Positions 1-64,000 are shown, counted from the first letter of the stretch. The stretch is 64,000 nt of DNA from Candidatus Multivorans sp. (GCA_965247095.1 OZ251997.1:3552001-3616000), one strand, 5' to 3'. Notes: generated by a model from the sequence alone, not told the origin. Numbers and translations: made by a program.

Positions 1-1708
1 CGGCGATCAGGAGCGCACGCCGCGGCCGGCTCTTGGCGAGGCCCTCGGCCGCCGTCAGGGCGAGACGCGGGCTCGCCACCGGGAAGTGCCGGTCCACGAC
101 CTCGACTGCGTCTCCCCACAGGCCGAGCGCCAGCATCAGCTCCTGCGGACCTGTGACGGGCCGGGTCCACAGCGGCCAACTGTCGGTCGGCACCCCGCGA
201 AGCGTCAGGAAGGAACGCACGTCCAACTCGGCGGCCAGCCGGCCCTGGAGGACCTGCCGCGCGGCCTCGGCGTTGTCGCCGCGCCGACCGTAGAGCAGCC
301 AGGCGCGGTAGAGCATGGAGGGGTTCTGGGAACGCGCCATTTCGCCCGCGAGCCGTTGGGCGTGAACCCGGAGCGGCTCGGCGGCAAGACGCCTCGCGGC
401 CTCCTGCGCCAGGGGGTAGTACGGGTCGGCCGCGAGCACGTCGGTGTAGTGCTCGATGGCGCGGTCGAGACCGCCGCGGGCTTCAAGCAGCCGGCCCTGC
501 CAGTAGCGCACCTCGAGCGCGACACTACGACTCGTGCGGGCGGCGTCGGCCAACCAGTCCCCGGCTCGGTCGAGGCGTCCCTGGACGATGTCCGAAACGG
601 CGAGAAACAGGCTGCCGCGGGCGACCACGGCGCGGTCGCTCTGGAGCTGCAGCAGCACGGGATAGAGTTCGAGCGCCTGGTCCTCGAGCCCGCGCCGCCA
701 GTCGAGGCGCATGGCGCCGAGCAACGCCGCGGCCGCGAAGTTGCCCTGGGGCTCGGCCAGGTAGGTGCGGCGGAAGGTGTTGGAGGCGGCCTCCCAGTTG
801 CCGAACAGCTCTTCCGACTTCGCCTTGTGGTAGAGCGCCTGTGCCGAATGGCGCGCCGAGCTCACATTCGTGGCCAGCACTTCGTAGTGCCGGGCCGCGT
901 CCTCCAGGCGGCCCTGCCAGAAGTGGCTGCGCGCCCACCGGTAATGGATCTCGAAGTCGGAGTTCGTCCGAACCTCCAGGTCGATCACGATCCGGCCCAG
1001 CAGTTGATTGGAGCGGTCGAACGCGCGATGTTCGTGGAATGTCGTGCCGAGCAGCAACAGTTCCTGCGGGTTCTCGAGCTCCGGACGCAGGCCGTGCAGC
1101 CGTTCGGCGGCCTCGAAGGCCACGACGTCGTTCGACCGCTCCTCGAGCAGGGCGACCAGGTCGAGAGCCCCCTCGTCCAGCTCGCCGGCCGCGAGCCGGC
1201 ACTTGGCGCGGCTCAGGCTCAGCAGGCGGCGTTCGGCTGCGGGCATGCGGGAAATGGTGATTCCGCGCAGCAGCCGGCAGTCCCCGCCCAGGTCGAGACT
1301 CGACGCGAGCAGTTCGGCAGCCGGCCGCACCAGGACCCGCGGTGGCCGGTTGCCGAGGAGCGTCGCCGAGACGCCGGCCGCGATCTCCGGGGAGCCGAGG
1401 CGGGTCTGGGCTACCGCCAGGCGGTAGCGTGCCCAGGGTTCGAGCGGCGGAGTTTCGGTCAGGCAGGTGGCGAACGCCTCGGAGGCGTCATCGAGCCGCC
1501 CGAGTCCTTCCAGCAGCCTTCCCTCCAGGTAGCACATGCCGTACCGGGCTGCGATGTCCGGCTGCTCGCTGCGTATTCGTTGCGTCTCTTCGAGGGCGGC
1601 CCGGTGCTGCCCGTCGGACTGGAGCTCGACCAGGCGGATGCGCGGATCGTCGTCGGCCGCCAGCACCAGCAGCGGCAGCGTCCAGGCGATCATGACTGAC
1701 GCGGCCAT
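1..1708 (-). CDS. Exported TPR-rich protein, 3' end runs off the window; possibly a soluble lytic transglycosylase-like protein
   Basis: Absent from the ORF track because it has no stop in the window. Manual translation from ATG 1708 gives MAASVMIAWTLPLLVLAADDDPRIRLVELQ, then TPR-like helices (YLEGRLLEGLGRLDDASEAF, YWQGRLLEARGGLDRAIEHY). The 86..1699 + ORF is its shadow. No catalytic domain is visible in the window. Confidence 0.7.
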   Translation of the reverse strand, partial: MAASVMIAWTLPLLVLAADDDPRIRLVELQSDGQHRAALEETQRIRSEQPDIAARYGMCYLEGRLLEGLGRLDDASEAFATCLTETPPLEPWARYRLAVAQTRLGSPEIAAGVSATLLGNRPPRVLVRPAAELLASSLDLGGDCRLLRGITISRMPAAERRLLSLSRAKCRLAAGELDEGALDLVALLEERSNDVVAFEAAERLHGLRPELENPQELLLLGTTFHEHRAFDRSNQLLGRIVIDLEVRTNSDFEIHYRWARSHFWQGRLEDAARHYEVLATNVSSARHSAQALYHKAKSEELFGNWEAASNTFRRTYLAEPQGNFAAAALLGAMRLDWRRGLEDQALELYPVLLQLQSDRAVVARGSLFLAVSDIVQGRLDRAGDWLADAARTSRSVALEVRYWQGRLLEARGGLDRAIEHYTDVLAADPYYPLAQEAARRLAAEPLRVHAQRLAGEMARSQNPSMLYRAWLLYGRRGDNAEAARQVLQGRLAAELDVRSFLTLRGVPTDSWPLWTRPVTGPQELMLALGLWGDAVEVVDRHFPVASPRLALTAAEGLAKSRPRRALLIA

Positions 1709-1828
1709 ACGAAACGATAACCGGAAAGCAGGATCCGGCATTCCGGCGCACCGGTGGCGCCGCACCGGTGGCGGCCCGTTGGCGCCGTCCGTGGCAGGAT
1801 AGGGAATCGACTGGAGGATCTTTGGGCC

Positions 1829-2914
1829 ATGCTCGACAAGCTCGAACAGATAGAGCACACCTTCGACGAGCTGACGGCCAAGCTCGCCGATCCCGACTTG
1901 CTCGCCAGCCCCGGCGCTTTTCGGGACACGAGCCGGGCGCTGGCGGAGCTGAACCCGGTCGTCGAGCTCTTCCACCGGTACAAGAAGACCCGGGAGGAAC
2001 TCGATCAGACCGCGGAGCTCCTGAGCGAACTCGACCGCGACGACGATCTGTTCCCCATGGCGACCGAGGAGCAGCGGTTGCTGCAGGCGACGCTCGACGC
2101 GCTCGAGGAGAAGGTGAAGCAGGAGCTGACGCCCAAGGACCCGGACGAGAAGCGCAACGCCGTGCTCGAGATCCGCGCCGGGACCGGCGGCGACGAGGCG
2201 ACTCTGTTCGCCGCGGAGCTCTTCCGCATGTACAGCCGCTTCGCCGACGCGCACGGCTGGAAGGTCGACATCCTCGACCTCTCCGAGTCCGGCATTCGCG
2301 GCGTCAAGGAGGTGTCGGCGATCGTCGAGGGCCGGGGCGCGTTCGCCACCCTGCGCTACGAGGCGGGCGTCCACCGCGTGCAGCGCGTGCCGGAGACGGA
2401 GGCCTCCGGGCGCATCCACACGTCGGCGGTCACCGTCGCCGTGCTGCCCGAGGCGGAGGACATCGAGATCGAGATCGCACCCTCGGACCTGCGGGTGGAC
2501 ACCTACTGCGCGTCCGGCCCAGGCGGCCAGGGCGTCAACACGACCTACTCGGCGGTGCGCCTGACCCATCAGCCCACGGGCCTGGTCGTCACCTGCCAGG
2601 ACGAGCGGAGCCAGATCAAGAACAAGGCGAAGGCGATGCGGGTGCTCAAGAGCCGCCTGCTCGAGATGGAACAGGCGCGGGCCGAGTCCGAGATCGGCGC
2701 GGAGCGCCGGCGGATGGTCGGCCGCGGCGACCGCTCCGAGAAGATCCGGACCTACAACTTTCCGCAGAACCGGGTCACCGACCACCGCGCCGGGTTGTCG
2801 GTCCACAAGCTGCCTTCGATTCTCGAAGGCGACCTCGACCCGCTGATCGTCCCGCTGCACCGGCACTTCGAAGCGGAGCGGCTGCAGCAGTCGGGCGACA
2901 GCGGAGCGATCTGA
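1829..2914 (+). CDS. prfA: Peptide chain release factor 1
   Basis: GGQ motif ([11 protein letters not shown]), PxT motif (RVPETE), [12 protein letters not shown] and [14 protein letters not shown]; ATG at 1829 after GGAGG. Confidence 0.97.
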
Positions 2915-2931
2915 CTCCAGGTTGCCTGCTG

Positions 2932-3795
2932 GTGCCCGACGACCGCAGGCCCCTGCCGGGGGCCGCTCGAATCGTCGATCTGCTCGACCTGGGCTCAGGA
3001 CACCTGCGCGGTTCCGTCGACAAGCCGCGCCGGGAGGCGGCGCTGCTGCTCGGCGAGGTTCTGGGGCTCGACGAGGCGCAGCTCTACGCCCGCTCGGACG
3101 ACGATGTCCCCAAGTCTGCCGCGCTGAGCTACGCGGACCTGATCCGGCGCCGCGCGGATCGGGTACCGATGGCCTATCTGGTGGGCCGGCGCGAGTTCTA
3201 CGGCCGCAGCTTCGAAGTCGATCCGCGGGTCCTGATTCCACGGCCGGAGACGGAACATGTGGTGGAGGCGGTCCTGGACCATGTCGTTGACGGCAGCCGT
3301 GTGCTCGACCTGGGCACCGGATCCGGCTGTATCGCGGTCACCGTGGCGCTGGAGCGCCCGGACGCCTCCCTGGTTGCAACGGACCTTTCGTTCGGTGCGC
3401 TTACGGTGGCGGCATCGAACTGCCGCCGGCACGGGGTCGACGGCCGGGTGCGCCTGGTTTCTGTCGACCTGCTGTCGGCCCTTCGGCTGCAGGCGTTCGA
3501 TGTCGTCGTCTCGAACCCGCCCTACATCGGCCTGGACGAATGGAACTCCCTGATGCCCGAAGTCCGCGATCACGAGCCGCCGGAGGCGCTGTTCGCCGGC
3601 GACGGGCTCGACTTCTACCGGCGCCTATTGGCTGCCGGGGACGGGTTCGCCGCCGGTCAGCAGCTCCTGGTGGAGATCGGGAAGGGCCAGCTCGACGGCG
3701 TGGTGGAGTTGGCGGAGGGCGGCGGGTTCGCGGTCGAGGCCGTGGTCGCGGACCTGGCCGGGATCCCGCGGGTTGTCCGTCTGCGGCGGGGGTAA
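2932..3795 (+). CDS. prmC: Release factor glutamine N5-methyltransferase (HemK)
   Basis: VLIPRPETE, DLGTGSGCIA and VSNPPY motifs; directly after prfA; start approximate (GTG 2932). Confidence 0.95.
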   Translation: MPDDRRPLPGAARIVDLLDLGSGHLRGSVDKPRREAALLLGEVLGLDEAQLYARSDDDVPKSAALSYADLIRRRADRVPMAYLVGRREFYGRSFEVDPRVLIPRPETEHVVEAVLDHVVDGSRVLDLGTGSGCIAVTVALERPDASLVATDLSFGALTVAASNCRRHGVDGRVRLVSVDLLSALRLQAFDVVVSNPPYIGLDEWNSLMPEVRDHEPPEALFAGDGLDFYRRLLAAGDGFAAGQQLLVEIGKGQLDGVVELAEGGGFAVEAVVADLAGIPRVVRLRRG

Positions 3796-3821
3796 CAGCT
3801 CGGGCCTCAGGGGCTACGTGG

Positions 3822-4511
3822 TCAGCAGAACTTGCGCCCCACCACCACCGCGATCCCTGCCTCCCGCCAGACGCACTCGGCGTCGAATCCCGCCGCCGCT
3901 ACGGCCGCCAGCTCCTCCTCGAGCGGGAAATACGTGTCCTCCGCCGACCATTCCTCGAAGTGCTCGAACGCGCGCCGCTCGTCGATGCCCTGCGCCACCA
4001 TGTGGTCCGCCCAGGCGCGCCAGGTCGCCTCGGCGGCGGTAGGTTCGGCCGGCATCGTCGCGTCGGCGTTGACGAAGACGCCGCCCGGTTCGAGTGCTTC
4101 GTGTATCTGCCGGTAGAGCGCCCTCTTCTTGTCCAGGGTCGGTATGTGGTGCAGCGCCAGGGACGCCGCCGCACCGTGGCAGCGGGGCAACGCTTCGAGG
4201 AACGATGCCTCCACAAAGAGCGCCCGGGGGCCGAACCGCGCCAGCCTTGTCTTGGCCTGCGCGAGCATCTCGCCGTCGATGTCGATCAGCTCGACGGCGC
4301 CGCCGCCGCCGACTTCGAGGATCGCCTCGGCCAGAGCGCCGGTTCCACCGCCGAGGTCGAGCACGCGGCCCGAGGCGACCGGCGCCAGTTCGCGGGCGGC
4401 GGCGCGAAGCATTTCCTCGTAGCCGGGGATGAACTGGCGGATCGTCGCGTCGTAGGCGTTGATGGCGACCCGCAGGTGACGGCGAACGGAGTGAGGCGCG
4501 GCGCCGGTCAT
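3822..4511 (-). CDS. Class I SAM-dependent methyltransferase (CmoA-like N-terminus)
   Basis: YDATIRQFIPGYEEML, VLDLGGGTG, SLALHHI and LEPGGVFVNAD motifs. Confidence 0.85.
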   Translation of the reverse strand: MTGAAPHSVRRHLRVAINAYDATIRQFIPGYEEMLRAAARELAPVASGRVLDLGGGTGALAEAILEVGGGGAVELIDIDGEMLAQAKTRLARFGPRALFVEASFLEALPRCHGAAASLALHHIPTLDKKRALYRQIHEALEPGGVFVNADATMPAEPTAAEATWRAWADHMVAQGIDERRAFEHFEEWSAEDTYFPLEEELAAVAAAGFDAECVWREAGIAVVVGRKFC

Positions 4512-4562
4512 GGGGTTAGAGTGTACGGATCCGCACGGCCTGGTGCAGGAGAGGAGAAGCCG

Positions 4563-5957
<1,395 letters not shown>

Positions 5958-5992
5958 TGGCGCCTCGGCGCGCCCTGAGGGAGAGAAGTGAC

Positions 5993-6874
5993 ATGAGCAG
6001 AACGTTGAAGTCCGGTTTGATCCAGATGTCGCTGCCGGAGGGGGACTGGGGCAGCGCCACGGGGCCGGAGGACATCGCCGCGACCGTGGAGGCGATGACC
6101 GCCAAGCACATCCCCTACATCGAGGATGCGGGCGCCCAGGGTGTCCAGGTTCTTTGTCTGCAGGAGGTGTTCAACACCCCCTACTTCTGTCCCAGCCAGG
6201 ACTCGGCCTGGTTTGCCGCGGCAGAATCGGTGCCGGGGCCGACCACCGAACGGATGGCGGAGTACGCGCGCAGGTACCGCATGGTGATGATCGTCCCCAT
6301 CTACGAACGGGAGACGGCGGGCATCCTCTACAACACCGCGGCGGTGATCGACGCCGACGGCGCCTACCTCGGCAAGTACCGGAAGACGCACATCCCGCAG
6401 ACCTCCGGCTTCTGGGAGAAGTACTTCTTTCGCCCGGGCAACCTCGGCTACCCGGTGTTCGACACCGCCTACGGCAGGATCGGCGTCTACATCTGCTACG
6501 ACCGCCACTTCCCGGAAGGCGCCCGGGCGCTCGGTCTGGCCGGCGCCGAGATCGTCTACAACCCCTCCGCCACGGTGGCCGGGCTTTCGGACCACCTGTG
6601 GACGATCGAACAACCCGCGCACGCGGTGGCGAACGGCTACTTCATGGGCTGCATCAACCGCGTCGGCACCGAAGCGCCCTGGGATCTGGGCTCGTTCTAC
6701 GGCAGCAGCTACTTCGTCGACCCGCGCGGCCGGATCGTGGCGCAGGCCTCCCGGGACGCCGACGAGCTCCTGGTCGCCGACCTCGACCTGAGCGTGATCG
6801 ACGAGGTCCGGTCCGTCTGGCAGTTCTACCGCGATCGGAGACCGGAGGCCTACGAGCAGATCGTCAAGCTTTAG
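5993..6874 (+). CDS. Nitrilase-family beta-ureidopropionase / N-carbamoyl amidohydrolase
   Basis: E-K-C triad (CLQEVF, YRKTHIP, ICYDRHFPE), FWEKYFF; follows the dihydropyrimidinase. Confidence 0.88.
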   Translation: MSRTLKSGLIQMSLPEGDWGSATGPEDIAATVEAMTAKHIPYIEDAGAQGVQVLCLQEVFNTPYFCPSQDSAWFAAAESVPGPTTERMAEYARRYRMVMIVPIYERETAGILYNTAAVIDADGAYLGKYRKTHIPQTSGFWEKYFFRPGNLGYPVFDTAYGRIGVYICYDRHFPEGARALGLAGAEIVYNPSATVAGLSDHLWTIEQPAHAVANGYFMGCINRVGTEAPWDLGSFYGSSYFVDPRGRIVAQASRDADELLVADLDLSVIDEVRSVWQFYRDRRPEAYEQIVKL

Positions 6875-6877
6875 CGA

Positions 6878-8253
<1,376 letters not shown>

Positions 8254-8257
<4 letters not shown>

Positions 8258-11106
8258 GGTCCTGGCACTTGCGGCTCTAGCGGCGACGAGACCATCTGTG
8301 GCAGGCGGACGGTGAATCGGCAGCCCGCGGGATCGAGGTTGGCGACGGAGAGGTCGCCGCCGTGCCGGCGCACGATCTCCTGGCTGATGGAGAGACCGAG
8401 GCCGGTGCCGCCGCTGGCCTTGCGAGTGGAGAAGAAAGGCTCGAATACACGTTCGAGGTGCTGTTCGCGAATGCCGGGGCCCGTGTCGTCGATGAATACG
8501 TTGATTTCGCCGTCCAGGTGCCATCCCGGCACCCGCTGACGGGTGCCGGGACTGGTTCGCGTTTGGCGCGAGGACGCGCCAACCGGGTTCCGCACCGCGA
8601 GGGTGAGCCTTCTCGGTCCCGAGCCTGCCTCCGTCATCGCGTCGACGGCATTCGCCAACAGGTTGGCGAGCACCTGGCCCAGCTCGGTGTCGTTGCCGAG
8701 CACCCAGACCGTGTTGTCGGGGTCGAGGTCGACGTGGACTTCGACGCCCGCCTCGGCGAAACGCTCGGCGAGCATGTCGCAGCTCTCCTGGATGACGGCG
8801 CCCAGGTCGACGGCGGCGGGCTCGTACCGGCCTCGGCGCGCGAAGTCCAGCAGCGTGTTCACGATGCGGGCGGCGCGGAAGGTCTGGCGCTCGACCTTGC
8901 GCAGCAGGCGCCGGCGCGGATCCCGTTCGGGAGTTTCGGCGAGCAGCATCTGGGCGTAGCTCGAGATGCCGGTCAGCGGCGTGTTCACCTCGTGGGCGAC
9001 GCCGGCGGCCATGGCGCCGATGGCCGCCAGGCGCTGGTTCTCGGCCAGTTTCCTCTTCATCGCTTCGCGTTCGGTGATGTCGAGGGCGACAACGACCCGA
9101 TGACCGGGGACGGCGCCCAGGAACTCGGCGACCGACAACTGCAGGTGCTGCTCGCGCCTCTTCGAGTCCTCAAACCGGACCTCGACGGGCGGGGCGCCCT
9201 GCTTCGGGAAGAACTGGAGCGGGATCAGTTCGTGGAGGGCCTGGCCCTCGAGGTCGCTCCGGCTGAGCCCGACCAGGGCCGCGAAGGCGACGTTCGCGGT
9301 CACGATGCGGCTTGTGGAGTCGACGACGGCGATGCCGGCGGGGGAGGACTCGATGATCTCGTCGCTGAACTGCTTGAGTTCGGAGACGCGGTCCAACTGC
9401 CGCCGGCTCTGTTCCAGCAATTGCGCGTTCTCGATCGCCAGCGCCGCCTGGTTCAACAGTTGGCGAATCAGCGCAAGGTCGTCGCTGGACAGCGGTGCGC
9501 CGCCGGTGTGGTGACCGACGTACAGTAGGCCGACCCGGCGATCGCGCACCTCCAGCGGGAAGACGTAGTGATAACCGAGGACCGACAGCCGCATCGGGGT
9601 GCTCTTCGCGGTGTCGGCGAGCGGCGCCGGCGCGAGCAGGAAGTGGGACTCGCTCCAGATCAAAGCGTCCACTTCACTGAGTTCGAGGGCGGGCGCTTCC
9701 GGTTCTTCTCTGACCGCGACGAGCTGGTCTCCCTCGACCAGGAACAGGTTGCTGTGCTCCAGGTCCAGCCCCTCTTCGAGCTCCTTCAGCATGATCGAGG
9801 CGAGCCGGCCGAGATCTCGTTCGTGGAGCAGTTCTTCGCCCAGCCGCTCCAGGGCGCGCCGGCTCTGCTGCGCCCGGTACTGGAGCCGCTGGAGGCTCGT
9901 GCCGATGGCCTGCCTTACCGGGATCGAGAGGGTGCCGATGACCAGGAGAGCGCTGGCGTTGAGGAAGCCCCTTGCTACGACCATGTCCGGGGGCACGCCG
10001 CGACGGATGAGCAAGCTGAGCAGGGAGAACCCGAGCACGGCCAGCAGCACGGTGAGCGCGTAGGTCGCGACATCGCGGGCGATAACGGCCACGTCCCAGA
10101 GCCGGTAGCGCAGCAGGGCGTAGGCGAAGCTCAGCGGCACCAGCGCCAGGGGCGCGGTGGCGGCGACGCTCAGCCAGGCGGGCGCCGGGAGCTGAAAGGA
10201 GAGGGGCACGACGTAGAGCAGCAGGAAGGGCAGGTAGCCGCCGGCGACGCCGAACGCGATCCACTGGGTCTGGCGGCCCTGTTCCCAACCGTGGCGGGAC
10301 AGCAGGCTGCGACCGAGGACCCCGGCCGCCGCCAGCGCATAGGCGACGAGCAGGAAGAGCTCGATGCGGTCCTGCATCTCCAGGGTGGCTGCGTTCAACC
10401 CGCCGGTGAGCATGCCGCTGCCGAAGATCTGGTCGAACTGCACCACCAGGAGCGCCATGGCCGGCAGGTAGAGCCAGGGCGCCGCGCGGCGCAGCCAGCG
10501 GGAGCGCGGCCGCGCCGGGAACACGAGGAAGAAGTGCAGTGTCAGCGGCGGCAGCAGGAGGCGGCAGACGCCGTCGACGAGGTAGAAGACGCGGTCGATG
10601 CCGTCGTAGGGGGCGGCCGGCGTCAACAGGTAGACGGCGGCCGACGTCAACGTCCAGAGGTGGAAGAGCAGGATCGGCCGGCTGCGCTGCCGGCTCAGTG
10701 TGTAGAGGCCGATCAGCAGGTAGGCGATCCCGGTCAGGGCGAGCGCGATGTAGGCCCAGTCCAGAGTCACCCCGGGCAGGCTGTGCCGGGCCGAGACCAG
10801 TTCGTCGTCCCGAAGCACCTCCAGGTCGCTCTCGCTGCAGCAGCGCAGCAACCGGTCCAGCTCGTCGGCGGACAGCGCCCGTTCGCCGTTGACCAGGACG
10901 ATGATGTCGCCGATCTGGAGGTCGGAGGCCTCGTTCGCCGACGCCACCCGCAGTCCGCTGTCGGTCGCCTCGGCCACCAGGCCGATCGTCTGGAAGGAAG
11001 CCACCTTGCGGCCGACGGAGAACCCGCCCAGGCCGACGACCAGAATGGTCAGCAGGAGCAACGCCGCAGTGAGGCCGAGTCGGGCTGGTCGGGACTCGAT
11101 GCGCAT
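8254..11106 (-). CDS. Membrane sensor histidine kinase (PDZ-like, multi-TM, GAF, PAS, HisKA, HATPase)
   Basis: H-box AHEVNTPL, NLLANAVDA, DTGPGI and GTGLGLSI; 4-bp overlap with the regulator. Confidence 0.93.
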
Positions 11107-11194
11107 CGGGGATCTCGCGGGTCGTGGTGTGTGGCTTCTTCGCCTCAGGCGGGGCCTCAGGCTACTGTTCTCGGGGCCGATTCAGTATCTAGAA

Positions 11195-11210
11195 AGCACG
11201 TGCTGTGCCA
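11195..11210 (-). promoter_or_regulatory. Putative sigma-54 (-24/-12) promoter
   Basis: Minus strand reads TGGCACAGCACGTGCT, with exact GG-N10-GC spacing, about 90 bp upstream of the kinase start in an AT-richer intergenic region. Confidence 0.65.
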
Positions 11211-11456
11211 CCGGGCGCCGACCCTTGCCCCTTGATTCTAGGGCAGGTTAACCCATTTGGGGGTCAAGGTGGGTTCAATCTGTTGGTTTTTGGACGGTTT
11301 GTTGAACTGCCCGTACCCAAGGGAACGGGTTCTTGGATTGCAGCAGGGCGTTGCAGCAACGCGACGGCGGTGCTCCGGGTGCGCGGGCTGTTGCGCGGGT
11401 CTTCTGACCCGCGATCCGCGCGATGCCGCGAAGCGGCGAGCCCAGTGACTCGCCTG

Positions 11457-13511
11457 CTAGAAGCGGACCGCGATCCCCGCCACGACGCGGCGGCGGAGCT
11501 GGTCGGGGTCGTGGCTGGAACTGATCGGCACGTGTCCGCGGCTGAGCTGCATCTCGAGTTGCAGAGCCCAGTCCTGCAGGCCCGTGATCCAGGGCAGGCC
11601 CTGGGTCAGCACGACCTGGATGCGCTCCACGGAGAGCACGGTGTCGGGGCCGGCGGGCCGGAAGTCGGCGGCGTCGTGGGTCACGGGCGAGAGTTCCTGT
11701 TCGACCCAGCGGTAGGCGACCAGGACGCCGGTCGAGCTGCGCTCGAACTGGGTGTCGGCGCTTGCGACGAGGTAGCGGATCTCGTTGCGGAGACTGCCGC
11801 CGCCCTTGGCGCGCAGCAGGCCGCCGCCGCCGACGGCCGCCGAGGAACTGACGCGGGTCAGGATCTTCTCGCCCAGGCGCTGCTGCAGACCGAACTGGAG
11901 TTCCTCGACCTGATCGCCGTCGACCAGCAGCAGGCTCTCGAGCCGGTCGAAGATGTCGCGGCTGAAGTACAACCGGACGTTGTCGGCGAACTGACGCCGG
12001 TTGGCGCCGAACTCGAAGCGGTGGTCCTGGTTCTCCGATGCGCCGAGCCGACGGCTGAACTTGACCCGGTAGCAGTGCTCGTAGGTCGTGCCGCAGGTTT
12101 CGTCGTCCTGGTACTGCACCGGCAGGAAGTCGCGGAACAGAAGGTGTTCGGAGTCGACCCGCTGGCTCGCCGCGATCCTCGCCAGCCAGCGCGAACCGAG
12201 TTCGACCACGAAGCCGGCCTCAGGCGTGAACGAGAGACTGCCGTCGCTCAGGGTGCTGAACATCCCGTACTCGAGGATGACGGTGGGCTGGATCTCCCAT
12301 TTGCCCTGACCGAAGACGTCGAAGCGCTGGTGGGAATCCTCGCCCCAACTGGTAAGCCGGCCGTTGCCGTAGGCCTGACGTTCGCGGTAGCTGATGCCGG
12401 TCTCAAGCGACGTGGTGGCGGTGATCTGCCGTTCGTAGGCGCCGCGGAACTCCAGGGTCGTCGACGACAGCGGTGAATCGATCGCGGCCAGCGCCTGGCT
12501 GTGGACCCCGCTGGGGCCGGCGTAGAGATCGCCGAAGCCGTGGTGGAAGTTGTTGTCCGCGGTGTAACGGGCCTCGAAGTGCGAGGCGCCGCCGCCGGCC
12601 GCCCGTTCCACGCGCACGCCGTAGCTCTCCAGACCGGCGGCCACGGCGGGATCCCAGTCGTCCCAGACCCCGGCCTGGGCACCCTGGAAGCGGTGCCGCT
12701 GCGAGGTGAACTGGATGCTGGAGCCCCGGTGGTTCACGTCGAGGGCGAAAGCCTGGCTGTCGCCGAGCGGTTGCTGCGCCGTACCGGTACGGAAGGCCTG
12801 GCGCTTGAACTCGCGCATATCGGAGCGGAGGGCGAGTTGCGTTTCGCCGAACTGGCTGCGGAGATCGAGCTGCCTGCCCAGAACCCGGGCGCCGGCATCG
12901 CCGGTCTCTTCGATGCCGGAGAGGGTCCGGAGCTCGGCCTCGAATCGCTCTCGCTGGATCGCCGTCTCGAGCGCCCAGCCCTGGTCGTCGGCAATCGCCT
13001 CGGCGATCTGGATCTGGCGCAGCACGTCGCTGGGGATGCGCGCGCGGACCGACCAGAAGTCCTCGTCGTTCTCGTCGCCGTCGTTGCCGGAGCGGCGCCC
13101 CCGGGCGCCCAGCTCGAAGTCGAGCGACTGGACCGATTCGCTCGTGGTCCGGGTCAGTTCCGCCACCGCGGGAACGTAACCCGGCCGGTGGGCGATCACC
13201 CGGTAGATGCCGGCGGGCAAGGGCTGGAAGGCGTAGCGCCCGAAGCGATCGGTCGTCGTCCGGAGCTTGCTGCTGTCGGCGACGTCGTACACGTAGACCT
13301 GGGCCGCGGGCAGCGGCGCCTTGCCGGCATTGACGCGGCCGACCAGCCGCCCCGCCGTCGGATCGCCGAGGCTGGGCACGTCGAGGCCCGCCCGGACGGG
13401 CGCGGCGGCGAACAGCGCGACCGCGGCGACCGGCGCCAGGACTCCAGCCGAGAGCAGGCGCGCGCGCGTCACGGTCGACCGGGAGTCACCGGGATGGTTC
13501 CGGCAGTTCAT
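11457..13511 (-). CDS. Outer-membrane protein with an N-terminal carboxypeptidase-regulatory-like domain
   Basis: Signal peptide, TTTDRFGRYAFQPLPAGIYRVIAHRPGY domain, alternating beta strands and a C-terminal Phe (GIAVRF). Confidence 0.7.
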   Translation of the reverse strand: MNCRNHPGDSRSTVTRARLLSAGVLAPVAAVALFAAAPVRAGLDVPSLGDPTAGRLVGRVNAGKAPLPAAQVYVYDVADSSKLRTTTDRFGRYAFQPLPAGIYRVIAHRPGYVPAVAELTRTTSESVQSLDFELGARGRRSGNDGDENDEDFWSVRARIPSDVLRQIQIAEAIADDQGWALETAIQRERFEAELRTLSGIEETGDAGARVLGRQLDLRSQFGETQLALRSDMREFKRQAFRTGTAQQPLGDSQAFALDVNHRGSSIQFTSQRHRFQGAQAGVWDDWDPAVAAGLESYGVRVERAAGGGASHFEARYTADNNFHHGFGDLYAGPSGVHSQALAAIDSPLSSTTLEFRGAYERQITATTSLETGISYRERQAYGNGRLTSWGEDSHQRFDVFGQGKWEIQPTVILEYGMFSTLSDGSLSFTPEAGFVVELGSRWLARIAASQRVDSEHLLFRDFLPVQYQDDETCGTTYEHCYRVKFSRRLGASENQDHRFEFGANRRQFADNVRLYFSRDIFDRLESLLLVDGDQVEELQFGLQQRLGEKILTRVSSSAAVGGGGLLRAKGGGSLRNEIRYLVASADTQFERSSTGVLVAYRWVEQELSPVTHDAADFRPAGPDTVLSVERIQVVLTQGLPWITGLQDWALQLEMQLSRGHVPISSSHDPDQLRRRVVAGIAVRF

Positions 13512-13546
13512 GTCAGCCAGTCACTATAGCGGATGAGTTGGCCGCT

Positions 13547-14284
13547 TCAGTCAAGCGTGCGCGCCGGCACGAAGACGATGACCCCCGACGCGCCCGCGGC
13601 CCGCAGGCACCGGGCGGCCCGACCGGCCGTGGCGCCCGTGGTGACGACATCGTCGACCAGGAGGACGACGCGGCCACGGACGTCGGCGGGGCGGGCGCAG
13701 TGGAACACGACGGTCGGGTTGGCCAGCCGCTGGCGCCGGCTCCGTCCGACCTGGGGCCGGCCCAGGGTCCGCCGCCGCAGCACGGAGCGCAGGGGGCGCT
13801 CGAGCTGCCTGGCCAGCGGGCGGGCGATCGACTCGGCATGGTTTCGGCCGCGGACGAGGCGGCGGCGCCAGTGCATCGGCATCGGGACGATCAACTCCGC
13901 GCGGCGCAGTTCCATTCCCAGCACGCCCACCGCCTCGGCCGCGATGTGGCGCCCCAGGTAGTCGAGGCGGTGGTGCTTCAGTCCCAGGATCACCTGGTCG
14001 ATCGGCGACCGGTACGCCCAGAGCCAGAAGAAGGCGTCGCAGCCCTCCAGCCGGTCACCGGCCGCGGCGCCGCGCGGAGGCGGCTCAAGCAGGCGGCGGC
14101 AGTCCGGGCACAGGCTGAGCTGCCGCTGGGCCGGAGCGGAGCAGGCGAGACAGACCCGGGGCAGGAGCAGGTGAAGGGCGAACGCAAGGAGCCGCCGCGC
14201 GCAGTTCGTGGCGCTCCGGCCGAGGCGGAGCGCCGCGGCCCGGGCCAGCCGCGAACCTGTCCGTGCGCCCGTCATCGGGCGCAC
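13547..14284 (-). CDS. comF: ComF family phosphoribosyltransferase-like competence protein
   Basis: Zn ribbon CLAC..CPDC, VPMPMHWRR, RGRNHAE and LLVDDVVTTGAT; start uncertain. Confidence 0.88.
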   Translation of the reverse strand: MRPMTGARTGSRLARAAALRLGRSATNCARRLLAFALHLLLPRVCLACSAPAQRQLSLCPDCRRLLEPPPRGAAAGDRLEGCDAFFWLWAYRSPIDQVILGLKHHRLDYLGRHIAAEAVGVLGMELRRAELIVPMPMHWRRRLVRGRNHAESIARPLARQLERPLRSVLRRRTLGRPQVGRSRRQRLANPTVVFHCARPADVRGRVVLLVDDVVTTGATAGRAARCLRAAGASGVIVFVPARTLD

Positions 14285-14456
14285 GGAAGGACGTTTTGGC
14301 GCCGAGATCCGTAGAACGAGGTAGGCAATCTTCCGGTGGGTGGGCCGTTCTGGGTCATTCCTGCCGACAAGGACGGATTTCGCCCGCCCTTTTGGGGTGC
14401 TGGGTGTTGTGGGGTGCTGGTTGCTAGAGTCCCGGCGCGCCTATAAGGAGATTCAC

Positions 14457-15035
14457 TTGACCGCATCGGATCCTCAGTCCCGTCCCGGGCGCGTGCGCCA
14501 GTGGGCGCCGCGACGCGCTTGCCGCCCCGTCGTCCTGTTGCTGGCGACGGTCCTCCTGCTGCTCGCCGGCGTGGGCACGGTCGCAGCCCAGGAGCGGTAC
14601 AGCTACACCGTCACGCTCAGCCCGACGATCGGCGGCAGTTTCAGCGAGGGAACCGACAACGGAGGCGTCCAGGCCGCGTTCTCCTGGCGCACGCAGCCGC
14701 GCACCGCGGTCGGGATTCGTCTCGGCAGCATCGGTCTCAGCGACGATCAGGTGGGCTCTTTTTTGAGCCCGACCTTCCGCTACGTGACGATCGCGGGCGA
14801 GTACCGCTTCCAGGAGCTCTACTACCAGTCCGGTGTGTTCTTCGGCCTCGGCCTCTACCAGCTCGGCAACGGCGTGGACTCGGAGGAGGGCGCCGGCCTG
14901 ACGCTCGGCGTCTCCGGCGACTTCCCGATCAACGAGCGTCTGTCGGTGATCGTGGAGCTCTCGGGCCACTACGCGGACATCGATGCCGCCGGCACCTACG
15001 CCGCCGTCCACGCGGGCGTGGCGTACCAGTTCTAG
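14457..15035 (+). CDS. Small outer-membrane beta-barrel protein
   Basis: AAGGAG then TTG at 14457; signal peptide ending in AAQ, amphipathic strands and terminal AYQF. Confidence 0.72.
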   Translation: MTASDPQSRPGRVRQWAPRRACRPVVLLLATVLLLLAGVGTVAAQERYSYTVTLSPTIGGSFSEGTDNGGVQAAFSWRTQPRTAVGIRLGSIGLSDDQVGSFLSPTFRYVTIAGEYRFQELYYQSGVFFGLGLYQLGNGVDSEEGAGLTLGVSGDFPINERLSVIVELSGHYADIDAAGTYAAVHAGVAYQF

Positions 15036-15127
15036 GAGCGTTCCAGGAGCCAAGGGCCGGGCGGATCGTCGCCCCGATTGGCAGCTTGCGCCGGAGACTG
15101 CTGCCAACTGATATGTTCGCCGCTGTC

Positions 15128-15484
15128 ATGCCTCTCTACGAGTACCAGTGCAGGGAGTGCGAGGCCACGCTGGAGGCGATCCAGGCGTTCGCCGCGCCGC
15201 CGCTTGAGGAGTGTCCGGAGTGCGGCCGGAGCAGCCTGAAGAAGCTGCTCTCCGCGCCCGCAATCCAGTTCAAGGGCAGCGGCTGGTACGTGAACGACTA
15301 CGCCCGCAAGGACAAGAGTGCGGCCGGGGAAGCCAAGTCCGACGGCGCTGCGGCGAGCGGCAACGGCTCGGGCAGCAACGGCAAGTCCGAGGCGAAGGAG
15401 TCGTCCTCGGACTCGGGCAAGAAGGCCGGCGCCTCGACCTCCTCCGCGAAGAGCGACGGTTCCAAGGCCGCCGCGGCCTCGTAG
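15128..15484 (+). CDS. FmdB-family zinc-ribbon protein
   Basis: MPLYEYQCREC...CPECG...FKGSGWYVNDY followed by a low-complexity S/K/A tail. Confidence 0.9.
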   Translation: MPLYEYQCRECEATLEAIQAFAAPPLEECPECGRSSLKKLLSAPAIQFKGSGWYVNDYARKDKSAAGEAKSDGAAASGNGSGSNGKSEAKESSSDSGKKAGASTSSAKSDGSKAAAAS

Positions 15485-15533
15485 CGGCGTCCGGCGCGCC
15501 GTCCTCCAAAGCTGCCGGGCGTTGCTGGCGCCG

Positions 15534-15588
15534 TGGCGGAAGCGCATGGGAATCGAACCCACCCCCGGTGACGCATTACGCCCCGGAC
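15534..15588 (-). repeat. Duplicate of the 3' 55 bp of tRNA-Sec (att-like scar or tRNA pseudogene)
   Basis: Identical to 15611..15665 except for one C/T difference. Confidence 0.9.
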
Positions 15589-15610
15589 CAGCGACTTGTG
15601 AAGACGCCGG

Positions 15611-15710
15611 TGGCGGAAGCGCATGGGAATCGAACCCACCCCCGGTGACGCATCACGCCCCGGACAACGGTTTTGAAGACCGCAGGAGGCACCAGCCCCC
15701 GAGCGCTTCC
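15611..15710 (-). tRNA. selC: tRNA-Sec (anticodon TCA)
   Basis: Reverse complement GGAAGCGC...GGTCTTCAAAACC...GGTTCGATTCCC...GCGCTTCCGCCA; about 100 nt with a long variable arm, extended acceptor stem and encoded CCA. Confidence 0.93.
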
Positions 15711-15777
15711 GCCGGGCAGCATATCCTCCGCCCACCGGTTCAGCGCCGGACTCCACGACCGAAACAGGAGCGCAACG

Positions 15778-16380
15778 ATGAGGATCCTGACCGCCAACCC
15801 ACTGCCCCGCGTGCCGGCGCTCGGTCTGACGCTCCTGCTTCTGGCCTGCGGCCCCGACGCGCCCGCCCAGGGAAACGCCGGCGCCGAGGAGGGAGCGCGG
15901 GCCGTCGAGCTGTCGGCGCCGGTCGGCGCCAACGGCATCTCGATCGCACTGCCGGCGGCGTGGAACCGGGTCGAACCCCGATCGCAAATGCGCATGCTGG
16001 AGGCGGAGATTCCCGGTTCGAGCGGTTCGGGCGAGATCTCGATGTACTACTTCGGGCCCGGCGGCGGCGGCGGCGCGGCGGCGAACGTCGAACGCTGGAA
16101 GAGCCAGGTCGTCCTCGAAGCCGGCGCGCCCGAGCCCATCACCCAGAGCCGGGAGAGCAATGGCGTCCGCCGCATCTGGATCGAGCTCGAGGGCACGGTC
16201 AAGGCGAGCACGATCGGGAGCTTCCCGACCACGGACCAGCCGAACTTCGCGCTCTACGGCGCGGTCATCGAAGCGCCCGGCGGCCCCTGGTTCCTGCGCG
16301 CCGTCGGGCCCGCCGCGACGATGCGAGAGCAGCGTCAGGCGTTCCTGGCGATGCTCGACAGCGCCAGCCCGGAGGGCTGA
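15778..16380 (+). CDS. Putative lipoprotein of unknown function
   Basis: Lipobox LLAC; conserved-looking YFGPGGGGG..ANVERWKSQ and GGPWFLRAVGP. Confidence 0.75.
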   Translation: MRILTANPLPRVPALGLTLLLLACGPDAPAQGNAGAEEGARAVELSAPVGANGISIALPAAWNRVEPRSQMRMLEAEIPGSSGSGEISMYYFGPGGGGGAAANVERWKSQVVLEAGAPEPITQSRESNGVRRIWIELEGTVKASTIGSFPTTDQPNFALYGAVIEAPGGPWFLRAVGPAATMREQRQAFLAMLDSASPEG

Positions 16381-16409
16381 GGGCGGCTGCGGCTTCAGGC
16401 CGACCGGAA

Positions 16410-16485
<76 letters not shown>

Positions 16486-16528
16486 ACGGTTCGGCGGCGC
16501 GCGAGTGTAGCAGCAGGCTACGGGCCTG

Positions 16529-17800
16529 TTAGCCGGTAGCCTGGCCGCTTGCGATGAGCGGATGCCGGCGTTGCGGCCACTCCAACAACGGCAGCACCTC
16601 GCACCACTCGCCGGCAGCGGCCGGGGCACTGAACTTCTGCACCCGCACGAGGCCGGCGCCGGCGCCGTAGGCGACCAGGTCGTGGGAACCGAGCGGCGGC
16701 CGGGGGTCGGCCAGCACCATCCCTGACTCGATCCGGAGCCGGCAGGGCAGGAAACGGTCTCGCCACTTCGCGCCCGGCAGCTCGCCCTCGAGCCGTGCCC
16801 GCAGCGCGCCCTGCCAGAAGCCGTCGTCCCCTCCGGTCATGCGCCGCAACAGCGGCCGCACAAGCAGCCAGTACGTGACCATGGCCGAGGCGGGGTTGCC
16901 GGGCAGACCGAACACCCATCCCCGATCGTGGCGGGCGGCCACCAGGGGTTTGCCGGGCTGGATCGCGACCGCGTCGAACAGGATGCGGCAGCCGAGACCG
17001 GTGTTGCCCAGGACCTGCTCGACGAAGTCGAACTCACCCATGGAGACGCCGCCGGAGATCAGCAGCACGTCCGATTCCAGGCCGCGCTCGGCCTTGGCTT
17101 GCAGTTCGGCGGGATCGTCCCGCGCAATGCCGAGCGAGCGGGCCTCGATGCCGAGTTGCGAGAGCGCGGCCCGGAGGAAGTCCCGGTGCGAATCGCGGAG
17201 TTGCCCCGGACCGGGGTCCGCCTCGGCCGGCACGACCTCATCGCCGGTCGAGAGCGTGGCGACCGTCGGCCGGCGGTAGACCGGCGCTTCGTGGATGCCG
17301 TGGGTCGCCAGCACGCCCGCTCCGCCGGGTGTCAGCAGTTCCCCCGCTGCCAGCAGCAGCCCGCCGGACGCGGTGACCTCGGCCTGCCGGCGGATGTGGC
17401 TGTCTGCCGGCGCCGGTTCCACGATGCGGACCGCGCCCGTCGGGTCGTCCGTGCCATCGTCGGCCTCGAACTCGGTCTGCTCGATCGGGATCACCCGGTC
17501 CGCCCCGGCCGGCACGGGCGCTCCGGTCATGATCCGCATGGCTGCGCCGCGTCGAAGTTCCGCTCCCGGCGGGTCGCCCGCGGCGACGATTCCCTCGACC
17601 GGCAGGAGGGTTCCGGGCTCGACGTCCGCGCCGAGGGCGAAGCCGTCCATCGCGGAGACATCGTGGGCGGGAACGTCCACGGTCGCGGTCAGGTCTTCGG
17701 CCAGAACGCGGCCGATCGCGTCGGCGCGGGAGACTCGCTCGCCTTCGAGCGTCTGCGCCTGCGCGGCGATGGCGGTCCAGGCGTCCTCGGGCGACAACAT
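16529..17800 (-). CDS. moeA: Molybdopterin molybdenumtransferase
   Basis: SAMDGFA, IMTGAPVP, STGDE, SGGVSMGEFD, QPGKP and GLPGNP. Confidence 0.95.
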   Translation of the reverse strand: MLSPEDAWTAIAAQAQTLEGERVSRADAIGRVLAEDLTATVDVPAHDVSAMDGFALGADVEPGTLLPVEGIVAAGDPPGAELRRGAAMRIMTGAPVPAGADRVIPIEQTEFEADDGTDDPTGAVRIVEPAPADSHIRRQAEVTASGGLLLAAGELLTPGGAGVLATHGIHEAPVYRRPTVATLSTGDEVVPAEADPGPGQLRDSHRDFLRAALSQLGIEARSLGIARDDPAELQAKAERGLESDVLLISGGVSMGEFDFVEQVLGNTGLGCRILFDAVAIQPGKPLVAARHDRGWVFGLPGNPASAMVTYWLLVRPLLRRMTGGDDGFWQGALRARLEGELPGAKWRDRFLPCRLRIESGMVLADPRPPLGSHDLVAYGAGAGLVRVQKFSAPAAAGEWCEVLPLLEWPQRRHPLIASGQATG

Positions 17801-17974
17801 GGCGCTCTTGTTATCCGAGCGGCCGCGGCGCCCTCAATGGCGGCCGCGGCCCATGAAGCCGGCCCAGTTCACGGTGCTGACTTGCCACCTCCCGCTCGGG
17901 GTCGGTGGCGAAGCGCCCAGACGCCGCGCACGACCGGCTCGTACCAGAATCCCCATAGGCAGTGAGGAGGAAGA

Positions 17975-19249
17975 TCAATAGGAGATGATCTCGGCGATGC
18001 GGTGGTTCTGAATCTGGCGCCGGATGACCTCAGAGGAAACGAGGAACTCATGGGCGAAATCATCAATCTGTTCGCTATCCACGCGCTGGGTGTTGATTCG
18101 ACTATCTAGCGAAGCGGAGGGAGCAAGAAACTCCGCTGCGAATGCCCGCGCCCGCGCCTGAGAGTCGGTTGCCACCGCACTGAGCAGGCTGAACTCGGCT
18201 GTAGGCCGTCCGAGGAAATCACCGAGTGCCCGAGCTTGGAGGAACCGAGTGCCTGTCTGTCGGCGTCGTGCTATTACGCATTGAGGAGTATCGGCTCCAA
18301 CGAGTCCATGAAGTCGCGCAGTCGGTACTTCTCTTGACTCGTAAGGGATGGCCAGTGGGCCGTTGTCAAGGTCGATGGAGCCACCATTGGCCCCGATCCT
18401 TTCTCGTACTGCGCGCGCCGTCTCGTAGCCCCAAGTCCACGGTTCAGGACCGAAAGTCGGCAGTTGCAACCCTTGGCGGATTCTTGGCCACTCGCTGCTT
18501 CTCTGCACTGCTTGGACGGTCCTCCTGGCATCCTCCAGCCAGTTGGTGATGGATGTCAACTCCAAGCCCTTGGCTACGGCTAGTGCATCCTCTCGAACAG
18601 ACGCGTCCGTACCGTTCCAGAAGCCTATGATGAGTTCCGCGACGTGATCTTCCACGTCAAAGGGGTCAACTCCGAAGAGCGCAGCAGCTCGACTGAATTC
18701 GAGTTCGCTGTCGTCAAGGTTGTTGATGGCGCTCCAGTTGCGGCTAAGGTCTTCGGCGGCAACCGCAGTTTCGGCATCTTCCTGGAGCCGGTTCAGCACG
18801 GCATCAATAAGTTTGCGGAACTCGGCTTCAAGCTCCTCTCGTTCGACTACTAGGCTTCCCTCTTGGAGGAAAGCGACTTGGGCGTACTGTAGGTCACTCC
18901 GAACCCACCTCAGTTGCATTCGGGTTTCCGAAGCGGGAGTGATGGTGAGTTCGGGCAATGCGAATCCACTTCCGGCCCAAGCCAGATTGTGTCGGGACGC
19001 GAACTCCGGATCCTGCCCTTCCATGTCTGCGACTTCGTACCGAATGTGGCACCAGTTGGCAACCAACCAGTCGGCAATGTTGAATAGCGGGATGATGACC
19101 GATTCCCGGTAGGTGTTGGTCAGGCGGTCAACGACTGCCGTGATTGCTGTCTTGTCCGCCGTGATGCGGAGTTCAGCCATAGTGAGCTCAGAGAGCCTGT
19201 CGGGTGACGAACCTGGATCGAACCAGTCAAACTCGAAGCGCACGGTCAT
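17975..19249 (-). CDS. Hypothetical protein with a C-terminal degenerate ImmA/IrrE (DUF955)-like domain
   Basis: RFLQARALGD in place of RFTLAHELGH, ARAFAAEFLAP and FAHEFLVSSEVIRRQI; lower GC than the flanks. Confidence 0.72.
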   Translation of the reverse strand: MTVRFEFDWFDPGSSPDRLSELTMAELRITADKTAITAVVDRLTNTYRESVIIPLFNIADWLVANWCHIRYEVADMEGQDPEFASRHNLAWAGSGFALPELTITPASETRMQLRWVRSDLQYAQVAFLQEGSLVVEREELEAEFRKLIDAVLNRLQEDAETAVAAEDLSRNWSAINNLDDSELEFSRAAALFGVDPFDVEDHVAELIIGFWNGTDASVREDALAVAKGLELTSITNWLEDARRTVQAVQRSSEWPRIRQGLQLPTFGPEPWTWGYETARAVRERIGANGGSIDLDNGPLAIPYESREVPTARLHGLVGADTPQCVIARRRQTGTRFLQARALGDFLGRPTAEFSLLSAVATDSQARARAFAAEFLAPSASLDSRINTQRVDSEQIDDFAHEFLVSSEVIRRQIQNHRIAEIISY

Positions 19250-19638
19250 GGGAGTCCTCGTACTCCCTCGTTTCGCTCCAAGGGGTATCCGTGGTACTCG
19301 CCCGAACCAGGTGATCCTTGGCGAGCTTCAAAGATGATCTCGCCTTCGCGGCGCCAGGCGTATCTCGGGTAACCGGCTTCCCATGCACCGGTATTGCCGG
19401 AGCGGATGGCATCTCGTAGCCACAGCTCGACAAGGTCGGGGCGCTCGGTCAAGTGGACAGGACAGAGCGAGGCCGTGGGGCGAGATCGTGGCGGTCCTGC
19501 AGGCGTTGGAATGCTCCGGTGGTAGGGACTTTCAACGTACTTACAGGACTCGGCGACTCGTGCCAAGTCCTTGCCTTTTGGTGCGGGCTTCACCTTGCGC
19601 GCCCTCACGCTACCGCGCTGAAATCTCGGTGGTCTCAA
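19246..19638 (-). CDS. Small basic hypothetical protein ending in EYHGYPL (toxin/RNase-like candidate)
   Basis: 130-aa ORF with an ATGA overlap to the next gene; YPRYAW and YHGYP motifs. Confidence 0.7.
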   Translation of the reverse strand: MRPPRFQRGSVRARKVKPAPKGKDLARVAESCKYVESPYHRSIPTPAGPPRSRPTASLCPVHLTERPDLVELWLRDAIRSGNTGAWEAGYPRYAWRREGEIIFEARQGSPGSGEYHGYPLERNEGVRGLP

Positions 19639-19750
19639 GGTCTCGCCTTTGAGGAATCGGAGAGTGGTCTCCGAGCATCAAGCAACGCATGGGGACGGCT
19701 TCGCCTTGCGGGCGCTCGGTCTCGTTGGCCGTGCGGCGATTATAGACCGG

Positions 19751-19858
19751 CTACGCAGCCTTGCCCGTCAGGCTCTTGTAGGTGAGTCGTCGGCCGATCA
19801 TCCCGATGAAGAGGAGCGTCATCTGTTCGATCGTGTCCAGCTCGCGAACGTTCTGGCG
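19751..19858 (-). pseudogene. C-terminal remnant of an IS1595-family-like transposase
   Basis: Manual translation RQNVRELDTIEQMTLLFIGMIGRRLTYKSLTGKAA* resembles the G(K/R)RLTY C-terminus of IS1595 transposases. Confidence 0.65.
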
Positions 19859-19944
19859 CTTTGTTCTTGCGTCGCCATTTTCGCTGAGGACGGTGCACTA
19901 TAGGTTCGTACCGTCGGCTAGGGGCGCTCGTTGACACGGAGGCA

Positions 19945-21087
19945 TCACCCGATCTGCGTCAAAGCCGAGTACATCGGCAGGTACATCGAGATCACGATGG
20001 CGCCGATGATGATGCCGAGGACGCTGATCAGCGCGGGTTCGAGGAGCTTCATCATGCTGTCGACGTCGTTGTCGACCTCCTCCTCGTAGAAGTCGGCGAT
20101 GCGGGTGAGCATGGGGCTCAGGGTGCCGGTCTGCTCGCCGACGTAGACGATCTGGCAGAGCATGGCGGGGAAGATTTTCGCGTGGCGCAGCGACTGGTTG
20201 ATCGGACGGCCCTGTTCGACTTCCCGGCGCACCTTGCGGAGGGCGCCTGCGACCACGACGTTGCCGGCGGCGTCGGCGGCAATGGACAGCGCGCTCAGGA
20301 TCGGAATGCCCGAGGAGAGCAGGATGGACAGGGTGCGGCAGATGCGTCCGGTGGCGATCCGCAGCATGAGCTTGCCGACGACGGGCAGCCGCAGCAGCAG
20401 ACGGTCGGCCGCCTCCCGGCCCCGCCGCGTACGGAGCAGCCGGTTCGCGGCAAACCCGGCCGCAGCGGCGAGCGCGAGCAACACGAGCACGTAGGCGCCG
20501 ATGAACTCGCTGACGCCGACCACGAGCCGGGTCAGGAGCGGCAGGTCGCCGCCGATGTCGTCGAAGAGGTGCTGGAACACCGGGATCACCTTCCACAGGA
20601 TCAGGAACACGACCGCGGTGGCAACGGTGAGGATGGCGGCCGGATAGGTCAGGGCGGAACGCACCTGGTTGCGTAGCTTGGCGACCTTCTCGATGTGGCT
20701 CGCCAGCCGATCCATCACCGTGTTCAGAGCGCCGCTGGCCTCGCCCGACGCGACCAGGTTGACGTAGAGATCGCCGAAGACGCGCGGCCGGCTCTTCATT
20801 GCGTCGGCCAGGCCGGCGCCCGCTTCGACTTCCGAGCGGACCTCGAGCAGGATCGAGCGCAGGCCCGGGTGCTGGCCCTCGACGCTGAGGATCTCGAGGC
20901 TCTGGAGCAGGGGCAGGCCGGCGTCGAGCAGCACCGCGAACTGGCGGCTGAAGACGGCGAGCGTCTTCGGGCCGACGCGCTGGCCCGGCCGCCACCAGGC
21001 CGGGCGGCGAGCCTTCGGGGGTGCGTCCTCGTCGACCTTCGGGTCCGGTACGAGGGGCTCGTCGTCGTCGAGCCAGCGCGGGAGCAT
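19945..21087 (-). CDS. pilC: Type IV pilus / T2SS inner-membrane platform protein (PilC/GspF)
   Basis: FSRQFAVLLDAGLPLLQSL, GEASGAL, SALTYP, GEQTGTL and LLEP..YLPM. Confidence 0.92.
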   Translation of the reverse strand: MLPRWLDDDEPLVPDPKVDEDAPPKARRPAWWRPGQRVGPKTLAVFSRQFAVLLDAGLPLLQSLEILSVEGQHPGLRSILLEVRSEVEAGAGLADAMKSRPRVFGDLYVNLVASGEASGALNTVMDRLASHIEKVAKLRNQVRSALTYPAAILTVATAVVFLILWKVIPVFQHLFDDIGGDLPLLTRLVVGVSEFIGAYVLVLLALAAAAGFAANRLLRTRRGREAADRLLLRLPVVGKLMLRIATGRICRTLSILLSSGIPILSALSIAADAAGNVVVAGALRKVRREVEQGRPINQSLRHAKIFPAMLCQIVYVGEQTGTLSPMLTRIADFYEEEVDNDVDSMMKLLEPALISVLGIIIGAIVISMYLPMYSALTQIG

Positions 21088-21193
21088 CGGTCAATCTCTC
21101 CGGGAGGTTGCAGCCCGCGCCCGGGAAGCGGGCGAAGCGTGGCGTACGCCCGCGCGGCGCCCCGTGCCGTTCCCGCCGCGCCGCCGGGTTCGT

Positions 21194-21853
21194 CTATTCG
21201 GGCTGGGCTTCGTCCGCCGGCGGCTCGGGGATGGCCACTTCCGTTTCCCCGAGCAGCACCAACAACTGCGTAATGCGCCCGCGGCTGTCGCCGTCGTCGC
21301 CGGCCGGGTGCTGGGAGACCAGGGTGACGAGCCGGTTCTCCAGCGGATGCAGCATGAACAGCCGGATCTGCTGCTGGGTGACGGCGTCGTCGCCCAGGAA
21401 GCGTCCTCGGGTGTACCGGGCCGGCCCGAGCGGACCGATAATCTGCCGGCCCGCGAGGTGGACGCCTTCCGGCATCCCCTCGTAGAACGGCTTGTGGCCC
21501 TTCGCCACGTCGTCGATCTCGATGCCGAAATCGCTGGGCTCGCCGACTTCCAGCCAGATGCTGCCCGGCGGCCCGGCGGGCGTCTCCGTGGTCTCGAGTA
21601 GTTCGCAGGCGAGCTCGAACGGTAGCTCGCTCGGCTCGACGTGGGTGCAGCCGTCCGGCAGGGCGTTGAAGGCGAGCGCCTCCTCCTCCAGGACGATCCG
21701 CACCGGACCGGTTTCCTCCGGTTCCGCCGCGCTCTGACAGCCGATGAGTACAGTCGAGACACCTGTACAGACCAAGACGAAAACAGCGGTGCGGAACGCG
21801 GTGCCGAGGGGCCCGCGGCCCGGCGCAGCAGGGGTCAGGTGGCGCCTGAACAT
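21194..21853 (-). CDS. Putative lipoprotein
   Basis: Basic N-terminus, hydrophobic stretch and lipobox LIGC. Confidence 0.7.
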   Translation of the reverse strand: MFRRHLTPAAPGRGPLGTAFRTAVFVLVCTGVSTVLIGCQSAAEPEETGPVRIVLEEEALAFNALPDGCTHVEPSELPFELACELLETTETPAGPPGSIWLEVGEPSDFGIEIDDVAKGHKPFYEGMPEGVHLAGRQIIGPLGPARYTRGRFLGDDAVTQQQIRLFMLHPLENRLVTLVSQHPAGDDGDSRGRITQLLVLLGETEVAIPEPPADEAQPE

Positions 21854-21927
21854 GGCGGGGACAGTACCATGCGGACCACCGCCAAACCCTGCTGCGGGGT
21901 GGTGAATGACCTACGGAGGAAGTCACG

Positions 21928-23256
21928 GTGGATAGACCGATCGCACGCGTTCTCAACTTGATCGACGACGGCGAACAACGCCTGTGGAACCTGACGCCGG
22001 ACGAGGCCCGGAAACGGCTGCTGCGCGGCCCCGAGGCGGTCCTGGGCATCGACGGGTCGTTCGCGCTCGCCGCCCGCCGGGGAGTGGACATCGTCATGGC
22101 CCGCAGTCTCGACCGGCCGATGCGCTACTTCCTGGCCAAGGAGTCCTCCGGGCCGATGCTGGTCATCGCCCAGCGCATCGACGAGATCAGGGACTGTCTC
22201 GCTGGCGAGGGGTATCTCGACCAGTTCCACCCCACCTACACGCGGATGGTCCCGGCGCACCACGCCACGACGCTGCGCCTGATCGGCTGCCCCGACCCTA
22301 ACCCGACCCACGAGCGCTTCTTCGATCCGCCGCGCGGCACGTTGCCGCCGGATCTCGACCTGATCGGCGAGCGCTACGTCGAGGCCCTGATGTTCGAGCT
22401 CCGCGGCTGGCTGGCCGCCATGCCGCCGGAGCGGGCGCGGGCGCCGATCGGGGTCTGCTTCTCCGGCGGCATCGACAGCGGCGCCGTGCTGGTGGCGCTC
22501 AACCACGCTTTGCTCGAGGGCGGTTCGAGCGCCGCCCGGCTCAAGGCGTTCACGCTCCGGGTCGGTGACGGCGCCGGCGACGCCGCCCAGGCGCGCGAGT
22601 TCCTTCGGCGCGTGGACCTCGAGATGCTGGGCGAGGAGATCGCGGCCGGCGCCGAGGCGGTCGATCCGCTGCGGGCGGTCGAGGTGATCGAGGACTACAA
22701 GCCGCTCGACGTCGAGTGCGCCGCCGTCGGCCTGGCCCTGCTGCGCGGCATTCGGGCGCGCTATCCGGACTGGCGGCTCCTGGTGGACGGCGACGGTGGC
22801 GACGAGAACCTGAAGGACTACCCGCTGGAGGAGAACCACGAGCTGACGATCACCAGCGTCGTGGGCAACTCGATGCTCTACCAGGAGGGTTGGGGCATAG
22901 GCATGATCAAGCACTCCCAGACCTACTCGGGCGGCCTGGGGCGGGCCACCGTCCGCACCCACGCGCCAGCCCGGCTGCTCGGCTTCGAAGGCTTCAGTCC
23001 CTTCACCCGGCCGTCCGTGATCGCGGTGGCCGAGGCGATCCCGTTCGACACGCTGGTCGGCAGCTCGCACGAGACCCTGTACGAGCTCAAGGGCGAAGTC
23101 GTGCGGCGGGGCATGAAGCGGGTGCTCGGCATCGACTTCCCGGTCTTCCCCAAGCGCCGCTTCCAGGAGGGCGCGGCGTCGGAGGACGTGTTCGCCGCCG
23201 CCTTCGACCGTCCGCCCGAGCAGTACCGCCGCCACTTCCAGTCGCTCTACGGGTAG
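21928..23256 (+). CDS. Asparagine-synthetase-like ATP-dependent amide ligase (no glutaminase Cys1)
   Basis: PP-loop CFSGGIDSG, DGDGGDE and SPF..KRRFQEG; the N-terminus is a truncated Ntn-like domain (IDGSFALA..ARSLDRPMRY). Confidence 0.85.
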   Translation: MDRPIARVLNLIDDGEQRLWNLTPDEARKRLLRGPEAVLGIDGSFALAARRGVDIVMARSLDRPMRYFLAKESSGPMLVIAQRIDEIRDCLAGEGYLDQFHPTYTRMVPAHHATTLRLIGCPDPNPTHERFFDPPRGTLPPDLDLIGERYVEALMFELRGWLAAMPPERARAPIGVCFSGGIDSGAVLVALNHALLEGGSSAARLKAFTLRVGDGAGDAAQAREFLRRVDLEMLGEEIAAGAEAVDPLRAVEVIEDYKPLDVECAAVGLALLRGIRARYPDWRLLVDGDGGDENLKDYPLEENHELTITSVVGNSMLYQEGWGIGMIKHSQTYSGGLGRATVRTHAPARLLGFEGFSPFTRPSVIAVAEAIPFDTLVGSSHETLYELKGEVVRRGMKRVLGIDFPVFPKRRFQEGAASEDVFAAAFDRPPEQYRRHFQSLYG

Positions 23257-23283
23257 CGGTTCCGGCTGGACCGGGGAGCGGGA

Positions 23284-24273
23284 ATGGGAAAGGGGTCCGA
23301 CGAGGCGCCGGGATTCGATCCGGCCGCCGTTCGGGCGCTTCGTCCGCCGAAGCCGGTGCTCGACCCCTGGCGGCCCCAGGGCGTGACGGTCGAGCTGGAG
23401 CGAGAGCCCGACGGTGCGCTCCGTGGGTCGGCGACCGTGTTCCTGACCGGGGCCGAGTGCCCGTTCACCTGCGTGTTCTGCGACCTGTGGCGGTACACCG
23501 CCTCTGGACCGACGCCGGAGGGAGCGCTGCCGGCGCAGTTGCGATCGGCCCTGGAACGGCTTCCCGGTCTTCTCAGTGAGGCCGGTCTCGACCGCTGCGA
23601 CCGGCTCAAGCTCTACAACGCGAGCAACTTCTTCGAGCCGCGCGCGGTGCCGGAGGCGGACCTGGAACCGATCGCGCGGCTTGCCGACGGCTTCGATCGG
23701 GTAGTCGTCGAGTGCCATCCGCGCCTCGTGGACGGCCGGGTGCGGCGCTTCGCCGACCGGCTCGAAGGTCGGCTGGAGGTGGCGATGGGCCTGGAGACGG
23801 TGCACCCGCAAGCCCTGCCGCGGCTCGGCAAGCAGTTGACGCTGGACCAGTTCGACCGGGCCGCGGCGCGTCTGCTCGAGGAGGGCATCGACCTGCGGGC
23901 GTTCGTGCTCGTGGGCGTGCCGTTCGTGCCGGCGGAGGAGCAGGCGCAGTGGGCTGCCGCGAGTGTGCGACACGCGGCGAGGGCCGGCGCCCGGTCGGTG
24001 GCGCTGATTCCGGTGCGGGGCGGCAACGGGGAACTGGAGCGGCTCGAGCGGCTCGGCTGGTTCGAGCCTCCCGACCTGGCCCTGGTGGGGGAGTCGCTGG
24101 CGTGCGGGCTCGAGACGGTCGCTCGGAGGGCGGCGGTGCAGGTCGACCCCTGGGATCTCGACCGCATCGCTTCGACCTGCGGCGCCTGCCGGGCCTCCCG
24201 CATCCAGGCGATCCGGGAGATGAACCGCACCGGCGAACCGCGGCGGACGGCGTGCGATGACTGCGGCGACTAG
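23284..24273 (+). CDS. Radical SAM protein, TIGR01210/RaSEA-like
   Basis: CPFTCVFC cluster motif, LKLYNASNFFE, VECHP, EVAMGLET and a C-terminal CGAC...CDDC. Confidence 0.88.
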   Translation: MGKGSDEAPGFDPAAVRALRPPKPVLDPWRPQGVTVELEREPDGALRGSATVFLTGAECPFTCVFCDLWRYTASGPTPEGALPAQLRSALERLPGLLSEAGLDRCDRLKLYNASNFFEPRAVPEADLEPIARLADGFDRVVVECHPRLVDGRVRRFADRLEGRLEVAMGLETVHPQALPRLGKQLTLDQFDRAAARLLEEGIDLRAFVLVGVPFVPAEEQAQWAAASVRHAARAGARSVALIPVRGGNGELERLERLGWFEPPDLALVGESLACGLETVARRAAVQVDPWDLDRIASTCGACRASRIQAIREMNRTGEPRRTACDDCGD

Positions 24274-25867
24274 CGCGGCAGAACGCCGCGAGATCGTGAT
24301 CGCCGGCGGGGGGTTCGCCGGGTCCATCCTGGCGCGAGCACTCCATGCCGACGGCCGCGACGTGCTGCTGCTCGAGCGCGGCCGCCACCCGCGGTTCGCG
24401 CTCGGCGAGTCGTCCACGCCGCTGGCCAACCTGGCCCTGGAGCGGCTGGCGGTCCACTACCGCTTTGAGGATCTGTGGACGCTGGCCGCCCACGGCCGCT
24501 GGCGGCGCGGGCTGCCCGAGGTCGGCGGGGGATTGAAGCGGGGCTTCTGCTTCTACTCCCACCGTCCGGGCCAGGCCTTCATGCCGGATGCCGCCGGCGG
24601 TCGCCGCCTGGTCGTCGCCGCGTCGCCGGACGACGATGCCGCCGACAACCAGTGGCTGCGCGCGGATGTGGACCGCTTCCTGTTCGAGCGCGCCCGGGCC
24701 GAGGGCGTGGACTGCCGGGAGGAAACGGCGGTCGAGGTGGTCTCGACGCCGGACGGCCCGCGAGGGGGACCGGTCCGGATCCGGGCCGGCGGCCGCGTCG
24801 TCGAGGCCGGCCTCCTGGTCGACGCGACCGGCGGATCGCCACTCGCCGAACAGTTGGGCGCCTGCTCGCTGCCGCCGCGGCTGCAGACGACCCTGGTGTA
24901 CTCGCATTTCGACGGCATCGCTCCCTTCGACCGCGGCGACGACTGGCCGGATTCGCCCTTTGGCGAGCGCTGGAGCGCCGCCCACCACCTGCTGGAGGAG
25001 GGTTGGATGTACCAGCTCCGCTTCGACGACGGTTCGGTGAGCGCCGGCGTCCTGCTCCCCGAGGACCGGCCCGCGGCCGCCGGCGCCCTCGAGCTCCTGG
25101 CCGCCGCCGGCTCAGGGGATCGCGCCGCCGCCGGTTCCGCCTTCGCCTCCCTGCTCGATCGCTACCCGTCGCTGTCGCGCCAGTTCGCCGAGCACCAGCC
25201 TCTACGGGACTTGGAGTCGCGCTCCGGCGTTGCCTACCGCCGCGACCGGGCCGTGGGTCCGGGCTGGCTGCTTCTGCCCCACAGTTACGCCTTCGCCGAC
25301 CCCATGTTCTCGACCGGCATCGCCTGGAGCCTGCTCGCCGTCGAGCGGATCGCCGGCCTCTGCAGCGGCGGTTTGCCCGCGGCGGGCGATCTCGACCGCT
25401 ACGGCCGGCTGCTGGCCGTCGAGGCGGACCACATCGACCGGCTGCTGGCCGCCGCCTACCGCCTGATGCCGGGCATGGAGCGCTTCACTGCCGCCGCGAT
25501 GGCCTACTTCGCGGCTGCGAGCTTCGACGAACTGCGCCAGCGGCTGCTCGACCCTCCGAACGAGGGCTGGTGCTGGCAGGGCTTCCTGGGCGCCGATGAC
25601 GCGCTCCGCCGCGGGCTGTTCGAGGAACTCGACGAGCGCTCGGCCAACCCCGCGGCGGCCCGGAAGCTGACGGACTGGATCGGGCCCGCGATCGAACCCC
25701 GCAACCTGATCGGCCTAGACGACCCGCGTCGCCGCAACGTCTACCCGGTCGACCTGGCGGGCATGGAGCGGCGACAGGAACAGATCGCGGCCGGTCTCGA
25801 AGTGGCGCCGGCGGAGCTCCGGCGGCGCTGGTCTCGGTTGCGGAGTCCGGACCGGATGCCGGGCTAG
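24257..25867 (+). CDS. FAD-dependent halogenase-like oxidoreductase (tryptophan halogenase superfamily)
   Basis: GGGFAGS, HPRFALGESSTP, LKRGF, GWMYQLRF (at the WxWxIP position) and FADPMFSTG; overlaps the radical SAM gene by 17 bp. Confidence 0.85.
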   Translation: MTAATSAAERREIVIAGGGFAGSILARALHADGRDVLLLERGRHPRFALGESSTPLANLALERLAVHYRFEDLWTLAAHGRWRRGLPEVGGGLKRGFCFYSHRPGQAFMPDAAGGRRLVVAASPDDDAADNQWLRADVDRFLFERARAEGVDCREETAVEVVSTPDGPRGGPVRIRAGGRVVEAGLLVDATGGSPLAEQLGACSLPPRLQTTLVYSHFDGIAPFDRGDDWPDSPFGERWSAAHHLLEEGWMYQLRFDDGSVSAGVLLPEDRPAAAGALELLAAAGSGDRAAAGSAFASLLDRYPSLSRQFAEHQPLRDLESRSGVAYRRDRAVGPGWLLLPHSYAFADPMFSTGIAWSLLAVERIAGLCSGGLPAAGDLDRYGRLLAVEADHIDRLLAAAYRLMPGMERFTAAAMAYFAAASFDELRQRLLDPPNEGWCWQGFLGADDALRRGLFEELDERSANPAAARKLTDWIGPAIEPRNLIGLDDPRRRNVYPVDLAGMERRQEQIAAGLEVAPAELRRRWSRLRSPDRMPG

Positions 25868-25894
25868 GAGACTGCGCGGCAGAACGATCCGACC

Positions 25895-26010
25895 TGGGAA
25901 CCCGTGTGGCGCGACCCGCGCCACACGCGAACCACTCCGTGGGCCCGTCATCGGGCGCACGGATGGCACGCGGGCATCCTGCCCGCATCCGGCGCGAAGC
26001 GCCGGCCTCC
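25895..26010. repeat. Cluster of REP-like hairpins
   Basis: GTGTGGCGCGACCCGCGCCACAC, TCCGTGGGCCCGTCATCGGGCGCACGGA and GCGGGCATCCTGCCCGC; each recurs elsewhere in the window. Confidence 0.8.
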
Positions 26011-26052
26011 GGTAGTTCTGCCGGGCTAGCGCGGTAGCGACTCTCTACCGCC

Positions 26053-26949
26053 TCAGGGAGGTCCGATCAGCTCGTTCACCGAGCTCTCGAAGCCGGTCTC
26101 GGGCCGGTCCCGCCGCAGTCGGCGGGCGGCGAGGCCTTCGACGATGCGCCGCGGCTGGATCGAGCGCAGCCGCAATCGGTGGGCATCGAGCAGGTCGGCG
26201 GAGAGGGCCAGGGCGGCGGCGCGGTCGCTGCGGTCTTCCAGGGCGCCGGCCGCTTCCGCCAGCGCGGCGGCGATCCGCGTCCAGCCCCGGCGCGCCCGAA
26301 TGTCCTCGAAGCCCCCTCCTTCGAGCAGGCGTTCGGCCAGGGCCGAGACCCACAGAGCGAAGGCGTCATCGGCCGGACGCTGGCGCCACAGGTCGACCAG
26401 GTCGGAGGCCAGTTCCTCGTCGGCGCCGGCGCCCGCGGCATCGCCGGCGCCGAGGTAGACGGTCAGCGACCGGCTGCGCAGGGTGGGCAGCAGCTCGCTG
26501 GCCGACGAGGCCAGCAGCAGGAAGTTCCTGGGCGACCTGTCGGCCGGCTCCTCGAGGGTCTTGAGCAGCACGTTCGCTCCCGCCGGATGCAGGGCCTCCG
26601 CTTCGACGATGACGAACACCTGGCCCCGGGCCTCGAACGGCGACACCTGGGCCGTCTGCAAGAGGGCTCTGACCTTGTCCACGGGGATGACCGTCTCTCT
26701 CTTCTTCGGATCGCGGCGCACAAACACGAAGTCGGGATGGAAGACGCCGTCGTCCTCGATGTCGATCCGCCGGCAGTGTCGGCACTCGCCGCAGGGCCGT
26801 GCTGCCGGCGCCCGTTCGCACAGCAGCGCCCGGGCGATCTCGCAGGCGAGGTCGAGCCGATGCGTCGCCTCGCCCCCGTGGAGGATCACCGAGGCGTACA
26901 GCCGGCCCGCGGCAGCAAGCCCTGGCAGTTGCGCCGCGGCCCGGCTCAT
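26053..26949 (-). CDS. holB: DNA polymerase III delta' subunit-like
   Basis: PCGECRHCRR, HPDF, ANVLLKTLEEP and LLPTLRSR; follows tmk. Confidence 0.88.
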   Translation of the reverse strand: MSRAAAQLPGLAAAGRLYASVILHGGEATHRLDLACEIARALLCERAPAARPCGECRHCRRIDIEDDGVFHPDFVFVRRDPKKRETVIPVDKVRALLQTAQVSPFEARGQVFVIVEAEALHPAGANVLLKTLEEPADRSPRNFLLLASSASELLPTLRSRSLTVYLGAGDAAGAGADEELASDLVDLWRQRPADDAFALWVSALAERLLEGGGFEDIRARRGWTRIAAALAEAAGALEDRSDRAAALALSADLLDAHRLRLRSIQPRRIVEGLAARRLRRDRPETGFESSVNELIGPP

Positions 26950-27593
26950 GCGCCGGCCGCCCTGTCACGCTGCGGTGGATCGAGGATGTCGCCCAGCGCC
27001 TCCTCGACTGCCCCCGCCACCGTTTCGATCGGCGCCGCCGCGTCGATGACGCGGAAGCGCGCCGGTTCGCCCGCGATCCGCTCCCGGAACGCGGCATGGA
27101 CGCGGCGGTAGAAGGCCAGGCTCTCCCGGTCGATGCGGTCGGCGGCACGGCCGCGCCGCCGCCGCTGCGCCTCCTCGGGCGGCAGGTCGAAGAAGAGGGT
27201 GCGGTCGGGCGCGCGGCAGCCGGTGGCGAGCCGGTCCGCCTCGGCGATCGACTCCGGCTGTACGCCCCGGCCGCCGCCCTGGTAGGCGTAGGTGGAATCC
27301 GTGAAGCGGTCGCACAGAACGACGGCGCCGGCGGCCAGGGCCGGCTCGATGACTTCGATCAGGTGCTGGCGACGGCTGGCGAACACCAGCATCAGCTCGA
27401 CCACACCGTCGACCTGCGCCGCCTCCCTTCTCAGGAACAGCTCGCGCAACAGGTCGGCGAAGGGCGTGCCGCCCGGCTCCCGGGTGACTACGTGGGCGAC
27501 CCCACGCCGTTCGAGCCGCGCCGCCACGCGTTCGAGCTGCGTCGATTTGCCGCTGCCGTCGAGACCCTCGAAGGTGATGAACCGCCCGGTCAT
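26946..27593 (-). CDS. tmk: Thymidylate kinase
   Basis: FITFEGLDGSGKSTQ, TREPGGT and CDRFTDSTYAYQG. Confidence 0.97.
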   Translation of the reverse strand: MTGRFITFEGLDGSGKSTQLERVAARLERRGVAHVVTREPGGTPFADLLRELFLRREAAQVDGVVELMLVFASRRQHLIEVIEPALAAGAVVLCDRFTDSTYAYQGGGRGVQPESIAEADRLATGCRAPDRTLFFDLPPEEAQRRRRGRAADRIDRESLAFYRRVHAAFRERIAGEPARFRVIDAAAPIETVAGAVEEALGDILDPPQRDRAAGA

Positions 27594-27649
27594 CCGGCCG
27601 CCATGCTAGCGCCGACACTCCGGTAGAGTGAGCCGCTGAGGAGGCGACG

Positions 27650-28735
27650 TTGAACACAGAGAATTCAGCACCGAAGAATCGGCCTGCCTGGAGAGTCCAC
27701 GCGGCGCTCTACGCGGTCCTGGTGGCGGTGATCGCGGTCCTGGTTCTGCGGCCCGAATCCGGGGTCTCGGCCCAGGAGGAGCCCTTGCAGGACCAGGCTG
27801 CGGCGCGGCTCGACGGCGTGGACATCGGCCATGGCGAGGCGCTGGATCGGGCGGCCGCGCAGTTGGACCAGTTGGAGCAGCAGCGCATCCAGTGCGACCT
27901 GCAGGTCAACTCCGAGCGGCACAGCCTGATCGAGCGGACGCTCGAGGGAATCGTGCGCGACCGCCTGGTTGTTGCCGGCGCCGAGAGCGAGGGTCTGGCG
28001 CCCGAAGTCTGGCGGGAGGCGGAGATGGAGCGCCTCCAGGCCGAGCTGTCGGACGAGGACATCGACGCCTTCTTTACCGAGAACCAAGGCCGCATCCGGG
28101 GTGAGCGGGAGGAACTCGAACCGCAGGTCCGGGTGTACCTGGCCCAGCAGCGGTTCGTGGAGTTTCTCGAGGACGGGCACGAGATCGAGTACCTCCTCGA
28201 GCCGTACCGCGTCGAGGTCGATCCCGGGACCGGGCCGGCACGGGGCGAGGCCGAGGCGCCGGTGACGATCGTGGAGTGGTCGGACTTCGAGTGCCCGTAT
28301 TGCAAGCGGGTTCTGCCAACCCTGGAACAGATCTTCGAGGAATACCCGACGGAGGTGCGCTTGGTGTTCCGTCACTTCCCGCTGCACGCGATCCATCCCA
28401 ACGCCCAGGCCGCGGCCGAGGCCGCGGTGTGCGCCCAGGACCAGGGCGCCTTCTGGGAGCTGCACGACCTGATGTTCGAGGAGCAAGGCGCGCTTGGTGT
28501 GGACGACCTCAAGGACAAGGCGGAGCGGGCCGGCCTCGACGCGGAGGCCTTCGCGGGCTGCATGGAGGCCGAGGACACGCCGGATCGCGTGGAGGCCGAC
28601 CGGCAGGCCGGGATCCTGGCCGGGGTCAACGGTACGCCGGCGCTATTCGTGAACGGCCGGCCGCTCGCGGGGGCGGTCGCCTATGAGGATCTGGCCGGCG
28701 TGGTCGAGGACGAGCTCGAGCGGGCGGGTGGCTAG
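27650..28735 (+). CDS. Membrane-anchored DsbA/thioredoxin-family protein
   Basis: EWSDFECPYC, VFRHFPL and GVNGTPALFVNG. Confidence 0.9.
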   Translation: MNTENSAPKNRPAWRVHAALYAVLVAVIAVLVLRPESGVSAQEEPLQDQAAARLDGVDIGHGEALDRAAAQLDQLEQQRIQCDLQVNSERHSLIERTLEGIVRDRLVVAGAESEGLAPEVWREAEMERLQAELSDEDIDAFFTENQGRIRGEREELEPQVRVYLAQQRFVEFLEDGHEIEYLLEPYRVEVDPGTGPARGEAEAPVTIVEWSDFECPYCKRVLPTLEQIFEEYPTEVRLVFRHFPLHAIHPNAQAAAEAAVCAQDQGAFWELHDLMFEEQGALGVDDLKDKAERAGLDAEAFAGCMEAEDTPDRVEADRQAGILAGVNGTPALFVNGRPLAGAVAYEDLAGVVEDELERAGG

Positions 28736-29432
28736 GGGCGCCGATCCGAGCGTTCCGGTCTTCGTGCCCTATAGGCCGCCTCGCGTCGAGCCCGGGGAAA
28801 TGGAGTGCCGGGCGGACCGGATCTTCGAGGAGTTCGACCGTCGGCGGAGCGTTCGCTTCTTCACCGACGAGCCGGTGCCCCGCCGGCTGATCGAACGGGC
28901 GATCGAGGCCGCGTCGACCGCGCCGTCGGGGGCGCATCGCCAGCCGTGGCGGTTCGTGGCGGTCAGCGACGCCGGGATCAAGGCACGGATCCGGGAGGCG
29001 GCGGAGGCCGAAGAGAAGCACAGCTATCTCGGTGGGCGCATGCCGGACGAGTGGCTGGAGGCGCTCAAGCCGCTGGGCACGGACTGGCGGAAACCGTTCC
29101 TGACCACGGTGCCCTGGATCGTCGTCGTGTTCGCCGAACTCTTCGGCTTCGACGAGCAGGGGGCGAAGCGGAAGAACTACTACGTCAAGGAGAGCGTCGG
29201 CATGGCCTGCGGCCTCTTCATCGCCGCCCTGCACGGGATGGGACTCGCCACCCTGACCCACACGCCGAGCCCGATGGCGTTCCTGAGCGAGATCCTCGAG
29301 CGGCCGCCGAACGAGAAGCCGTACATCCTGTTTCCGGTCGGCTACCCGGCGCCGGACTGCGAGGTGCCCGACCTGCGGCGCAAGGCGCTGTCCGAAGTGG
29401 CGGTGTGGCACCCGGGTGGCGGCGGCGACTGA
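28728..29432 (+). CDS. Nitroreductase superfamily, iodotyrosine deiodinase (IYD)-like
   Basis: RRSVRFF, TAPSGAHRQPW, IREAAEAEE..Y..RM..EW...LKPLGTDWRKPFL, NYYVKESVG and TLTHTPSPM. Confidence 0.85.
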   Translation: MARGADPSVPVFVPYRPPRVEPGEMECRADRIFEEFDRRRSVRFFTDEPVPRRLIERAIEAASTAPSGAHRQPWRFVAVSDAGIKARIREAAEAEEKHSYLGGRMPDEWLEALKPLGTDWRKPFLTTVPWIVVVFAELFGFDEQGAKRKNYYVKESVGMACGLFIAALHGMGLATLTHTPSPMAFLSEILERPPNEKPYILFPVGYPAPDCEVPDLRRKALSEVAVWHPGGGGD

Positions 29433-29442
29433 GCGGCGACAG

Positions 29443-29557
29443 CATGATGGTCTCATCCTGGCCGGCGGTGTCGGCTCGCGGTTCTGGCCGGTGAGCAGGA
29501 CATGATCGGTCTCATCCTGGCCGGCGGCGTAGGCTCCCGCTTCTGGCCGGTGAGCAG
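29443..29557 (+). repeat. Diverged tandem duplication of the first ~57 bp of manC
   Basis: 29443..29498 versus 29501..29557: one 1-bp deletion and four synonymous third-position changes. Confidence 0.9.
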
Positions 29558-30557
29558 AAGGCGCCGCCCGAAGCAACTCCTCGATCTGCTCGGGGGCGGC
29601 GCCCTGGTGGCCGCCACCGCACGCCGGATCGAGCCGCTCTGCGGCGCGGACGGGATCTGGGTCTGCACCACGGAGGAGCTGGCGCCCGCGGTCGCGGCCG
29701 AGCTGCCGGGGCTTGCGGCGTCACGCATCCTGGGCGAGCCGAGCGGCCGCAACACGGCGCCGGCGATCGGCTGGGCGGTGTGTTCGATGCCGGTGGACGT
29801 ACGGGAGGACGTGATCGCGGTGTTTCCGTCCGACCACTGGGTCGCCGACGAGGAGGCGTTCCGCCTGGCGATTCGCCGGGGTGTGGAGGCGATCGAGCGC
29901 GGCGATCACGAGGTGGTCACCGTCGGCGTGGCGCCCGTGTGGCCCGAAACCGGCTACGGCTACCTGGAAGTTGCGGCGTCAGGGTCCCTGGGCAGCGTGG
30001 AGCGGGTGGTGCGGTTCACCGAGAAGCCGGACGCGGAGACGGCGGCCCGCTTCAAAGCCTCCGGCCTCCACTTCTGGAACGCCGGGATCTTCCTGTTCCG
30101 GGGTTCCGTTCTGCTCGATCTCTACCGCCGGCACCTGCCCGAGCTGGCCGCCGGCCTCGAGCGTCTGGCGGCGGAGGGCGTCGACCCGGAGCGCCGGCGT
30201 GCGATCTACGCCGGGTTGGAGTCGGTGTCGATCGACTACGGACTGATGGAGCGGTTGTCCTCGATCGGCTCTGTCGTCGCCGATTGCGGTTGGAACGACC
30301 TCGGCTCCTGGGCGTCTCTGGCGGAGGCGTTGCCGGCGGACAGCGATGGCAACCGGACGGTGGGCGACGCTTTCGCCGTCGATGCCCGCGACAACCTCCT
30401 GTTCGCCGACGCCGGCACCGTGGCGGCGATCGGCGTCGAGGGTCTGGCCATAGTCAGGACCGGCGACGCCGTGCTCGTCGTGCCGCGGGAGCGGGCGCAG
30501 GACGTGCGGCTTATTGTGGAGCAGTTGCAGGCCCTCGGCCGCCGGGAACTGCTCTGA
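29502..30557 (+). CDS. manC: Mannose-1-phosphate guanylyltransferase
   Basis: ILAGGVGSRFWPVSR..PKQ, EPSGRNTAPA, PSDH, ETGYGY, FTEKP, WNAGIF and SIDYGLME. Confidence 0.93.
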   Translation: MIGLILAGGVGSRFWPVSRRRRPKQLLDLLGGGALVAATARRIEPLCGADGIWVCTTEELAPAVAAELPGLAASRILGEPSGRNTAPAIGWAVCSMPVDVREDVIAVFPSDHWVADEEAFRLAIRRGVEAIERGDHEVVTVGVAPVWPETGYGYLEVAASGSLGSVERVVRFTEKPDAETAARFKASGLHFWNAGIFLFRGSVLLDLYRRHLPELAAGLERLAAEGVDPERRRAIYAGLESVSIDYGLMERLSSIGSVVADCGWNDLGSWASLAEALPADSDGNRTVGDAFAVDARDNLLFADAGTVAAIGVEGLAIVRTGDAVLVVPRERAQDVRLIVEQLQALGRRELL

Positions 30558-31294
30558 GCGCACTTCCCATCGTGGTCTGGGGCGGACCCGGCGCGCCGGC
30601 AACACAAGGCGCCGGCGCCGGGTTGCGCGACCTCGCGTCGTGCCGGTCCGAGTTGCTGGCGGCGCTTGAGGAGCGCTCGGACTGGGAGGTCGAACTCGGC
30701 TTCGGCAAGGGCCGGTTCCTGCTCGCGTCGGCCGCCGCCGAGCCCGGCCGTCCCTTCCTGGGCGTCGAGATCGTTTCGAAGTACTTCCGGCTGGCGGCGC
30801 GGCGGGCAGCAGCGCGAGGTCTCGGGAACCTCACCCTGCTCCGCGGCGAGGCGCTCTACCTGATCTCGACCCTGTTGCCCGGGGCGATGGCGCGCACCGT
30901 CCACATCTACTTCCCCGACCCGTGGCCCAAGAGCCGGCACCACCGCCGCCGGCTGCTCGACCCGCGCACCGTCGATCTTGTGCTGTCGCTGCTCGAGCCG
31001 TCCTCGGGACGGTTGTGCTTCGCCACCGACCACCTCGAGTACGGCGAGGCGGTGGTGGAGACGCTGGAGGTTCATCCGGCGGTCGAGGTCGAGCGTCTGC
31101 CCGGCGGCTGGCCCGAGGGGCCGCGCACGAACTACGAGGCGAAGTTCGAGGCGGAGGGCCGGCCCATCGTGCGGCTGGTGGCGCGGCTTCGGCCCGGCGC
31201 TGCCAGCCTGCTTCATCCGGGCGGCCGGGCGGCCATCATGGTCGCGCCGGCCGCGGCGGATCAGCTCGAGAGCGCGAGCCGCACCTCGTCGTAG
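30554..31294 (+). CDS. trmB: tRNA (guanine-N7)-methyltransferase
   Basis: ELGFGKG, GVEI, IYFPDPWPKSRHHRRRL, ATD and TNYEAK; start uncertain. Confidence 0.9.
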   Translation: MSALPIVVWGGPGAPATQGAGAGLRDLASCRSELLAALEERSDWEVELGFGKGRFLLASAAAEPGRPFLGVEIVSKYFRLAARRAAARGLGNLTLLRGEALYLISTLLPGAMARTVHIYFPDPWPKSRHHRRRLLDPRTVDLVLSLLEPSSGRLCFATDHLEYGEAVVETLEVHPAVEVERLPGGWPEGPRTNYEAKFEAEGRPIVRLVARLRPGAASLLHPGGRAAIMVAPAAADQLESASRTSS

Positions 31295-32454
31295 ACGGCG
31301 TCGCTGCAGTAAACCCGGTAGCGATCAATCCGCCTTAGGTGCCGCATGAAGTGGCTGGCTTCCTCGAGCGGCAGAAGCCGGCCGTCCGTCTGACGCACGG
31401 GCACCCGGCCGCGGCCGAGGCGGTGCGGGTCCTTGGCCGAGTTCGAGACTAGGAGACCTCTGCCGTAGCGCTCGCGCAGGGGTTCGAGGCGTCGTTCGAA
31501 CGCGGTCTTCTGCTCCGGCGCCAGGTGCTCATCGGTTTCGTGGGCGAGCCGGAAGTGGGCGCGGTCGGTGATGGCGCGCGCGTGCAGGCTGTCCGAACGC
31601 CGCATCCTGGACATCATCTCGCCGTCGTCGTCGGCCAGGAAGCGCTCGGGATCGCTGCTCCAGGCGATCCCCTGCTCGTGCAGCCACTCGTTCAGGTGGA
31701 GCTCCAGGGCCTTGCCGGTGACGTGGAAGTAGACCTGCGCGAACATGTAGTAGCGGGCCAGGATCAGGCTCTCGACCGCGTGCAGGCCCTCGGCGTCGAT
31801 GCCCAGGCGGTGTTCCCCGGTCGCGTCGTCGTAGAGGGGCCGCACCGTCGAGACCACCTGGTCGAGGTCGAAGTTGCCGTAGCGGACGCCGCAGAACAGC
31901 GAGTCGCGCAGCAGGTAGTCCATCTTGTCGACGTCGAGCTCGCCGCTGACGATGGGCGAGAGCAGGCGCTCCGGTCCGTCGAGACGGTCGCCGAGCAGCC
32001 GGATCACGTCGGAACTTTCGACGCCGTCGCCGAAGCGCTCGAAGACGCCGCTGATCTCGTCGCCGGCGAGCAGGCGCCGGCTCATCTCCTCGTGGTCGAT
32101 TCCGTCCTCGAACAGATCCTCGGCCCAGTGGCTGAACGGGGCGTGGCCGAGGTCGTGGAGCAGAGCGGCCGCCCGGACCAGGCGGCGGGCGCGTGCCCGC
32201 GAGCCGGGATCGAGCGGCATCTCCTCGGCACGCGCCAGGGTGTCGTAGACGCGCCCGGCGAGGTGCATCGTGCCGAGGGCGTGGCCGAAGCGGCTGTGCT
32301 CGGCGCCTGGGAATACCAGGTGGGTCAGGCCGAGTTGGCGAATCGAACGCAGGCGCTGCATCGGCCTGGTGCGGATCAGCGCCGCCTCCAGCTCGTCGGC
32401 TTCGATGAAGCCATGGATGGGATCGCGGAAGGCGAGTTTGGGAGGTGCGTTCAT
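31261..32454 (-). CDS. HD-superfamily phosphohydrolase (dNTPase/SAMHD1-like)
   Basis: RDPIHG, QRLRSIRQLG, HSRFGHALG, LLHDLGHAPFSH and DVDKMDYL.RDS. Confidence 0.9.
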   Translation of the reverse strand: MNAPPKLAFRDPIHGFIEADELEAALIRTRPMQRLRSIRQLGLTHLVFPGAEHSRFGHALGTMHLAGRVYDTLARAEEMPLDPGSRARARRLVRAAALLHDLGHAPFSHWAEDLFEDGIDHEEMSRRLLAGDEISGVFERFGDGVESSDVIRLLGDRLDGPERLLSPIVSGELDVDKMDYLLRDSLFCGVRYGNFDLDQVVSTVRPLYDDATGEHRLGIDAEGLHAVESLILARYYMFAQVYFHVTGKALELHLNEWLHEQGIAWSSDPERFLADDDGEMMSRMRRSDSLHARAITDRAHFRLAHETDEHLAPEQKTAFERRLEPLRERYGRGLLVSNSAKDPHRLGRGRVPVRQTDGRLLPLEEASHFMRHLRRIDRYRVYCSDAVYDEVRLALSS

Positions 32455-32501
32455 CGGGGCAGCCACGGGTTGTTACTCTACGGCTGGCTCCGGCCAATGC
32501 G

Positions 32502-33248
32502 ATGAAATACCACATGTCCAGCAGTAGCGCGCCGTGGCTGGGCGCACTGTTCGTGGCCCTGATCGCGGCGTCGACCCTCCCGGCCCAGTCGCCCGAAGCT
32601 CCGGCCGCCCCGCCCGATCCGACGGCCGAGGGCCTCGGTCTGCGCGAGAAGCTGGACCGGCTGGTGGAGCGGGTGAAGTACGAACAGAACCGGATCGAGA
32701 CCATTCAGGCGCGCCTGGTGCAGCACCTGACGAGCGAGCTGTTGCTCGAGCCGCAGGTGAGTCGGGGCTGGTTCCGCTACCGGCCGCCCGACGCGCTCCG
32801 ATGGGAGTTCGTCGAGCCGGAACCCCTGGTGATTGTTATGCATGGGGATGTGGCGACCACGTGGTATGTCGATCTCGGCACGGCGAAAGTGACCGATGTC
32901 GGCAGCCTCTCGGAACAGGTCCTCACCTATCTCGGCCCTGCCGGCAGCCTGGAAACGCTGATGAAGCGCTTCACGGTCCAGGTGGAGTTTCCCGAGCAGG
33001 AGGGGGCGCCCTACTTCCTGCACCTGACGGCGGACTACCGGCGGGTGGAGAAGTACGCGACGACGATCGATATCTGGGTCGACGCCGCGAGCTACCTGCC
33101 CCGGAGCTTCAAGGTCGTGCACGCCAGCGGCGACGAAAGGCTGATCGAACTCAAGGACATGGTGCTGAACGAGCCGATCGACGACGAAGTGTTCATCCTC
33201 TCGCTGCCGGACGACGTTGAGGTGACGAAGGTCGACCTCAAACGATAG
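32502..33248 (+). CDS. lolA: LolA-like outer-membrane lipoprotein carrier
   Basis: Signal peptide and GWFRYRPPDALRWEFVEPEPLVIV. Confidence 0.75.
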   Translation: MKYHMSSSSAPWLGALFVALIAASTLPAQSPEAPAAPPDPTAEGLGLREKLDRLVERVKYEQNRIETIQARLVQHLTSELLLEPQVSRGWFRYRPPDALRWEFVEPEPLVIVMHGDVATTWYVDLGTAKVTDVGSLSEQVLTYLGPAGSLETLMKRFTVQVEFPEQEGAPYFLHLTADYRRVEKYATTIDIWVDAASYLPRSFKVVHASGDERLIELKDMVLNEPIDDEVFILSLPDDVEVTKVDLKR

Positions 33249-33254
33249 AGCCGC

Positions 33255-34415
<1,161 letters not shown>

Positions 34416-34464
34416 GGTACGCCCTGCGGTGCGGGCTGCGCGAGGCCCGCCTGACCGCGCCATC

Positions 34465-34528
34465 CTAGGAGTCAAGTCGCGGCGTCCGCGCCGCGCTGAC
34501 GCACAGCAAAAGGCCTTGTTCCATGGAA
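34465..34528 (+). repeat. Dispersed ~62-bp repeat (inverted copy at 60163..60226)
   Basis: CTAGGAGTCAAGTCGCGGCGTCCGCGCCGCGCTGACGCACAG...CTTGTTCCATG matches the reverse complement of 60163..60226. Confidence 0.85.
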
Positions 34529-34849
34529 GCACCAGAGATGATTCCTGATTTCACACTGTTTGTGGCCGCGGGGATCCTCCCCTCGGGCCTCGTCCAGATC
34601 CTGCCGCTGATCCTGATCGGCGGCATCTTCTACTTCCTGCTCATCGCCCCGGAACGCCGCCGCCGGCAGCAACTGCGGAAGACGGTGGAGGCCCTGAAGC
34701 GGGGCGACCGCATCCTCACGCAGGGCGGCATCCACGGTGAGGTCGTGTCGACCGAGTCGAACACCGTGATCGTGAAGATCGCGGACGGCGTCAAGGTCAA
34801 GGTGACGAAGGCCGCGGTGAGCGGTCTGGCGGAAGAGCCCAAGGCATGA
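34523..34849 (+). CDS. yajC: Preprotein translocase subunit YajC
   Basis: IFYFLLIAPE and LKRGDRILTQGGIHG; lies between tgt and secD. Confidence 0.95.
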   Translation: MEAPEMIPDFTLFVAAGILPSGLVQILPLILIGGIFYFLLIAPERRRRQQLRKTVEALKRGDRILTQGGIHGEVVSTESNTVIVKIADGVKVKVTKAAVSGLAEEPKA

Positions 34850-36420
34850 ACAGGAACCTGCTCTGGCGGGGCCTGCTCGTGGTCGTCGTGGTCGGCGCTT
34901 GCGCCTTCTGGGCGTTTCCGCTCGGCGACTCGATCCATCTGGGTCTCGACCTGCGCGGCGGCATTCACCTCGTGCTCGAGGTGCTGACCGACGATGCGCT
35001 GCGGGCGGAAGCGCAGAAGGACATCGACAGCCTGATCCAGAAACTGGACGAGAAGGGCGCCTCCGGCGTCGCCGGCGCGACCGAATCGCCGGTCCGCTTC
35101 CGACTCACCGGCCTGCCGGCCGACCAGGACACCTTGCTCCCCGACATCCTCGAGCAGTCCATGCCGTACTGGACGTGGAGGCGCAGCGGCGAGGAGGTGA
35201 TCTTCGACCGCCGGGCCGACGAGGTGAACAACATCCGCGAGCAGGCGATCAACCAGGCCCTGCAGACGATCCGCAACCGCGTCGACGAGTTCGGCGTCGC
35301 TGAGCCGGTGATCCAGCGTCAGGGTCTGGGCAGCAACCGGCTGGTGGTCCAGCTTCCCGGCGTCGACGACCCGGAACGGGTGAAGAACCTGATCAAGAAC
35401 ACCGCCTTCCTCGAGTTCCGCCTCGCCGTGTATCCCCCGAACGGCGGCGCGGCTGTGGACACCCAGGAGATCCTGAGTCAGTACGCCGGCACGCTTCCCG
35501 ATCACCTCGAGATCCTGGCCCAGGACCAGCGGGACGACGACGGCAACGTGATCGGTCAGGGCTACTACGCGCTCGAGAAGCGCCCGGTGATCACGGGCCG
35601 CGATCTCAAGACGGCGCGCGCCGACCTCGGACAGTTCCAGGAGCCGGTGGTCAACTTCTCGCTCACCCACGAGGGCGCCCAGATCTTCGGGGACTGGACC
35701 GGCGCCAACATCGGCAGGCCCCTGGCGATCGTGCTCGACGGACGGGTGCAGTCGGCGCCGACCATCGAGGGCCGGATCTCGGACTCCGGGATCATCCGCG
35801 GGTCGTTCACCCAGCAGGAGGTCGAGGACCTGGCGATGGTGCTGCGTTCCGGCGCCCTGCCGGCGGGCATCGAGTACCTGGAGCAGCGGGCGGTCGGTCC
35901 GTCGCTGGGTCAGGACTCGATCGACCAGGGCGCCCGCGCCTTCATGTACGGCATCGCACTCGTGGTGCTGACGATGCTGGTCGTGTACCGCGGTTCGGGC
36001 ATCAACGCGATGGTGGCCCTGGCGCTCAACTTCGTGCTCGTGTTCGGTGTCCTGGCCTACTTCGGCGCCGCGCTCACTCTGCCCGGCATCGCGGGCCTGA
36101 TCCTGACCATCGGCATGGCGGTGGACGCCAACGTGCTGGTGTTCGAGCGGATCCGCGAGGAGTTGCACAACGGCCGCACGGTCAAGGCCTCGGTTGTCTC
36201 CGGCTTCGGCAAGGCGTGGTCGTCGATCCTCGACGCGAACCTGACCACCCTGATCGCGGCCATTTTCCTGATCAACTTCGGCACCGGCGCGATCCGCGGC
36301 TTCGCGGTGACGCTCACCGTCGGCATCCTGGCTTCGGTGTTCACGGCCGTCTTCAACAGCCGTCTCCTGTTCGACCTGGTCCTCTCGCGCTCGGGCCGCG
36401 TCGAGCGTTTGTCCATCTGA
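34846..36420 (+). CDS. secD: Protein translocase subunit SecD
   Basis: LGLDLRGG, RVDEFGVAEP, VGPSLG and GMAVDANVLVFERIREE. Confidence 0.97.
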   Translation: MNRNLLWRGLLVVVVVGACAFWAFPLGDSIHLGLDLRGGIHLVLEVLTDDALRAEAQKDIDSLIQKLDEKGASGVAGATESPVRFRLTGLPADQDTLLPDILEQSMPYWTWRRSGEEVIFDRRADEVNNIREQAINQALQTIRNRVDEFGVAEPVIQRQGLGSNRLVVQLPGVDDPERVKNLIKNTAFLEFRLAVYPPNGGAAVDTQEILSQYAGTLPDHLEILAQDQRDDDGNVIGQGYYALEKRPVITGRDLKTARADLGQFQEPVVNFSLTHEGAQIFGDWTGANIGRPLAIVLDGRVQSAPTIEGRISDSGIIRGSFTQQEVEDLAMVLRSGALPAGIEYLEQRAVGPSLGQDSIDQGARAFMYGIALVVLTMLVVYRGSGINAMVALALNFVLVFGVLAYFGAALTLPGIAGLILTIGMAVDANVLVFERIREELHNGRTVKASVVSGFGKAWSSILDANLTTLIAAIFLINFGTGAIRGFAVTLTVGILASVFTAVFNSRLLFDLVLSRSGRVERLSI

Positions 36421-36424
36421 GGTG

Positions 36425-36527
36425 GCCGCCAAACCTGTCGCAGGCGCCTTGTTTGGCCCCAGCCCCTAAACCTCACCACAAGTTTGCGCCCCAGAACTCA
36501 CTGCGTTACGTTCTGCGGCGCAAGCTC
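36425..36527 (+). repeat. Dispersed ~100-bp structured repeat (copy at 59965..60066)
   Basis: Shared TGTTTGGCCCCAGCCCC..ACCTCACCA and a hairpin TTGCGCC.CAGAAC...TTCTGC..CGCAAGCT. Confidence 0.75.
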
Positions 36528-36544
36528 ATAGTAGGAATCCGTCG

Positions 36545-37720
36545 ATGGAGTTTTTCCGCAATACCAGTTTCGATTTCATGCGCATGCGGCGCGTGTGCAT
36601 GGGGCTATCCGCGGTCGTGGTGATCGCGTCGGTGGGCTTCATCTTCAGCCGCCAGTTGAACCTCGGCATCGACTTCGCCGGCGGCACGCAGATGATCGTG
36701 CAGTTCGCCGAGCCGCCGGATGTCCAGGAGCTGCGCGGGCTGTTGGAAGACGCGGGGATCGAGAACGCGTCGATCCAGTCGTTCGGCACCGAGGAGGACA
36801 ACTCGGTCATCCTCAGGACCCCGACCGCGGAGGAAGGCGGGGAAGAAAGCGCCGTCCGGATCGAGGAGATGCTGCGGCAGCGCTACAACGGCGGGGTTTC
36901 GGGCTTCGACCTGAACCGGCAGGGAACCGAGGCGCTGGCCTCGCTGCTGCTCGAGGCCGATCCGGACGACCAGCGCGCCTCGGGCGACGACATCGCGGCC
37001 CGGGAGCACTATCGCGAGGCATCGACCGAGGTGATGGCGCACCGGCGGAGCGAGGGCCTGATCCGCGACTGGGCCGAAATCGAGCCGAGCGAGGCACTGA
37101 GCGCCGCCGCCGTCGCGGCGATCCAGGAACGCGCGACCATCGGCAACTTCGCGGTGCTGTCGAGCGACAACGTTCAGCCCCAGATCGGCAGCGAGCTGCG
37201 GCGCAAGGGCTTGCTGGCGATCAGCTTCTCCCTTGCCGGCATTCTGGCCTACATCTGGTTCCGGTTCGAGCTGCGCTTCGGTATCGGCGCCTTAGTGGCG
37301 CTCGCGCACGATGTCGCCGTCTGCCTGGGCCTGTTCGCGTTTGCCGGGTATGAGTTCAACCTGACCACGGTAGCGGCGTTCCTGACCGTGATCGGCTACT
37401 CGGTGAACGACTCCGTGGTCGTCTTCGATCGGGTGCGCGAGAACCTGCGCCGCAACCGCCGCGAGAGCCTGGTGGAGGTGCTGAACCGGAGTCTGAACCA
37501 GACCCTGTCCCGCACCGTCCTGACCTCAGGCACCACCCTGCTGGCGGTCGGCAGCCTCTTCATCCTCGGTGGCGATGTGATTCGCGGCTTCTCCTTCCTG
37601 CTCCTCATCGGCGTGGTCGTCGGCACCTATTCGTCGATCTACGTCGCCAGCCCGATCGTGCTTCTCTGGGAGGGTTCGTTCGGCCGCGAGCGACGGCAGA
37701 AGAAGGCGGCCGCCGCCTAA
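36545..37720 (+). CDS. secF: Protein translocase subunit SecF
   Basis: NLGIDFAGG, IGYSVNDSVVVFDRVRE and GTYSSIYVA. Confidence 0.96.
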   Translation: MEFFRNTSFDFMRMRRVCMGLSAVVVIASVGFIFSRQLNLGIDFAGGTQMIVQFAEPPDVQELRGLLEDAGIENASIQSFGTEEDNSVILRTPTAEEGGEESAVRIEEMLRQRYNGGVSGFDLNRQGTEALASLLLEADPDDQRASGDDIAAREHYREASTEVMAHRRSEGLIRDWAEIEPSEALSAAAVAAIQERATIGNFAVLSSDNVQPQIGSELRRKGLLAISFSLAGILAYIWFRFELRFGIGALVALAHDVAVCLGLFAFAGYEFNLTTVAAFLTVIGYSVNDSVVVFDRVRENLRRNRRESLVEVLNRSLNQTLSRTVLTSGTTLLAVGSLFILGGDVIRGFSFLLLIGVVVGTYSSIYVASPIVLLWEGSFGRERRQKKAAAA

Positions 37721-37730
37721 GGGAGAGGCG

Positions 37731-39959
37731 ATGGCTGCCGTGACACGACCCCGGGATCCGCTGCCGGTGCGGGATCCGGGGGACGTGGGGGTCGACGATG
37801 TCCTGAGCCGCCTGCAGGAGAACGATCGCGCCTGCGACGAAGCGTGGCTGTGTCGGGCCTACGAGTATGCCGAGCGGTCGCACCGCGGGCAGGTCAGGCG
37901 TTCGGGAGACCCGTACATCAGCCATCCCCTCGGCGTCGCCCACATGCTGGCGGAGCTCAAGTTCGACCAGACCAGCGTCGCCGTCGGCCTGCTGCACGAC
38001 GTCCTGGAGGACACCGGCGCAACGAAGAAGGACCTCGCGGCCGAGTTCGGAGACGAGATCGCCGACCTGGTGGACGGCGTGTCGAAGATCGGCCGCCACG
38101 AGTACGTCCGCAGCGACGAGGTGCAGGCCGAGAGCTTCCGCAAGCTGATCCTGGCCTCGGCCCGCGACCTGCGGGTGATCGTGGTCAAGTTGGTTGACCG
38201 CCTGCACAACATGCTCACCCTGGAGCATCTCGAGCCGGGGAAGCAGCGGCGCATCTCGCGCGAGACGCTGGAGATCTACGCGCCGCTTGCCCACCGGTTG
38301 GGGATGTCCCGGATTCAGCGGGTGCTGGAGGATCGGGCGTTCCGGCACCTGCATCCGCACCGCTACGAGGACATCCGCAAACAGCTCGACGAGCGGATCA
38401 AGGGGGCCCGGAGCACGACCCGGCGAGTTGCCGAGCGTCTGCGGCAGGTGCTTGAGGGAGCGGAAATCGAGGCCGAGATCAGTCACCGGGTCAAGGGCTA
38501 CTACTCGATCTACCAGAAGCTCCGTCGCCGGCAGATCGATCTACCGGACCTGTTCGACTTCGTGGCCTTCCGGATCATCACGGTCGACGTGAAGAACACC
38601 TACGCCGCGCTCGGCGTCGTGCACCAGATCTGGCGTCCCATTCCGGGCCGCTTCAAGGACTACATCGCGATGCCGAAGCCGAACCTGTACCAGTCGCTGC
38701 ACACGACGGTGCTGGGCCGCGGCGGGCAGCCGTTCGAGGTCCAGATCCGGACCCAGGCGATGGACCTGCTCGCCGAAGAGGGCGTGGCGGCGCACTGGCG
38801 GTACAAGGGAGGTCAGCTCGACACCGACCAGAAAGACGTCAGCATCGTGTGGCTGCGCCAGCTCCTCGAGTGGCAGCAGGAGGTGCCGGACCCGCGCACC
38901 TTCCTGAGCGCGCTCAAGATCGACCTGTATCCCGACGAGGTCTACGTCTTCACGCCCAAGGGCGACGTGCTCTCGCTTCCCCGCGGCGCGTCACCGCTCG
39001 ACTTCGCGTATCGCGTTCACACCGAACTCGGCCATCACACGAGCGGCGCGCGGGTGAACGGACGGCTGGTGCCGCTGCGCACCGAACTGAACAACGGCGA
39101 CATCGTCGAAATCAAGACGAACCCGAACCGCGAACCCAGCCGCGACTGGCTGAACATCGTCGCCACGCCGCGGGCGCGGAGCAAGATCCGTCATTGGATC
39201 AACGCCGAGCAGAAGAAGCGGGCCATCGAGATCGGCCGCACGATGCTGACCAGTGAACTGCGCCGCTACCGGGTGAGCCCGCGCCGCATGTTCGACTCGA
39301 AGGAGATGGCGGACTTCCTGGCCGCCGAGGGCTACGGGAGCGTCGACGAGTTGTGCAGCCGGCTGGGCTTCGGCCGCGGTTCGGTCAAGCCGGTGCTGCG
39401 TGCGCTCCTGCCGCCGGAGCGTCTGCGTCGCCGGGACCAGGAACCGAGCCGCCTGCGCCAGGCCGTGAGCAAGGTGTTGCCCCGCGACCAGGCGAGGCTG
39501 GTGGTCAAGGGCGAGAACGACATGCTCGCGTTCTTCGCCGGCTGCTGCAGCCCGTTGCCGGGCGAGGACATCATGGGTTTCGTGACCCGCGGCCGGGGCG
39601 TCTCCGTCCACTCGGTGGACTGTCCGAACGTGCGCAACCTGCTGTACCACCCCGAACGGGAGATCCAGGTCGAGTGGGCGCGCCGGCACGACGCGATGTT
39701 CGCGGTCACCCTGGTCATCGAGACCCGCGACCGGCCGGGCGTGCTCGCGCGCGTCACCGAGGCGATCGCCAAGCAAGGCAGCAACATCCGCCACATCGAG
39801 AGCCGCAGCCGCGGTCACGGCGAGGCGGCGATCGACGTCGTGGTCGACGTCCGGAACCGGAAGCACCTGAACCGGCTGCAGGAGTCACTGGAAGAGCTGT
39901 CCGCGGTACGCACGGTCAAGCGCCGGCAGGGATCGCCGCCGGCATCGGCTACCGGCTAG
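37731..39959 (+). CDS. rel: Bifunctional (p)ppGpp synthetase/hydrolase (long RSH)
   Basis: Intact HD motif (LLHDVLEDT), KDYIAMPKPNLYQSLHT, FEVQIRT, then TGS, CC and ACT domains. Confidence 0.96.
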   Translation: MAAVTRPRDPLPVRDPGDVGVDDVLSRLQENDRACDEAWLCRAYEYAERSHRGQVRRSGDPYISHPLGVAHMLAELKFDQTSVAVGLLHDVLEDTGATKKDLAAEFGDEIADLVDGVSKIGRHEYVRSDEVQAESFRKLILASARDLRVIVVKLVDRLHNMLTLEHLEPGKQRRISRETLEIYAPLAHRLGMSRIQRVLEDRAFRHLHPHRYEDIRKQLDERIKGARSTTRRVAERLRQVLEGAEIEAEISHRVKGYYSIYQKLRRRQIDLPDLFDFVAFRIITVDVKNTYAALGVVHQIWRPIPGRFKDYIAMPKPNLYQSLHTTVLGRGGQPFEVQIRTQAMDLLAEEGVAAHWRYKGGQLDTDQKDVSIVWLRQLLEWQQEVPDPRTFLSALKIDLYPDEVYVFTPKGDVLSLPRGASPLDFAYRVHTELGHHTSGARVNGRLVPLRTELNNGDIVEIKTNPNREPSRDWLNIVATPRARSKIRHWINAEQKKRAIEIGRTMLTSELRRYRVSPRRMFDSKEMADFLAAEGYGSVDELCSRLGFGRGSVKPVLRALLPPERLRRRDQEPSRLRQAVSKVLPRDQARLVVKGENDMLAFFAGCCSPLPGEDIMGFVTRGRGVSVHSVDCPNVRNLLYHPEREIQVEWARRHDAMFAVTLVIETRDRPGVLARVTEAIAKQGSNIRHIESRSRGHGEAAIDVVVDVRNRKHLNRLQESLEELSAVRTVKRRQGSPPASATG

Positions 39960-40081
39960 GGGGCTGCGCAGCGGGCTGGCGGTCGTCGGAGTCCTGGGGG
40001 GAGGCCCGCTAGACGGAGTCGACCGGGGGTCCGTAGACAATGTTTGAGGGCCCCGCTCACGAACTCATGGAGGGGAAGAAC

Positions 40082-40750
40082 ATGATTGTGACCCGTCGAG
40101 TACATCTTGTCGTTGTGGCGACCGCCTGCACGGCGCTGGTCGGCTTCGGCTTCGAGCCTGCTGCTCTGGCTGAAGGCCCGGCAGCCGGGTCCGTGACGGT
40201 CCAGGCGACGCCGAGCAGCGTCCCCGAGAGCGGCGGCGAAATCGAACTGCTCGCTATCGTCCGCGACGACCGCGGGCGGCCGCTTGAGAACGCGAAGGTG
40301 AACTTCCTCGCCACGACCGGCACGCTGGTATCGGGTGGACGGTTGGTTGTAACCGGAGGGAGCGGAGGCGCCACCGACCGGCTAACGCTGACCGCCGCCG
40401 AACTGGCCGCGGTGGGGGAGGAGAGCTTCCAACTGGCGGTGGCCGTCGGCTCCGACGGCGTGGCTCTGCGGACGGCGAACGCTGGCGTCCGAATCCAGAG
40501 AGCGCCGCAGGCAGGCTTCAGACACGATGCCGGGGGGTTGGTGGTGGCCTTCGACGATGTCTCCGCAGGCCGGGTCACGGACAGACAGTGGGACTTCGGC
40601 GACGGCGCCACGAGCACCCGCCAGAGCCCGGCTCACACCTTCACTGAGCCGGGGTTCTACGCGGTCACACTGCGCAGCGCGAACTCGGTGGGATCGGACG
40701 AGGTGACCAGATTGGTCTGGGTTGGACGCATGCGGGGCGCTGACGAGTAG
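40082..40750 (+). CDS. Exported Ig-like (Big) plus PKD domain protein
   Basis: Signal peptide, VRDDRGRPLENAKVNF and WDFGDG; paralogous to the next gene. Confidence 0.8.
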   Translation: MIVTRRVHLVVVATACTALVGFGFEPAALAEGPAAGSVTVQATPSSVPESGGEIELLAIVRDDRGRPLENAKVNFLATTGTLVSGGRLVVTGGSGGATDRLTLTAAELAAVGEESFQLAVAVGSDGVALRTANAGVRIQRAPQAGFRHDAGGLVVAFDDVSAGRVTDRQWDFGDGATSTRQSPAHTFTEPGFYAVTLRSANSVGSDEVTRLVWVGRMRGADE

Positions 40751-40787
40751 ACGCTCTCCTGACTGCGTTCGTATACTGATTCGAGAG

Positions 40788-41720
40788 ATGGACACCCGGC
40801 GCCGATTCCTGCCTGCCGCGATCGCCGCCAGCTTGTGTCTGGCGCTGTTCGCGGCTTGTGACCAGACGAATCCGGTGGCCCCCTCGGGCACGCTGATCAC
40901 GATCAGCGCGAATCCCGACCGCATCCCGTCGGACGGCAGTGCCGAAATCCGGGTCGTGGCGCTGCGGCCGAATGGCACGCCGGTCAGTTCCGGCACCCTG
41001 ATTCGGCTTGCGACCACGCTGGGTTCGATTCCGCCCAGTGTTCCCGTCGACGATCGGGGCGAGGCGCTGGCGATGCTTGAGGCCAAGGGCCAGTTCGGCG
41101 TTGCCACGATCTCCGCCAGCACCGGCGGCTCGGAGACGGCGACGGTCGATGTTCAGGTCGGTCTCTCGCCGGCGTCCGTGACCGTGCAGGTGACGCCGAA
41201 CAGCGTGCCCGAGACGGGCGGGGAGGCCGATCTGCTGGCGATCGTTCGCGACGACCGGGGCCAGCCGCTTGAGAACGCGCAGGTCAACTTCCGCACCGAG
41301 ATCGGTACGCTCGAATCGGGCGGGGGATTGATCACCACCGGCGCCGACGGCACGGCGTCGGACCGCCTGCTCGTCAGCTCGGGCGATCTCGACACCGTGA
41401 CGGGCGACACCTTCCAGGTCGGCGTCGATGTCGGCAGCGGCGGCGGCCAGTTGGTGACGACGAACGTGAGCGTCAGCATTCAGCGGCTGCCGCGGGCCGA
41501 CTTCACCTTCAGCACCCGCAATCTGCTGGTCGCGTTCGAGGACACGACCGACGGCCGCACGACGAGTTGGCTGTGGATCTTCGGCGACGACAACACGAGC
41601 ACGCGGCAGAACCCGACCCATACCTATGCCGCGACGGGCACCTACGCGGTCACCTTCCGGGCCACCAACTCGCTCGGCTCCGACGAGGTGACGAAGTTCG
41701 TCCAGGTCACGGGTCAGTAG
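40788..41720 (+). CDS. Lipoprotein with two Ig-like (invasin-type) domains and a PKD domain
   Basis: Lipobox FAAC and WIFGDD..NPTHTY...GTYAVT. Confidence 0.83.
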   Translation: MDTRRRFLPAAIAASLCLALFAACDQTNPVAPSGTLITISANPDRIPSDGSAEIRVVALRPNGTPVSSGTLIRLATTLGSIPPSVPVDDRGEALAMLEAKGQFGVATISASTGGSETATVDVQVGLSPASVTVQVTPNSVPETGGEADLLAIVRDDRGQPLENAQVNFRTEIGTLESGGGLITTGADGTASDRLLVSSGDLDTVTGDTFQVGVDVGSGGGQLVTTNVSVSIQRLPRADFTFSTRNLLVAFEDTTDGRTTSWLWIFGDDNTSTRQNPTHTYAATGTYAVTFRATNSLGSDEVTKFVQVTGQ

Positions 41721-41732
41721 CCGCGGCCCGCC

Positions 41733-41927
41733 ATGGCAGCCGAAGGGAGCCCAGTGGCTGCTCACCCGCCGACGCCGACGGTCACGCTGGGCGAGTTGTA
41801 CCTGGCCCAGGGACACCGGCGCGAGGCCGCTGAGATCTTCGAACAGGTCTTAAGGGCCGACCCGGGCAACCGCCGGGCGCGCGAGGGGCTGGAAAGCCTG
41901 CGCGGGAAGCGTGCCGCGGGTCTGTAG
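41733..41927 (+). CDS. Small single-TPR protein
   Basis: TVTLGELYLAQGHRREAAEIFEQVLRADPGN. Confidence 0.65.
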   Translation: MAAEGSPVAAHPPTPTVTLGELYLAQGHRREAAEIFEQVLRADPGNRRAREGLESLRGKRAAGL

Positions 41928-42030
41928 CCGCGGGCAACTACGCCGCGGAGCGGCGACCGATACACTCCGCCGCGGTGATGCGGCTCTCGTAGCCGCGCGT
42001 CTCGTAGGACGCAGAGAGTTGGAGGAGTAC

Positions 42031-42504
<474 letters not shown>

Positions 42505-42508
42505 CAGC

Positions 42509-43897
42509 GTGCGCCGCAGGAAGAATCGGCGCACCCCATGTTCTGCCCCGCACGCTCCTAGCAGTCCCTTGCGCAAGATCCTGGTCGCCAACCGGGGCGA
42601 GATCGCGGTGCGGGTCATCCGCGGCTGCCGGGACCTCGACATCGCGACCGTCGGGGTCTTCAGCACCGCGGACCGTGACGCCCTCCATGTGCGGCTCGCC
42701 GACGAGGCGGTCTGCGTGGGGCCTCCGGCGCCGGCCGGGAGCTACCTGCACCAGCGCAACCTGCTCTCGGCAGCACTCATCACCGGCGCTGAGGCGATCC
42801 ATCCCGGCTACGGGTTCCTGGCCGAGAACGCCGACTTCGCGGCCGCCGTAGAGCAGTGCGGCCTGATCTGGATCGGGCCCTCGCCGTCGTCGATCCGCAC
42901 CCTGGGCGACAAGAGCCGAGCGCGCGAAGCCGCGGTCGCGGCCGATGTGCCGGTGCTCGAGGGCGGTCCGCTGCCGGAGTCGTCCGCGGAAGCGGCGGCG
43001 TTTGCCGACGGGATCGGCTATCCGCTGATGCTGAAGGCCGCCGCGGGCGGTGGCGGCCGCGGCATGCGGGCCGTCCGTGACCGCGCCGGACTTAAGAGCG
43101 CTCTCCAGTCGGCGGCGAGCGAGGCCCGCGCCGCCTTCGGTAGCGGCGAACTCATCGTGGAGCGGTTGGTGGAGCGCCCGCGCCACATCGAGGTCCAGGT
43201 CTTCGGCGACTCGTTCGGCCGCATGGTCGGGCTCGGCGAGCGCGACTGCTCGATTCAGCGCCGGCACCAGAAGCTGGTGGAGGAAGCTCCGGCCCCAAGG
43301 GTAGGGGCGGACCTGCGGCGATCGCTGGGCGCGGCCGCGCTGCGGCTGGCGAAGCGGGTCGGCTACGCGAACGCGGGCACGGTCGAGTTCCTCGTGGACG
43401 GCGACCGCTTCTACTTCCTGGAGATGAACACGCGCATCCAGGTCGAACATCCGGTGACCGAGTCGGTGACCGGCGTCGACCTGGTCAAGCTGCAGATCCT
43501 GGCCGCCGCCGGCGAGCCGCTGGGGTTGCCCGACGGCATCGAGACCAGCGGTCACGCGATCGAATGCCGGATCAACGCGGAGGATCCGGAGACCTTCGCG
43601 CCCTCGCCGGGCACGCTCAGCCGCTACCGACCGCCGGCCGGCCCGGGCATCCGGGTCGACAGCCACGGATTCGAGGGCGCGTCGATGCCGCCGCACTACG
43701 ATTCGCTGGTGGCCAAGGTGATCGCCCACGGCGCGAACCGGGAGGAGGCGATCTCGAGGATGGCCCGCGCCCTGATGGAGTTCGACATCGACGGTGTCCG
43801 CACCACGCTGCCGCTGATGCGGCGGATCGTCCGATCGCGGGCATTCGCCGACGCCGAACTCGACACCGGGTTTCTCGCCCGGCTGGACGAAGAATGA
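42509..43897 (+). CDS. accC: Biotin carboxylase
   Basis: KILVANRGEIA, HPGYGFLAEN, GGGGRGM and EMNTRIQVEH; the true start may be TTG 42569. Confidence 0.95.
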   Translation: MRRRKNRRTPCSAPHAPSSPLRKILVANRGEIAVRVIRGCRDLDIATVGVFSTADRDALHVRLADEAVCVGPPAPAGSYLHQRNLLSAALITGAEAIHPGYGFLAENADFAAAVEQCGLIWIGPSPSSIRTLGDKSRAREAAVAADVPVLEGGPLPESSAEAAAFADGIGYPLMLKAAAGGGGRGMRAVRDRAGLKSALQSAASEARAAFGSGELIVERLVERPRHIEVQVFGDSFGRMVGLGERDCSIQRRHQKLVEEAPAPRVGADLRRSLGAAALRLAKRVGYANAGTVEFLVDGDRFYFLEMNTRIQVEHPVTESVTGVDLVKLQILAAAGEPLGLPDGIETSGHAIECRINAEDPETFAPSPGTLSRYRPPAGPGIRVDSHGFEGASMPPHYDSLVAKVIAHGANREEAISRMARALMEFDIDGVRTTLPLMRRIVRSRAFADAELDTGFLARLDEE

Positions 43898-44628
43898 GCG
43901 CCGGTCGGGGTCCTGGGAACGCGGGCGTCTCGCCCGCATCGGCCGCAGGCCGGTCTCCGGTTCCGCTCCGGCCTCCCCCGAACCGCCTGTACGCGATCGT
44001 CGACACGGGACTCTTCGGTGCGCGACCGGAACCGGTCGCCGGGGCAGTGCGGACGCTGCTCGACTGCGGAGTGCGCTGGATCCAGCTACGCGCCAAGGGC
44101 CTGCCGGACCTCGAGATGTGGCGCCTGGCGGAGGCGGTGGGCCGGGTCGTCGAGGAGGCGACTGCTGCAGGCAGCGGCGCCGTTTCGGACGCTTCCCTGT
44201 TCTGGATCAACGACCGGACCGCCATCGCGGCCGCCCTGCCGGCCGCGCGCGGCCTGCACCTCGGCCAGGACGATCTGCCGCCCTCGGCGGCGCGCCTGTC
44301 GCTGCCGCGGCACTGCCGCATCGGCCGCTCGACCCACAGCCGCGAGCAGGCAATCGAGGCCGACCGCGATCCGGCGGTCGACGCGGTGGCGATCGGCCCC
44401 GCGTTCGGGACCTCGACGAAGAATCGGCCGGACCCCGTCGTCGGGCTCGCCGGAGTAGCCGCCGCGCGCGCGGTCACCGCCAAGCCCCTGATCGCCATCG
44501 GCGGCATCGACGCCGCGCGCGCACCGCGCGTGATCGAGGCCGGCGCCGACGCCGTGGCCGTGATCTCCGCCCTCGATCCGCACCGCCTGGAATCGAGCTG
44601 CCGCCTCCTGCTGCGCTCGCTCCGCTGA
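43894..44628 (+). CDS. thiE: Thiamine-phosphate synthase
   Basis: IQLRAK, IND, HLGQDD, GRSTH, TSTK and AIGGI. Confidence 0.92.
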   Translation: MSAGRGPGNAGVSPASAAGRSPVPLRPPPNRLYAIVDTGLFGARPEPVAGAVRTLLDCGVRWIQLRAKGLPDLEMWRLAEAVGRVVEEATAAGSGAVSDASLFWINDRTAIAAALPAARGLHLGQDDLPPSAARLSLPRHCRIGRSTHSREQAIEADRDPAVDAVAIGPAFGTSTKNRPDPVVGLAGVAAARAVTAKPLIAIGGIDAARAPRVIEAGADAVAVISALDPHRLESSCRLLLRSLR

Positions 44629-44649
44629 AGAGGCGCGGTTGCCGAGCCT

Positions 44650-45165
44650 CTACCGGGAGTTCCGGGACGTCAGACCCAGCTCCCCGGCCACGCTCGCCGC
44701 AACGATCTTCGCCGGCTCAAACCCCTTGGTTTGAACTCGCACGTCCGCCAGGCGATACGACTCAAGCCGGGCCTCGTACAGCACCCGAGCCTGCTCCGGC
44801 GACTCGAACAGCGGCCGCCGGCGGTGTGAGCCTTCAGCCCGGCGGCAGAGGATCTCCCACGGCGGGTCGAGCCAGACGCTACGGCCGAGACCCGCGATCA
44901 GGCGCCGGTTGCGCTCCAGCGTGAAGGCGCCGCCGCCGGTGGCGACGACGACCGGATCGAGCGCGGCGCAGCGTTGGAGCGCCGCAGTTTCGCGCTCACG
45001 GAAGTGGGCCTCACCGTGTTCGAGGATCATCTCGGCCACTGGCTGCCCCTCGTGGGCGGCGATGTCCGAGTCGAGATCCCGGAAGGGCCAACCGAGGGAC
45101 CGGGCCAGCAAACGCCCGACCTTGCTCTTGCCGGCCGCCATGAAGCCGACCAGGAAGACGCGCAC
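44650..45165 (-). CDS. aroK: Shikimate kinase
   Basis: VFLVGFMAAGKS, DLD, GEAHFRERE, ATGGG and RPL. Confidence 0.94.
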   Translation of the reverse strand: MRVFLVGFMAAGKSKVGRLLARSLGWPFRDLDSDIAAHEGQPVAEMILEHGEAHFRERETAALQRCAALDPVVVATGGGAFTLERNRRLIAGLGRSVWLDPPWEILCRRAEGSHRRRPLFESPEQARVLYEARLESYRLADVRVQTKGFEPAKIVAASVAGELGLTSRNSR

Positions 45166-45183
45166 AGAAGCCCCGCGGAACGG

Positions 45184-45300
45184 TCAGCCGTCCTGCGCGC
45201 GGGACCGCTCGCTCCTGAGCGCCCGCACCAGGAAGAAAGAGAAGCCTCCCCACACGAAGCCGCAGATCAGGACCAGGACCAGAATGGCAAGCGGGGACAT
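45184..45300 (-). CDS. 38-aa membrane peptide resembling the MetS-type NSS transporter small subunit
   Basis: Manual translation MSPLAILVLVLICGFVWGGFSFFLVRALRSERSRAQDG*, containing a WGG motif. Confidence 0.55.
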   Translation of the reverse strand: MSPLAILVLVLICGFVWGGFSFFLVRALRSERSRAQDG

Positions 45301-45396
45301 CGGACTTCAGGTACTCCGCGGGAACTATACGCCAGCCGCCGAAGAGTACGAGTCGAGGTGTACAGTTCGAAGCAGCACTCGGGACGGGAGCAGACG

Positions 45397-45654
45397 ATGG
45401 AGATCTCCGCCAGCGGTCTAGGAAGTCGGCTAGCAGAAGCACTGGCATGCCTCGACCGCGGCGAGTCGGTGACGGTCACCTTTCGCGGGAAACCGAGAGC
45501 CAGGCTGGTCTGCATCGAGCCGCCCCGCGAGGACGCGGTTTCACCCGCCTTCGGGATGTGGAAGGGCCGCGCCGACATGGCGGACGTTGAGACCCAGGTC
45601 AGACGTCTGCGGAATGAACGCTTCCACGCAGGTGCCAGCGGCGTCACCGGCTAG
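45397..45654 (+). CDS. Phd/YefM-family antitoxin with no adjacent toxin
   Basis: LAEALACLDRGESVTVTFRGKPRARLV..AFGMWK; GGGAG RBS. Confidence 0.75.
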   Translation: MEISASGLGSRLAEALACLDRGESVTVTFRGKPRARLVCIEPPREDAVSPAFGMWKGRADMADVETQVRRLRNERFHAGASGVTG

Positions 45655-45846
45655 AGGGTTGCTTCCCACAGGGCCAAACCTCGCTCGATCGCCTCGTCCA
45701 GCCACTTTCGGAAGCGAGGTTCGATGTCTGCCGTCTTCTCCTTGTAGTTGATCCGGAAAACGTCTGCGCAGAGAGGTCGCTCTCCCGTCGACTCGAGCCT
45801 GTCGTCGTCGCCTTGAACCCGTTGGAACCAAGTGGCGGAACGTCCA

Positions 45847-46091
45847 GCCCGCAGGGGGTTCAGGGGGGAGGGTCCCAGGTGGCTGTCGGCAAGCGACGCC
45901 CGGTGCCCTTTCATCAACCGGTGGCGTACCGGAGCGCAGCCGACCGCAGCGAGCGCCAACCTCCCCCTATCCGAACAAGCGCGAACCCGGGTGGCGCGAC
46001 CCGCGCCACCCGTGAACCAGTCCGTGCGCCCGTCATCGGGCGCACGGATGGCGCGGCACCTGGGACCCTCCCCCCTGAACCCTCTGCGGGC
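45847..46091. mobile_element. MITE-like element with 35-bp terminal inverted repeats
   Basis: 45847..45881 and 46057..46091 match at 34 of 35 positions as an inverted pair; internal REP hairpins; no transposase. Confidence 0.65.
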
Positions 46092-46097
46092 GGGTGC

Positions 46098-47021
46098 TCA
46101 CAACGGGTTGTTGACGATTTCCTGGAACGTCTTGCCTTCGCGGGCCATGGCGATGAGCTGCTGCAGGCGGGTGCTGGCGCGAGCCTCGTTGGCGCTTTCC
46201 CAGGTTGCGGTGGCGCCGTCGCGGTCGCCGAGTTGCATCAGGAGCAGGCCTCGCATCATGGCTGCCTGCTCGTGACCGGGGTCGCTGCGCAGGGACCGGC
46301 TCAGTGCGTTCAGCGCGATGTCGGTTTGCCCCATCTGGAGGCGGACGATGCCGGAGACGTAGTGGCCGTCGGGATCCTCCGGATCGATCTCCAGCATGTG
46401 CTGGGCCTGCTGGAAGGCGTCGAAGGGACGGCCGTTCATCACCAGCAGTTGGGTCAGCGCGCGGTGCAGGTCGAGGTCGGTCGGATCGGCTTCGATCTGC
46501 CGCTGCAGTTCCTCGGCCTGCCGGGCCATCTCGGGTCCGAGCGGGGTCTGGCCCCGGAAGTCCGTGCCGTCGGCGGCCTGCTGATCGGCCATCTGCTGGG
46601 CCTCGGGATCGGGCTGGGCGTCGGACTGGGCCCAGATCACGAGGGCGGCGACCAGGCCGATCACGCCGCCGCCGAGCAAGACGCCGGAGAGCAGGGGGTG
46701 CGCCTGCACGAAGGCGCGGCCTCCGGGCGCCGCGGCCTTCTGGGCGCCGCTGCTCGGGGCGATGGTGGCAAGCACTTCCTCGACCTCGTCCAGCTCCTTG
46801 AGGACGCGGGCGGTGGACACCTGGAGCCGGCGGCGGTCGGCGGGCTCGAGTTCGCGCTGGGACAGGCGGCCGAGCAGATCTTCGCGGCGGCTCAGCAGGT
46901 CGGCCCGCCGCAGCTCAAGGGCGGCCGCGCGCGCCGCGGTTTCCCGAGGCAGCAACGCGAGCCCGATCCCCAGGCCGGCGAGGACGGCGGCCAGGAGCGT
47001 GATCGTCGCGACAAGAGTCAG
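46098..47021 (-). CDS. CcmI/CycH-like TPR protein
   Basis: Two TM segments with an intervening coiled coil, then TPRs; last gene of the ccm cluster; start approximate. Confidence 0.75.
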   Translation of the reverse strand: MTLVATITLLAAVLAGLGIGLALLPRETAARAAALELRRADLLSRREDLLGRLSQRELEPADRRRLQVSTARVLKELDEVEEVLATIAPSSGAQKAAAPGGRAFVQAHPLLSGVLLGGGVIGLVAALVIWAQSDAQPDPEAQQMADQQAADGTDFRGQTPLGPEMARQAEELQRQIEADPTDLDLHRALTQLLVMNGRPFDAFQQAQHMLEIDPEDPDGHYVSGIVRLQMGQTDIALNALSRSLRSDPGHEQAAMMRGLLLMQLGDRDGATATWESANEARASTRLQQLIAMAREGKTFQEIVNNPL

Positions 47022-47623
47022 GTCGCCGTCTCCTGCTCCACCCGCGCCAGGTAGTCGTCCAGGGCCTCTTCGTCTGTCCGGCGCCGCTGGCGCAGCCGGT
47101 GCACAACGAGCAGCGCTCCGAGCAGAACCATGGCTGCGGGCGCCGTCCACACGATCAGGTTGAGTCCCCGCGCACGGGGTTCGAGCAGCACGAACTCGCC
47201 GTAGCGCTGCTCGAAGTAGCGGGCGACCTGGTCGCGGGTGTAGCCGGCCGCGAGCAGGGACCGCGCTTCCTCGCGCATCGCCCGGGCCGACTCGGCGGCG
47301 GAATCGGCGATCGACAGCGCCTGGCACTTGGGACAGCGGATGTCGGCGGCGACCTTGGCCACGGCCCGGTCCAGTTCGTCGCCGGAGAGGGGTTGTCCGA
47401 GCGGCTCGCCCAACTCGCGGGACGCATCGACCCCCAGCCCCGGTCGACGCTCTCCTTCAGCCGGCGGTAGAAGAAGGTCAGGCTGGGTATCCCGCGGCTG
47501 GGTGTCCAGCGGCTGGGCCGAAGCCGGCGTGGCGAACGGGAGCGCAACCAGCAGCCCAAGGAGAGCGGCCACCGGGATCCACCGCCGGCCGTCTCGCCGG
47601 GACGTCGAGGTTCGGCGGCGCAT
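47018..47623 (-). CDS. ccmH: Cytochrome c biogenesis protein CcmH
   Basis: IRCPKCQALSIADS and RYGEFVLLEP. Confidence 0.92.
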   Translation of the reverse strand: MRRRTSTSRRDGRRWIPVAALLGLLVALPFATPASAQPLDTQPRDTQPDLLLPPAEGERRPGLGVDASRELGEPLGQPLSGDELDRAVAKVAADIRCPKCQALSIADSAAESARAMREEARSLLAAGYTRDQVARYFEQRYGEFVLLEPRARGLNLIVWTAPAAMVLLGALLVVHRLRQRRRTDEEALDDYLARVEQETAT

Positions 47624-47624
47624 G

Positions 47625-48161
47625 TCAGCCGGTGGCTGCGGCCGGCTGCGCTAGAAGGCGGTCCGCGGTCTCAAGCAGCTTCTCCGGCCACACGGCGCCG
47701 CTCACCTTGTCCACGATCACGCCGTCTTGGTCGATGAAGAAGGTCTCCGGCGGACCGTAGACGCCGTAGGCGATGGCGACCCGGCTGCCTTCGTCGATCA
47801 GCGACGGACCCCAACTCCCGTACTCCGTGTTGAAGCGTGCGATCTGCTGCGGGTCGTCCTGGAAGATGACGCCGACGAAGTGGATCTCCCCGCGCCAGCG
47901 CTGAGAGCCCGCCATCAACAGGGGGTGCTCCACGATGCAGGGTGGGCAGTAGGTCGACCAGAAGTTGATCACCACCGGGCGGCCGCGCAGTGCCTCGAGG
48001 TCCACGATGCGGCCATCGAGGCCGGCGAGCCGGAAACTCGGCGCAGGCTGGCCCACCAGGGGCGACTCGACGATGGCGGGGTCGTGCTGGAAGGCGAATC
48101 CAAGCAGGACCAGCAGCGGCACGGAGATGGCCAGGCCGATCAGGAGGACCTTGCGGTTCAT
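47625..48161 (-). CDS. ccmG: Thiol:disulfide interchange protein CcmG/DsbE
   Basis: SPLVGQPAP, NFWSTYCPPCIVEHP and YGVYGPPETFFID. Confidence 0.9.
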   Translation of the reverse strand: MNRKVLLIGLAISVPLLVLLGFAFQHDPAIVESPLVGQPAPSFRLAGLDGRIVDLEALRGRPVVINFWSTYCPPCIVEHPLLMAGSQRWRGEIHFVGVIFQDDPQQIARFNTEYGSWGPSLIDEGSRVAIAYGVYGPPETFFIDQDGVIVDKVSGAVWPEKLLETADRLLAQPAAATG

Positions 48162-48246
48162 CTGGTCACCACGGGTTGCTGGCGGCCACTCAAGCCGGCG
48201 CTGCGCGCCGGATGCGGGCAAGATGCCCGCGTTCCCAGGTTGCGGT

Positions 48247-50246
<2,000 letters not shown>

Positions 50247-50250
<4 letters not shown>

Positions 50251-50735
50251 GTGTCGAACTGCATGGACTCGATCAACTCCGCCATGCCGCGCTGGTCATC
50301 GACGTCGGGGGCCTGGTACTCGTTGTCGTGCTTCACCAGGAGGCGCGAGGTCGCGAACTGGCCGTCCCGCCCCATCGTCCCCTCGAGCACGACGCCGATG
50401 CCCTCCCGGAACATGGCCGGCGGCACGGCGGTGGTGCGGACATCGATCTGCGACGTGCCGTCGGTGACCGTGAACTCGAGGGTCAGGCCGTCTTCGCTCC
50501 GGCTCACCGAGCCGTTCTCGACCAGGCCGCCGAGCCGGATGCTGGCGCCGATCGCCTCTGGCCCTGCTTCGTGGACTTCCGAAGGGCTCCAGTAGTAGAC
50601 CAGGTTCTCGCCGACGTCGCCGAAGGCCAGAACGGAGAGGGCGATGGCCACCGCGGCGCCCGCGGCCAGCAGCAGAAGACGCCGGTTGCCGCGGCTAGGC
50701 GTTGCGCTGGTGGGGGTCGTGGGTTCCGTGCTCAT
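50247..50735 (-). CDS. ccmE: Heme chaperone CcmE
   Basis: NLVYYWSPSE, IRLGGLV, MFREG and heme-binding KHDNEY. Confidence 0.94.
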
Positions 50736-50877
50736 TGCTCTGTTCCTGCGCCGGTGCGTTGCCTTCGATCGGTCGCAGGCGCGCGAACAGACTGAAGGTG
50801 TAGAGGGCCAGGACGGCGCCCGCCGAACCATAGGCGGCAACGACCCATCCCCAACCGCCGACTATAACGCCGTCCAC
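50695..50877 (-). CDS. ccmD: Probable CcmD-like small membrane protein
   Basis: GGWGWVVAAYG plus a TM segment and charged tail, immediately before ccmE. Confidence 0.65.
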   Translation of the reverse strand: MDGVIVGGWGWVVAAYGSAGAVLALYTFSLFARLRPIEGNAPAQEQSNEHGTHDPHQRNA

Positions 50878-50925
50878 CCTTCGTTTTCTCCTCTGCGTGA
50901 CGGAAGCCGGACTGCCGGCGGGCCG

Positions 50926-51606
50926 TCACTCCTCCATCGCCACGGCGGCCAGGACGCCACCCAGCGCCCAGTAGATCACATCGAAGGCGAGCAGAATGAC
51001 GAACCAACTGCCCGTCTGATCCATCGGATCCCCGTGCAGTATCAGCGCCGCGCTCTTGACCGAGGCGATCAGCACCGGGATGACCAGGGGAAAGAGGAGC
51101 AGGGGCAGCAGCACGTCCTGACTCGAGGCACGACTGGTCATCGCCGCGTACAGGGTGCCCGGCGCGGCGAGTCCGGCGGCGGCAAGCAGCCAGACGCCGA
51201 GCAGCCAGAGCAGAGCGTTCGGTCCGGCGTCGACGCCGTAGATGATGATCGCCGAGGGCAGCAGCACCGGCGCCAGCAGGGCCAGGAACACGAAGTTGCC
51301 GAGCGCCTTGGCGTAGAAAAGAACCGCCGGTTCGACCGGCAGCAGCAACAGCCCCTCCAGGGCCCGGTTCTCCCGTTCGACCCGGAAGGACTCCGAGAGC
51401 CCCAGGGTCGAACTCAGGAGCAGGGCAAGGATCAGGAAGCCGGGCGCCATGGTCGCCGCCGCGCGGTCGTCGGCGTCGATGGCGAAGGAGAACAGCACCA
51501 GCGTGATGCCTCCGAAGAGCACGATGGAGAAGAAGCGGAACCGGCCCCGCCACTCGACCCGCAGGTCCTTGAGCAGCAGCACGAGAATCGGGCGGAACAG
51601 TTTCAT
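50926..51606 (-). CDS. ccmB: Heme exporter CcmB
   Basis: KDLRVEWR, ERENRALEGLLL and LLPLLLFPLVIP. Confidence 0.9.
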   Translation of the reverse strand: MKLFRPILVLLLKDLRVEWRGRFRFFSIVLFGGITLVLFSFAIDADDRAAATMAPGFLILALLLSSTLGLSESFRVERENRALEGLLLLPVEPAVLFYAKALGNFVFLALLAPVLLPSAIIIYGVDAGPNALLWLLGVWLLAAAGLAAPGTLYAAMTSRASSQDVLLPLLLFPLVIPVLIASVKSAALILHGDPMDQTGSWFVILLAFDVIYWALGGVLAAVAMEE

Positions 51607-52289
51607 TGCCGTCGCAGCCTCCGCCCCCAGGCGGCAGAGACATCGGCGGCCGCGCCCTGCCACACCGCCTGGCCCTGCTCGAGCAGCACCGCCCGGCGGC
51701 ACATGCGGGCAGCCCGCTCGATCGCGTGCGAGGCGACGATCAGTGTCCCGCCGGCGTCCACGAAACGCCCGATCCAGCTTTCGATCAAAGCTTGCCCCTG
51801 GGGGTCGAGGGACGCGAAGGGCTCGTCGAGGAGCAGCAACCGCGGGTTCTCCAGACGGGAGCGCGCGAGGATCAGGCGCTTCCTCATGCCGGCCGAGAAA
51901 CCGGCGACCTGGCGGTCGGCGTCGGCGGAGAGACCGAGTTCCCCGAGCAGGTCGTGGAGTTGGGACTGACTGGAGCGCCGGCCGCGGAGCGAACTCCAGA
52001 GCTGCAGCGTCTCCAGGGCGGTGAGCCGGTCGTAGAGATAGTCGTGGTGGGAGACCAGGGACAGGGTGCTGCGGACCCCGAAGCGATCCTCGGCCGCGCG
52101 CCGGCCGTCGACCCGGAGTTCGCCCGCCGTGGGACGCCGGAGTCCGGCGATCAACCGCAGCAGGGTCGTCTTGCCGGAGCCGTTGGCCCCGGCCAGCAGC
52201 AGGCGGTCGCCGGACGCGAGGTCGAGGTCGACGTGGGCGAGAGCCCACTGCGAGCCGAAGCGGATACCGAGTCCGCGTGCGCGGATCAT
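51603..52289 (-). CDS. ccmA: Heme exporter ATP-binding protein CcmA
   Basis: GANGSGKTT, FSAGMRKRL and LLLDEPF. Confidence 0.9.
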   Translation of the reverse strand: MIRARGLGIRFGSQWALAHVDLDLASGDRLLLAGANGSGKTTLLRLIAGLRRPTAGELRVDGRRAAEDRFGVRSTLSLVSHHDYLYDRLTALETLQLWSSLRGRRSSQSQLHDLLGELGLSADADRQVAGFSAGMRKRLILARSRLENPRLLLLDEPFASLDPQGQALIESWIGRFVDAGGTLIVASHAIERAARMCRRAVLLEQGQAVWQGAAADVSAAWGRRLRRQ

Positions 52290-52522
52290 TGGCGCGCTCC
52301 GAGCCCGCACCGTCTTGGGGATCGCAGGTGCGATCCCAGTACCGCTCTTCCGAGTCCGTGTGCGTGAATCAAGGTCTCGACCCGGTTACTCTCTCTGCGG
52401 CGAATGCGGGGACGCTGGTCCCCGGGCGGAGAGGGTATAGCAGCCGCGGGTTGCCGGCGCCGGGCCGCGGCGCTCGCGCCACCCTCAGGCCGGCCCGCAA
52501 CAATCGGGCGCCGGAGACGTAG

Positions 52523-53110
52523 GTGAAGGCTGTGGAGGCAACTCGGGCGACCGACGAGGAGTTGGTGGCTGCGATTCTGGACGGCGAGGCCGCCCTGTAC
52601 ACCGACCTCGTGCAGAGGTATCAGGGGCGCTTGGTCAACTACCTGAATCGCTTTCTCTTCAATGTCGACGAGTCGCAGGAGTTGTCCCAGGAAGTGTTTC
52701 TGAAGGTCTACCGGGCCCTCGACCGTTACAACCCCAGGTACCGATTTTCGACATGGCTGTTTCGGGTGGCAAAGAACGCGGCGATCGACCTGCTTCGCAA
52801 GCGGCGCCTCAAGCTGGTTCCGATGCAGCGGGTCGGCGTCTACGGAGAGACCCGGGAGAGGGAGTTTCCGAGTGAGGAGAGAGACCCCTACCAGGTGCTT
52901 CGGAATCTCGAGCGGCGCGATGCCATCGGGGCCGCGATCGACAGCCTGACGGACGAGTACCGGGAGCTGATCCAGTTGAGGCACTTCGCCGAAATGACCT
53001 ACGAAGAGATCGCCGAGTTCAAGGGCATGCCCCTGGGCACGGTGAAGAACAAGTTGTTTCGCGGCCGCCGGGTGCTGAAGGCCCGGTTGGCTGGATACCT
53101 CACCGACTGA
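52523..53110 (+). CDS. ECF RNA polymerase sigma factor
   Basis: QEVFLKVY, FSTWLFRVAKN and YEEIA...LGTVKNKLFRGR. Confidence 0.95.
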   Translation: MKAVEATRATDEELVAAILDGEAALYTDLVQRYQGRLVNYLNRFLFNVDESQELSQEVFLKVYRALDRYNPRYRFSTWLFRVAKNAAIDLLRKRRLKLVPMQRVGVYGETREREFPSEERDPYQVLRNLERRDAIGAAIDSLTDEYRELIQLRHFAEMTYEEIAEFKGMPLGTVKNKLFRGRRVLKARLAGYLTD

Positions 53111-53197
53111 AGGACGGGGGGAGTTCTAGGGATGACGAGTTCGGAGAGGACGCCTTCGAGGAAAGGGCTGAGCGCGGGGAAAGGGGTCAGCGGTTCC

Positions 53198-53740
53198 ATG
53201 TCCGGCGCCTGTTCCCATGCCGAGTTGATCGACGCCTATGTCGACGGCGCCGTGAGCGAACCCGAGCGCGAGCAGGCGGAGCGGCACTTCGTGGAGTGCG
53301 CCGAGTGCCGCGACGAGGCGCGCGGGTTGGCCGCCCTGCGTGAACTCCTGGCCGAGGAACGGCTCGCGCCCGAGCCGCTCGAGATCGATGTCCAGGCGCC
53401 GTCGCGGGCCCGGGGCCGCAGGGCTGTGGCGGCGGCCGCTGCCCTGGTGGGGCTCTTCGGCGGCGCGCTGGCGGTGCTCGCCGGATTGGCGCCCCAGGTC
53501 GAATCGGCGGCCTCCGCTGTGGCGACGCTGTTCGACTTCACGCTTACCGTCGGGCTGGTCGGCGCCGGCCTGCTCGATGCCTCGTGGCGGGGGATGAGCG
53601 CGGCGGTGTCCTCGGTGCTCCAACCCGCGGCGCCCGGTCTGCTGTTCGGCGGCCTGGCGGCCACGGGCCTCACCGCGCTCCTGTTTTCCCTGCTCAGACG
53701 CGGTTCCAGGGCGGCGGCGCGGGAACGGCAACGGCGCTGA
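53198..53740 (+). CDS. zf-HC2 (ZAS) anti-sigma factor
   Basis: LIDAYVDG...HFVECAEC followed by TM helices. Confidence 0.87.
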   Translation: MSGACSHAELIDAYVDGAVSEPEREQAERHFVECAECRDEARGLAALRELLAEERLAPEPLEIDVQAPSRARGRRAVAAAAALVGLFGGALAVLAGLAPQVESAASAVATLFDFTLTVGLVGAGLLDASWRGMSAAVSSVLQPAAPGLLFGGLAATGLTALLFSLLRRGSRAAARERQRR

Positions 53741-53811
53741 CGGTCCCCGGTCGCGGCGGCTTCGCGCCCTGTCGGCCCGGCGTGCGGCGCGACCCTGACC
53801 CCTGCCGCAAT

Positions 53812-53847
53812 GGGCGCTACGGGCGCTACGGGCGCTACCGGCGCTAC
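53812..53847 (+). repeat. 9-bp tandem repeat (GGGCGCTAC) x4
   Basis: Three perfect copies and one copy with one mismatch. Confidence 0.85.
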
Positions 53848-53862
53848 GATCGGCGGCGTCCC

Positions 53863-54807
53863 GTGACCAAAGTCGCCACCAACCGCCGGCGCCCCGCTGT
53901 CCTGGGCCTGCTGGCCTGCTTCTTAGTCGCGGTCGCCGCCGGTTGCGCGCCGGCCGAGCCGTCCGCGGAGGGCGCCGGGGCCGCGATCGTCGTCGACGCC
54001 GAGGCGGTGATGCGGGATCAGGTCGTGGCGCTGGGGCGGGATCTGGAGCTGCGCGGCGAGGCGCGCTCGGACGTCGTCGTCCTGAGCGGCGATGCCCGCA
54101 TCGACGGCACGGTGGCGGGCGACGTGATCGTGCTCGGCGGCGATGTCCACCTGGGACCGCCGGCCCGGTTGCTCGGCGATGTGTTCGTGCTGGGCGGCGA
54201 GGTGAACGCCGCGTCCGGGGCGGCGGTGGAGGGCCGCACGGTGGCCTATCCGCGGGCGCCGTCCTCTTGGCTCGTGCTCGCCGAGGGGCCGCTGATGGGC
54301 CGCTCGCCGCTGTCGCCCGCGGCGGCGATGCTCAACCTGGCGCTGCTGATGGCCTGGTTGCTCGTGTCGGTGGTCCTGGTCTGGGGCTTCGACTCGTCGC
54401 TGACGGTGACCGCCCAGAGTGTCCTGGAGCGGCCGTTTCGCAACTTCTTTGCCGGCCTGGTGGCGGTGCTCGCCGTGGCCGTGACCTTCGGCCTCCTGAC
54501 CGCGGCGGCGCCGGCCATGGTAGGAGCGCCGCTCCTCGTCGTCTGTGCCGTGGCGGCCATGGTGTGCAAGCTGTGGGGCACGGTGGCGGTGTTCATGGCG
54601 CTGGGGACGCGCCTGCTGCCGAACCGCCCGCGGGTCGCCGGCCGGCCGATGGCTGCCGTGCTTCTCGGGCTCCTCGCTCTGGGTCTGGTCAAGATGGTTC
54701 CCTATCTGGGTGGATGGACCTGGACCATCGTCACCTGCGTGGGGATCGGGGCGGCGCTGGACAGCAGGCTGGGGCGGCGTGAGCCGTGGTTTGACGGCTT
54801 GACCTGA
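53863..54807 (+). CDS. Membrane protein with a bactofilin-like beta-helix
   Basis: Repeated GDV-V-GG-V units followed by about five TM helices; downstream of the ECF pair. Confidence 0.8.
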   Translation: MTKVATNRRRPAVLGLLACFLVAVAAGCAPAEPSAEGAGAAIVVDAEAVMRDQVVALGRDLELRGEARSDVVVLSGDARIDGTVAGDVIVLGGDVHLGPPARLLGDVFVLGGEVNAASGAAVEGRTVAYPRAPSSWLVLAEGPLMGRSPLSPAAAMLNLALLMAWLLVSVVLVWGFDSSLTVTAQSVLERPFRNFFAGLVAVLAVAVTFGLLTAAAPAMVGAPLLVVCAVAAMVCKLWGTVAVFMALGTRLLPNRPRVAGRPMAAVLLGLLALGLVKMVPYLGGWTWTIVTCVGIGAALDSRLGRREPWFDGLT

Positions 54808-54851
54808 GGGCTTCGTTGCGTTCTGCGGCGCAGCCTCCTAGGCTGGCCGCG

Positions 54852-56684
54852 ATGTACTGCCAGGTATGCGGCACGCAGAACGGGGACGACGCGGAGTACT
54901 GCCAGCGCTGCCGGCAGAAGTTGATGGTGCTCTCCGGCGCCTCCGTGCCGCCTGCGGAGTCGCTGGATATTGGCGACGAGGAGTTCTCGTTCGACGAGCA
55001 CCTTCTGGAGCGCATCTCGATCCTGGAGGAGGTGCTCAAACGCACGGGCGAAACCGTGCAGAAGGTCCTGAGCGCCATGCACCGGCAGGAGGAGAGCATT
55101 CTCGTCCACCACGCCGGCATGCTTGCCCTTCGCGATCTTCTTGAACGCCAGGAGCTGATCGACGCCGCCGAGTGGAGCGATCTCTGGGAGTCCAAGATGG
55201 ACTACCAGTTCCTGGTGCTCGAGAAGCGGGAGCGGTTCGCGGCTGTCAAGGACCGGATCATCGGGCTCTACGAGGGTCGGCGCCGCGCCGGCTTCGAACA
55301 GCTTCTCGACGAGGCGGAGGTCGCTCTGGGCGGCCTCGACCTGGCCAAGGCGATGGAAGCCCTCGAGACGGCGGCCGTGGTCGACCGTGGCAATCACGAG
55401 CTGGCGCACTTCCTCGGCGAGTCGCACTTCCAGGAAGGACGCCTGGAGCGGGCGCTCGACTACTTCGGCTGTGTGCTGGCGACCAAGCCGGACCATGTCC
55501 AGGGTCTGGTCTACAGCGGCGTGATCCGTTTTCAGCAGGGTGAGGAACAACGCGGTCAGGAACTGCTGGAGAAGGCGGTCGTCCTCCATCGGGACGCCTT
55601 CCTCCCGCACTTCTGCCTCGGGGCGTCGCTGGCGGGCCGGGGGCAGTTGAAGTCGGCGGTGGCTTTCCTGGAACGCGCGGTCGAGATCGACGGGGTGCCG
55701 CAGGCGCTCTACCTGCTCGGTCGCTGCCGCTACGAGATGGGCCGGCTCGCGGCGGCGATCGAATCCCTCGGGCAGGCGGTGCAGGTCGACCCCTCGTTCG
55801 AGGAATGCCATCACCTCCTCGGTCTCTGCTACCTGGACCGGGGCTGGAACCGCAAGGCCCTGGCCGCGTTCCGCACCGCTCAGCAACTGAACCCGCGGCG
55901 GATGCGCTACCGCGATCTGGTCGCCTACCTCTCGGGCCGGACCGGCGCCGAGTTGCCGGCGACCAGTCCGGCGGCTGCCGACTGGGTGGGCCGCGGCGAG
56001 GAGGCGATCGGCGCCGGCGACGCGGCGGAGGCGCTGCGCTGCTACCGCGAGGCGCTCGCACTCGATCCGGACAATCCGACCCTGCTGATGACCTACGCCC
56101 TGGCGTGTCTCCGGCTCGACCGCAGTCAGGAGATCGGTCAGTTGACCCAGCGCGTGCTCGATTCGAATGCCGGCGAGATGCTGCGCGCGACGGCCTACGC
56201 GACCCTGATCGAGTCTCTGCGCAGCGAGGGGAAGTACTTGGAGGGAAACAAGGTCGGGCGCCGGCTGCTGGACGAGGGCGGGTCGAACTTCTCGAAGAGC
56301 ATCGCCTACTACGAGATGGCCTACAACCTGGCCGAGATGGACGAGGACCTGGACAAGGCGCTCGACTTCGCGCGCCGGTCCCTGGAGCACGCGCCGGAGG
56401 AGTTGCGCCAGTTCCCGCTCGCCGCGCTGGGTTGGGTCCACTACAAGCGCCGGGAGTTGGACGAGGCGATCGACTTCCTGTCGCAGTCGACGGAACTCGG
56501 ACCGTCGACGACGGTGCTCACCCGGCTGGGCATGGCGCTTCTGGCGTCCGGCGACGAGGATCAGGCGCGCGGCGTGCTGGCCCGGGCACGCCGGCTCGAT
56601 GACCGCGGTGGCGCGATCGAAGAACGGATGATGGAGTTCATGAAAGACTCCGCGCGGATCATCGAACGCGTGCGCGGTCGCTAG
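54852..56684 (+). CDS. Zinc-ribbon plus TPR protein
   Basis: MYCQVCG...YCQRC followed by many TPRs. Confidence 0.85.
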   Translation: MYCQVCGTQNGDDAEYCQRCRQKLMVLSGASVPPAESLDIGDEEFSFDEHLLERISILEEVLKRTGETVQKVLSAMHRQEESILVHHAGMLALRDLLERQELIDAAEWSDLWESKMDYQFLVLEKRERFAAVKDRIIGLYEGRRRAGFEQLLDEAEVALGGLDLAKAMEALETAAVVDRGNHELAHFLGESHFQEGRLERALDYFGCVLATKPDHVQGLVYSGVIRFQQGEEQRGQELLEKAVVLHRDAFLPHFCLGASLAGRGQLKSAVAFLERAVEIDGVPQALYLLGRCRYEMGRLAAAIESLGQAVQVDPSFEECHHLLGLCYLDRGWNRKALAAFRTAQQLNPRRMRYRDLVAYLSGRTGAELPATSPAAADWVGRGEEAIGAGDAAEALRCYREALALDPDNPTLLMTYALACLRLDRSQEIGQLTQRVLDSNAGEMLRATAYATLIESLRSEGKYLEGNKVGRRLLDEGGSNFSKSIAYYEMAYNLAEMDEDLDKALDFARRSLEHAPEELRQFPLAALGWVHYKRRELDEAIDFLSQSTELGPSTTVLTRLGMALLASGDEDQARGVLARARRLDDRGGAIEERMMEFMKDSARIIERVRGR

Positions 56685-56730
56685 CGCCGCTGCTCCGTAC
56701 CGAATCGCCTTCAGAGGTCCCGGCAAGACG

Positions 56731-58458
56731 ATGCGTTGGAGCAACTACTACCTGATGACCGCCCGCGAGGCGCCCAGGGACGCCGAGGTCATAAGCCACC
56801 GGTTGATGGCCCGGGCGGGCCTGCTGCGGCGACTCGCGGCCGGGATCTACACGTTGCAGCCGGCCGGCTGGCGGACGCTGCGCAAGCTGATGGGAAACGT
56901 CCGGCGGGAGATGGAGCGGGCCGGCGCGATCGAACTGTCCATGCCGGCGATCCAGCCCGCCGAGTTGTGGGAGGAGTCCCAGCGCTGGTTCAAGTACGGC
57001 GCCGAGCTCTTGCGCATGGAGGACCGGCATGGCCGGCGGTTCTGCTTCGGTCCGACGCACGAGGAGGTGGTCACCGATCTCGTGCGGCGCGACGTGAAGA
57101 GTTACCGCCAGTTGCCGATCAACCTGTTCCAGATCCAGACCAAGTTCAGGGACGAGATCCGGCCTCGCTTCGGGCTCATGCGCGGCCGGGAGTTCCTGAT
57201 GAAGGACGCCTACTCGTTCGACGCTACAAAGGAGAGTCTCGACCGGAGCTACCGGGCGATGCACGCCGCCTACTCGCGCATCTTCGAGGCCTGCGGCCTC
57301 GAGTACTCCGTGGTCGAAGCGGACTCCGGGACGATCGGCGGTTCGTCGTCGCACGAGTTCATGGTGCTCGCCGACACGGGTGAGAGCGCGGTCGCAAGTT
57401 GCGCCGCCTGCGGCTACGGCGCGAACGTGGAGCGGGCGGAGGTCGGCGAGCTGCCGGTGCCGGCCGCGGATGGCGGCGAAGCCCCGAGGGAGGTCACGAC
57501 GCCGGGAACGACGACCGTGGCACAGGTTGCCGAACTGCTCGAGGTCGAGCCGGCGCAGGTGGTCAAGACGCTGATCTACGCAACGGACGACGGCCTGGCG
57601 GCGGTCGCGATCCGCGGCGACCGCGAGGTGAACGAGGTCAAGCTGCTGAACATTCTCGGCGGCCTCGGCCTGCGTCTGGCGACGGTCGAGCAGGTCGAGG
57701 CGGCGACCGGCGGTCCGCACGGCTTCTCGGGTCCGGTGGGCCTTCCCGCCGAGGTGCGCCTGGTGGTGGACGAATCGGCCCGTCCTCTCGCCGGCTTCGT
57801 CTGCGGCGCCAACAAGGGCGACCGGCACCTCGCCTCCGTACGCTGGGACCGCGACGTGGCGAGCACGCGGCCGGTCGAATGGGTCGACGTGATGACCGCC
57901 GCCCACGGCGATCCGTGCCCGCGCTGCAGCGGCGGCGAGCTGCGGCTCTCGCGCGGCATCGAGGTCGGCCACATCTTCAAGCTGGGCACGACCTACTCCG
58001 AGAAGATGAACTGCACCTTCACGGATGAGCACGGCCGGCTTCGACCGATGGAGATGGGCTGCTATGGCCTGGGCATCGGGCGCACCGCCGCGGCCGCGAT
58101 CGAGCAGGGCCACGACCGCGACGGCATCATCTGGCCCGTGCCCCTCTCGCCGTTCACGGTCGTTCTCACTTCCCTCGATCCGGGCGACGAAGCGGTGCGC
58201 TCGGCCGCCGACTCGCTCTACGAGGAACTCATGGACGTGCTCGCTCCTGCCGGTTTCGACGTGCTCTACGACGACCGTGCGGAACGGCCCGGCGTCAAGT
58301 TCAAGGACGCCGACCTGGTCGGCTTCCCGGTCCGGGTCGTGGTCGGCGCGCGCTCCCTCGCGAACGGGGGCGCCGAGGTCTCGAACCGGCAGGACGGCGA
58401 GCGCGAGGTGGTTCCGTTGGACCAGGTGTCAGGCGTCGTCCTCGGCCGGCTCCGCTAG
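56731..58458 (+). CDS. proS: Proline--tRNA ligase (with INS editing domain)
   Basis: GPTHEE, KFRDEIRPRFGLMRGREFLMKDAYSF, GIEVGHIFKLG and MGCYGLG. Confidence 0.98.
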   Translation: MRWSNYYLMTAREAPRDAEVISHRLMARAGLLRRLAAGIYTLQPAGWRTLRKLMGNVRREMERAGAIELSMPAIQPAELWEESQRWFKYGAELLRMEDRHGRRFCFGPTHEEVVTDLVRRDVKSYRQLPINLFQIQTKFRDEIRPRFGLMRGREFLMKDAYSFDATKESLDRSYRAMHAAYSRIFEACGLEYSVVEADSGTIGGSSSHEFMVLADTGESAVASCAACGYGANVERAEVGELPVPAADGGEAPREVTTPGTTTVAQVAELLEVEPAQVVKTLIYATDDGLAAVAIRGDREVNEVKLLNILGGLGLRLATVEQVEAATGGPHGFSGPVGLPAEVRLVVDESARPLAGFVCGANKGDRHLASVRWDRDVASTRPVEWVDVMTAAHGDPCPRCSGGELRLSRGIEVGHIFKLGTTYSEKMNCTFTDEHGRLRPMEMGCYGLGIGRTAAAAIEQGHDRDGIIWPVPLSPFTVVLTSLDPGDEAVRSAADSLYEELMDVLAPAGFDVLYDDRAERPGVKFKDADLVGFPVRVVVGARSLANGGAEVSNRQDGEREVVPLDQVSGVVLGRLR

Positions 58459-59781
58459 GACATCAACCCGCAACGCAACAATCCGGTTCCCGTCCACCTC
58501 CAACACCTCAAGACGCAGGCGCCCGGCTTCGACGGCGTCGCCCGGTTCGGCGGTGCGGCCGAGTTCGGAGAGCGCGATGCCGGCCACGGTGTCCTCCTCG
58601 CGCGCGTCGGCGATCTCGATCTCGAGTTCGTCCTCGAGGTCGTCGATCAGCATTCCGCCGAGAACCTTGTAGCCGCCGTCCTCGAGGCGGACGAATTCCG
58701 GGACCTCGGCGTCGAACTCGTCCTGGATCTCGCCGACGATCTCCTCCAGGACGTTCTCCAGCGTGACGAGGCCGGCAACGCCGCCGTATTCGTCGAAGAC
58801 CGCCACCATATGGATGTGCTCGTGGCGCATTCGGGCCATCAACTGGTCGAGCGGCAGGGTCTCGGGCACCGCGAACGTCTCGCGGGCGATGTCGCGCAGG
58901 GAGGCCGGCGGATCCTCGGCAATGAACAGGTCCTTGATGTGGACCAGGCCGATCAGTTGGTCGAGGTCCCCCTCGCAGAGCGGGAAGCGGGTATGGCCGC
59001 TGCGGCGCGCGCGGTCGAGATTCGCCTCCATCGGGGCGGTGGCGTCGAGGTAGACGACCTCGGTGCGGGGCACCATCACCTGGCGGGCGTTGCGGTCGGA
59101 GAGTTCGAACACGTTGTCGAGCAGCTCCCGCTTGGGGTCGGAGAGTTCGGTGTCCTCCTCGGAGGCGAGCAGACTCCGGATCTCCTCCTCGCTGTGGGCC
59201 AGTTCGCCGTGGCCGACCGGTTCGATGCCGAACAGGCGCAGGACGGCGTTCGCCATCTGGTTCAGCACCCAGATGCCGGGATAGGTGATCCGGTAGAACG
59301 CCCACAGCGGCAGCGCGACCCAGAGACTCGTCGGTTCGGGTTTGCGGATCGCCAGCGACTTCGGCGCCAGTTCGCCGAGCACGATGTGCAGCATGCTGAT
59401 GAACAGGAAGGCGACCGTCAGGCTGGCCGATTGGGCGACTCCCGGAGACAGGTTCGGCACCAGGTTGAACAGCGGCCTGAGCAGCCAGGTGACCGCCGGC
59501 TCGCCGATCCAGCCGAGACCGAGGCTCGACAGCGTGATGCCGAGCTGGGTCGCCGACAGGCAGGCGTCGAGCTGGTCGATCATGCGCTGCGCCATGCGGC
59601 CCCGGAGGGTGTCCACATGCGGGGCGATCTGGGTCGGACGGACCTTGACCAGCGCGAACTCGGCGGCGACGAAGAACCCGTTCAGGCCGACCAGGAAGAT
59701 GGCCAGGGCGAGCCCCCAGCCGGGCGGGAGTTCTGCGAGGCCCATGGGCGGCCCGGTGACCGCCAGGAACTGCGGCATCAT
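58429..59781 (-). CDS. CNNM/CorC-HlyC family protein (DUF21-CBS-CorC)
   Basis: NGFFVAAEFALV, GELAPK, VMVPR, HTRFP and DEYGGVAGLVTLE. Confidence 0.93.
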   Translation of the reverse strand: MMPQFLAVTGPPMGLAELPPGWGLALAIFLVGLNGFFVAAEFALVKVRPTQIAPHVDTLRGRMAQRMIDQLDACLSATQLGITLSSLGLGWIGEPAVTWLLRPLFNLVPNLSPGVAQSASLTVAFLFISMLHIVLGELAPKSLAIRKPEPTSLWVALPLWAFYRITYPGIWVLNQMANAVLRLFGIEPVGHGELAHSEEEIRSLLASEEDTELSDPKRELLDNVFELSDRNARQVMVPRTEVVYLDATAPMEANLDRARRSGHTRFPLCEGDLDQLIGLVHIKDLFIAEDPPASLRDIARETFAVPETLPLDQLMARMRHEHIHMVAVFDEYGGVAGLVTLENVLEEIVGEIQDEFDAEVPEFVRLEDGGYKVLGGMLIDDLEDELEIEIADAREEDTVAGIALSELGRTAEPGDAVEAGRLRLEVLEVDGNRIVALRVDVLAEPAEDDA

Positions 59782-59948
59782 CGGCGCTCAGCCCGAAGGA
59801 AGGCCGGGGGCCGCGGCGAACGGGACGAGTGGCGCTCCTCCTGGTCTGTTGAGGTGCGCTGGTCGGAGTCCGGGTCGGGTTCGTCCGGACTGGGGTCGGA
59901 TGGCGAAGGATCCGAAGCTTCGTCGTTCACGCGCGGAAAGCCTAGCAG

Positions 59949-60226
59949 CTAGGAGGGCGCTACAGCCGCCGAACCCGTCGCAGACTCCCTGTTTGGCCCC
60001 AGCCCCCACCTCACCAGGAGCTTGCGCCGCAGAACTGATTGCATTGCGTTTCTGCTACGCAAGCTTGCATGGAACAAGCTCCTGGGAACGCGGGCATCCT
60101 GCCCGCATCCGGACGCCGCGTCGTTCCCTGCGCGACAGCGCAGCGATACCGCTGTGGGTACTTGCATGGAACAAGCCCTGTTCCCTGTGCGTCAGCGCGG
60201 CGCGGACGCCGCGACTCGACTCCTAG
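59949..60226. mobile_element. Composite CTAG-bounded MITE-like repeat element
   Basis: Ends read CTAGGAG...CTCCTAG; contains sub-repeats shared with 34465..34528, 36425..36527 and the GCGGGCATCCTGCCCGC REP. Confidence 0.55.
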
Positions 60227-61467
60227 TCGTGCCAGCTCCGGGGCTCGGTCTGGCGCCGGACGTGGAGGCCGGCTGCCGCGATCGACTCGATCAACTCTTC
60301 CACGTGCTCCGGGCCGCGCGTCTCGAGCCGCAGCTCGATGTGCACTTCGTTCAGGCCGAGCGCTGTAAACGCGCGTTCGTGGTGGGTCTCGATCACGTTG
60401 GCGCCGGCATCCCCGACCAGGTTGAGCAGCGCGCCGAGGGCGCCGGGCCGATCCTTGACGCAGACATCGAGCTGCACCAGGCGGCCGTCCTTGGTCAGGC
60501 CGCGCTCGATGATGCGGTTGAGCAGGGTGACGTCGATGTTGCCGCCCGTCAGCACCATCGCCGTCCGGCGTCCCTTCGCCTGCGGCACGTGGCCGCCCTT
60601 GACCGCGGCCAGGACGGAGGCGCCGGCGCCTTCGACCACCGTCTTCTCGCGCTCGAGCAGCAGCAGCACCGCGTTGGCGATCTCCTCCTCGTCCACCGTC
60701 ACCAGGTCGTCGACGAGTTCCGCGACCAGCTTCAGGGTCAGGGCGGCCGGACGCTTGACCGCGATGCCATCGGCGATCGTGTGGCGGCGGTCGACGGCCA
60801 CCGGCTCGCCGGCGGCGAGGCTCTCTCTCATCGAGGGTACGGCCTCCGTCTGCACGCCGATGATCCGCGTCTGCGGCCGGTGCGCCTTGTACGCCGCGGC
60901 GATGCCGGAGATCAGGCCGCCGCCGCCGACCGGCACCACGATGACCTCGAGGTCGGGCGCCTGGGCCATCAGCTCGAAGCCGATGGTGCCCTGCCCGGCG
61001 ATCACCTGGGCGTCGTCGAACGGATGCACGTAGGTCGCTCCGTTCTCCGCTTCCAGTTCGTGCGCGTGGGCCTGGGCATCGTCGAACGTCTCTCCGGCCA
61101 GCCGCACGTCGGCGCCGAAGCTGCGCGTGTTCGTGACCTTGATCAGCGGCGTGGGCAGCGGCATGACCACGGTCGCCTCGAGGCCGAGCCGGCCGGCGTG
61201 GTAGGCGACCGCCTGCCCGTGGTTGCCGGCGGAGGCGGTGATCAGACCCCGCTGCCGCTCCTCTTCAGAGAGCGTGAGGATGCGGTTCAGAGCTCCCCGT
61301 TCCTTGAACGAGCCGGTCATCTGCAGGTTCTCGAGCTTGAAGTAGGCGTCGAGACCGCAGAGCCGCGAGAAGTACTCCGACCGGGCGCAGGGGCTGACGT
61401 AGATCGAGCCGGCGATCCTTCGCCGCGCCTCCTCGATCAGCTCCGCCATCTGGAAACTGGATGTCAT
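60223..61467 (-). CDS. ilvA: Threonine ammonia-lyase (with ACT domain)
   Basis: KLENLQMTGSFKERGA, SAGNHGQ, PVGGGGLISG and DRPGAL. Confidence 0.93.
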   Translation of the reverse strand: MTSSFQMAELIEEARRRIAGSIYVSPCARSEYFSRLCGLDAYFKLENLQMTGSFKERGALNRILTLSEEERQRGLITASAGNHGQAVAYHAGRLGLEATVVMPLPTPLIKVTNTRSFGADVRLAGETFDDAQAHAHELEAENGATYVHPFDDAQVIAGQGTIGFELMAQAPDLEVIVVPVGGGGLISGIAAAYKAHRPQTRIIGVQTEAVPSMRESLAAGEPVAVDRRHTIADGIAVKRPAALTLKLVAELVDDLVTVDEEEIANAVLLLLEREKTVVEGAGASVLAAVKGGHVPQAKGRRTAMVLTGGNIDVTLLNRIIERGLTKDGRLVQLDVCVKDRPGALGALLNLVGDAGANVIETHHERAFTALGLNEVHIELRLETRGPEHVEELIESIAAAGLHVRRQTEPRSWHD

Positions 61468-61507
61468 CCTGCGATTCTGCAACAAAGCGGCACTTGCGGG
61501 GCGGAGG

Positions 61508-62956
61508 TCAATAGCGGGTGTCGATGTAGTAGGCGGACCGGCCGGGGCAGGGGTAGCCGGTCTTGTCCTTGTGCTTGTTGAGTCGGCTGGTGCGCGTCTT
61601 GCGGTAAAACCGCTTGCCGCAACGGTTGCACGCGTAGACATAGGTTGGTCCGCGGGAGCGGCTGCGCGGGCGCGGTGAACGGAGGCCCTTCGGGCCGGTC
61701 AAGGCGGACCGTGTTGACAGCACACTGCCTCTGGTGGCGGTCGGTGCGACGGAGACGGGGCCCGAAGGGGTGAGTTCGACTTCGAAGCGCGGGATGAAGC
61801 TCTCGTTGGTGACAAGCGCGCCCTGGATTCGGTCGAGCCGATAGCTACGGTGGGCGTTCTTGTCGCGGTTGTGGGCGTGGAGGATGATGTCGTCTGCGAG
61901 GGTGCGGCGCAGGGAGTAGGGTTCGATCCGTCGGGTCGAGCCCTGATAGAGGAGATCGACACAGAGTCGGTTGGACGCGGCGAAGCGGATGACATCGAGA
62001 TGGGCTTGCATGGTCGGCCAGGCATGGATGGGGACCGAAGCGGGGAACGGAACGATGCGGGTGCGGATGACGTCCTCGCCGGCTCCGCCGAGATACGCGG
62101 CAAGCGGACGGGGTGCGCGGCCGTTGGCGAGCCATGTGAAGAAGGCGGGCAGTTCGTCCCAGAAGGTCTCGAACGGGGGCAGCATGGGTAGCTGGTGCGC
62201 GAGCATCTGCGCCCAGCCACTCTCGAGCAGGGGGCGTGACGGCTCGAGGTGGCTGAAGACAGGTAGGTCGATGCCTTTGAATGCACACTTTTGACGAAGC
62301 ACGTTGGCAAGCACAGCCGGCTTCGGCCGTGCGTCGACACGGCGAAAGAGGTTGACGACATCGTAGAGGTCGCGGGGCCGGGCGCGTTCGGCAAGAGTTC
62401 TGGTCTTTTCGGCGAAGGCCTCTTCGTACGCGTACGACCCGATGGCGATGCCCTCGGGCGGCTCGTCGCTGTAGGGGTGAAAGACGCGCGAGCGGACCGC
62501 AGGGAGGACGAGGACCTCGTCGGCGGTCAGGTCGAACTTGACGCGGGGCATGTTCGAGCCGCGCGGGGAGACCGGGCCGCGGTAGGCGATGCGGGCTTGG
62601 CAGGAGAGTTTTCCGCAGGGGTTCCGGTAGAGGTCGAACCGCTGGGCGTCCGTGGGGACCTCGATCCCGGTGCGGTCGTAGACGGCGTCGGCGACGCCGG
62701 CGAACACCTTGGTCAGGAAATCCTTGTCGAGATGGGCGTCGTCGGCAAGAGTGAAGTCGAGGTCCTCGGAGAACCGGTAGGTCTCGAAGAAGCACTTCTT
62801 CAGGCAGGTGCCCCCCTTGAAGGTCCAAGTGTCGGCGATCGCTTCGTGGTTTGCGACGCCCCAGAGCAGCCAGCCAAGGACGTAGTCTTTTTCCACGACG
62901 TGGGGCGTGAGCCCGAGGCCTGTCGCCGCGTCGAGGATCTCGCGCTTGTCAATCAT
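61508..62956 (-). CDS. AbiEii nucleotidyltransferase toxin fused to WYL and Zn-finger domains
   Basis: VEKDY, FKGGTCLKK, RFSEDLDF and RPRDLYD; then WYL-like RRIEPYSL..RSYRLDRI; then CNRC..H..C. Confidence 0.88.
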   Translation of the reverse strand: MIDKREILDAATGLGLTPHVVEKDYVLGWLLWGVANHEAIADTWTFKGGTCLKKCFFETYRFSEDLDFTLADDAHLDKDFLTKVFAGVADAVYDRTGIEVPTDAQRFDLYRNPCGKLSCQARIAYRGPVSPRGSNMPRVKFDLTADEVLVLPAVRSRVFHPYSDEPPEGIAIGSYAYEEAFAEKTRTLAERARPRDLYDVVNLFRRVDARPKPAVLANVLRQKCAFKGIDLPVFSHLEPSRPLLESGWAQMLAHQLPMLPPFETFWDELPAFFTWLANGRAPRPLAAYLGGAGEDVIRTRIVPFPASVPIHAWPTMQAHLDVIRFAASNRLCVDLLYQGSTRRIEPYSLRRTLADDIILHAHNRDKNAHRSYRLDRIQGALVTNESFIPRFEVELTPSGPVSVAPTATRGSVLSTRSALTGPKGLRSPRPRSRSRGPTYVYACNRCGKRFYRKTRTSRLNKHKDKTGYPCPGRSAYYIDTRY

Positions 62957-63761
62957 GTGTGGGCGCTTTCGGCCACTGTACCGGCACCCGGAGGCGCCAC
63001 CGGCGAACGGGGTGCGAACATGGCAAGGCGGGGTCGAGCTTGGCGTATCCCTTGGTGAGCCTGGTGCGGCAAGCGTCGGCGAGCGGGATGTCGCCGCGCT
63101 GTTCCGCCAGGAAGCCGAGGCGCTTGAACACGGCGCCGTTGCCCAGGGTCTCGGCATAGTCGACCAGGGCATCGTCGTTGCGGTCGTCGTGCGGCAGGTA
63201 GGCTGCGACACAGTCGGCGACATGCTGGACGCCGCCGCCGATGGCGGGTTCGTCGAGGAGGTCAACGATCGTGCGGTGCACGTCTGACACCGGAACTCTG
63301 GTACTGCCGCGCCAGACGCCTGCGGTGCCGAAGAGCTTCCGGGGAAGGACATGGCGCAACAGAAATGGCGTGCCGTGATGCGCTCGGTGTTTGGCGTGTA
63401 CGGGCCGCGTGGTCATGACGACGATGGGCCGGAACAGTTGCTCGGTGAGGTCCCAGTGTTCGGCGGCGGTCCAGCCGCCGATGTAGGCTGGCGCGAATAG
63501 GGCAGGGACAAGTACCCAGGGATCGTCGAGGACGTGTTCGCGGTCGATGGAGTCCAATTGCGCCAATGCATAGGTGCCGGGGCCGACGCGTCTCAGCCAG
63601 CCCTGGCGAACCCAGCGCCAGAGCATCTTTGTAGCCGCCGGCCGGGTGACGGCCAGGGCGGCGACGGTGTCGTCGATACGGATGAGATCGTTGGCCTGCC
63701 TCGCGACGGCCGCGAGGTTGCGCCTGCCTTGGGGGATGGACGATGTGCGGGGTTTCTGCAT
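62949..63761 (-). CDS. AbiEi-family type IV antitoxin / transcriptional regulator
   Basis: wHTH (GWLRRVGPGTY), YIGGWTAAEHWDLTEQ, RTIVD and KRLGFL; overlaps the toxin by 8 bp. Confidence 0.88.
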   Translation of the reverse strand: MQKPRTSSIPQGRRNLAAVARQANDLIRIDDTVAALAVTRPAATKMLWRWVRQGWLRRVGPGTYALAQLDSIDREHVLDDPWVLVPALFAPAYIGGWTAAEHWDLTEQLFRPIVVMTTRPVHAKHRAHHGTPFLLRHVLPRKLFGTAGVWRGSTRVPVSDVHRTIVDLLDEPAIGGGVQHVADCVAAYLPHDDRNDDALVDYAETLGNGAVFKRLGFLAEQRGDIPLADACRTRLTKGYAKLDPALPCSHPVRRWRLRVPVQWPKAPTHD

Positions 63762-64000
63762 TGACGATAAATACCATAAAGAGTGATTTTACGGAAACCC
63801 ACTGTACCGCTTCGAGTGGGTGTGAGCAAGGTGTGGTCCGCGCCCGTGGAGGTGCGGCCGCTCGCATCCGGCGCCGCCGCGAAGCGCCGCCTCCCCCACC
63901 GTCAAGCATCCTCGCGTGTACTGAGCCACTGCATCGCGTTGACACGGCAACCGTCTACTTTGTACCGTTGCGCCTTCTCGCGGCGGCCATTGTCGGCTAA

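Follow-up and report, generated by a model that had tools for sequence, protein, structure and literature searches.

In 7-deazaguanine synthesis the radical SAM enzyme QueE is paired with QueC, a PP-loop enzyme without a glutaminase that amidates a carboxylate; QueC and the NH3-dependent NAD synthetase, both PP-loop enzymes of this kind, use free ammonia. The chemistry of another radical SAM enzyme, RaSEA, is the cleavage of a C-N bond, and the flavin-dependent halogenases CtcP and PltM act on free small molecules. As described in the available part of one paper, archaeosine synthesis in Euryarchaeota includes two steps in which ArcS first joins lysine, through its amine, to preQ0, and the radical SAM enzyme then acts on the preQ0-Lys adduct (PMC11298593). 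The available part of a preprint describes the conversion of cmnm5s2U to nm5s2U in tRNA by the radical SAM enzyme MnmL/YhcC, which cuts a C-N bond and so removes a glycine-derived carboxymethyl group from nitrogen (bioRxiv 10.64898/2026.05.18.725915).

We analysed a stretch of 64,000 nucleotides from Candidatus Multivorans sp. (the window), in which genes for an ATP-dependent amide-forming ligase, a radical SAM protein and a halogenase-like flavoenzyme stand side by side. While this combination recalls the QueE-QueC pairing, the QueC and QueE models of Pfam and NCBIfam were unmatched and the gene order is reversed. Searches of Pfam, NCBIfam 20.0, PADLOC, the PDB and such literature as could be searched found no described pathway matching the trio, in agreement with the original prediction that the pathway was undescribed.

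A translationally coupled three-gene operon

Direct reading of the window sequence gave three co-oriented ORFs on the + strand, spanning 21928-25867, with a 27 bp gap between genes 1 and 2 and a 17 bp overlap between genes 2 and 3, just as had been predicted. The features of the locus are as follows.

21915..21919, +, Shine-Dalgarno-like GGAGG, 8 nt 5' of the gene 1 GTG start, from sequence
21928..23256, +, gene 1, 442 aa, asparagine synthetase superfamily (PP-loop ATP pyrophosphatases), beta-lactam-synthetase-like and without a glutaminase site
22462..22479, +, PP-loop SGGIDS of gene 1, residues 179-184
22789..22806, +, GDGGDE of gene 1, residues 288-293, counterpart of GEGSDE in asparagine synthetase
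23284..24273, +, gene 2, 329 aa, radical SAM enzyme, distant kin of RaSEA (TIGR01210) and MnmL/YhcC (TIGR01212)
23458..23481, +, CxxxCxxC cluster motif CPFTCVFC of gene 2, residues 59-66
24178..24264, +, C-terminal CxxC...CxxC of gene 2, CGAC at 299-302 and CDDC at 324-327
24257..25867, +, gene 3, 536 aa, flavin-dependent halogenase-like, CtcP/PltM (phenol/pyrrole) type
24533..24547, +, LKRGF of gene 3 with Lys94, residues 93-97, aligning to GxK of CtcP and PltM
25001..25024, +, GWMYQLRF of gene 3, residues 249-256, degenerate WxWxIP

The third-position GC of genes 1, 2 and 3 (0.93, 0.88 and 0.90) was like that of other called genes in the window, which is 70% GC, and the start residue of gene 1 was the same in the aligned orthologues. 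The arrangement is far beyond chance, since it recurred in 80/80 related loci, and the three ORFs are real genes forming one translationally coupled operon. Each motif named in the original prediction was located in the three proteins. The surrounding genes of the window, a T2SS-F type gene, a family-less 219-aa ORF, holB, tmk, a DsbA-like gene, a nitroreductase and a nucleotidyl transferase, are housekeeping genes with no relation to the trio, the latter as the same prediction had stated.

The encoded proteins and their relatives

Searches with the Asn_synthase, TIGR01210 and Trp_halogenase models, which the original prediction had proposed, all returned matches (1.2e-9, 1.1e-10 and 1.7e-14, respectively). 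Gene 1 scored 38.7 bits against Asn_synthase (PF00733), above the gathering score of 21, which places it in the superfamily, and only 34.9 bits against asparagine synthetase B (TIGR01536), far below the equivalog cut-off of 267.1. Its N-terminus reads VDRPIA, without Cys-2, no GATase family of Pfam was matched, and only about 140 residues lie ahead of the PP-loop domain. A role as a glutamine-hydrolysing asparagine synthetase B was rejected on the absence of the Cys nucleophile and class II glutaminase and on the sub-cut-off score. When gene 1 was aligned by profile with human ASNS, the PP-loops coincided and GDGGDE lay opposite GEGSDE; S179, G180, G181, D183, S184 and the whole of GDGGDE were invariant in 20/20 orthologues. 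The prediction that gene 1 keeps both motifs while lacking the N-terminal Cys was thus upheld. Conservation was high, with a median identity of 64% across 44 diverse loci. A genuine AsnB (270 bits) is encoded separately, elsewhere in the window's genome.

When a model of gene 1 was compared with solved structures using Foldseek, beta-lactam synthetase (1m1z/1mbz, 4.4e-10) came first, followed by CarA (1q19) and then asparagine synthetases; the four beta-lactam and carbapenam synthetase entries (1m1z, 1mbz, 1mc1, 1q19) fell at about 1e-9 to 1e-10, the best from 4.4e-10 to 8.4e-10, with TM-scores of only 0.37-0.45 and a model mean pLDDT of 72. Like these enzymes, gene 1 appears to keep the asparagine-synthetase fold, with an N-terminal domain that is catalytically dead beside an ATP/PP-loop domain. 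In contrast to them, however, its N-terminal domain is shorter, clavam and carbapenem genes are absent nearby, and its sequence likeness is marginal (profile E of 0.0012 for beta-lactam synthetase and 0.0072 for CarA), the alignment being confined to the PP-loop region. The active site is unreadable from the model because residues 291-345, the most conserved stretch and the substrate-site region, have pLDDT below 50.

Gene 2 matched Radical_SAM (PF04055) at 7.3e-7 (29.9 bits, cut-off 29.5), and the cluster cysteines C59, C63 and C66 were invariant in 14/14 family members. At the C-terminus C302, C324 and C327 were likewise invariant and C299 was present in at least 90% of the 14; the four may form a second metal site. 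The closest curated families are RaSEA and MnmL, both matched far below their cut-offs. The RaSEA model was matched nearly full-length by gene 2 at 41.2 bits (cut-off 212.15) and was also matched by 14/14 family members, with a best E among them of 1.3e-26. The MnmL/YhcC model was matched by 12/14 members, while the match of gene 2 itself was very weak (E 0.004, 16.3 bits against 180) and covered residues 164-220 only, about 57 residues. No family-level MnmL is encoded in the window's genome. Gene 2 has the CxxxCxxC motif of RaSEA, but it falls short of the equivalog score and lacks the ArcS partner. The partner in the trio is an asparagine-synthetase-type ATP-dependent ligase in 80/80 loci rather than a TGT/PUA-type ArcS, the hosts are bacteria, a halogenase-like gene is added, and an adenylated carboxylate would take the place of the nitrile as electrophile.

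Gene 3 matched Trp_halogenase (PF04820) with 54 bits, above the gathering score of 21, and among PDB sequences its best matches were the tetracycline 7-halogenase CtcP (7xgb, 4e-32) and the phloroglucinol halogenase PltM (6bzt, 1.9e-27). The GxGxxG motif (GGGFAG, residues 17-22), HPRF(A/S)xGE, the GxK lysine and FxDPxFSxG (FADPMFSTG, residues 346-354) all align with these enzymes, and K94, whose equivalent in CtcP and PltM is presumably the catalytic Lys, was invariant in 16/16 orthologues. In contrast, the WxWxIP motif (GWMWIIPF in CtcP, GWLWVIPF in PltM) is replaced by GWMYQLRF, the second Trp being Tyr (Y252) in 16/16 orthologues with a consensus of W-[ML]-Y-x-L-[RPA], and neither enzyme aligns with the last 170 residues. 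This pattern of an FAD motif, the Lys in LKRGF and FxDPxxSxG with WxWxIP lost is the one foreseen in the original prediction. The best NCBIfam match was the QhpG flavin monooxygenase (NF049967; 1.1e-16, 60.8 bits), well short of the cut-off of 240. Gene 3 is halogenase-like by family; halogenation by it is putative, and no polyketide or pyrrole cluster accompanies the trio.

Linkage, distribution and self-containment

Among 80 loci anchored on gene 2, a gene 1 homologue was found 5' of it on the same strand in every case (within 300 bp in 76), and a gene 3 homologue directly 3' of it in 73; conversely, a gene 2 homologue was adjacent in 22/22 genomes chosen because they carry a gene 1 homologue. 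The trio therefore stayed syntenic across phyla, a check that the original prediction had proposed. Within the Acidobacteriota sample (n=151, counts to which the window's own genome and G023, an unpublished genome, contribute), genes 1 and 2 were confined to the same 12 genomes, and gene 3 was present in 10 of these and in 0/139 others, always adjacent to the pair. Genes 1 and 2 thus form an obligate pair, and gene 3 represents a halogenase-like subfamily found only beside them. Of the three-gene unit originally proposed, this pair is the core, gene 3 being absent from 5/78 loci where this could be judged. Distribution was patchy, with about a tenth of genomes bearing the trio in the two phyla sampled (12/151 Acidobacteriota and 12/101 Gemmatimonadota), and it was also found in one Myxococcota-labelled MAG. 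Two proteins in which genes 1 and 2 seem to be fused look to be artefacts of frameshifts, and so offer no fusion evidence for a complex.

No conserved extra neighbour emerged from 27 proteins that flank the trio in 12 diverse loci or from all-against-all clustering of 4216 ORFs, and no precursor-like small ORF conserved across phyla lay within 1.5 kb of the trio, in line with the predicted absence of a precursor peptide, carrier or transporter. Rfam gave no riboswitch or other RNA family at the locus, and PADLOC-DB 2.0 gave 0 defence families for the three proteins and the upstream ORF. The neighbours examined included no TGT- or PUA-type gene adjacent to the trio, and their Pfam families included no RRE, protease or exporter of the kind expected in a RiPP cluster. 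The trio is thus a self-contained module; neither a further conserved gene nor a precursor ORF, transporter, carrier, riboswitch or regulator was found with it. In the window, tgt is 8 kb from the trio, within the usual tgt-yajC-secD arrangement; it was absent from the neighbours examined in other phyla. The three window proteins have a pI of about 5.3-5.7, most orthologues being acidic as well, and Pfam and NCBIfam models revealed no PUA, THUMP, TRAM or other RNA-binding domain and no RRE in them.

Candidate roles of the trio

Our leading but tentative proposal is a 'ligate-then-trim' scheme, in which genes 1 and 2 would together form an amide on a small metabolite and the flavoenzyme would tailor it. 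The substrate would be a compound already in the cell, and a small carboxylic acid, aromatic or derived from an amino acid, is likelier than RNA or protein. Gene 1, its whole glutaminase site lost, would adenylate the carboxylate and couple it to an amine that is itself a substrate, either that of an amino acid, for example lysine, or one inside the same molecule. Through radical SAM cleavage of the C-N bond, gene 2 would then strip the donor's carbon skeleton off the nitrogen, so that a primary amide or amine is left, and gene 3, frequent yet dispensable, would chlorinate, brominate or hydroxylate an electron-rich ring of the same compound. The originally predicted logic of amide ligation followed by radical cleavage is supported indirectly by the nearest families of gene 2, RaSEA and MnmL; the chemistry, substrate, step order and amine donor are all guesses. 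Against this reading, the nearest characterised relatives of gene 2, remote as they are (41/212 and 16/180 bits), work on tRNA, and a glutaminase-less ligase can also take free ammonia or cyclise its substrate, in which case gene 2 would need another role. The conservation of gene 1 and the missing transporter and regulator would also fit a macromolecular substrate.

One such substrate would be a protein or RiPP precursor encoded elsewhere, a reading we consider unlikely. Here gene 1 would form an isopeptide, lactam or C-terminal amide, by analogy with lasso cyclases, TsrC and PesC, gene 2 would cross-link or cleave, and gene 3 would add a hydroxyl group or a halogen to an aromatic residue, as QhpG and MibH do. 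Asparagine-synthetase-like enzymes do amidate, cyclise and nitrilate peptides, according to the available part of PMC13060819, QhpG heads the NCBIfam matches of gene 3, and a fixed macromolecular target suits a strongly conserved, self-contained module. However, the match to QhpG is sub-cut-off, the surroundings examined showed no conserved precursor-like ORF, RRE, protease or exporter, and the nearest solved relatives of gene 3 are the small-molecule enzymes CtcP and PltM. The other macromolecular option, that the pair installs or remodels a tRNA or rRNA nucleoside, seems unlikely to us. A carboxylated base, such as 7-carboxy-7-deazaguanine or a cmnm5/cm5-type uridine, could be the group that gene 1 amidates, with gene 2 cutting back an amino-acid adduct in the fashion of RaSEA or MnmL. 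Both curated families closest to gene 2 are tRNA enzymes, no other dedicated gene would be needed by a trio amid housekeeping genes, and the unusually high conservation of gene 1, a full-length, 39%-identical relative labelled as from a Candidatus Berkelbacteria genome and the lack of a family-level MnmL in the window's genome are all in keeping with such a role. A nucleoside substrate nevertheless looks less likely than the original prediction implied, since the proteins are acidic, no RNA-binding domain was found in them and no more than about one in ten of the genomes sampled in two phyla bears the trio; in addition, tgt stands in its usual setting in the window and was absent from the neighbours examined in other phyla, and we know of no halogenase-type flavoprotein in RNA modification.

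We also judge it unlikely that the trio follows a QueE-QueC logic, in which gene 2 would first build or rearrange a carboxylic acid with no trimming, gene 1 would amidate it with free NH3 or close a (beta-)lactam, and gene 3 would tailor the product. The lactam-forming beta-lactam and carbapenam synthetases are the nearest folds to the gene 1 model, which may point this way, and gene 2 resembles RaSEA and MnmL too distantly for its chemistry to be settled from them; on the other hand, TM-scores against beta-lactam synthetase were just 0.40-0.45, the ligase comes first in the gene order, and the nearest families of gene 2 cleave C-N bonds rather than form rings. Finally, a ligase, a radical SAM enzyme and a hydroxylase could by analogy with EpmA, EpmB and EpmC replace or supplement EF-P beta-lysylation. 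The window's genome has an efp with a PGKGQAF loop and an adjoining EpmA above cut-off, while neither EpmB nor any KamA-family protein was matched there at E <= 1. This role was tested and rejected as highly improbable, in that EpmA above cut-off was absent in 8/10 other trio-bearing genomes, while genome G005 carries EpmA and a KamA-family gene alongside the trio.

The acidic proteins, the absence of an RNA-binding or RRE domain from Pfam and NCBIfam matches, and the kinship of gene 3 with CtcP and PltM lead us to lean towards a small-molecule substrate, as the ligate-then-trim proposal would have it. The trio is widely conserved and co-travelling in several soil-bacterial phyla. Since its genes co-travel across phyla and matched no described pathway, it probably makes or modifies some compound of the cell.

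Three adjacent genes and their predicted products

The motifs that the original prediction had picked out in a glutaminase-less asparagine-synthetase-superfamily protein (gene 1), a radical SAM protein (gene 2) and a halogenase-like flavoprotein (gene 3) were each found where it had placed them. The genes are tightly coupled, with a 27-bp gap between genes 1 and 2 and a 17-bp overlap between genes 2 and 3:

21928-23256, plus strand, gene 1 open reading frame, 442 aa
23284-24273, plus strand, gene 2 open reading frame, 329 aa
24257-25867, plus strand, gene 3 open reading frame, 536 aa

The start codon of gene 1 is a GTG, with GGAGG 8 nt ahead of it. The third-position GC of genes 1, 2 and 3 (0.93, 0.88 and 0.90) is like that of other called genes in the window (G000:C1:3552001-3616000), which has a GC content of 70% and comes from a 4.6-Mb genome in a single contig, with a completeness of 98.96%.

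The Pfam Asn_synthase match of gene 1 was confined to residues 169-301 (1.2e-9), no Pfam glutaminase family was matched, and the protein scored 34.9 bits against the AsnB equivalog model, the cut-off of which is 267. Of the glutaminase fold, the ~140 residues preceding the PP-loop domain keep just the tail (GSFAL...ARSLDRPLRYFLAKE), which we take to correspond to the C-terminal portion of that domain in AsnB. Among many other blocks, SGGxDS, DGDGGDENLKDYP and KRRFQxGA were invariant in 20 orthologues. A profile of the family aligned with human ASNS from the PP-loop through GDGGDE/GEGSDE (1.7e-13), whereas its alignments with beta-lactam synthetase (0.0012) and CarA (0.0072) were marginal. An AlphaFold2 model (mean pLDDT 72, with residues 291-345, the most conserved stretch, below 50) gave beta-lactam synthetase (4.4e-10), carbapenam synthetase and asparagine synthetases as best folds, at modest TM-scores of 0.37-0.45. 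Gene 1 is predicted on these grounds to have an intact adenylating half and no means of making ammonia from glutamine, its likeness to the lactam synthetases extending to an apparently dead N-terminal domain. A role in asparagine supply was rejected, since a separate, family-level AsnB is encoded elsewhere in the window's genome.

Searches with gene 1 returned at least 8000 candidate protein relatives at E <= 0.001, with identities of 65-94% among the 120 matches listed, and clustering at 50% gave essentially one full-length cluster together with fragments and a small number of 33-47%-identical relatives. None were found on plasmids or phages, and a metagenome scan for distant relatives yielded a single weak locus. 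Two homologous proteins from the database searches, P0135 and P0254, were considered as gene 1-gene 2 fusions and set aside as evidence; their middle parts match neither protein, so that they are probably frameshift artefacts.

Gene 2 matched the Pfam radical SAM family at 29.9 bits (cut-off 29.5). Its best curated families were RaSEA (TIGR01210; 1.1e-10, 41 bits vs 212, residues 49-314 aligned) and MnmL/YtqA (TIGR01212; 0.004), and at the family level these models were matched by 14 of 14 members (best 1.3e-26) and 12 of 14 members, respectively. C59, C63 and C66, together with three of the four C-terminal cysteines, were invariant in all 14. No solved structure resembling gene 2 by sequence was found. 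Protein relatives at E <= 0.001 numbered 4874, while the plasmid and phage search gave only 27-28%-identical relatives on two Streptomyces plasmids, and the cluster surrounding the one examined was unlike the trio. At one locus on plasmid pFRL3 of Streptomyces sp. FR1 (L092, 406401-414507), a 28%-identical relative stands at the head of a cluster, probably for a heptose-containing natural product, that also holds heptose-activation genes and genes for a cytochrome P450, a serine hydroxymethyltransferase, a GT9 glycosyltransferase and a carbamoyltransferase. The radical SAM branch of gene 2 is thus also found in secondary metabolism.

Gene 3 is a Trp_halogenase-family flavoprotein by Pfam, with the tetracycline 7-halogenase CtcP (4e-32) and PltM (1.9e-27) as nearest solved relatives; its best NCBIfam match, QhpG, scored 60.8 bits against a cut-off of 240. 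K94 aligned with the GxK of CtcP and PltM and was invariant in 16/16 orthologues. One halogenase signature is, however, wanting: W-[ML]-Y-x-L-[RPA] replaces WxWxIP throughout the family, with the Tyr present in all 16. The last ~170 residues are conserved inside the family and unaligned with both the CtcP and the PltM structures.

Judged by scores far under the curated cut-offs, the trio belongs to none of AsnB, RaSEA, MnmL or QhpG. The archaeal ArcS-RaSEA system is nearest to it in working architecture, but the first enzyme of the trio differs; for gene 1, the lactam synthetases are the nearest in this respect. No specific model for the trio exists in NCBIfam 20.0 (June 2026), Pfam or PADLOC, the proteins bear only generic source names ('asparagine synthase-related', 'radical SAM protein', 'archaeosine synthase beta-subunit', 'tryptophan 7-halogenase'), and a search of open-access papers and bioRxiv found no paper on the combination. 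The three superfamilies are well known; their tightly co-inherited combination is undescribed.

Linkage and distribution across phyla

Patterns from the gene 2 family were used to scan one genome per species, giving at least 599 matching stretches, at least 464 of which encode a relative; the best 80 were kept. A gene 1 homologue lay upstream on the same strand in all 80, and a gene 3 homologue lay directly downstream in 73. The distance to gene 1 was no more than 300 bp in 76 loci, against 344 bp in L011, 303 bp in L043, 857 bp in L067 and 4.4 kb in L022. The presence of gene 3 could not be judged in two loci (L039, L059), and it was absent from the remaining five, although over 1.2 kb of sequence follows gene 2 in each (L058, L065, L067, L069, L072). 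In two of these five genomes a gene 3 of orthologue level is encoded at another site (identities of 47% and 44%); no gene 3 was found in the other three, which are MAGs of unknown completeness. The reverse test was made on 10 Acidobacteriota and 12 Gemmatimonadota genomes chosen for a gene 1 homologue, and a gene 2 homologue was adjacent and on the same strand in 22/22. The linkage, the lack of which in other genomes would have counted against the original prediction, is kept in both phyla. Median identity to the proteins of the window in the 44 more distant loci was 64% for gene 1, 54% for gene 2 and 44% for gene 3, and at still lower identity the trio was kept in L090 and L091 (55%, 38-41% and 34-35%, respectively).

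Several loci depart from the common arrangement. In L067, the homologues of genes 1 and 2 are separated by a TonB_C-domain gene (7105-7968) and gene 3 is replaced by a thioredoxin-like gene (8989-10275), an orthologue-level halogenase-like gene lying elsewhere in that genome. In L089, a distant version of the pair in genome G011, a PIN-domain (VapC-like) gene (4077-4472) stands between the two homologues, and the locus is without a halogenase-like gene. The gene 2 homologue of genome G005 (G005:C86:151637-152593) matches as two pieces (query residues 16-161 and 163-318) and may be frameshifted or broken.

Co-occurrence was assessed in 151 evenly drawn Acidobacteriota genomes, all with a completeness of 90% or more and including the window's genome and the unpublished G023, at thresholds of E <= 1e-30, 1e-20 and 1e-40 for genes 1, 2 and 3, respectively. 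Genes 1 and 2 occurred in an identical set of 12 genomes, and gene 3 was present in 10 of the 12, every time adjacent, and in 0/139 of the others. Genomes that are related do not count as independent, but 11 genera are represented among the 12. The pairing of genes 1 and 2 is obligate, and this subfamily of gene 3 was found only beside the pair. Among Gemmatimonadota, gene 1 occurred in 12/101 genomes. A FastTree of 78 gene 1 sequences, without an outgroup and leaving out L006, L043, L053, L077, L078 and L089 for partial matches, placed the main Gemmatimonadota clade (19 rows, support 100) among Acidobacteriota clades, with other mixing slight, which fits old, mainly vertical inheritance with a few transfers. 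ESM Atlas searches with the homologues P0138 and P0018 brought back just their own families. Relatives in Verrucomicrobiota, Pseudomonadota and Patescibacteria are hinted at by the Atlas and one source name.

Extent of the module

The genes flanking the trio in the window are unrelated to it: a T2SS-F-type gene and a 219-aa ORF without a family upstream on the minus strand, and holB, tmk, a DsbA-like gene, a nitroreductase-family gene and a nucleotidyl transferase downstream. Likewise, 27 flanking proteins from 12 diverse loci were all of unrelated families. When 4216 ORFs from the 80 loci, the best of at least 464, were clustered, the trio alone was common to several phyla, and tmk, holB and the DsbA-like gene were common only to related Thermoanaerobaculia-type loci and L070. 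No small ORF conserved across phyla was found near the trio, and a precursor peptide beside it was accordingly rejected; a defence system was rejected because PADLOC gave no match for the trio. Rfam gave no match at E <= 1 in 20500-27000 of the window and, over 8 diverse loci, a tRNA unrelated to the operon as sole match, on which a riboswitch or other RNA element was rejected. No sigma-70-like promoter or intrinsic terminator was detected, which carries little weight given the base composition of the genome. No further gene belongs to the module.

Some features of the surroundings were recorded separately. The tmk-holB genes (26053-27593) are on the minus strand in the window and in L001, while in several related loci (compare L012, L036, L063, L070 and L073) they share the strand of the trio and are followed by the DsbA-like gene; the orientation is a local inversion within the window's lineage. 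Eight kb downstream of the trio, tgt-yajC-secD occur in their usual arrangement (33255-36420), which is probably unrelated to the trio, though tgt is part of the 7-deazaguanine pathway. A stretch at 18001-20000 has a GC content of 0.59 against ~0.70 around it, with a minus-strand ORF of 424 aa (17975-19249) and an ORF of 130 aa (19246-19638), both lacking a Pfam or NCBIfam match, and may be foreign DNA.

Candidate chemistry and its alternatives

RaSEA reportedly strips the lysine skeleton by radical chemistry, a result said to come from Yokogawa et al. in 2019. RaSEA and MnmL, the closest curated families of gene 2, each deal with a nitrogen bearing an amino-acid-derived group. One article describes how ArcS, the partner of RaSEA, moves lysine onto preQ0 to give preQ0-Lys en route to archaeosine (PMC11298593), and a preprint describes the conversion of cmnm5s2U to nm5s2U in tRNA by MnmL/YhcC (bioRxiv 10.64898/2026.05.18.725915). 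By analogy, we tentatively favour a 'ligate, then trim' mechanism acting on a small molecule, in which gene 1 would adenylate a carboxylate and join it to a substrate amine, gene 2 would cut away the carbon skeleton of the donor, and the halogenase-like gene 3 would then modify an electron-rich ring of the same compound. This is the simplest reading to accommodate both the traits of gene 1 and the nearest families of gene 2. With the radical SAM step placed first, gene 1 would instead carry out an NH3-dependent amidation or lactam closure, an order of events that we regard as quite improbable.

As to the substrate, we lean towards a small molecule, because the three proteins are acidic (pI ~5.3-5.7), no RNA- or peptide-recognition domain was matched in them by Pfam or NCBIfam, and the module is accessory, being carried by roughly one in ten of the genomes sampled. 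Genes 1 and 3 point the same way, in that their nearest solved relatives act on free small molecules. An RNA substrate is unlikely, and a protein or peptide encoded elsewhere seems rather unlikely. A particular protein, EF-P, was considered since the trio recalls EpmA/EpmB/EpmC in comprising a ligase, a radical SAM enzyme and a possible counterpart of the hydroxylase. The window's genome carries, outside the window, efp, the product of which has an E. coli-like PGKGQAF loop, and beside it an EpmA (GenX) over the cut-off:

G000:C1:719832-721380, efp and EpmA (L082 / L083), outside the window

It also gave no match to EpmB or a KamA-family lysine 2,3-aminomutase at E <= 1. However, EpmA was over the cut-off in just 2 of 10 other trio-bearing genomes, with none over it in the other 8, and one of the two carriers (G005) also has a KamA-family gene. 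The link was therefore rejected, and modification of EF-P by the trio is very improbable. The EpmB gap in the window's genome is a separate oddity, which bears on its source of beta-lysine or on the nature of its EF-P modification.

A bolder form of the 'ligate, then trim' idea would make the pair a bacterial nitrogen-transfer machine that takes masked ammonia from an amino-acid amine and delivers a primary amide, which we consider doubtful. The glutaminase-less gene 1 would use the amine of a lysine-like amino acid as its ammonia source, and gene 2 would be a radical SAM N-dealkylase standing in for the lost glutaminase domain. The primary amide, which gene 3 would often halogenate or hydroxylate, would be formed on a common metabolite or macromolecule, and the pair would correspond to archaeal ArcS-RaSEA with a carboxylate as its target.

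With just three genes and no other dedicated gene needed, the module is directly open to heterologous expression. Solving it would correct the annotation of thousands of generically named relatives, give the small radical SAM branch a third function beyond RaSEA and MnmL, assign a role to an asparagine synthetase without a glutaminase that is fixed beside a radical SAM partner, and provide a substrate for a halogenase-like clade found only beside the pair. If the masked-ammonia reading were true, thousands of unannotated proteins of one family would gain a defined function.
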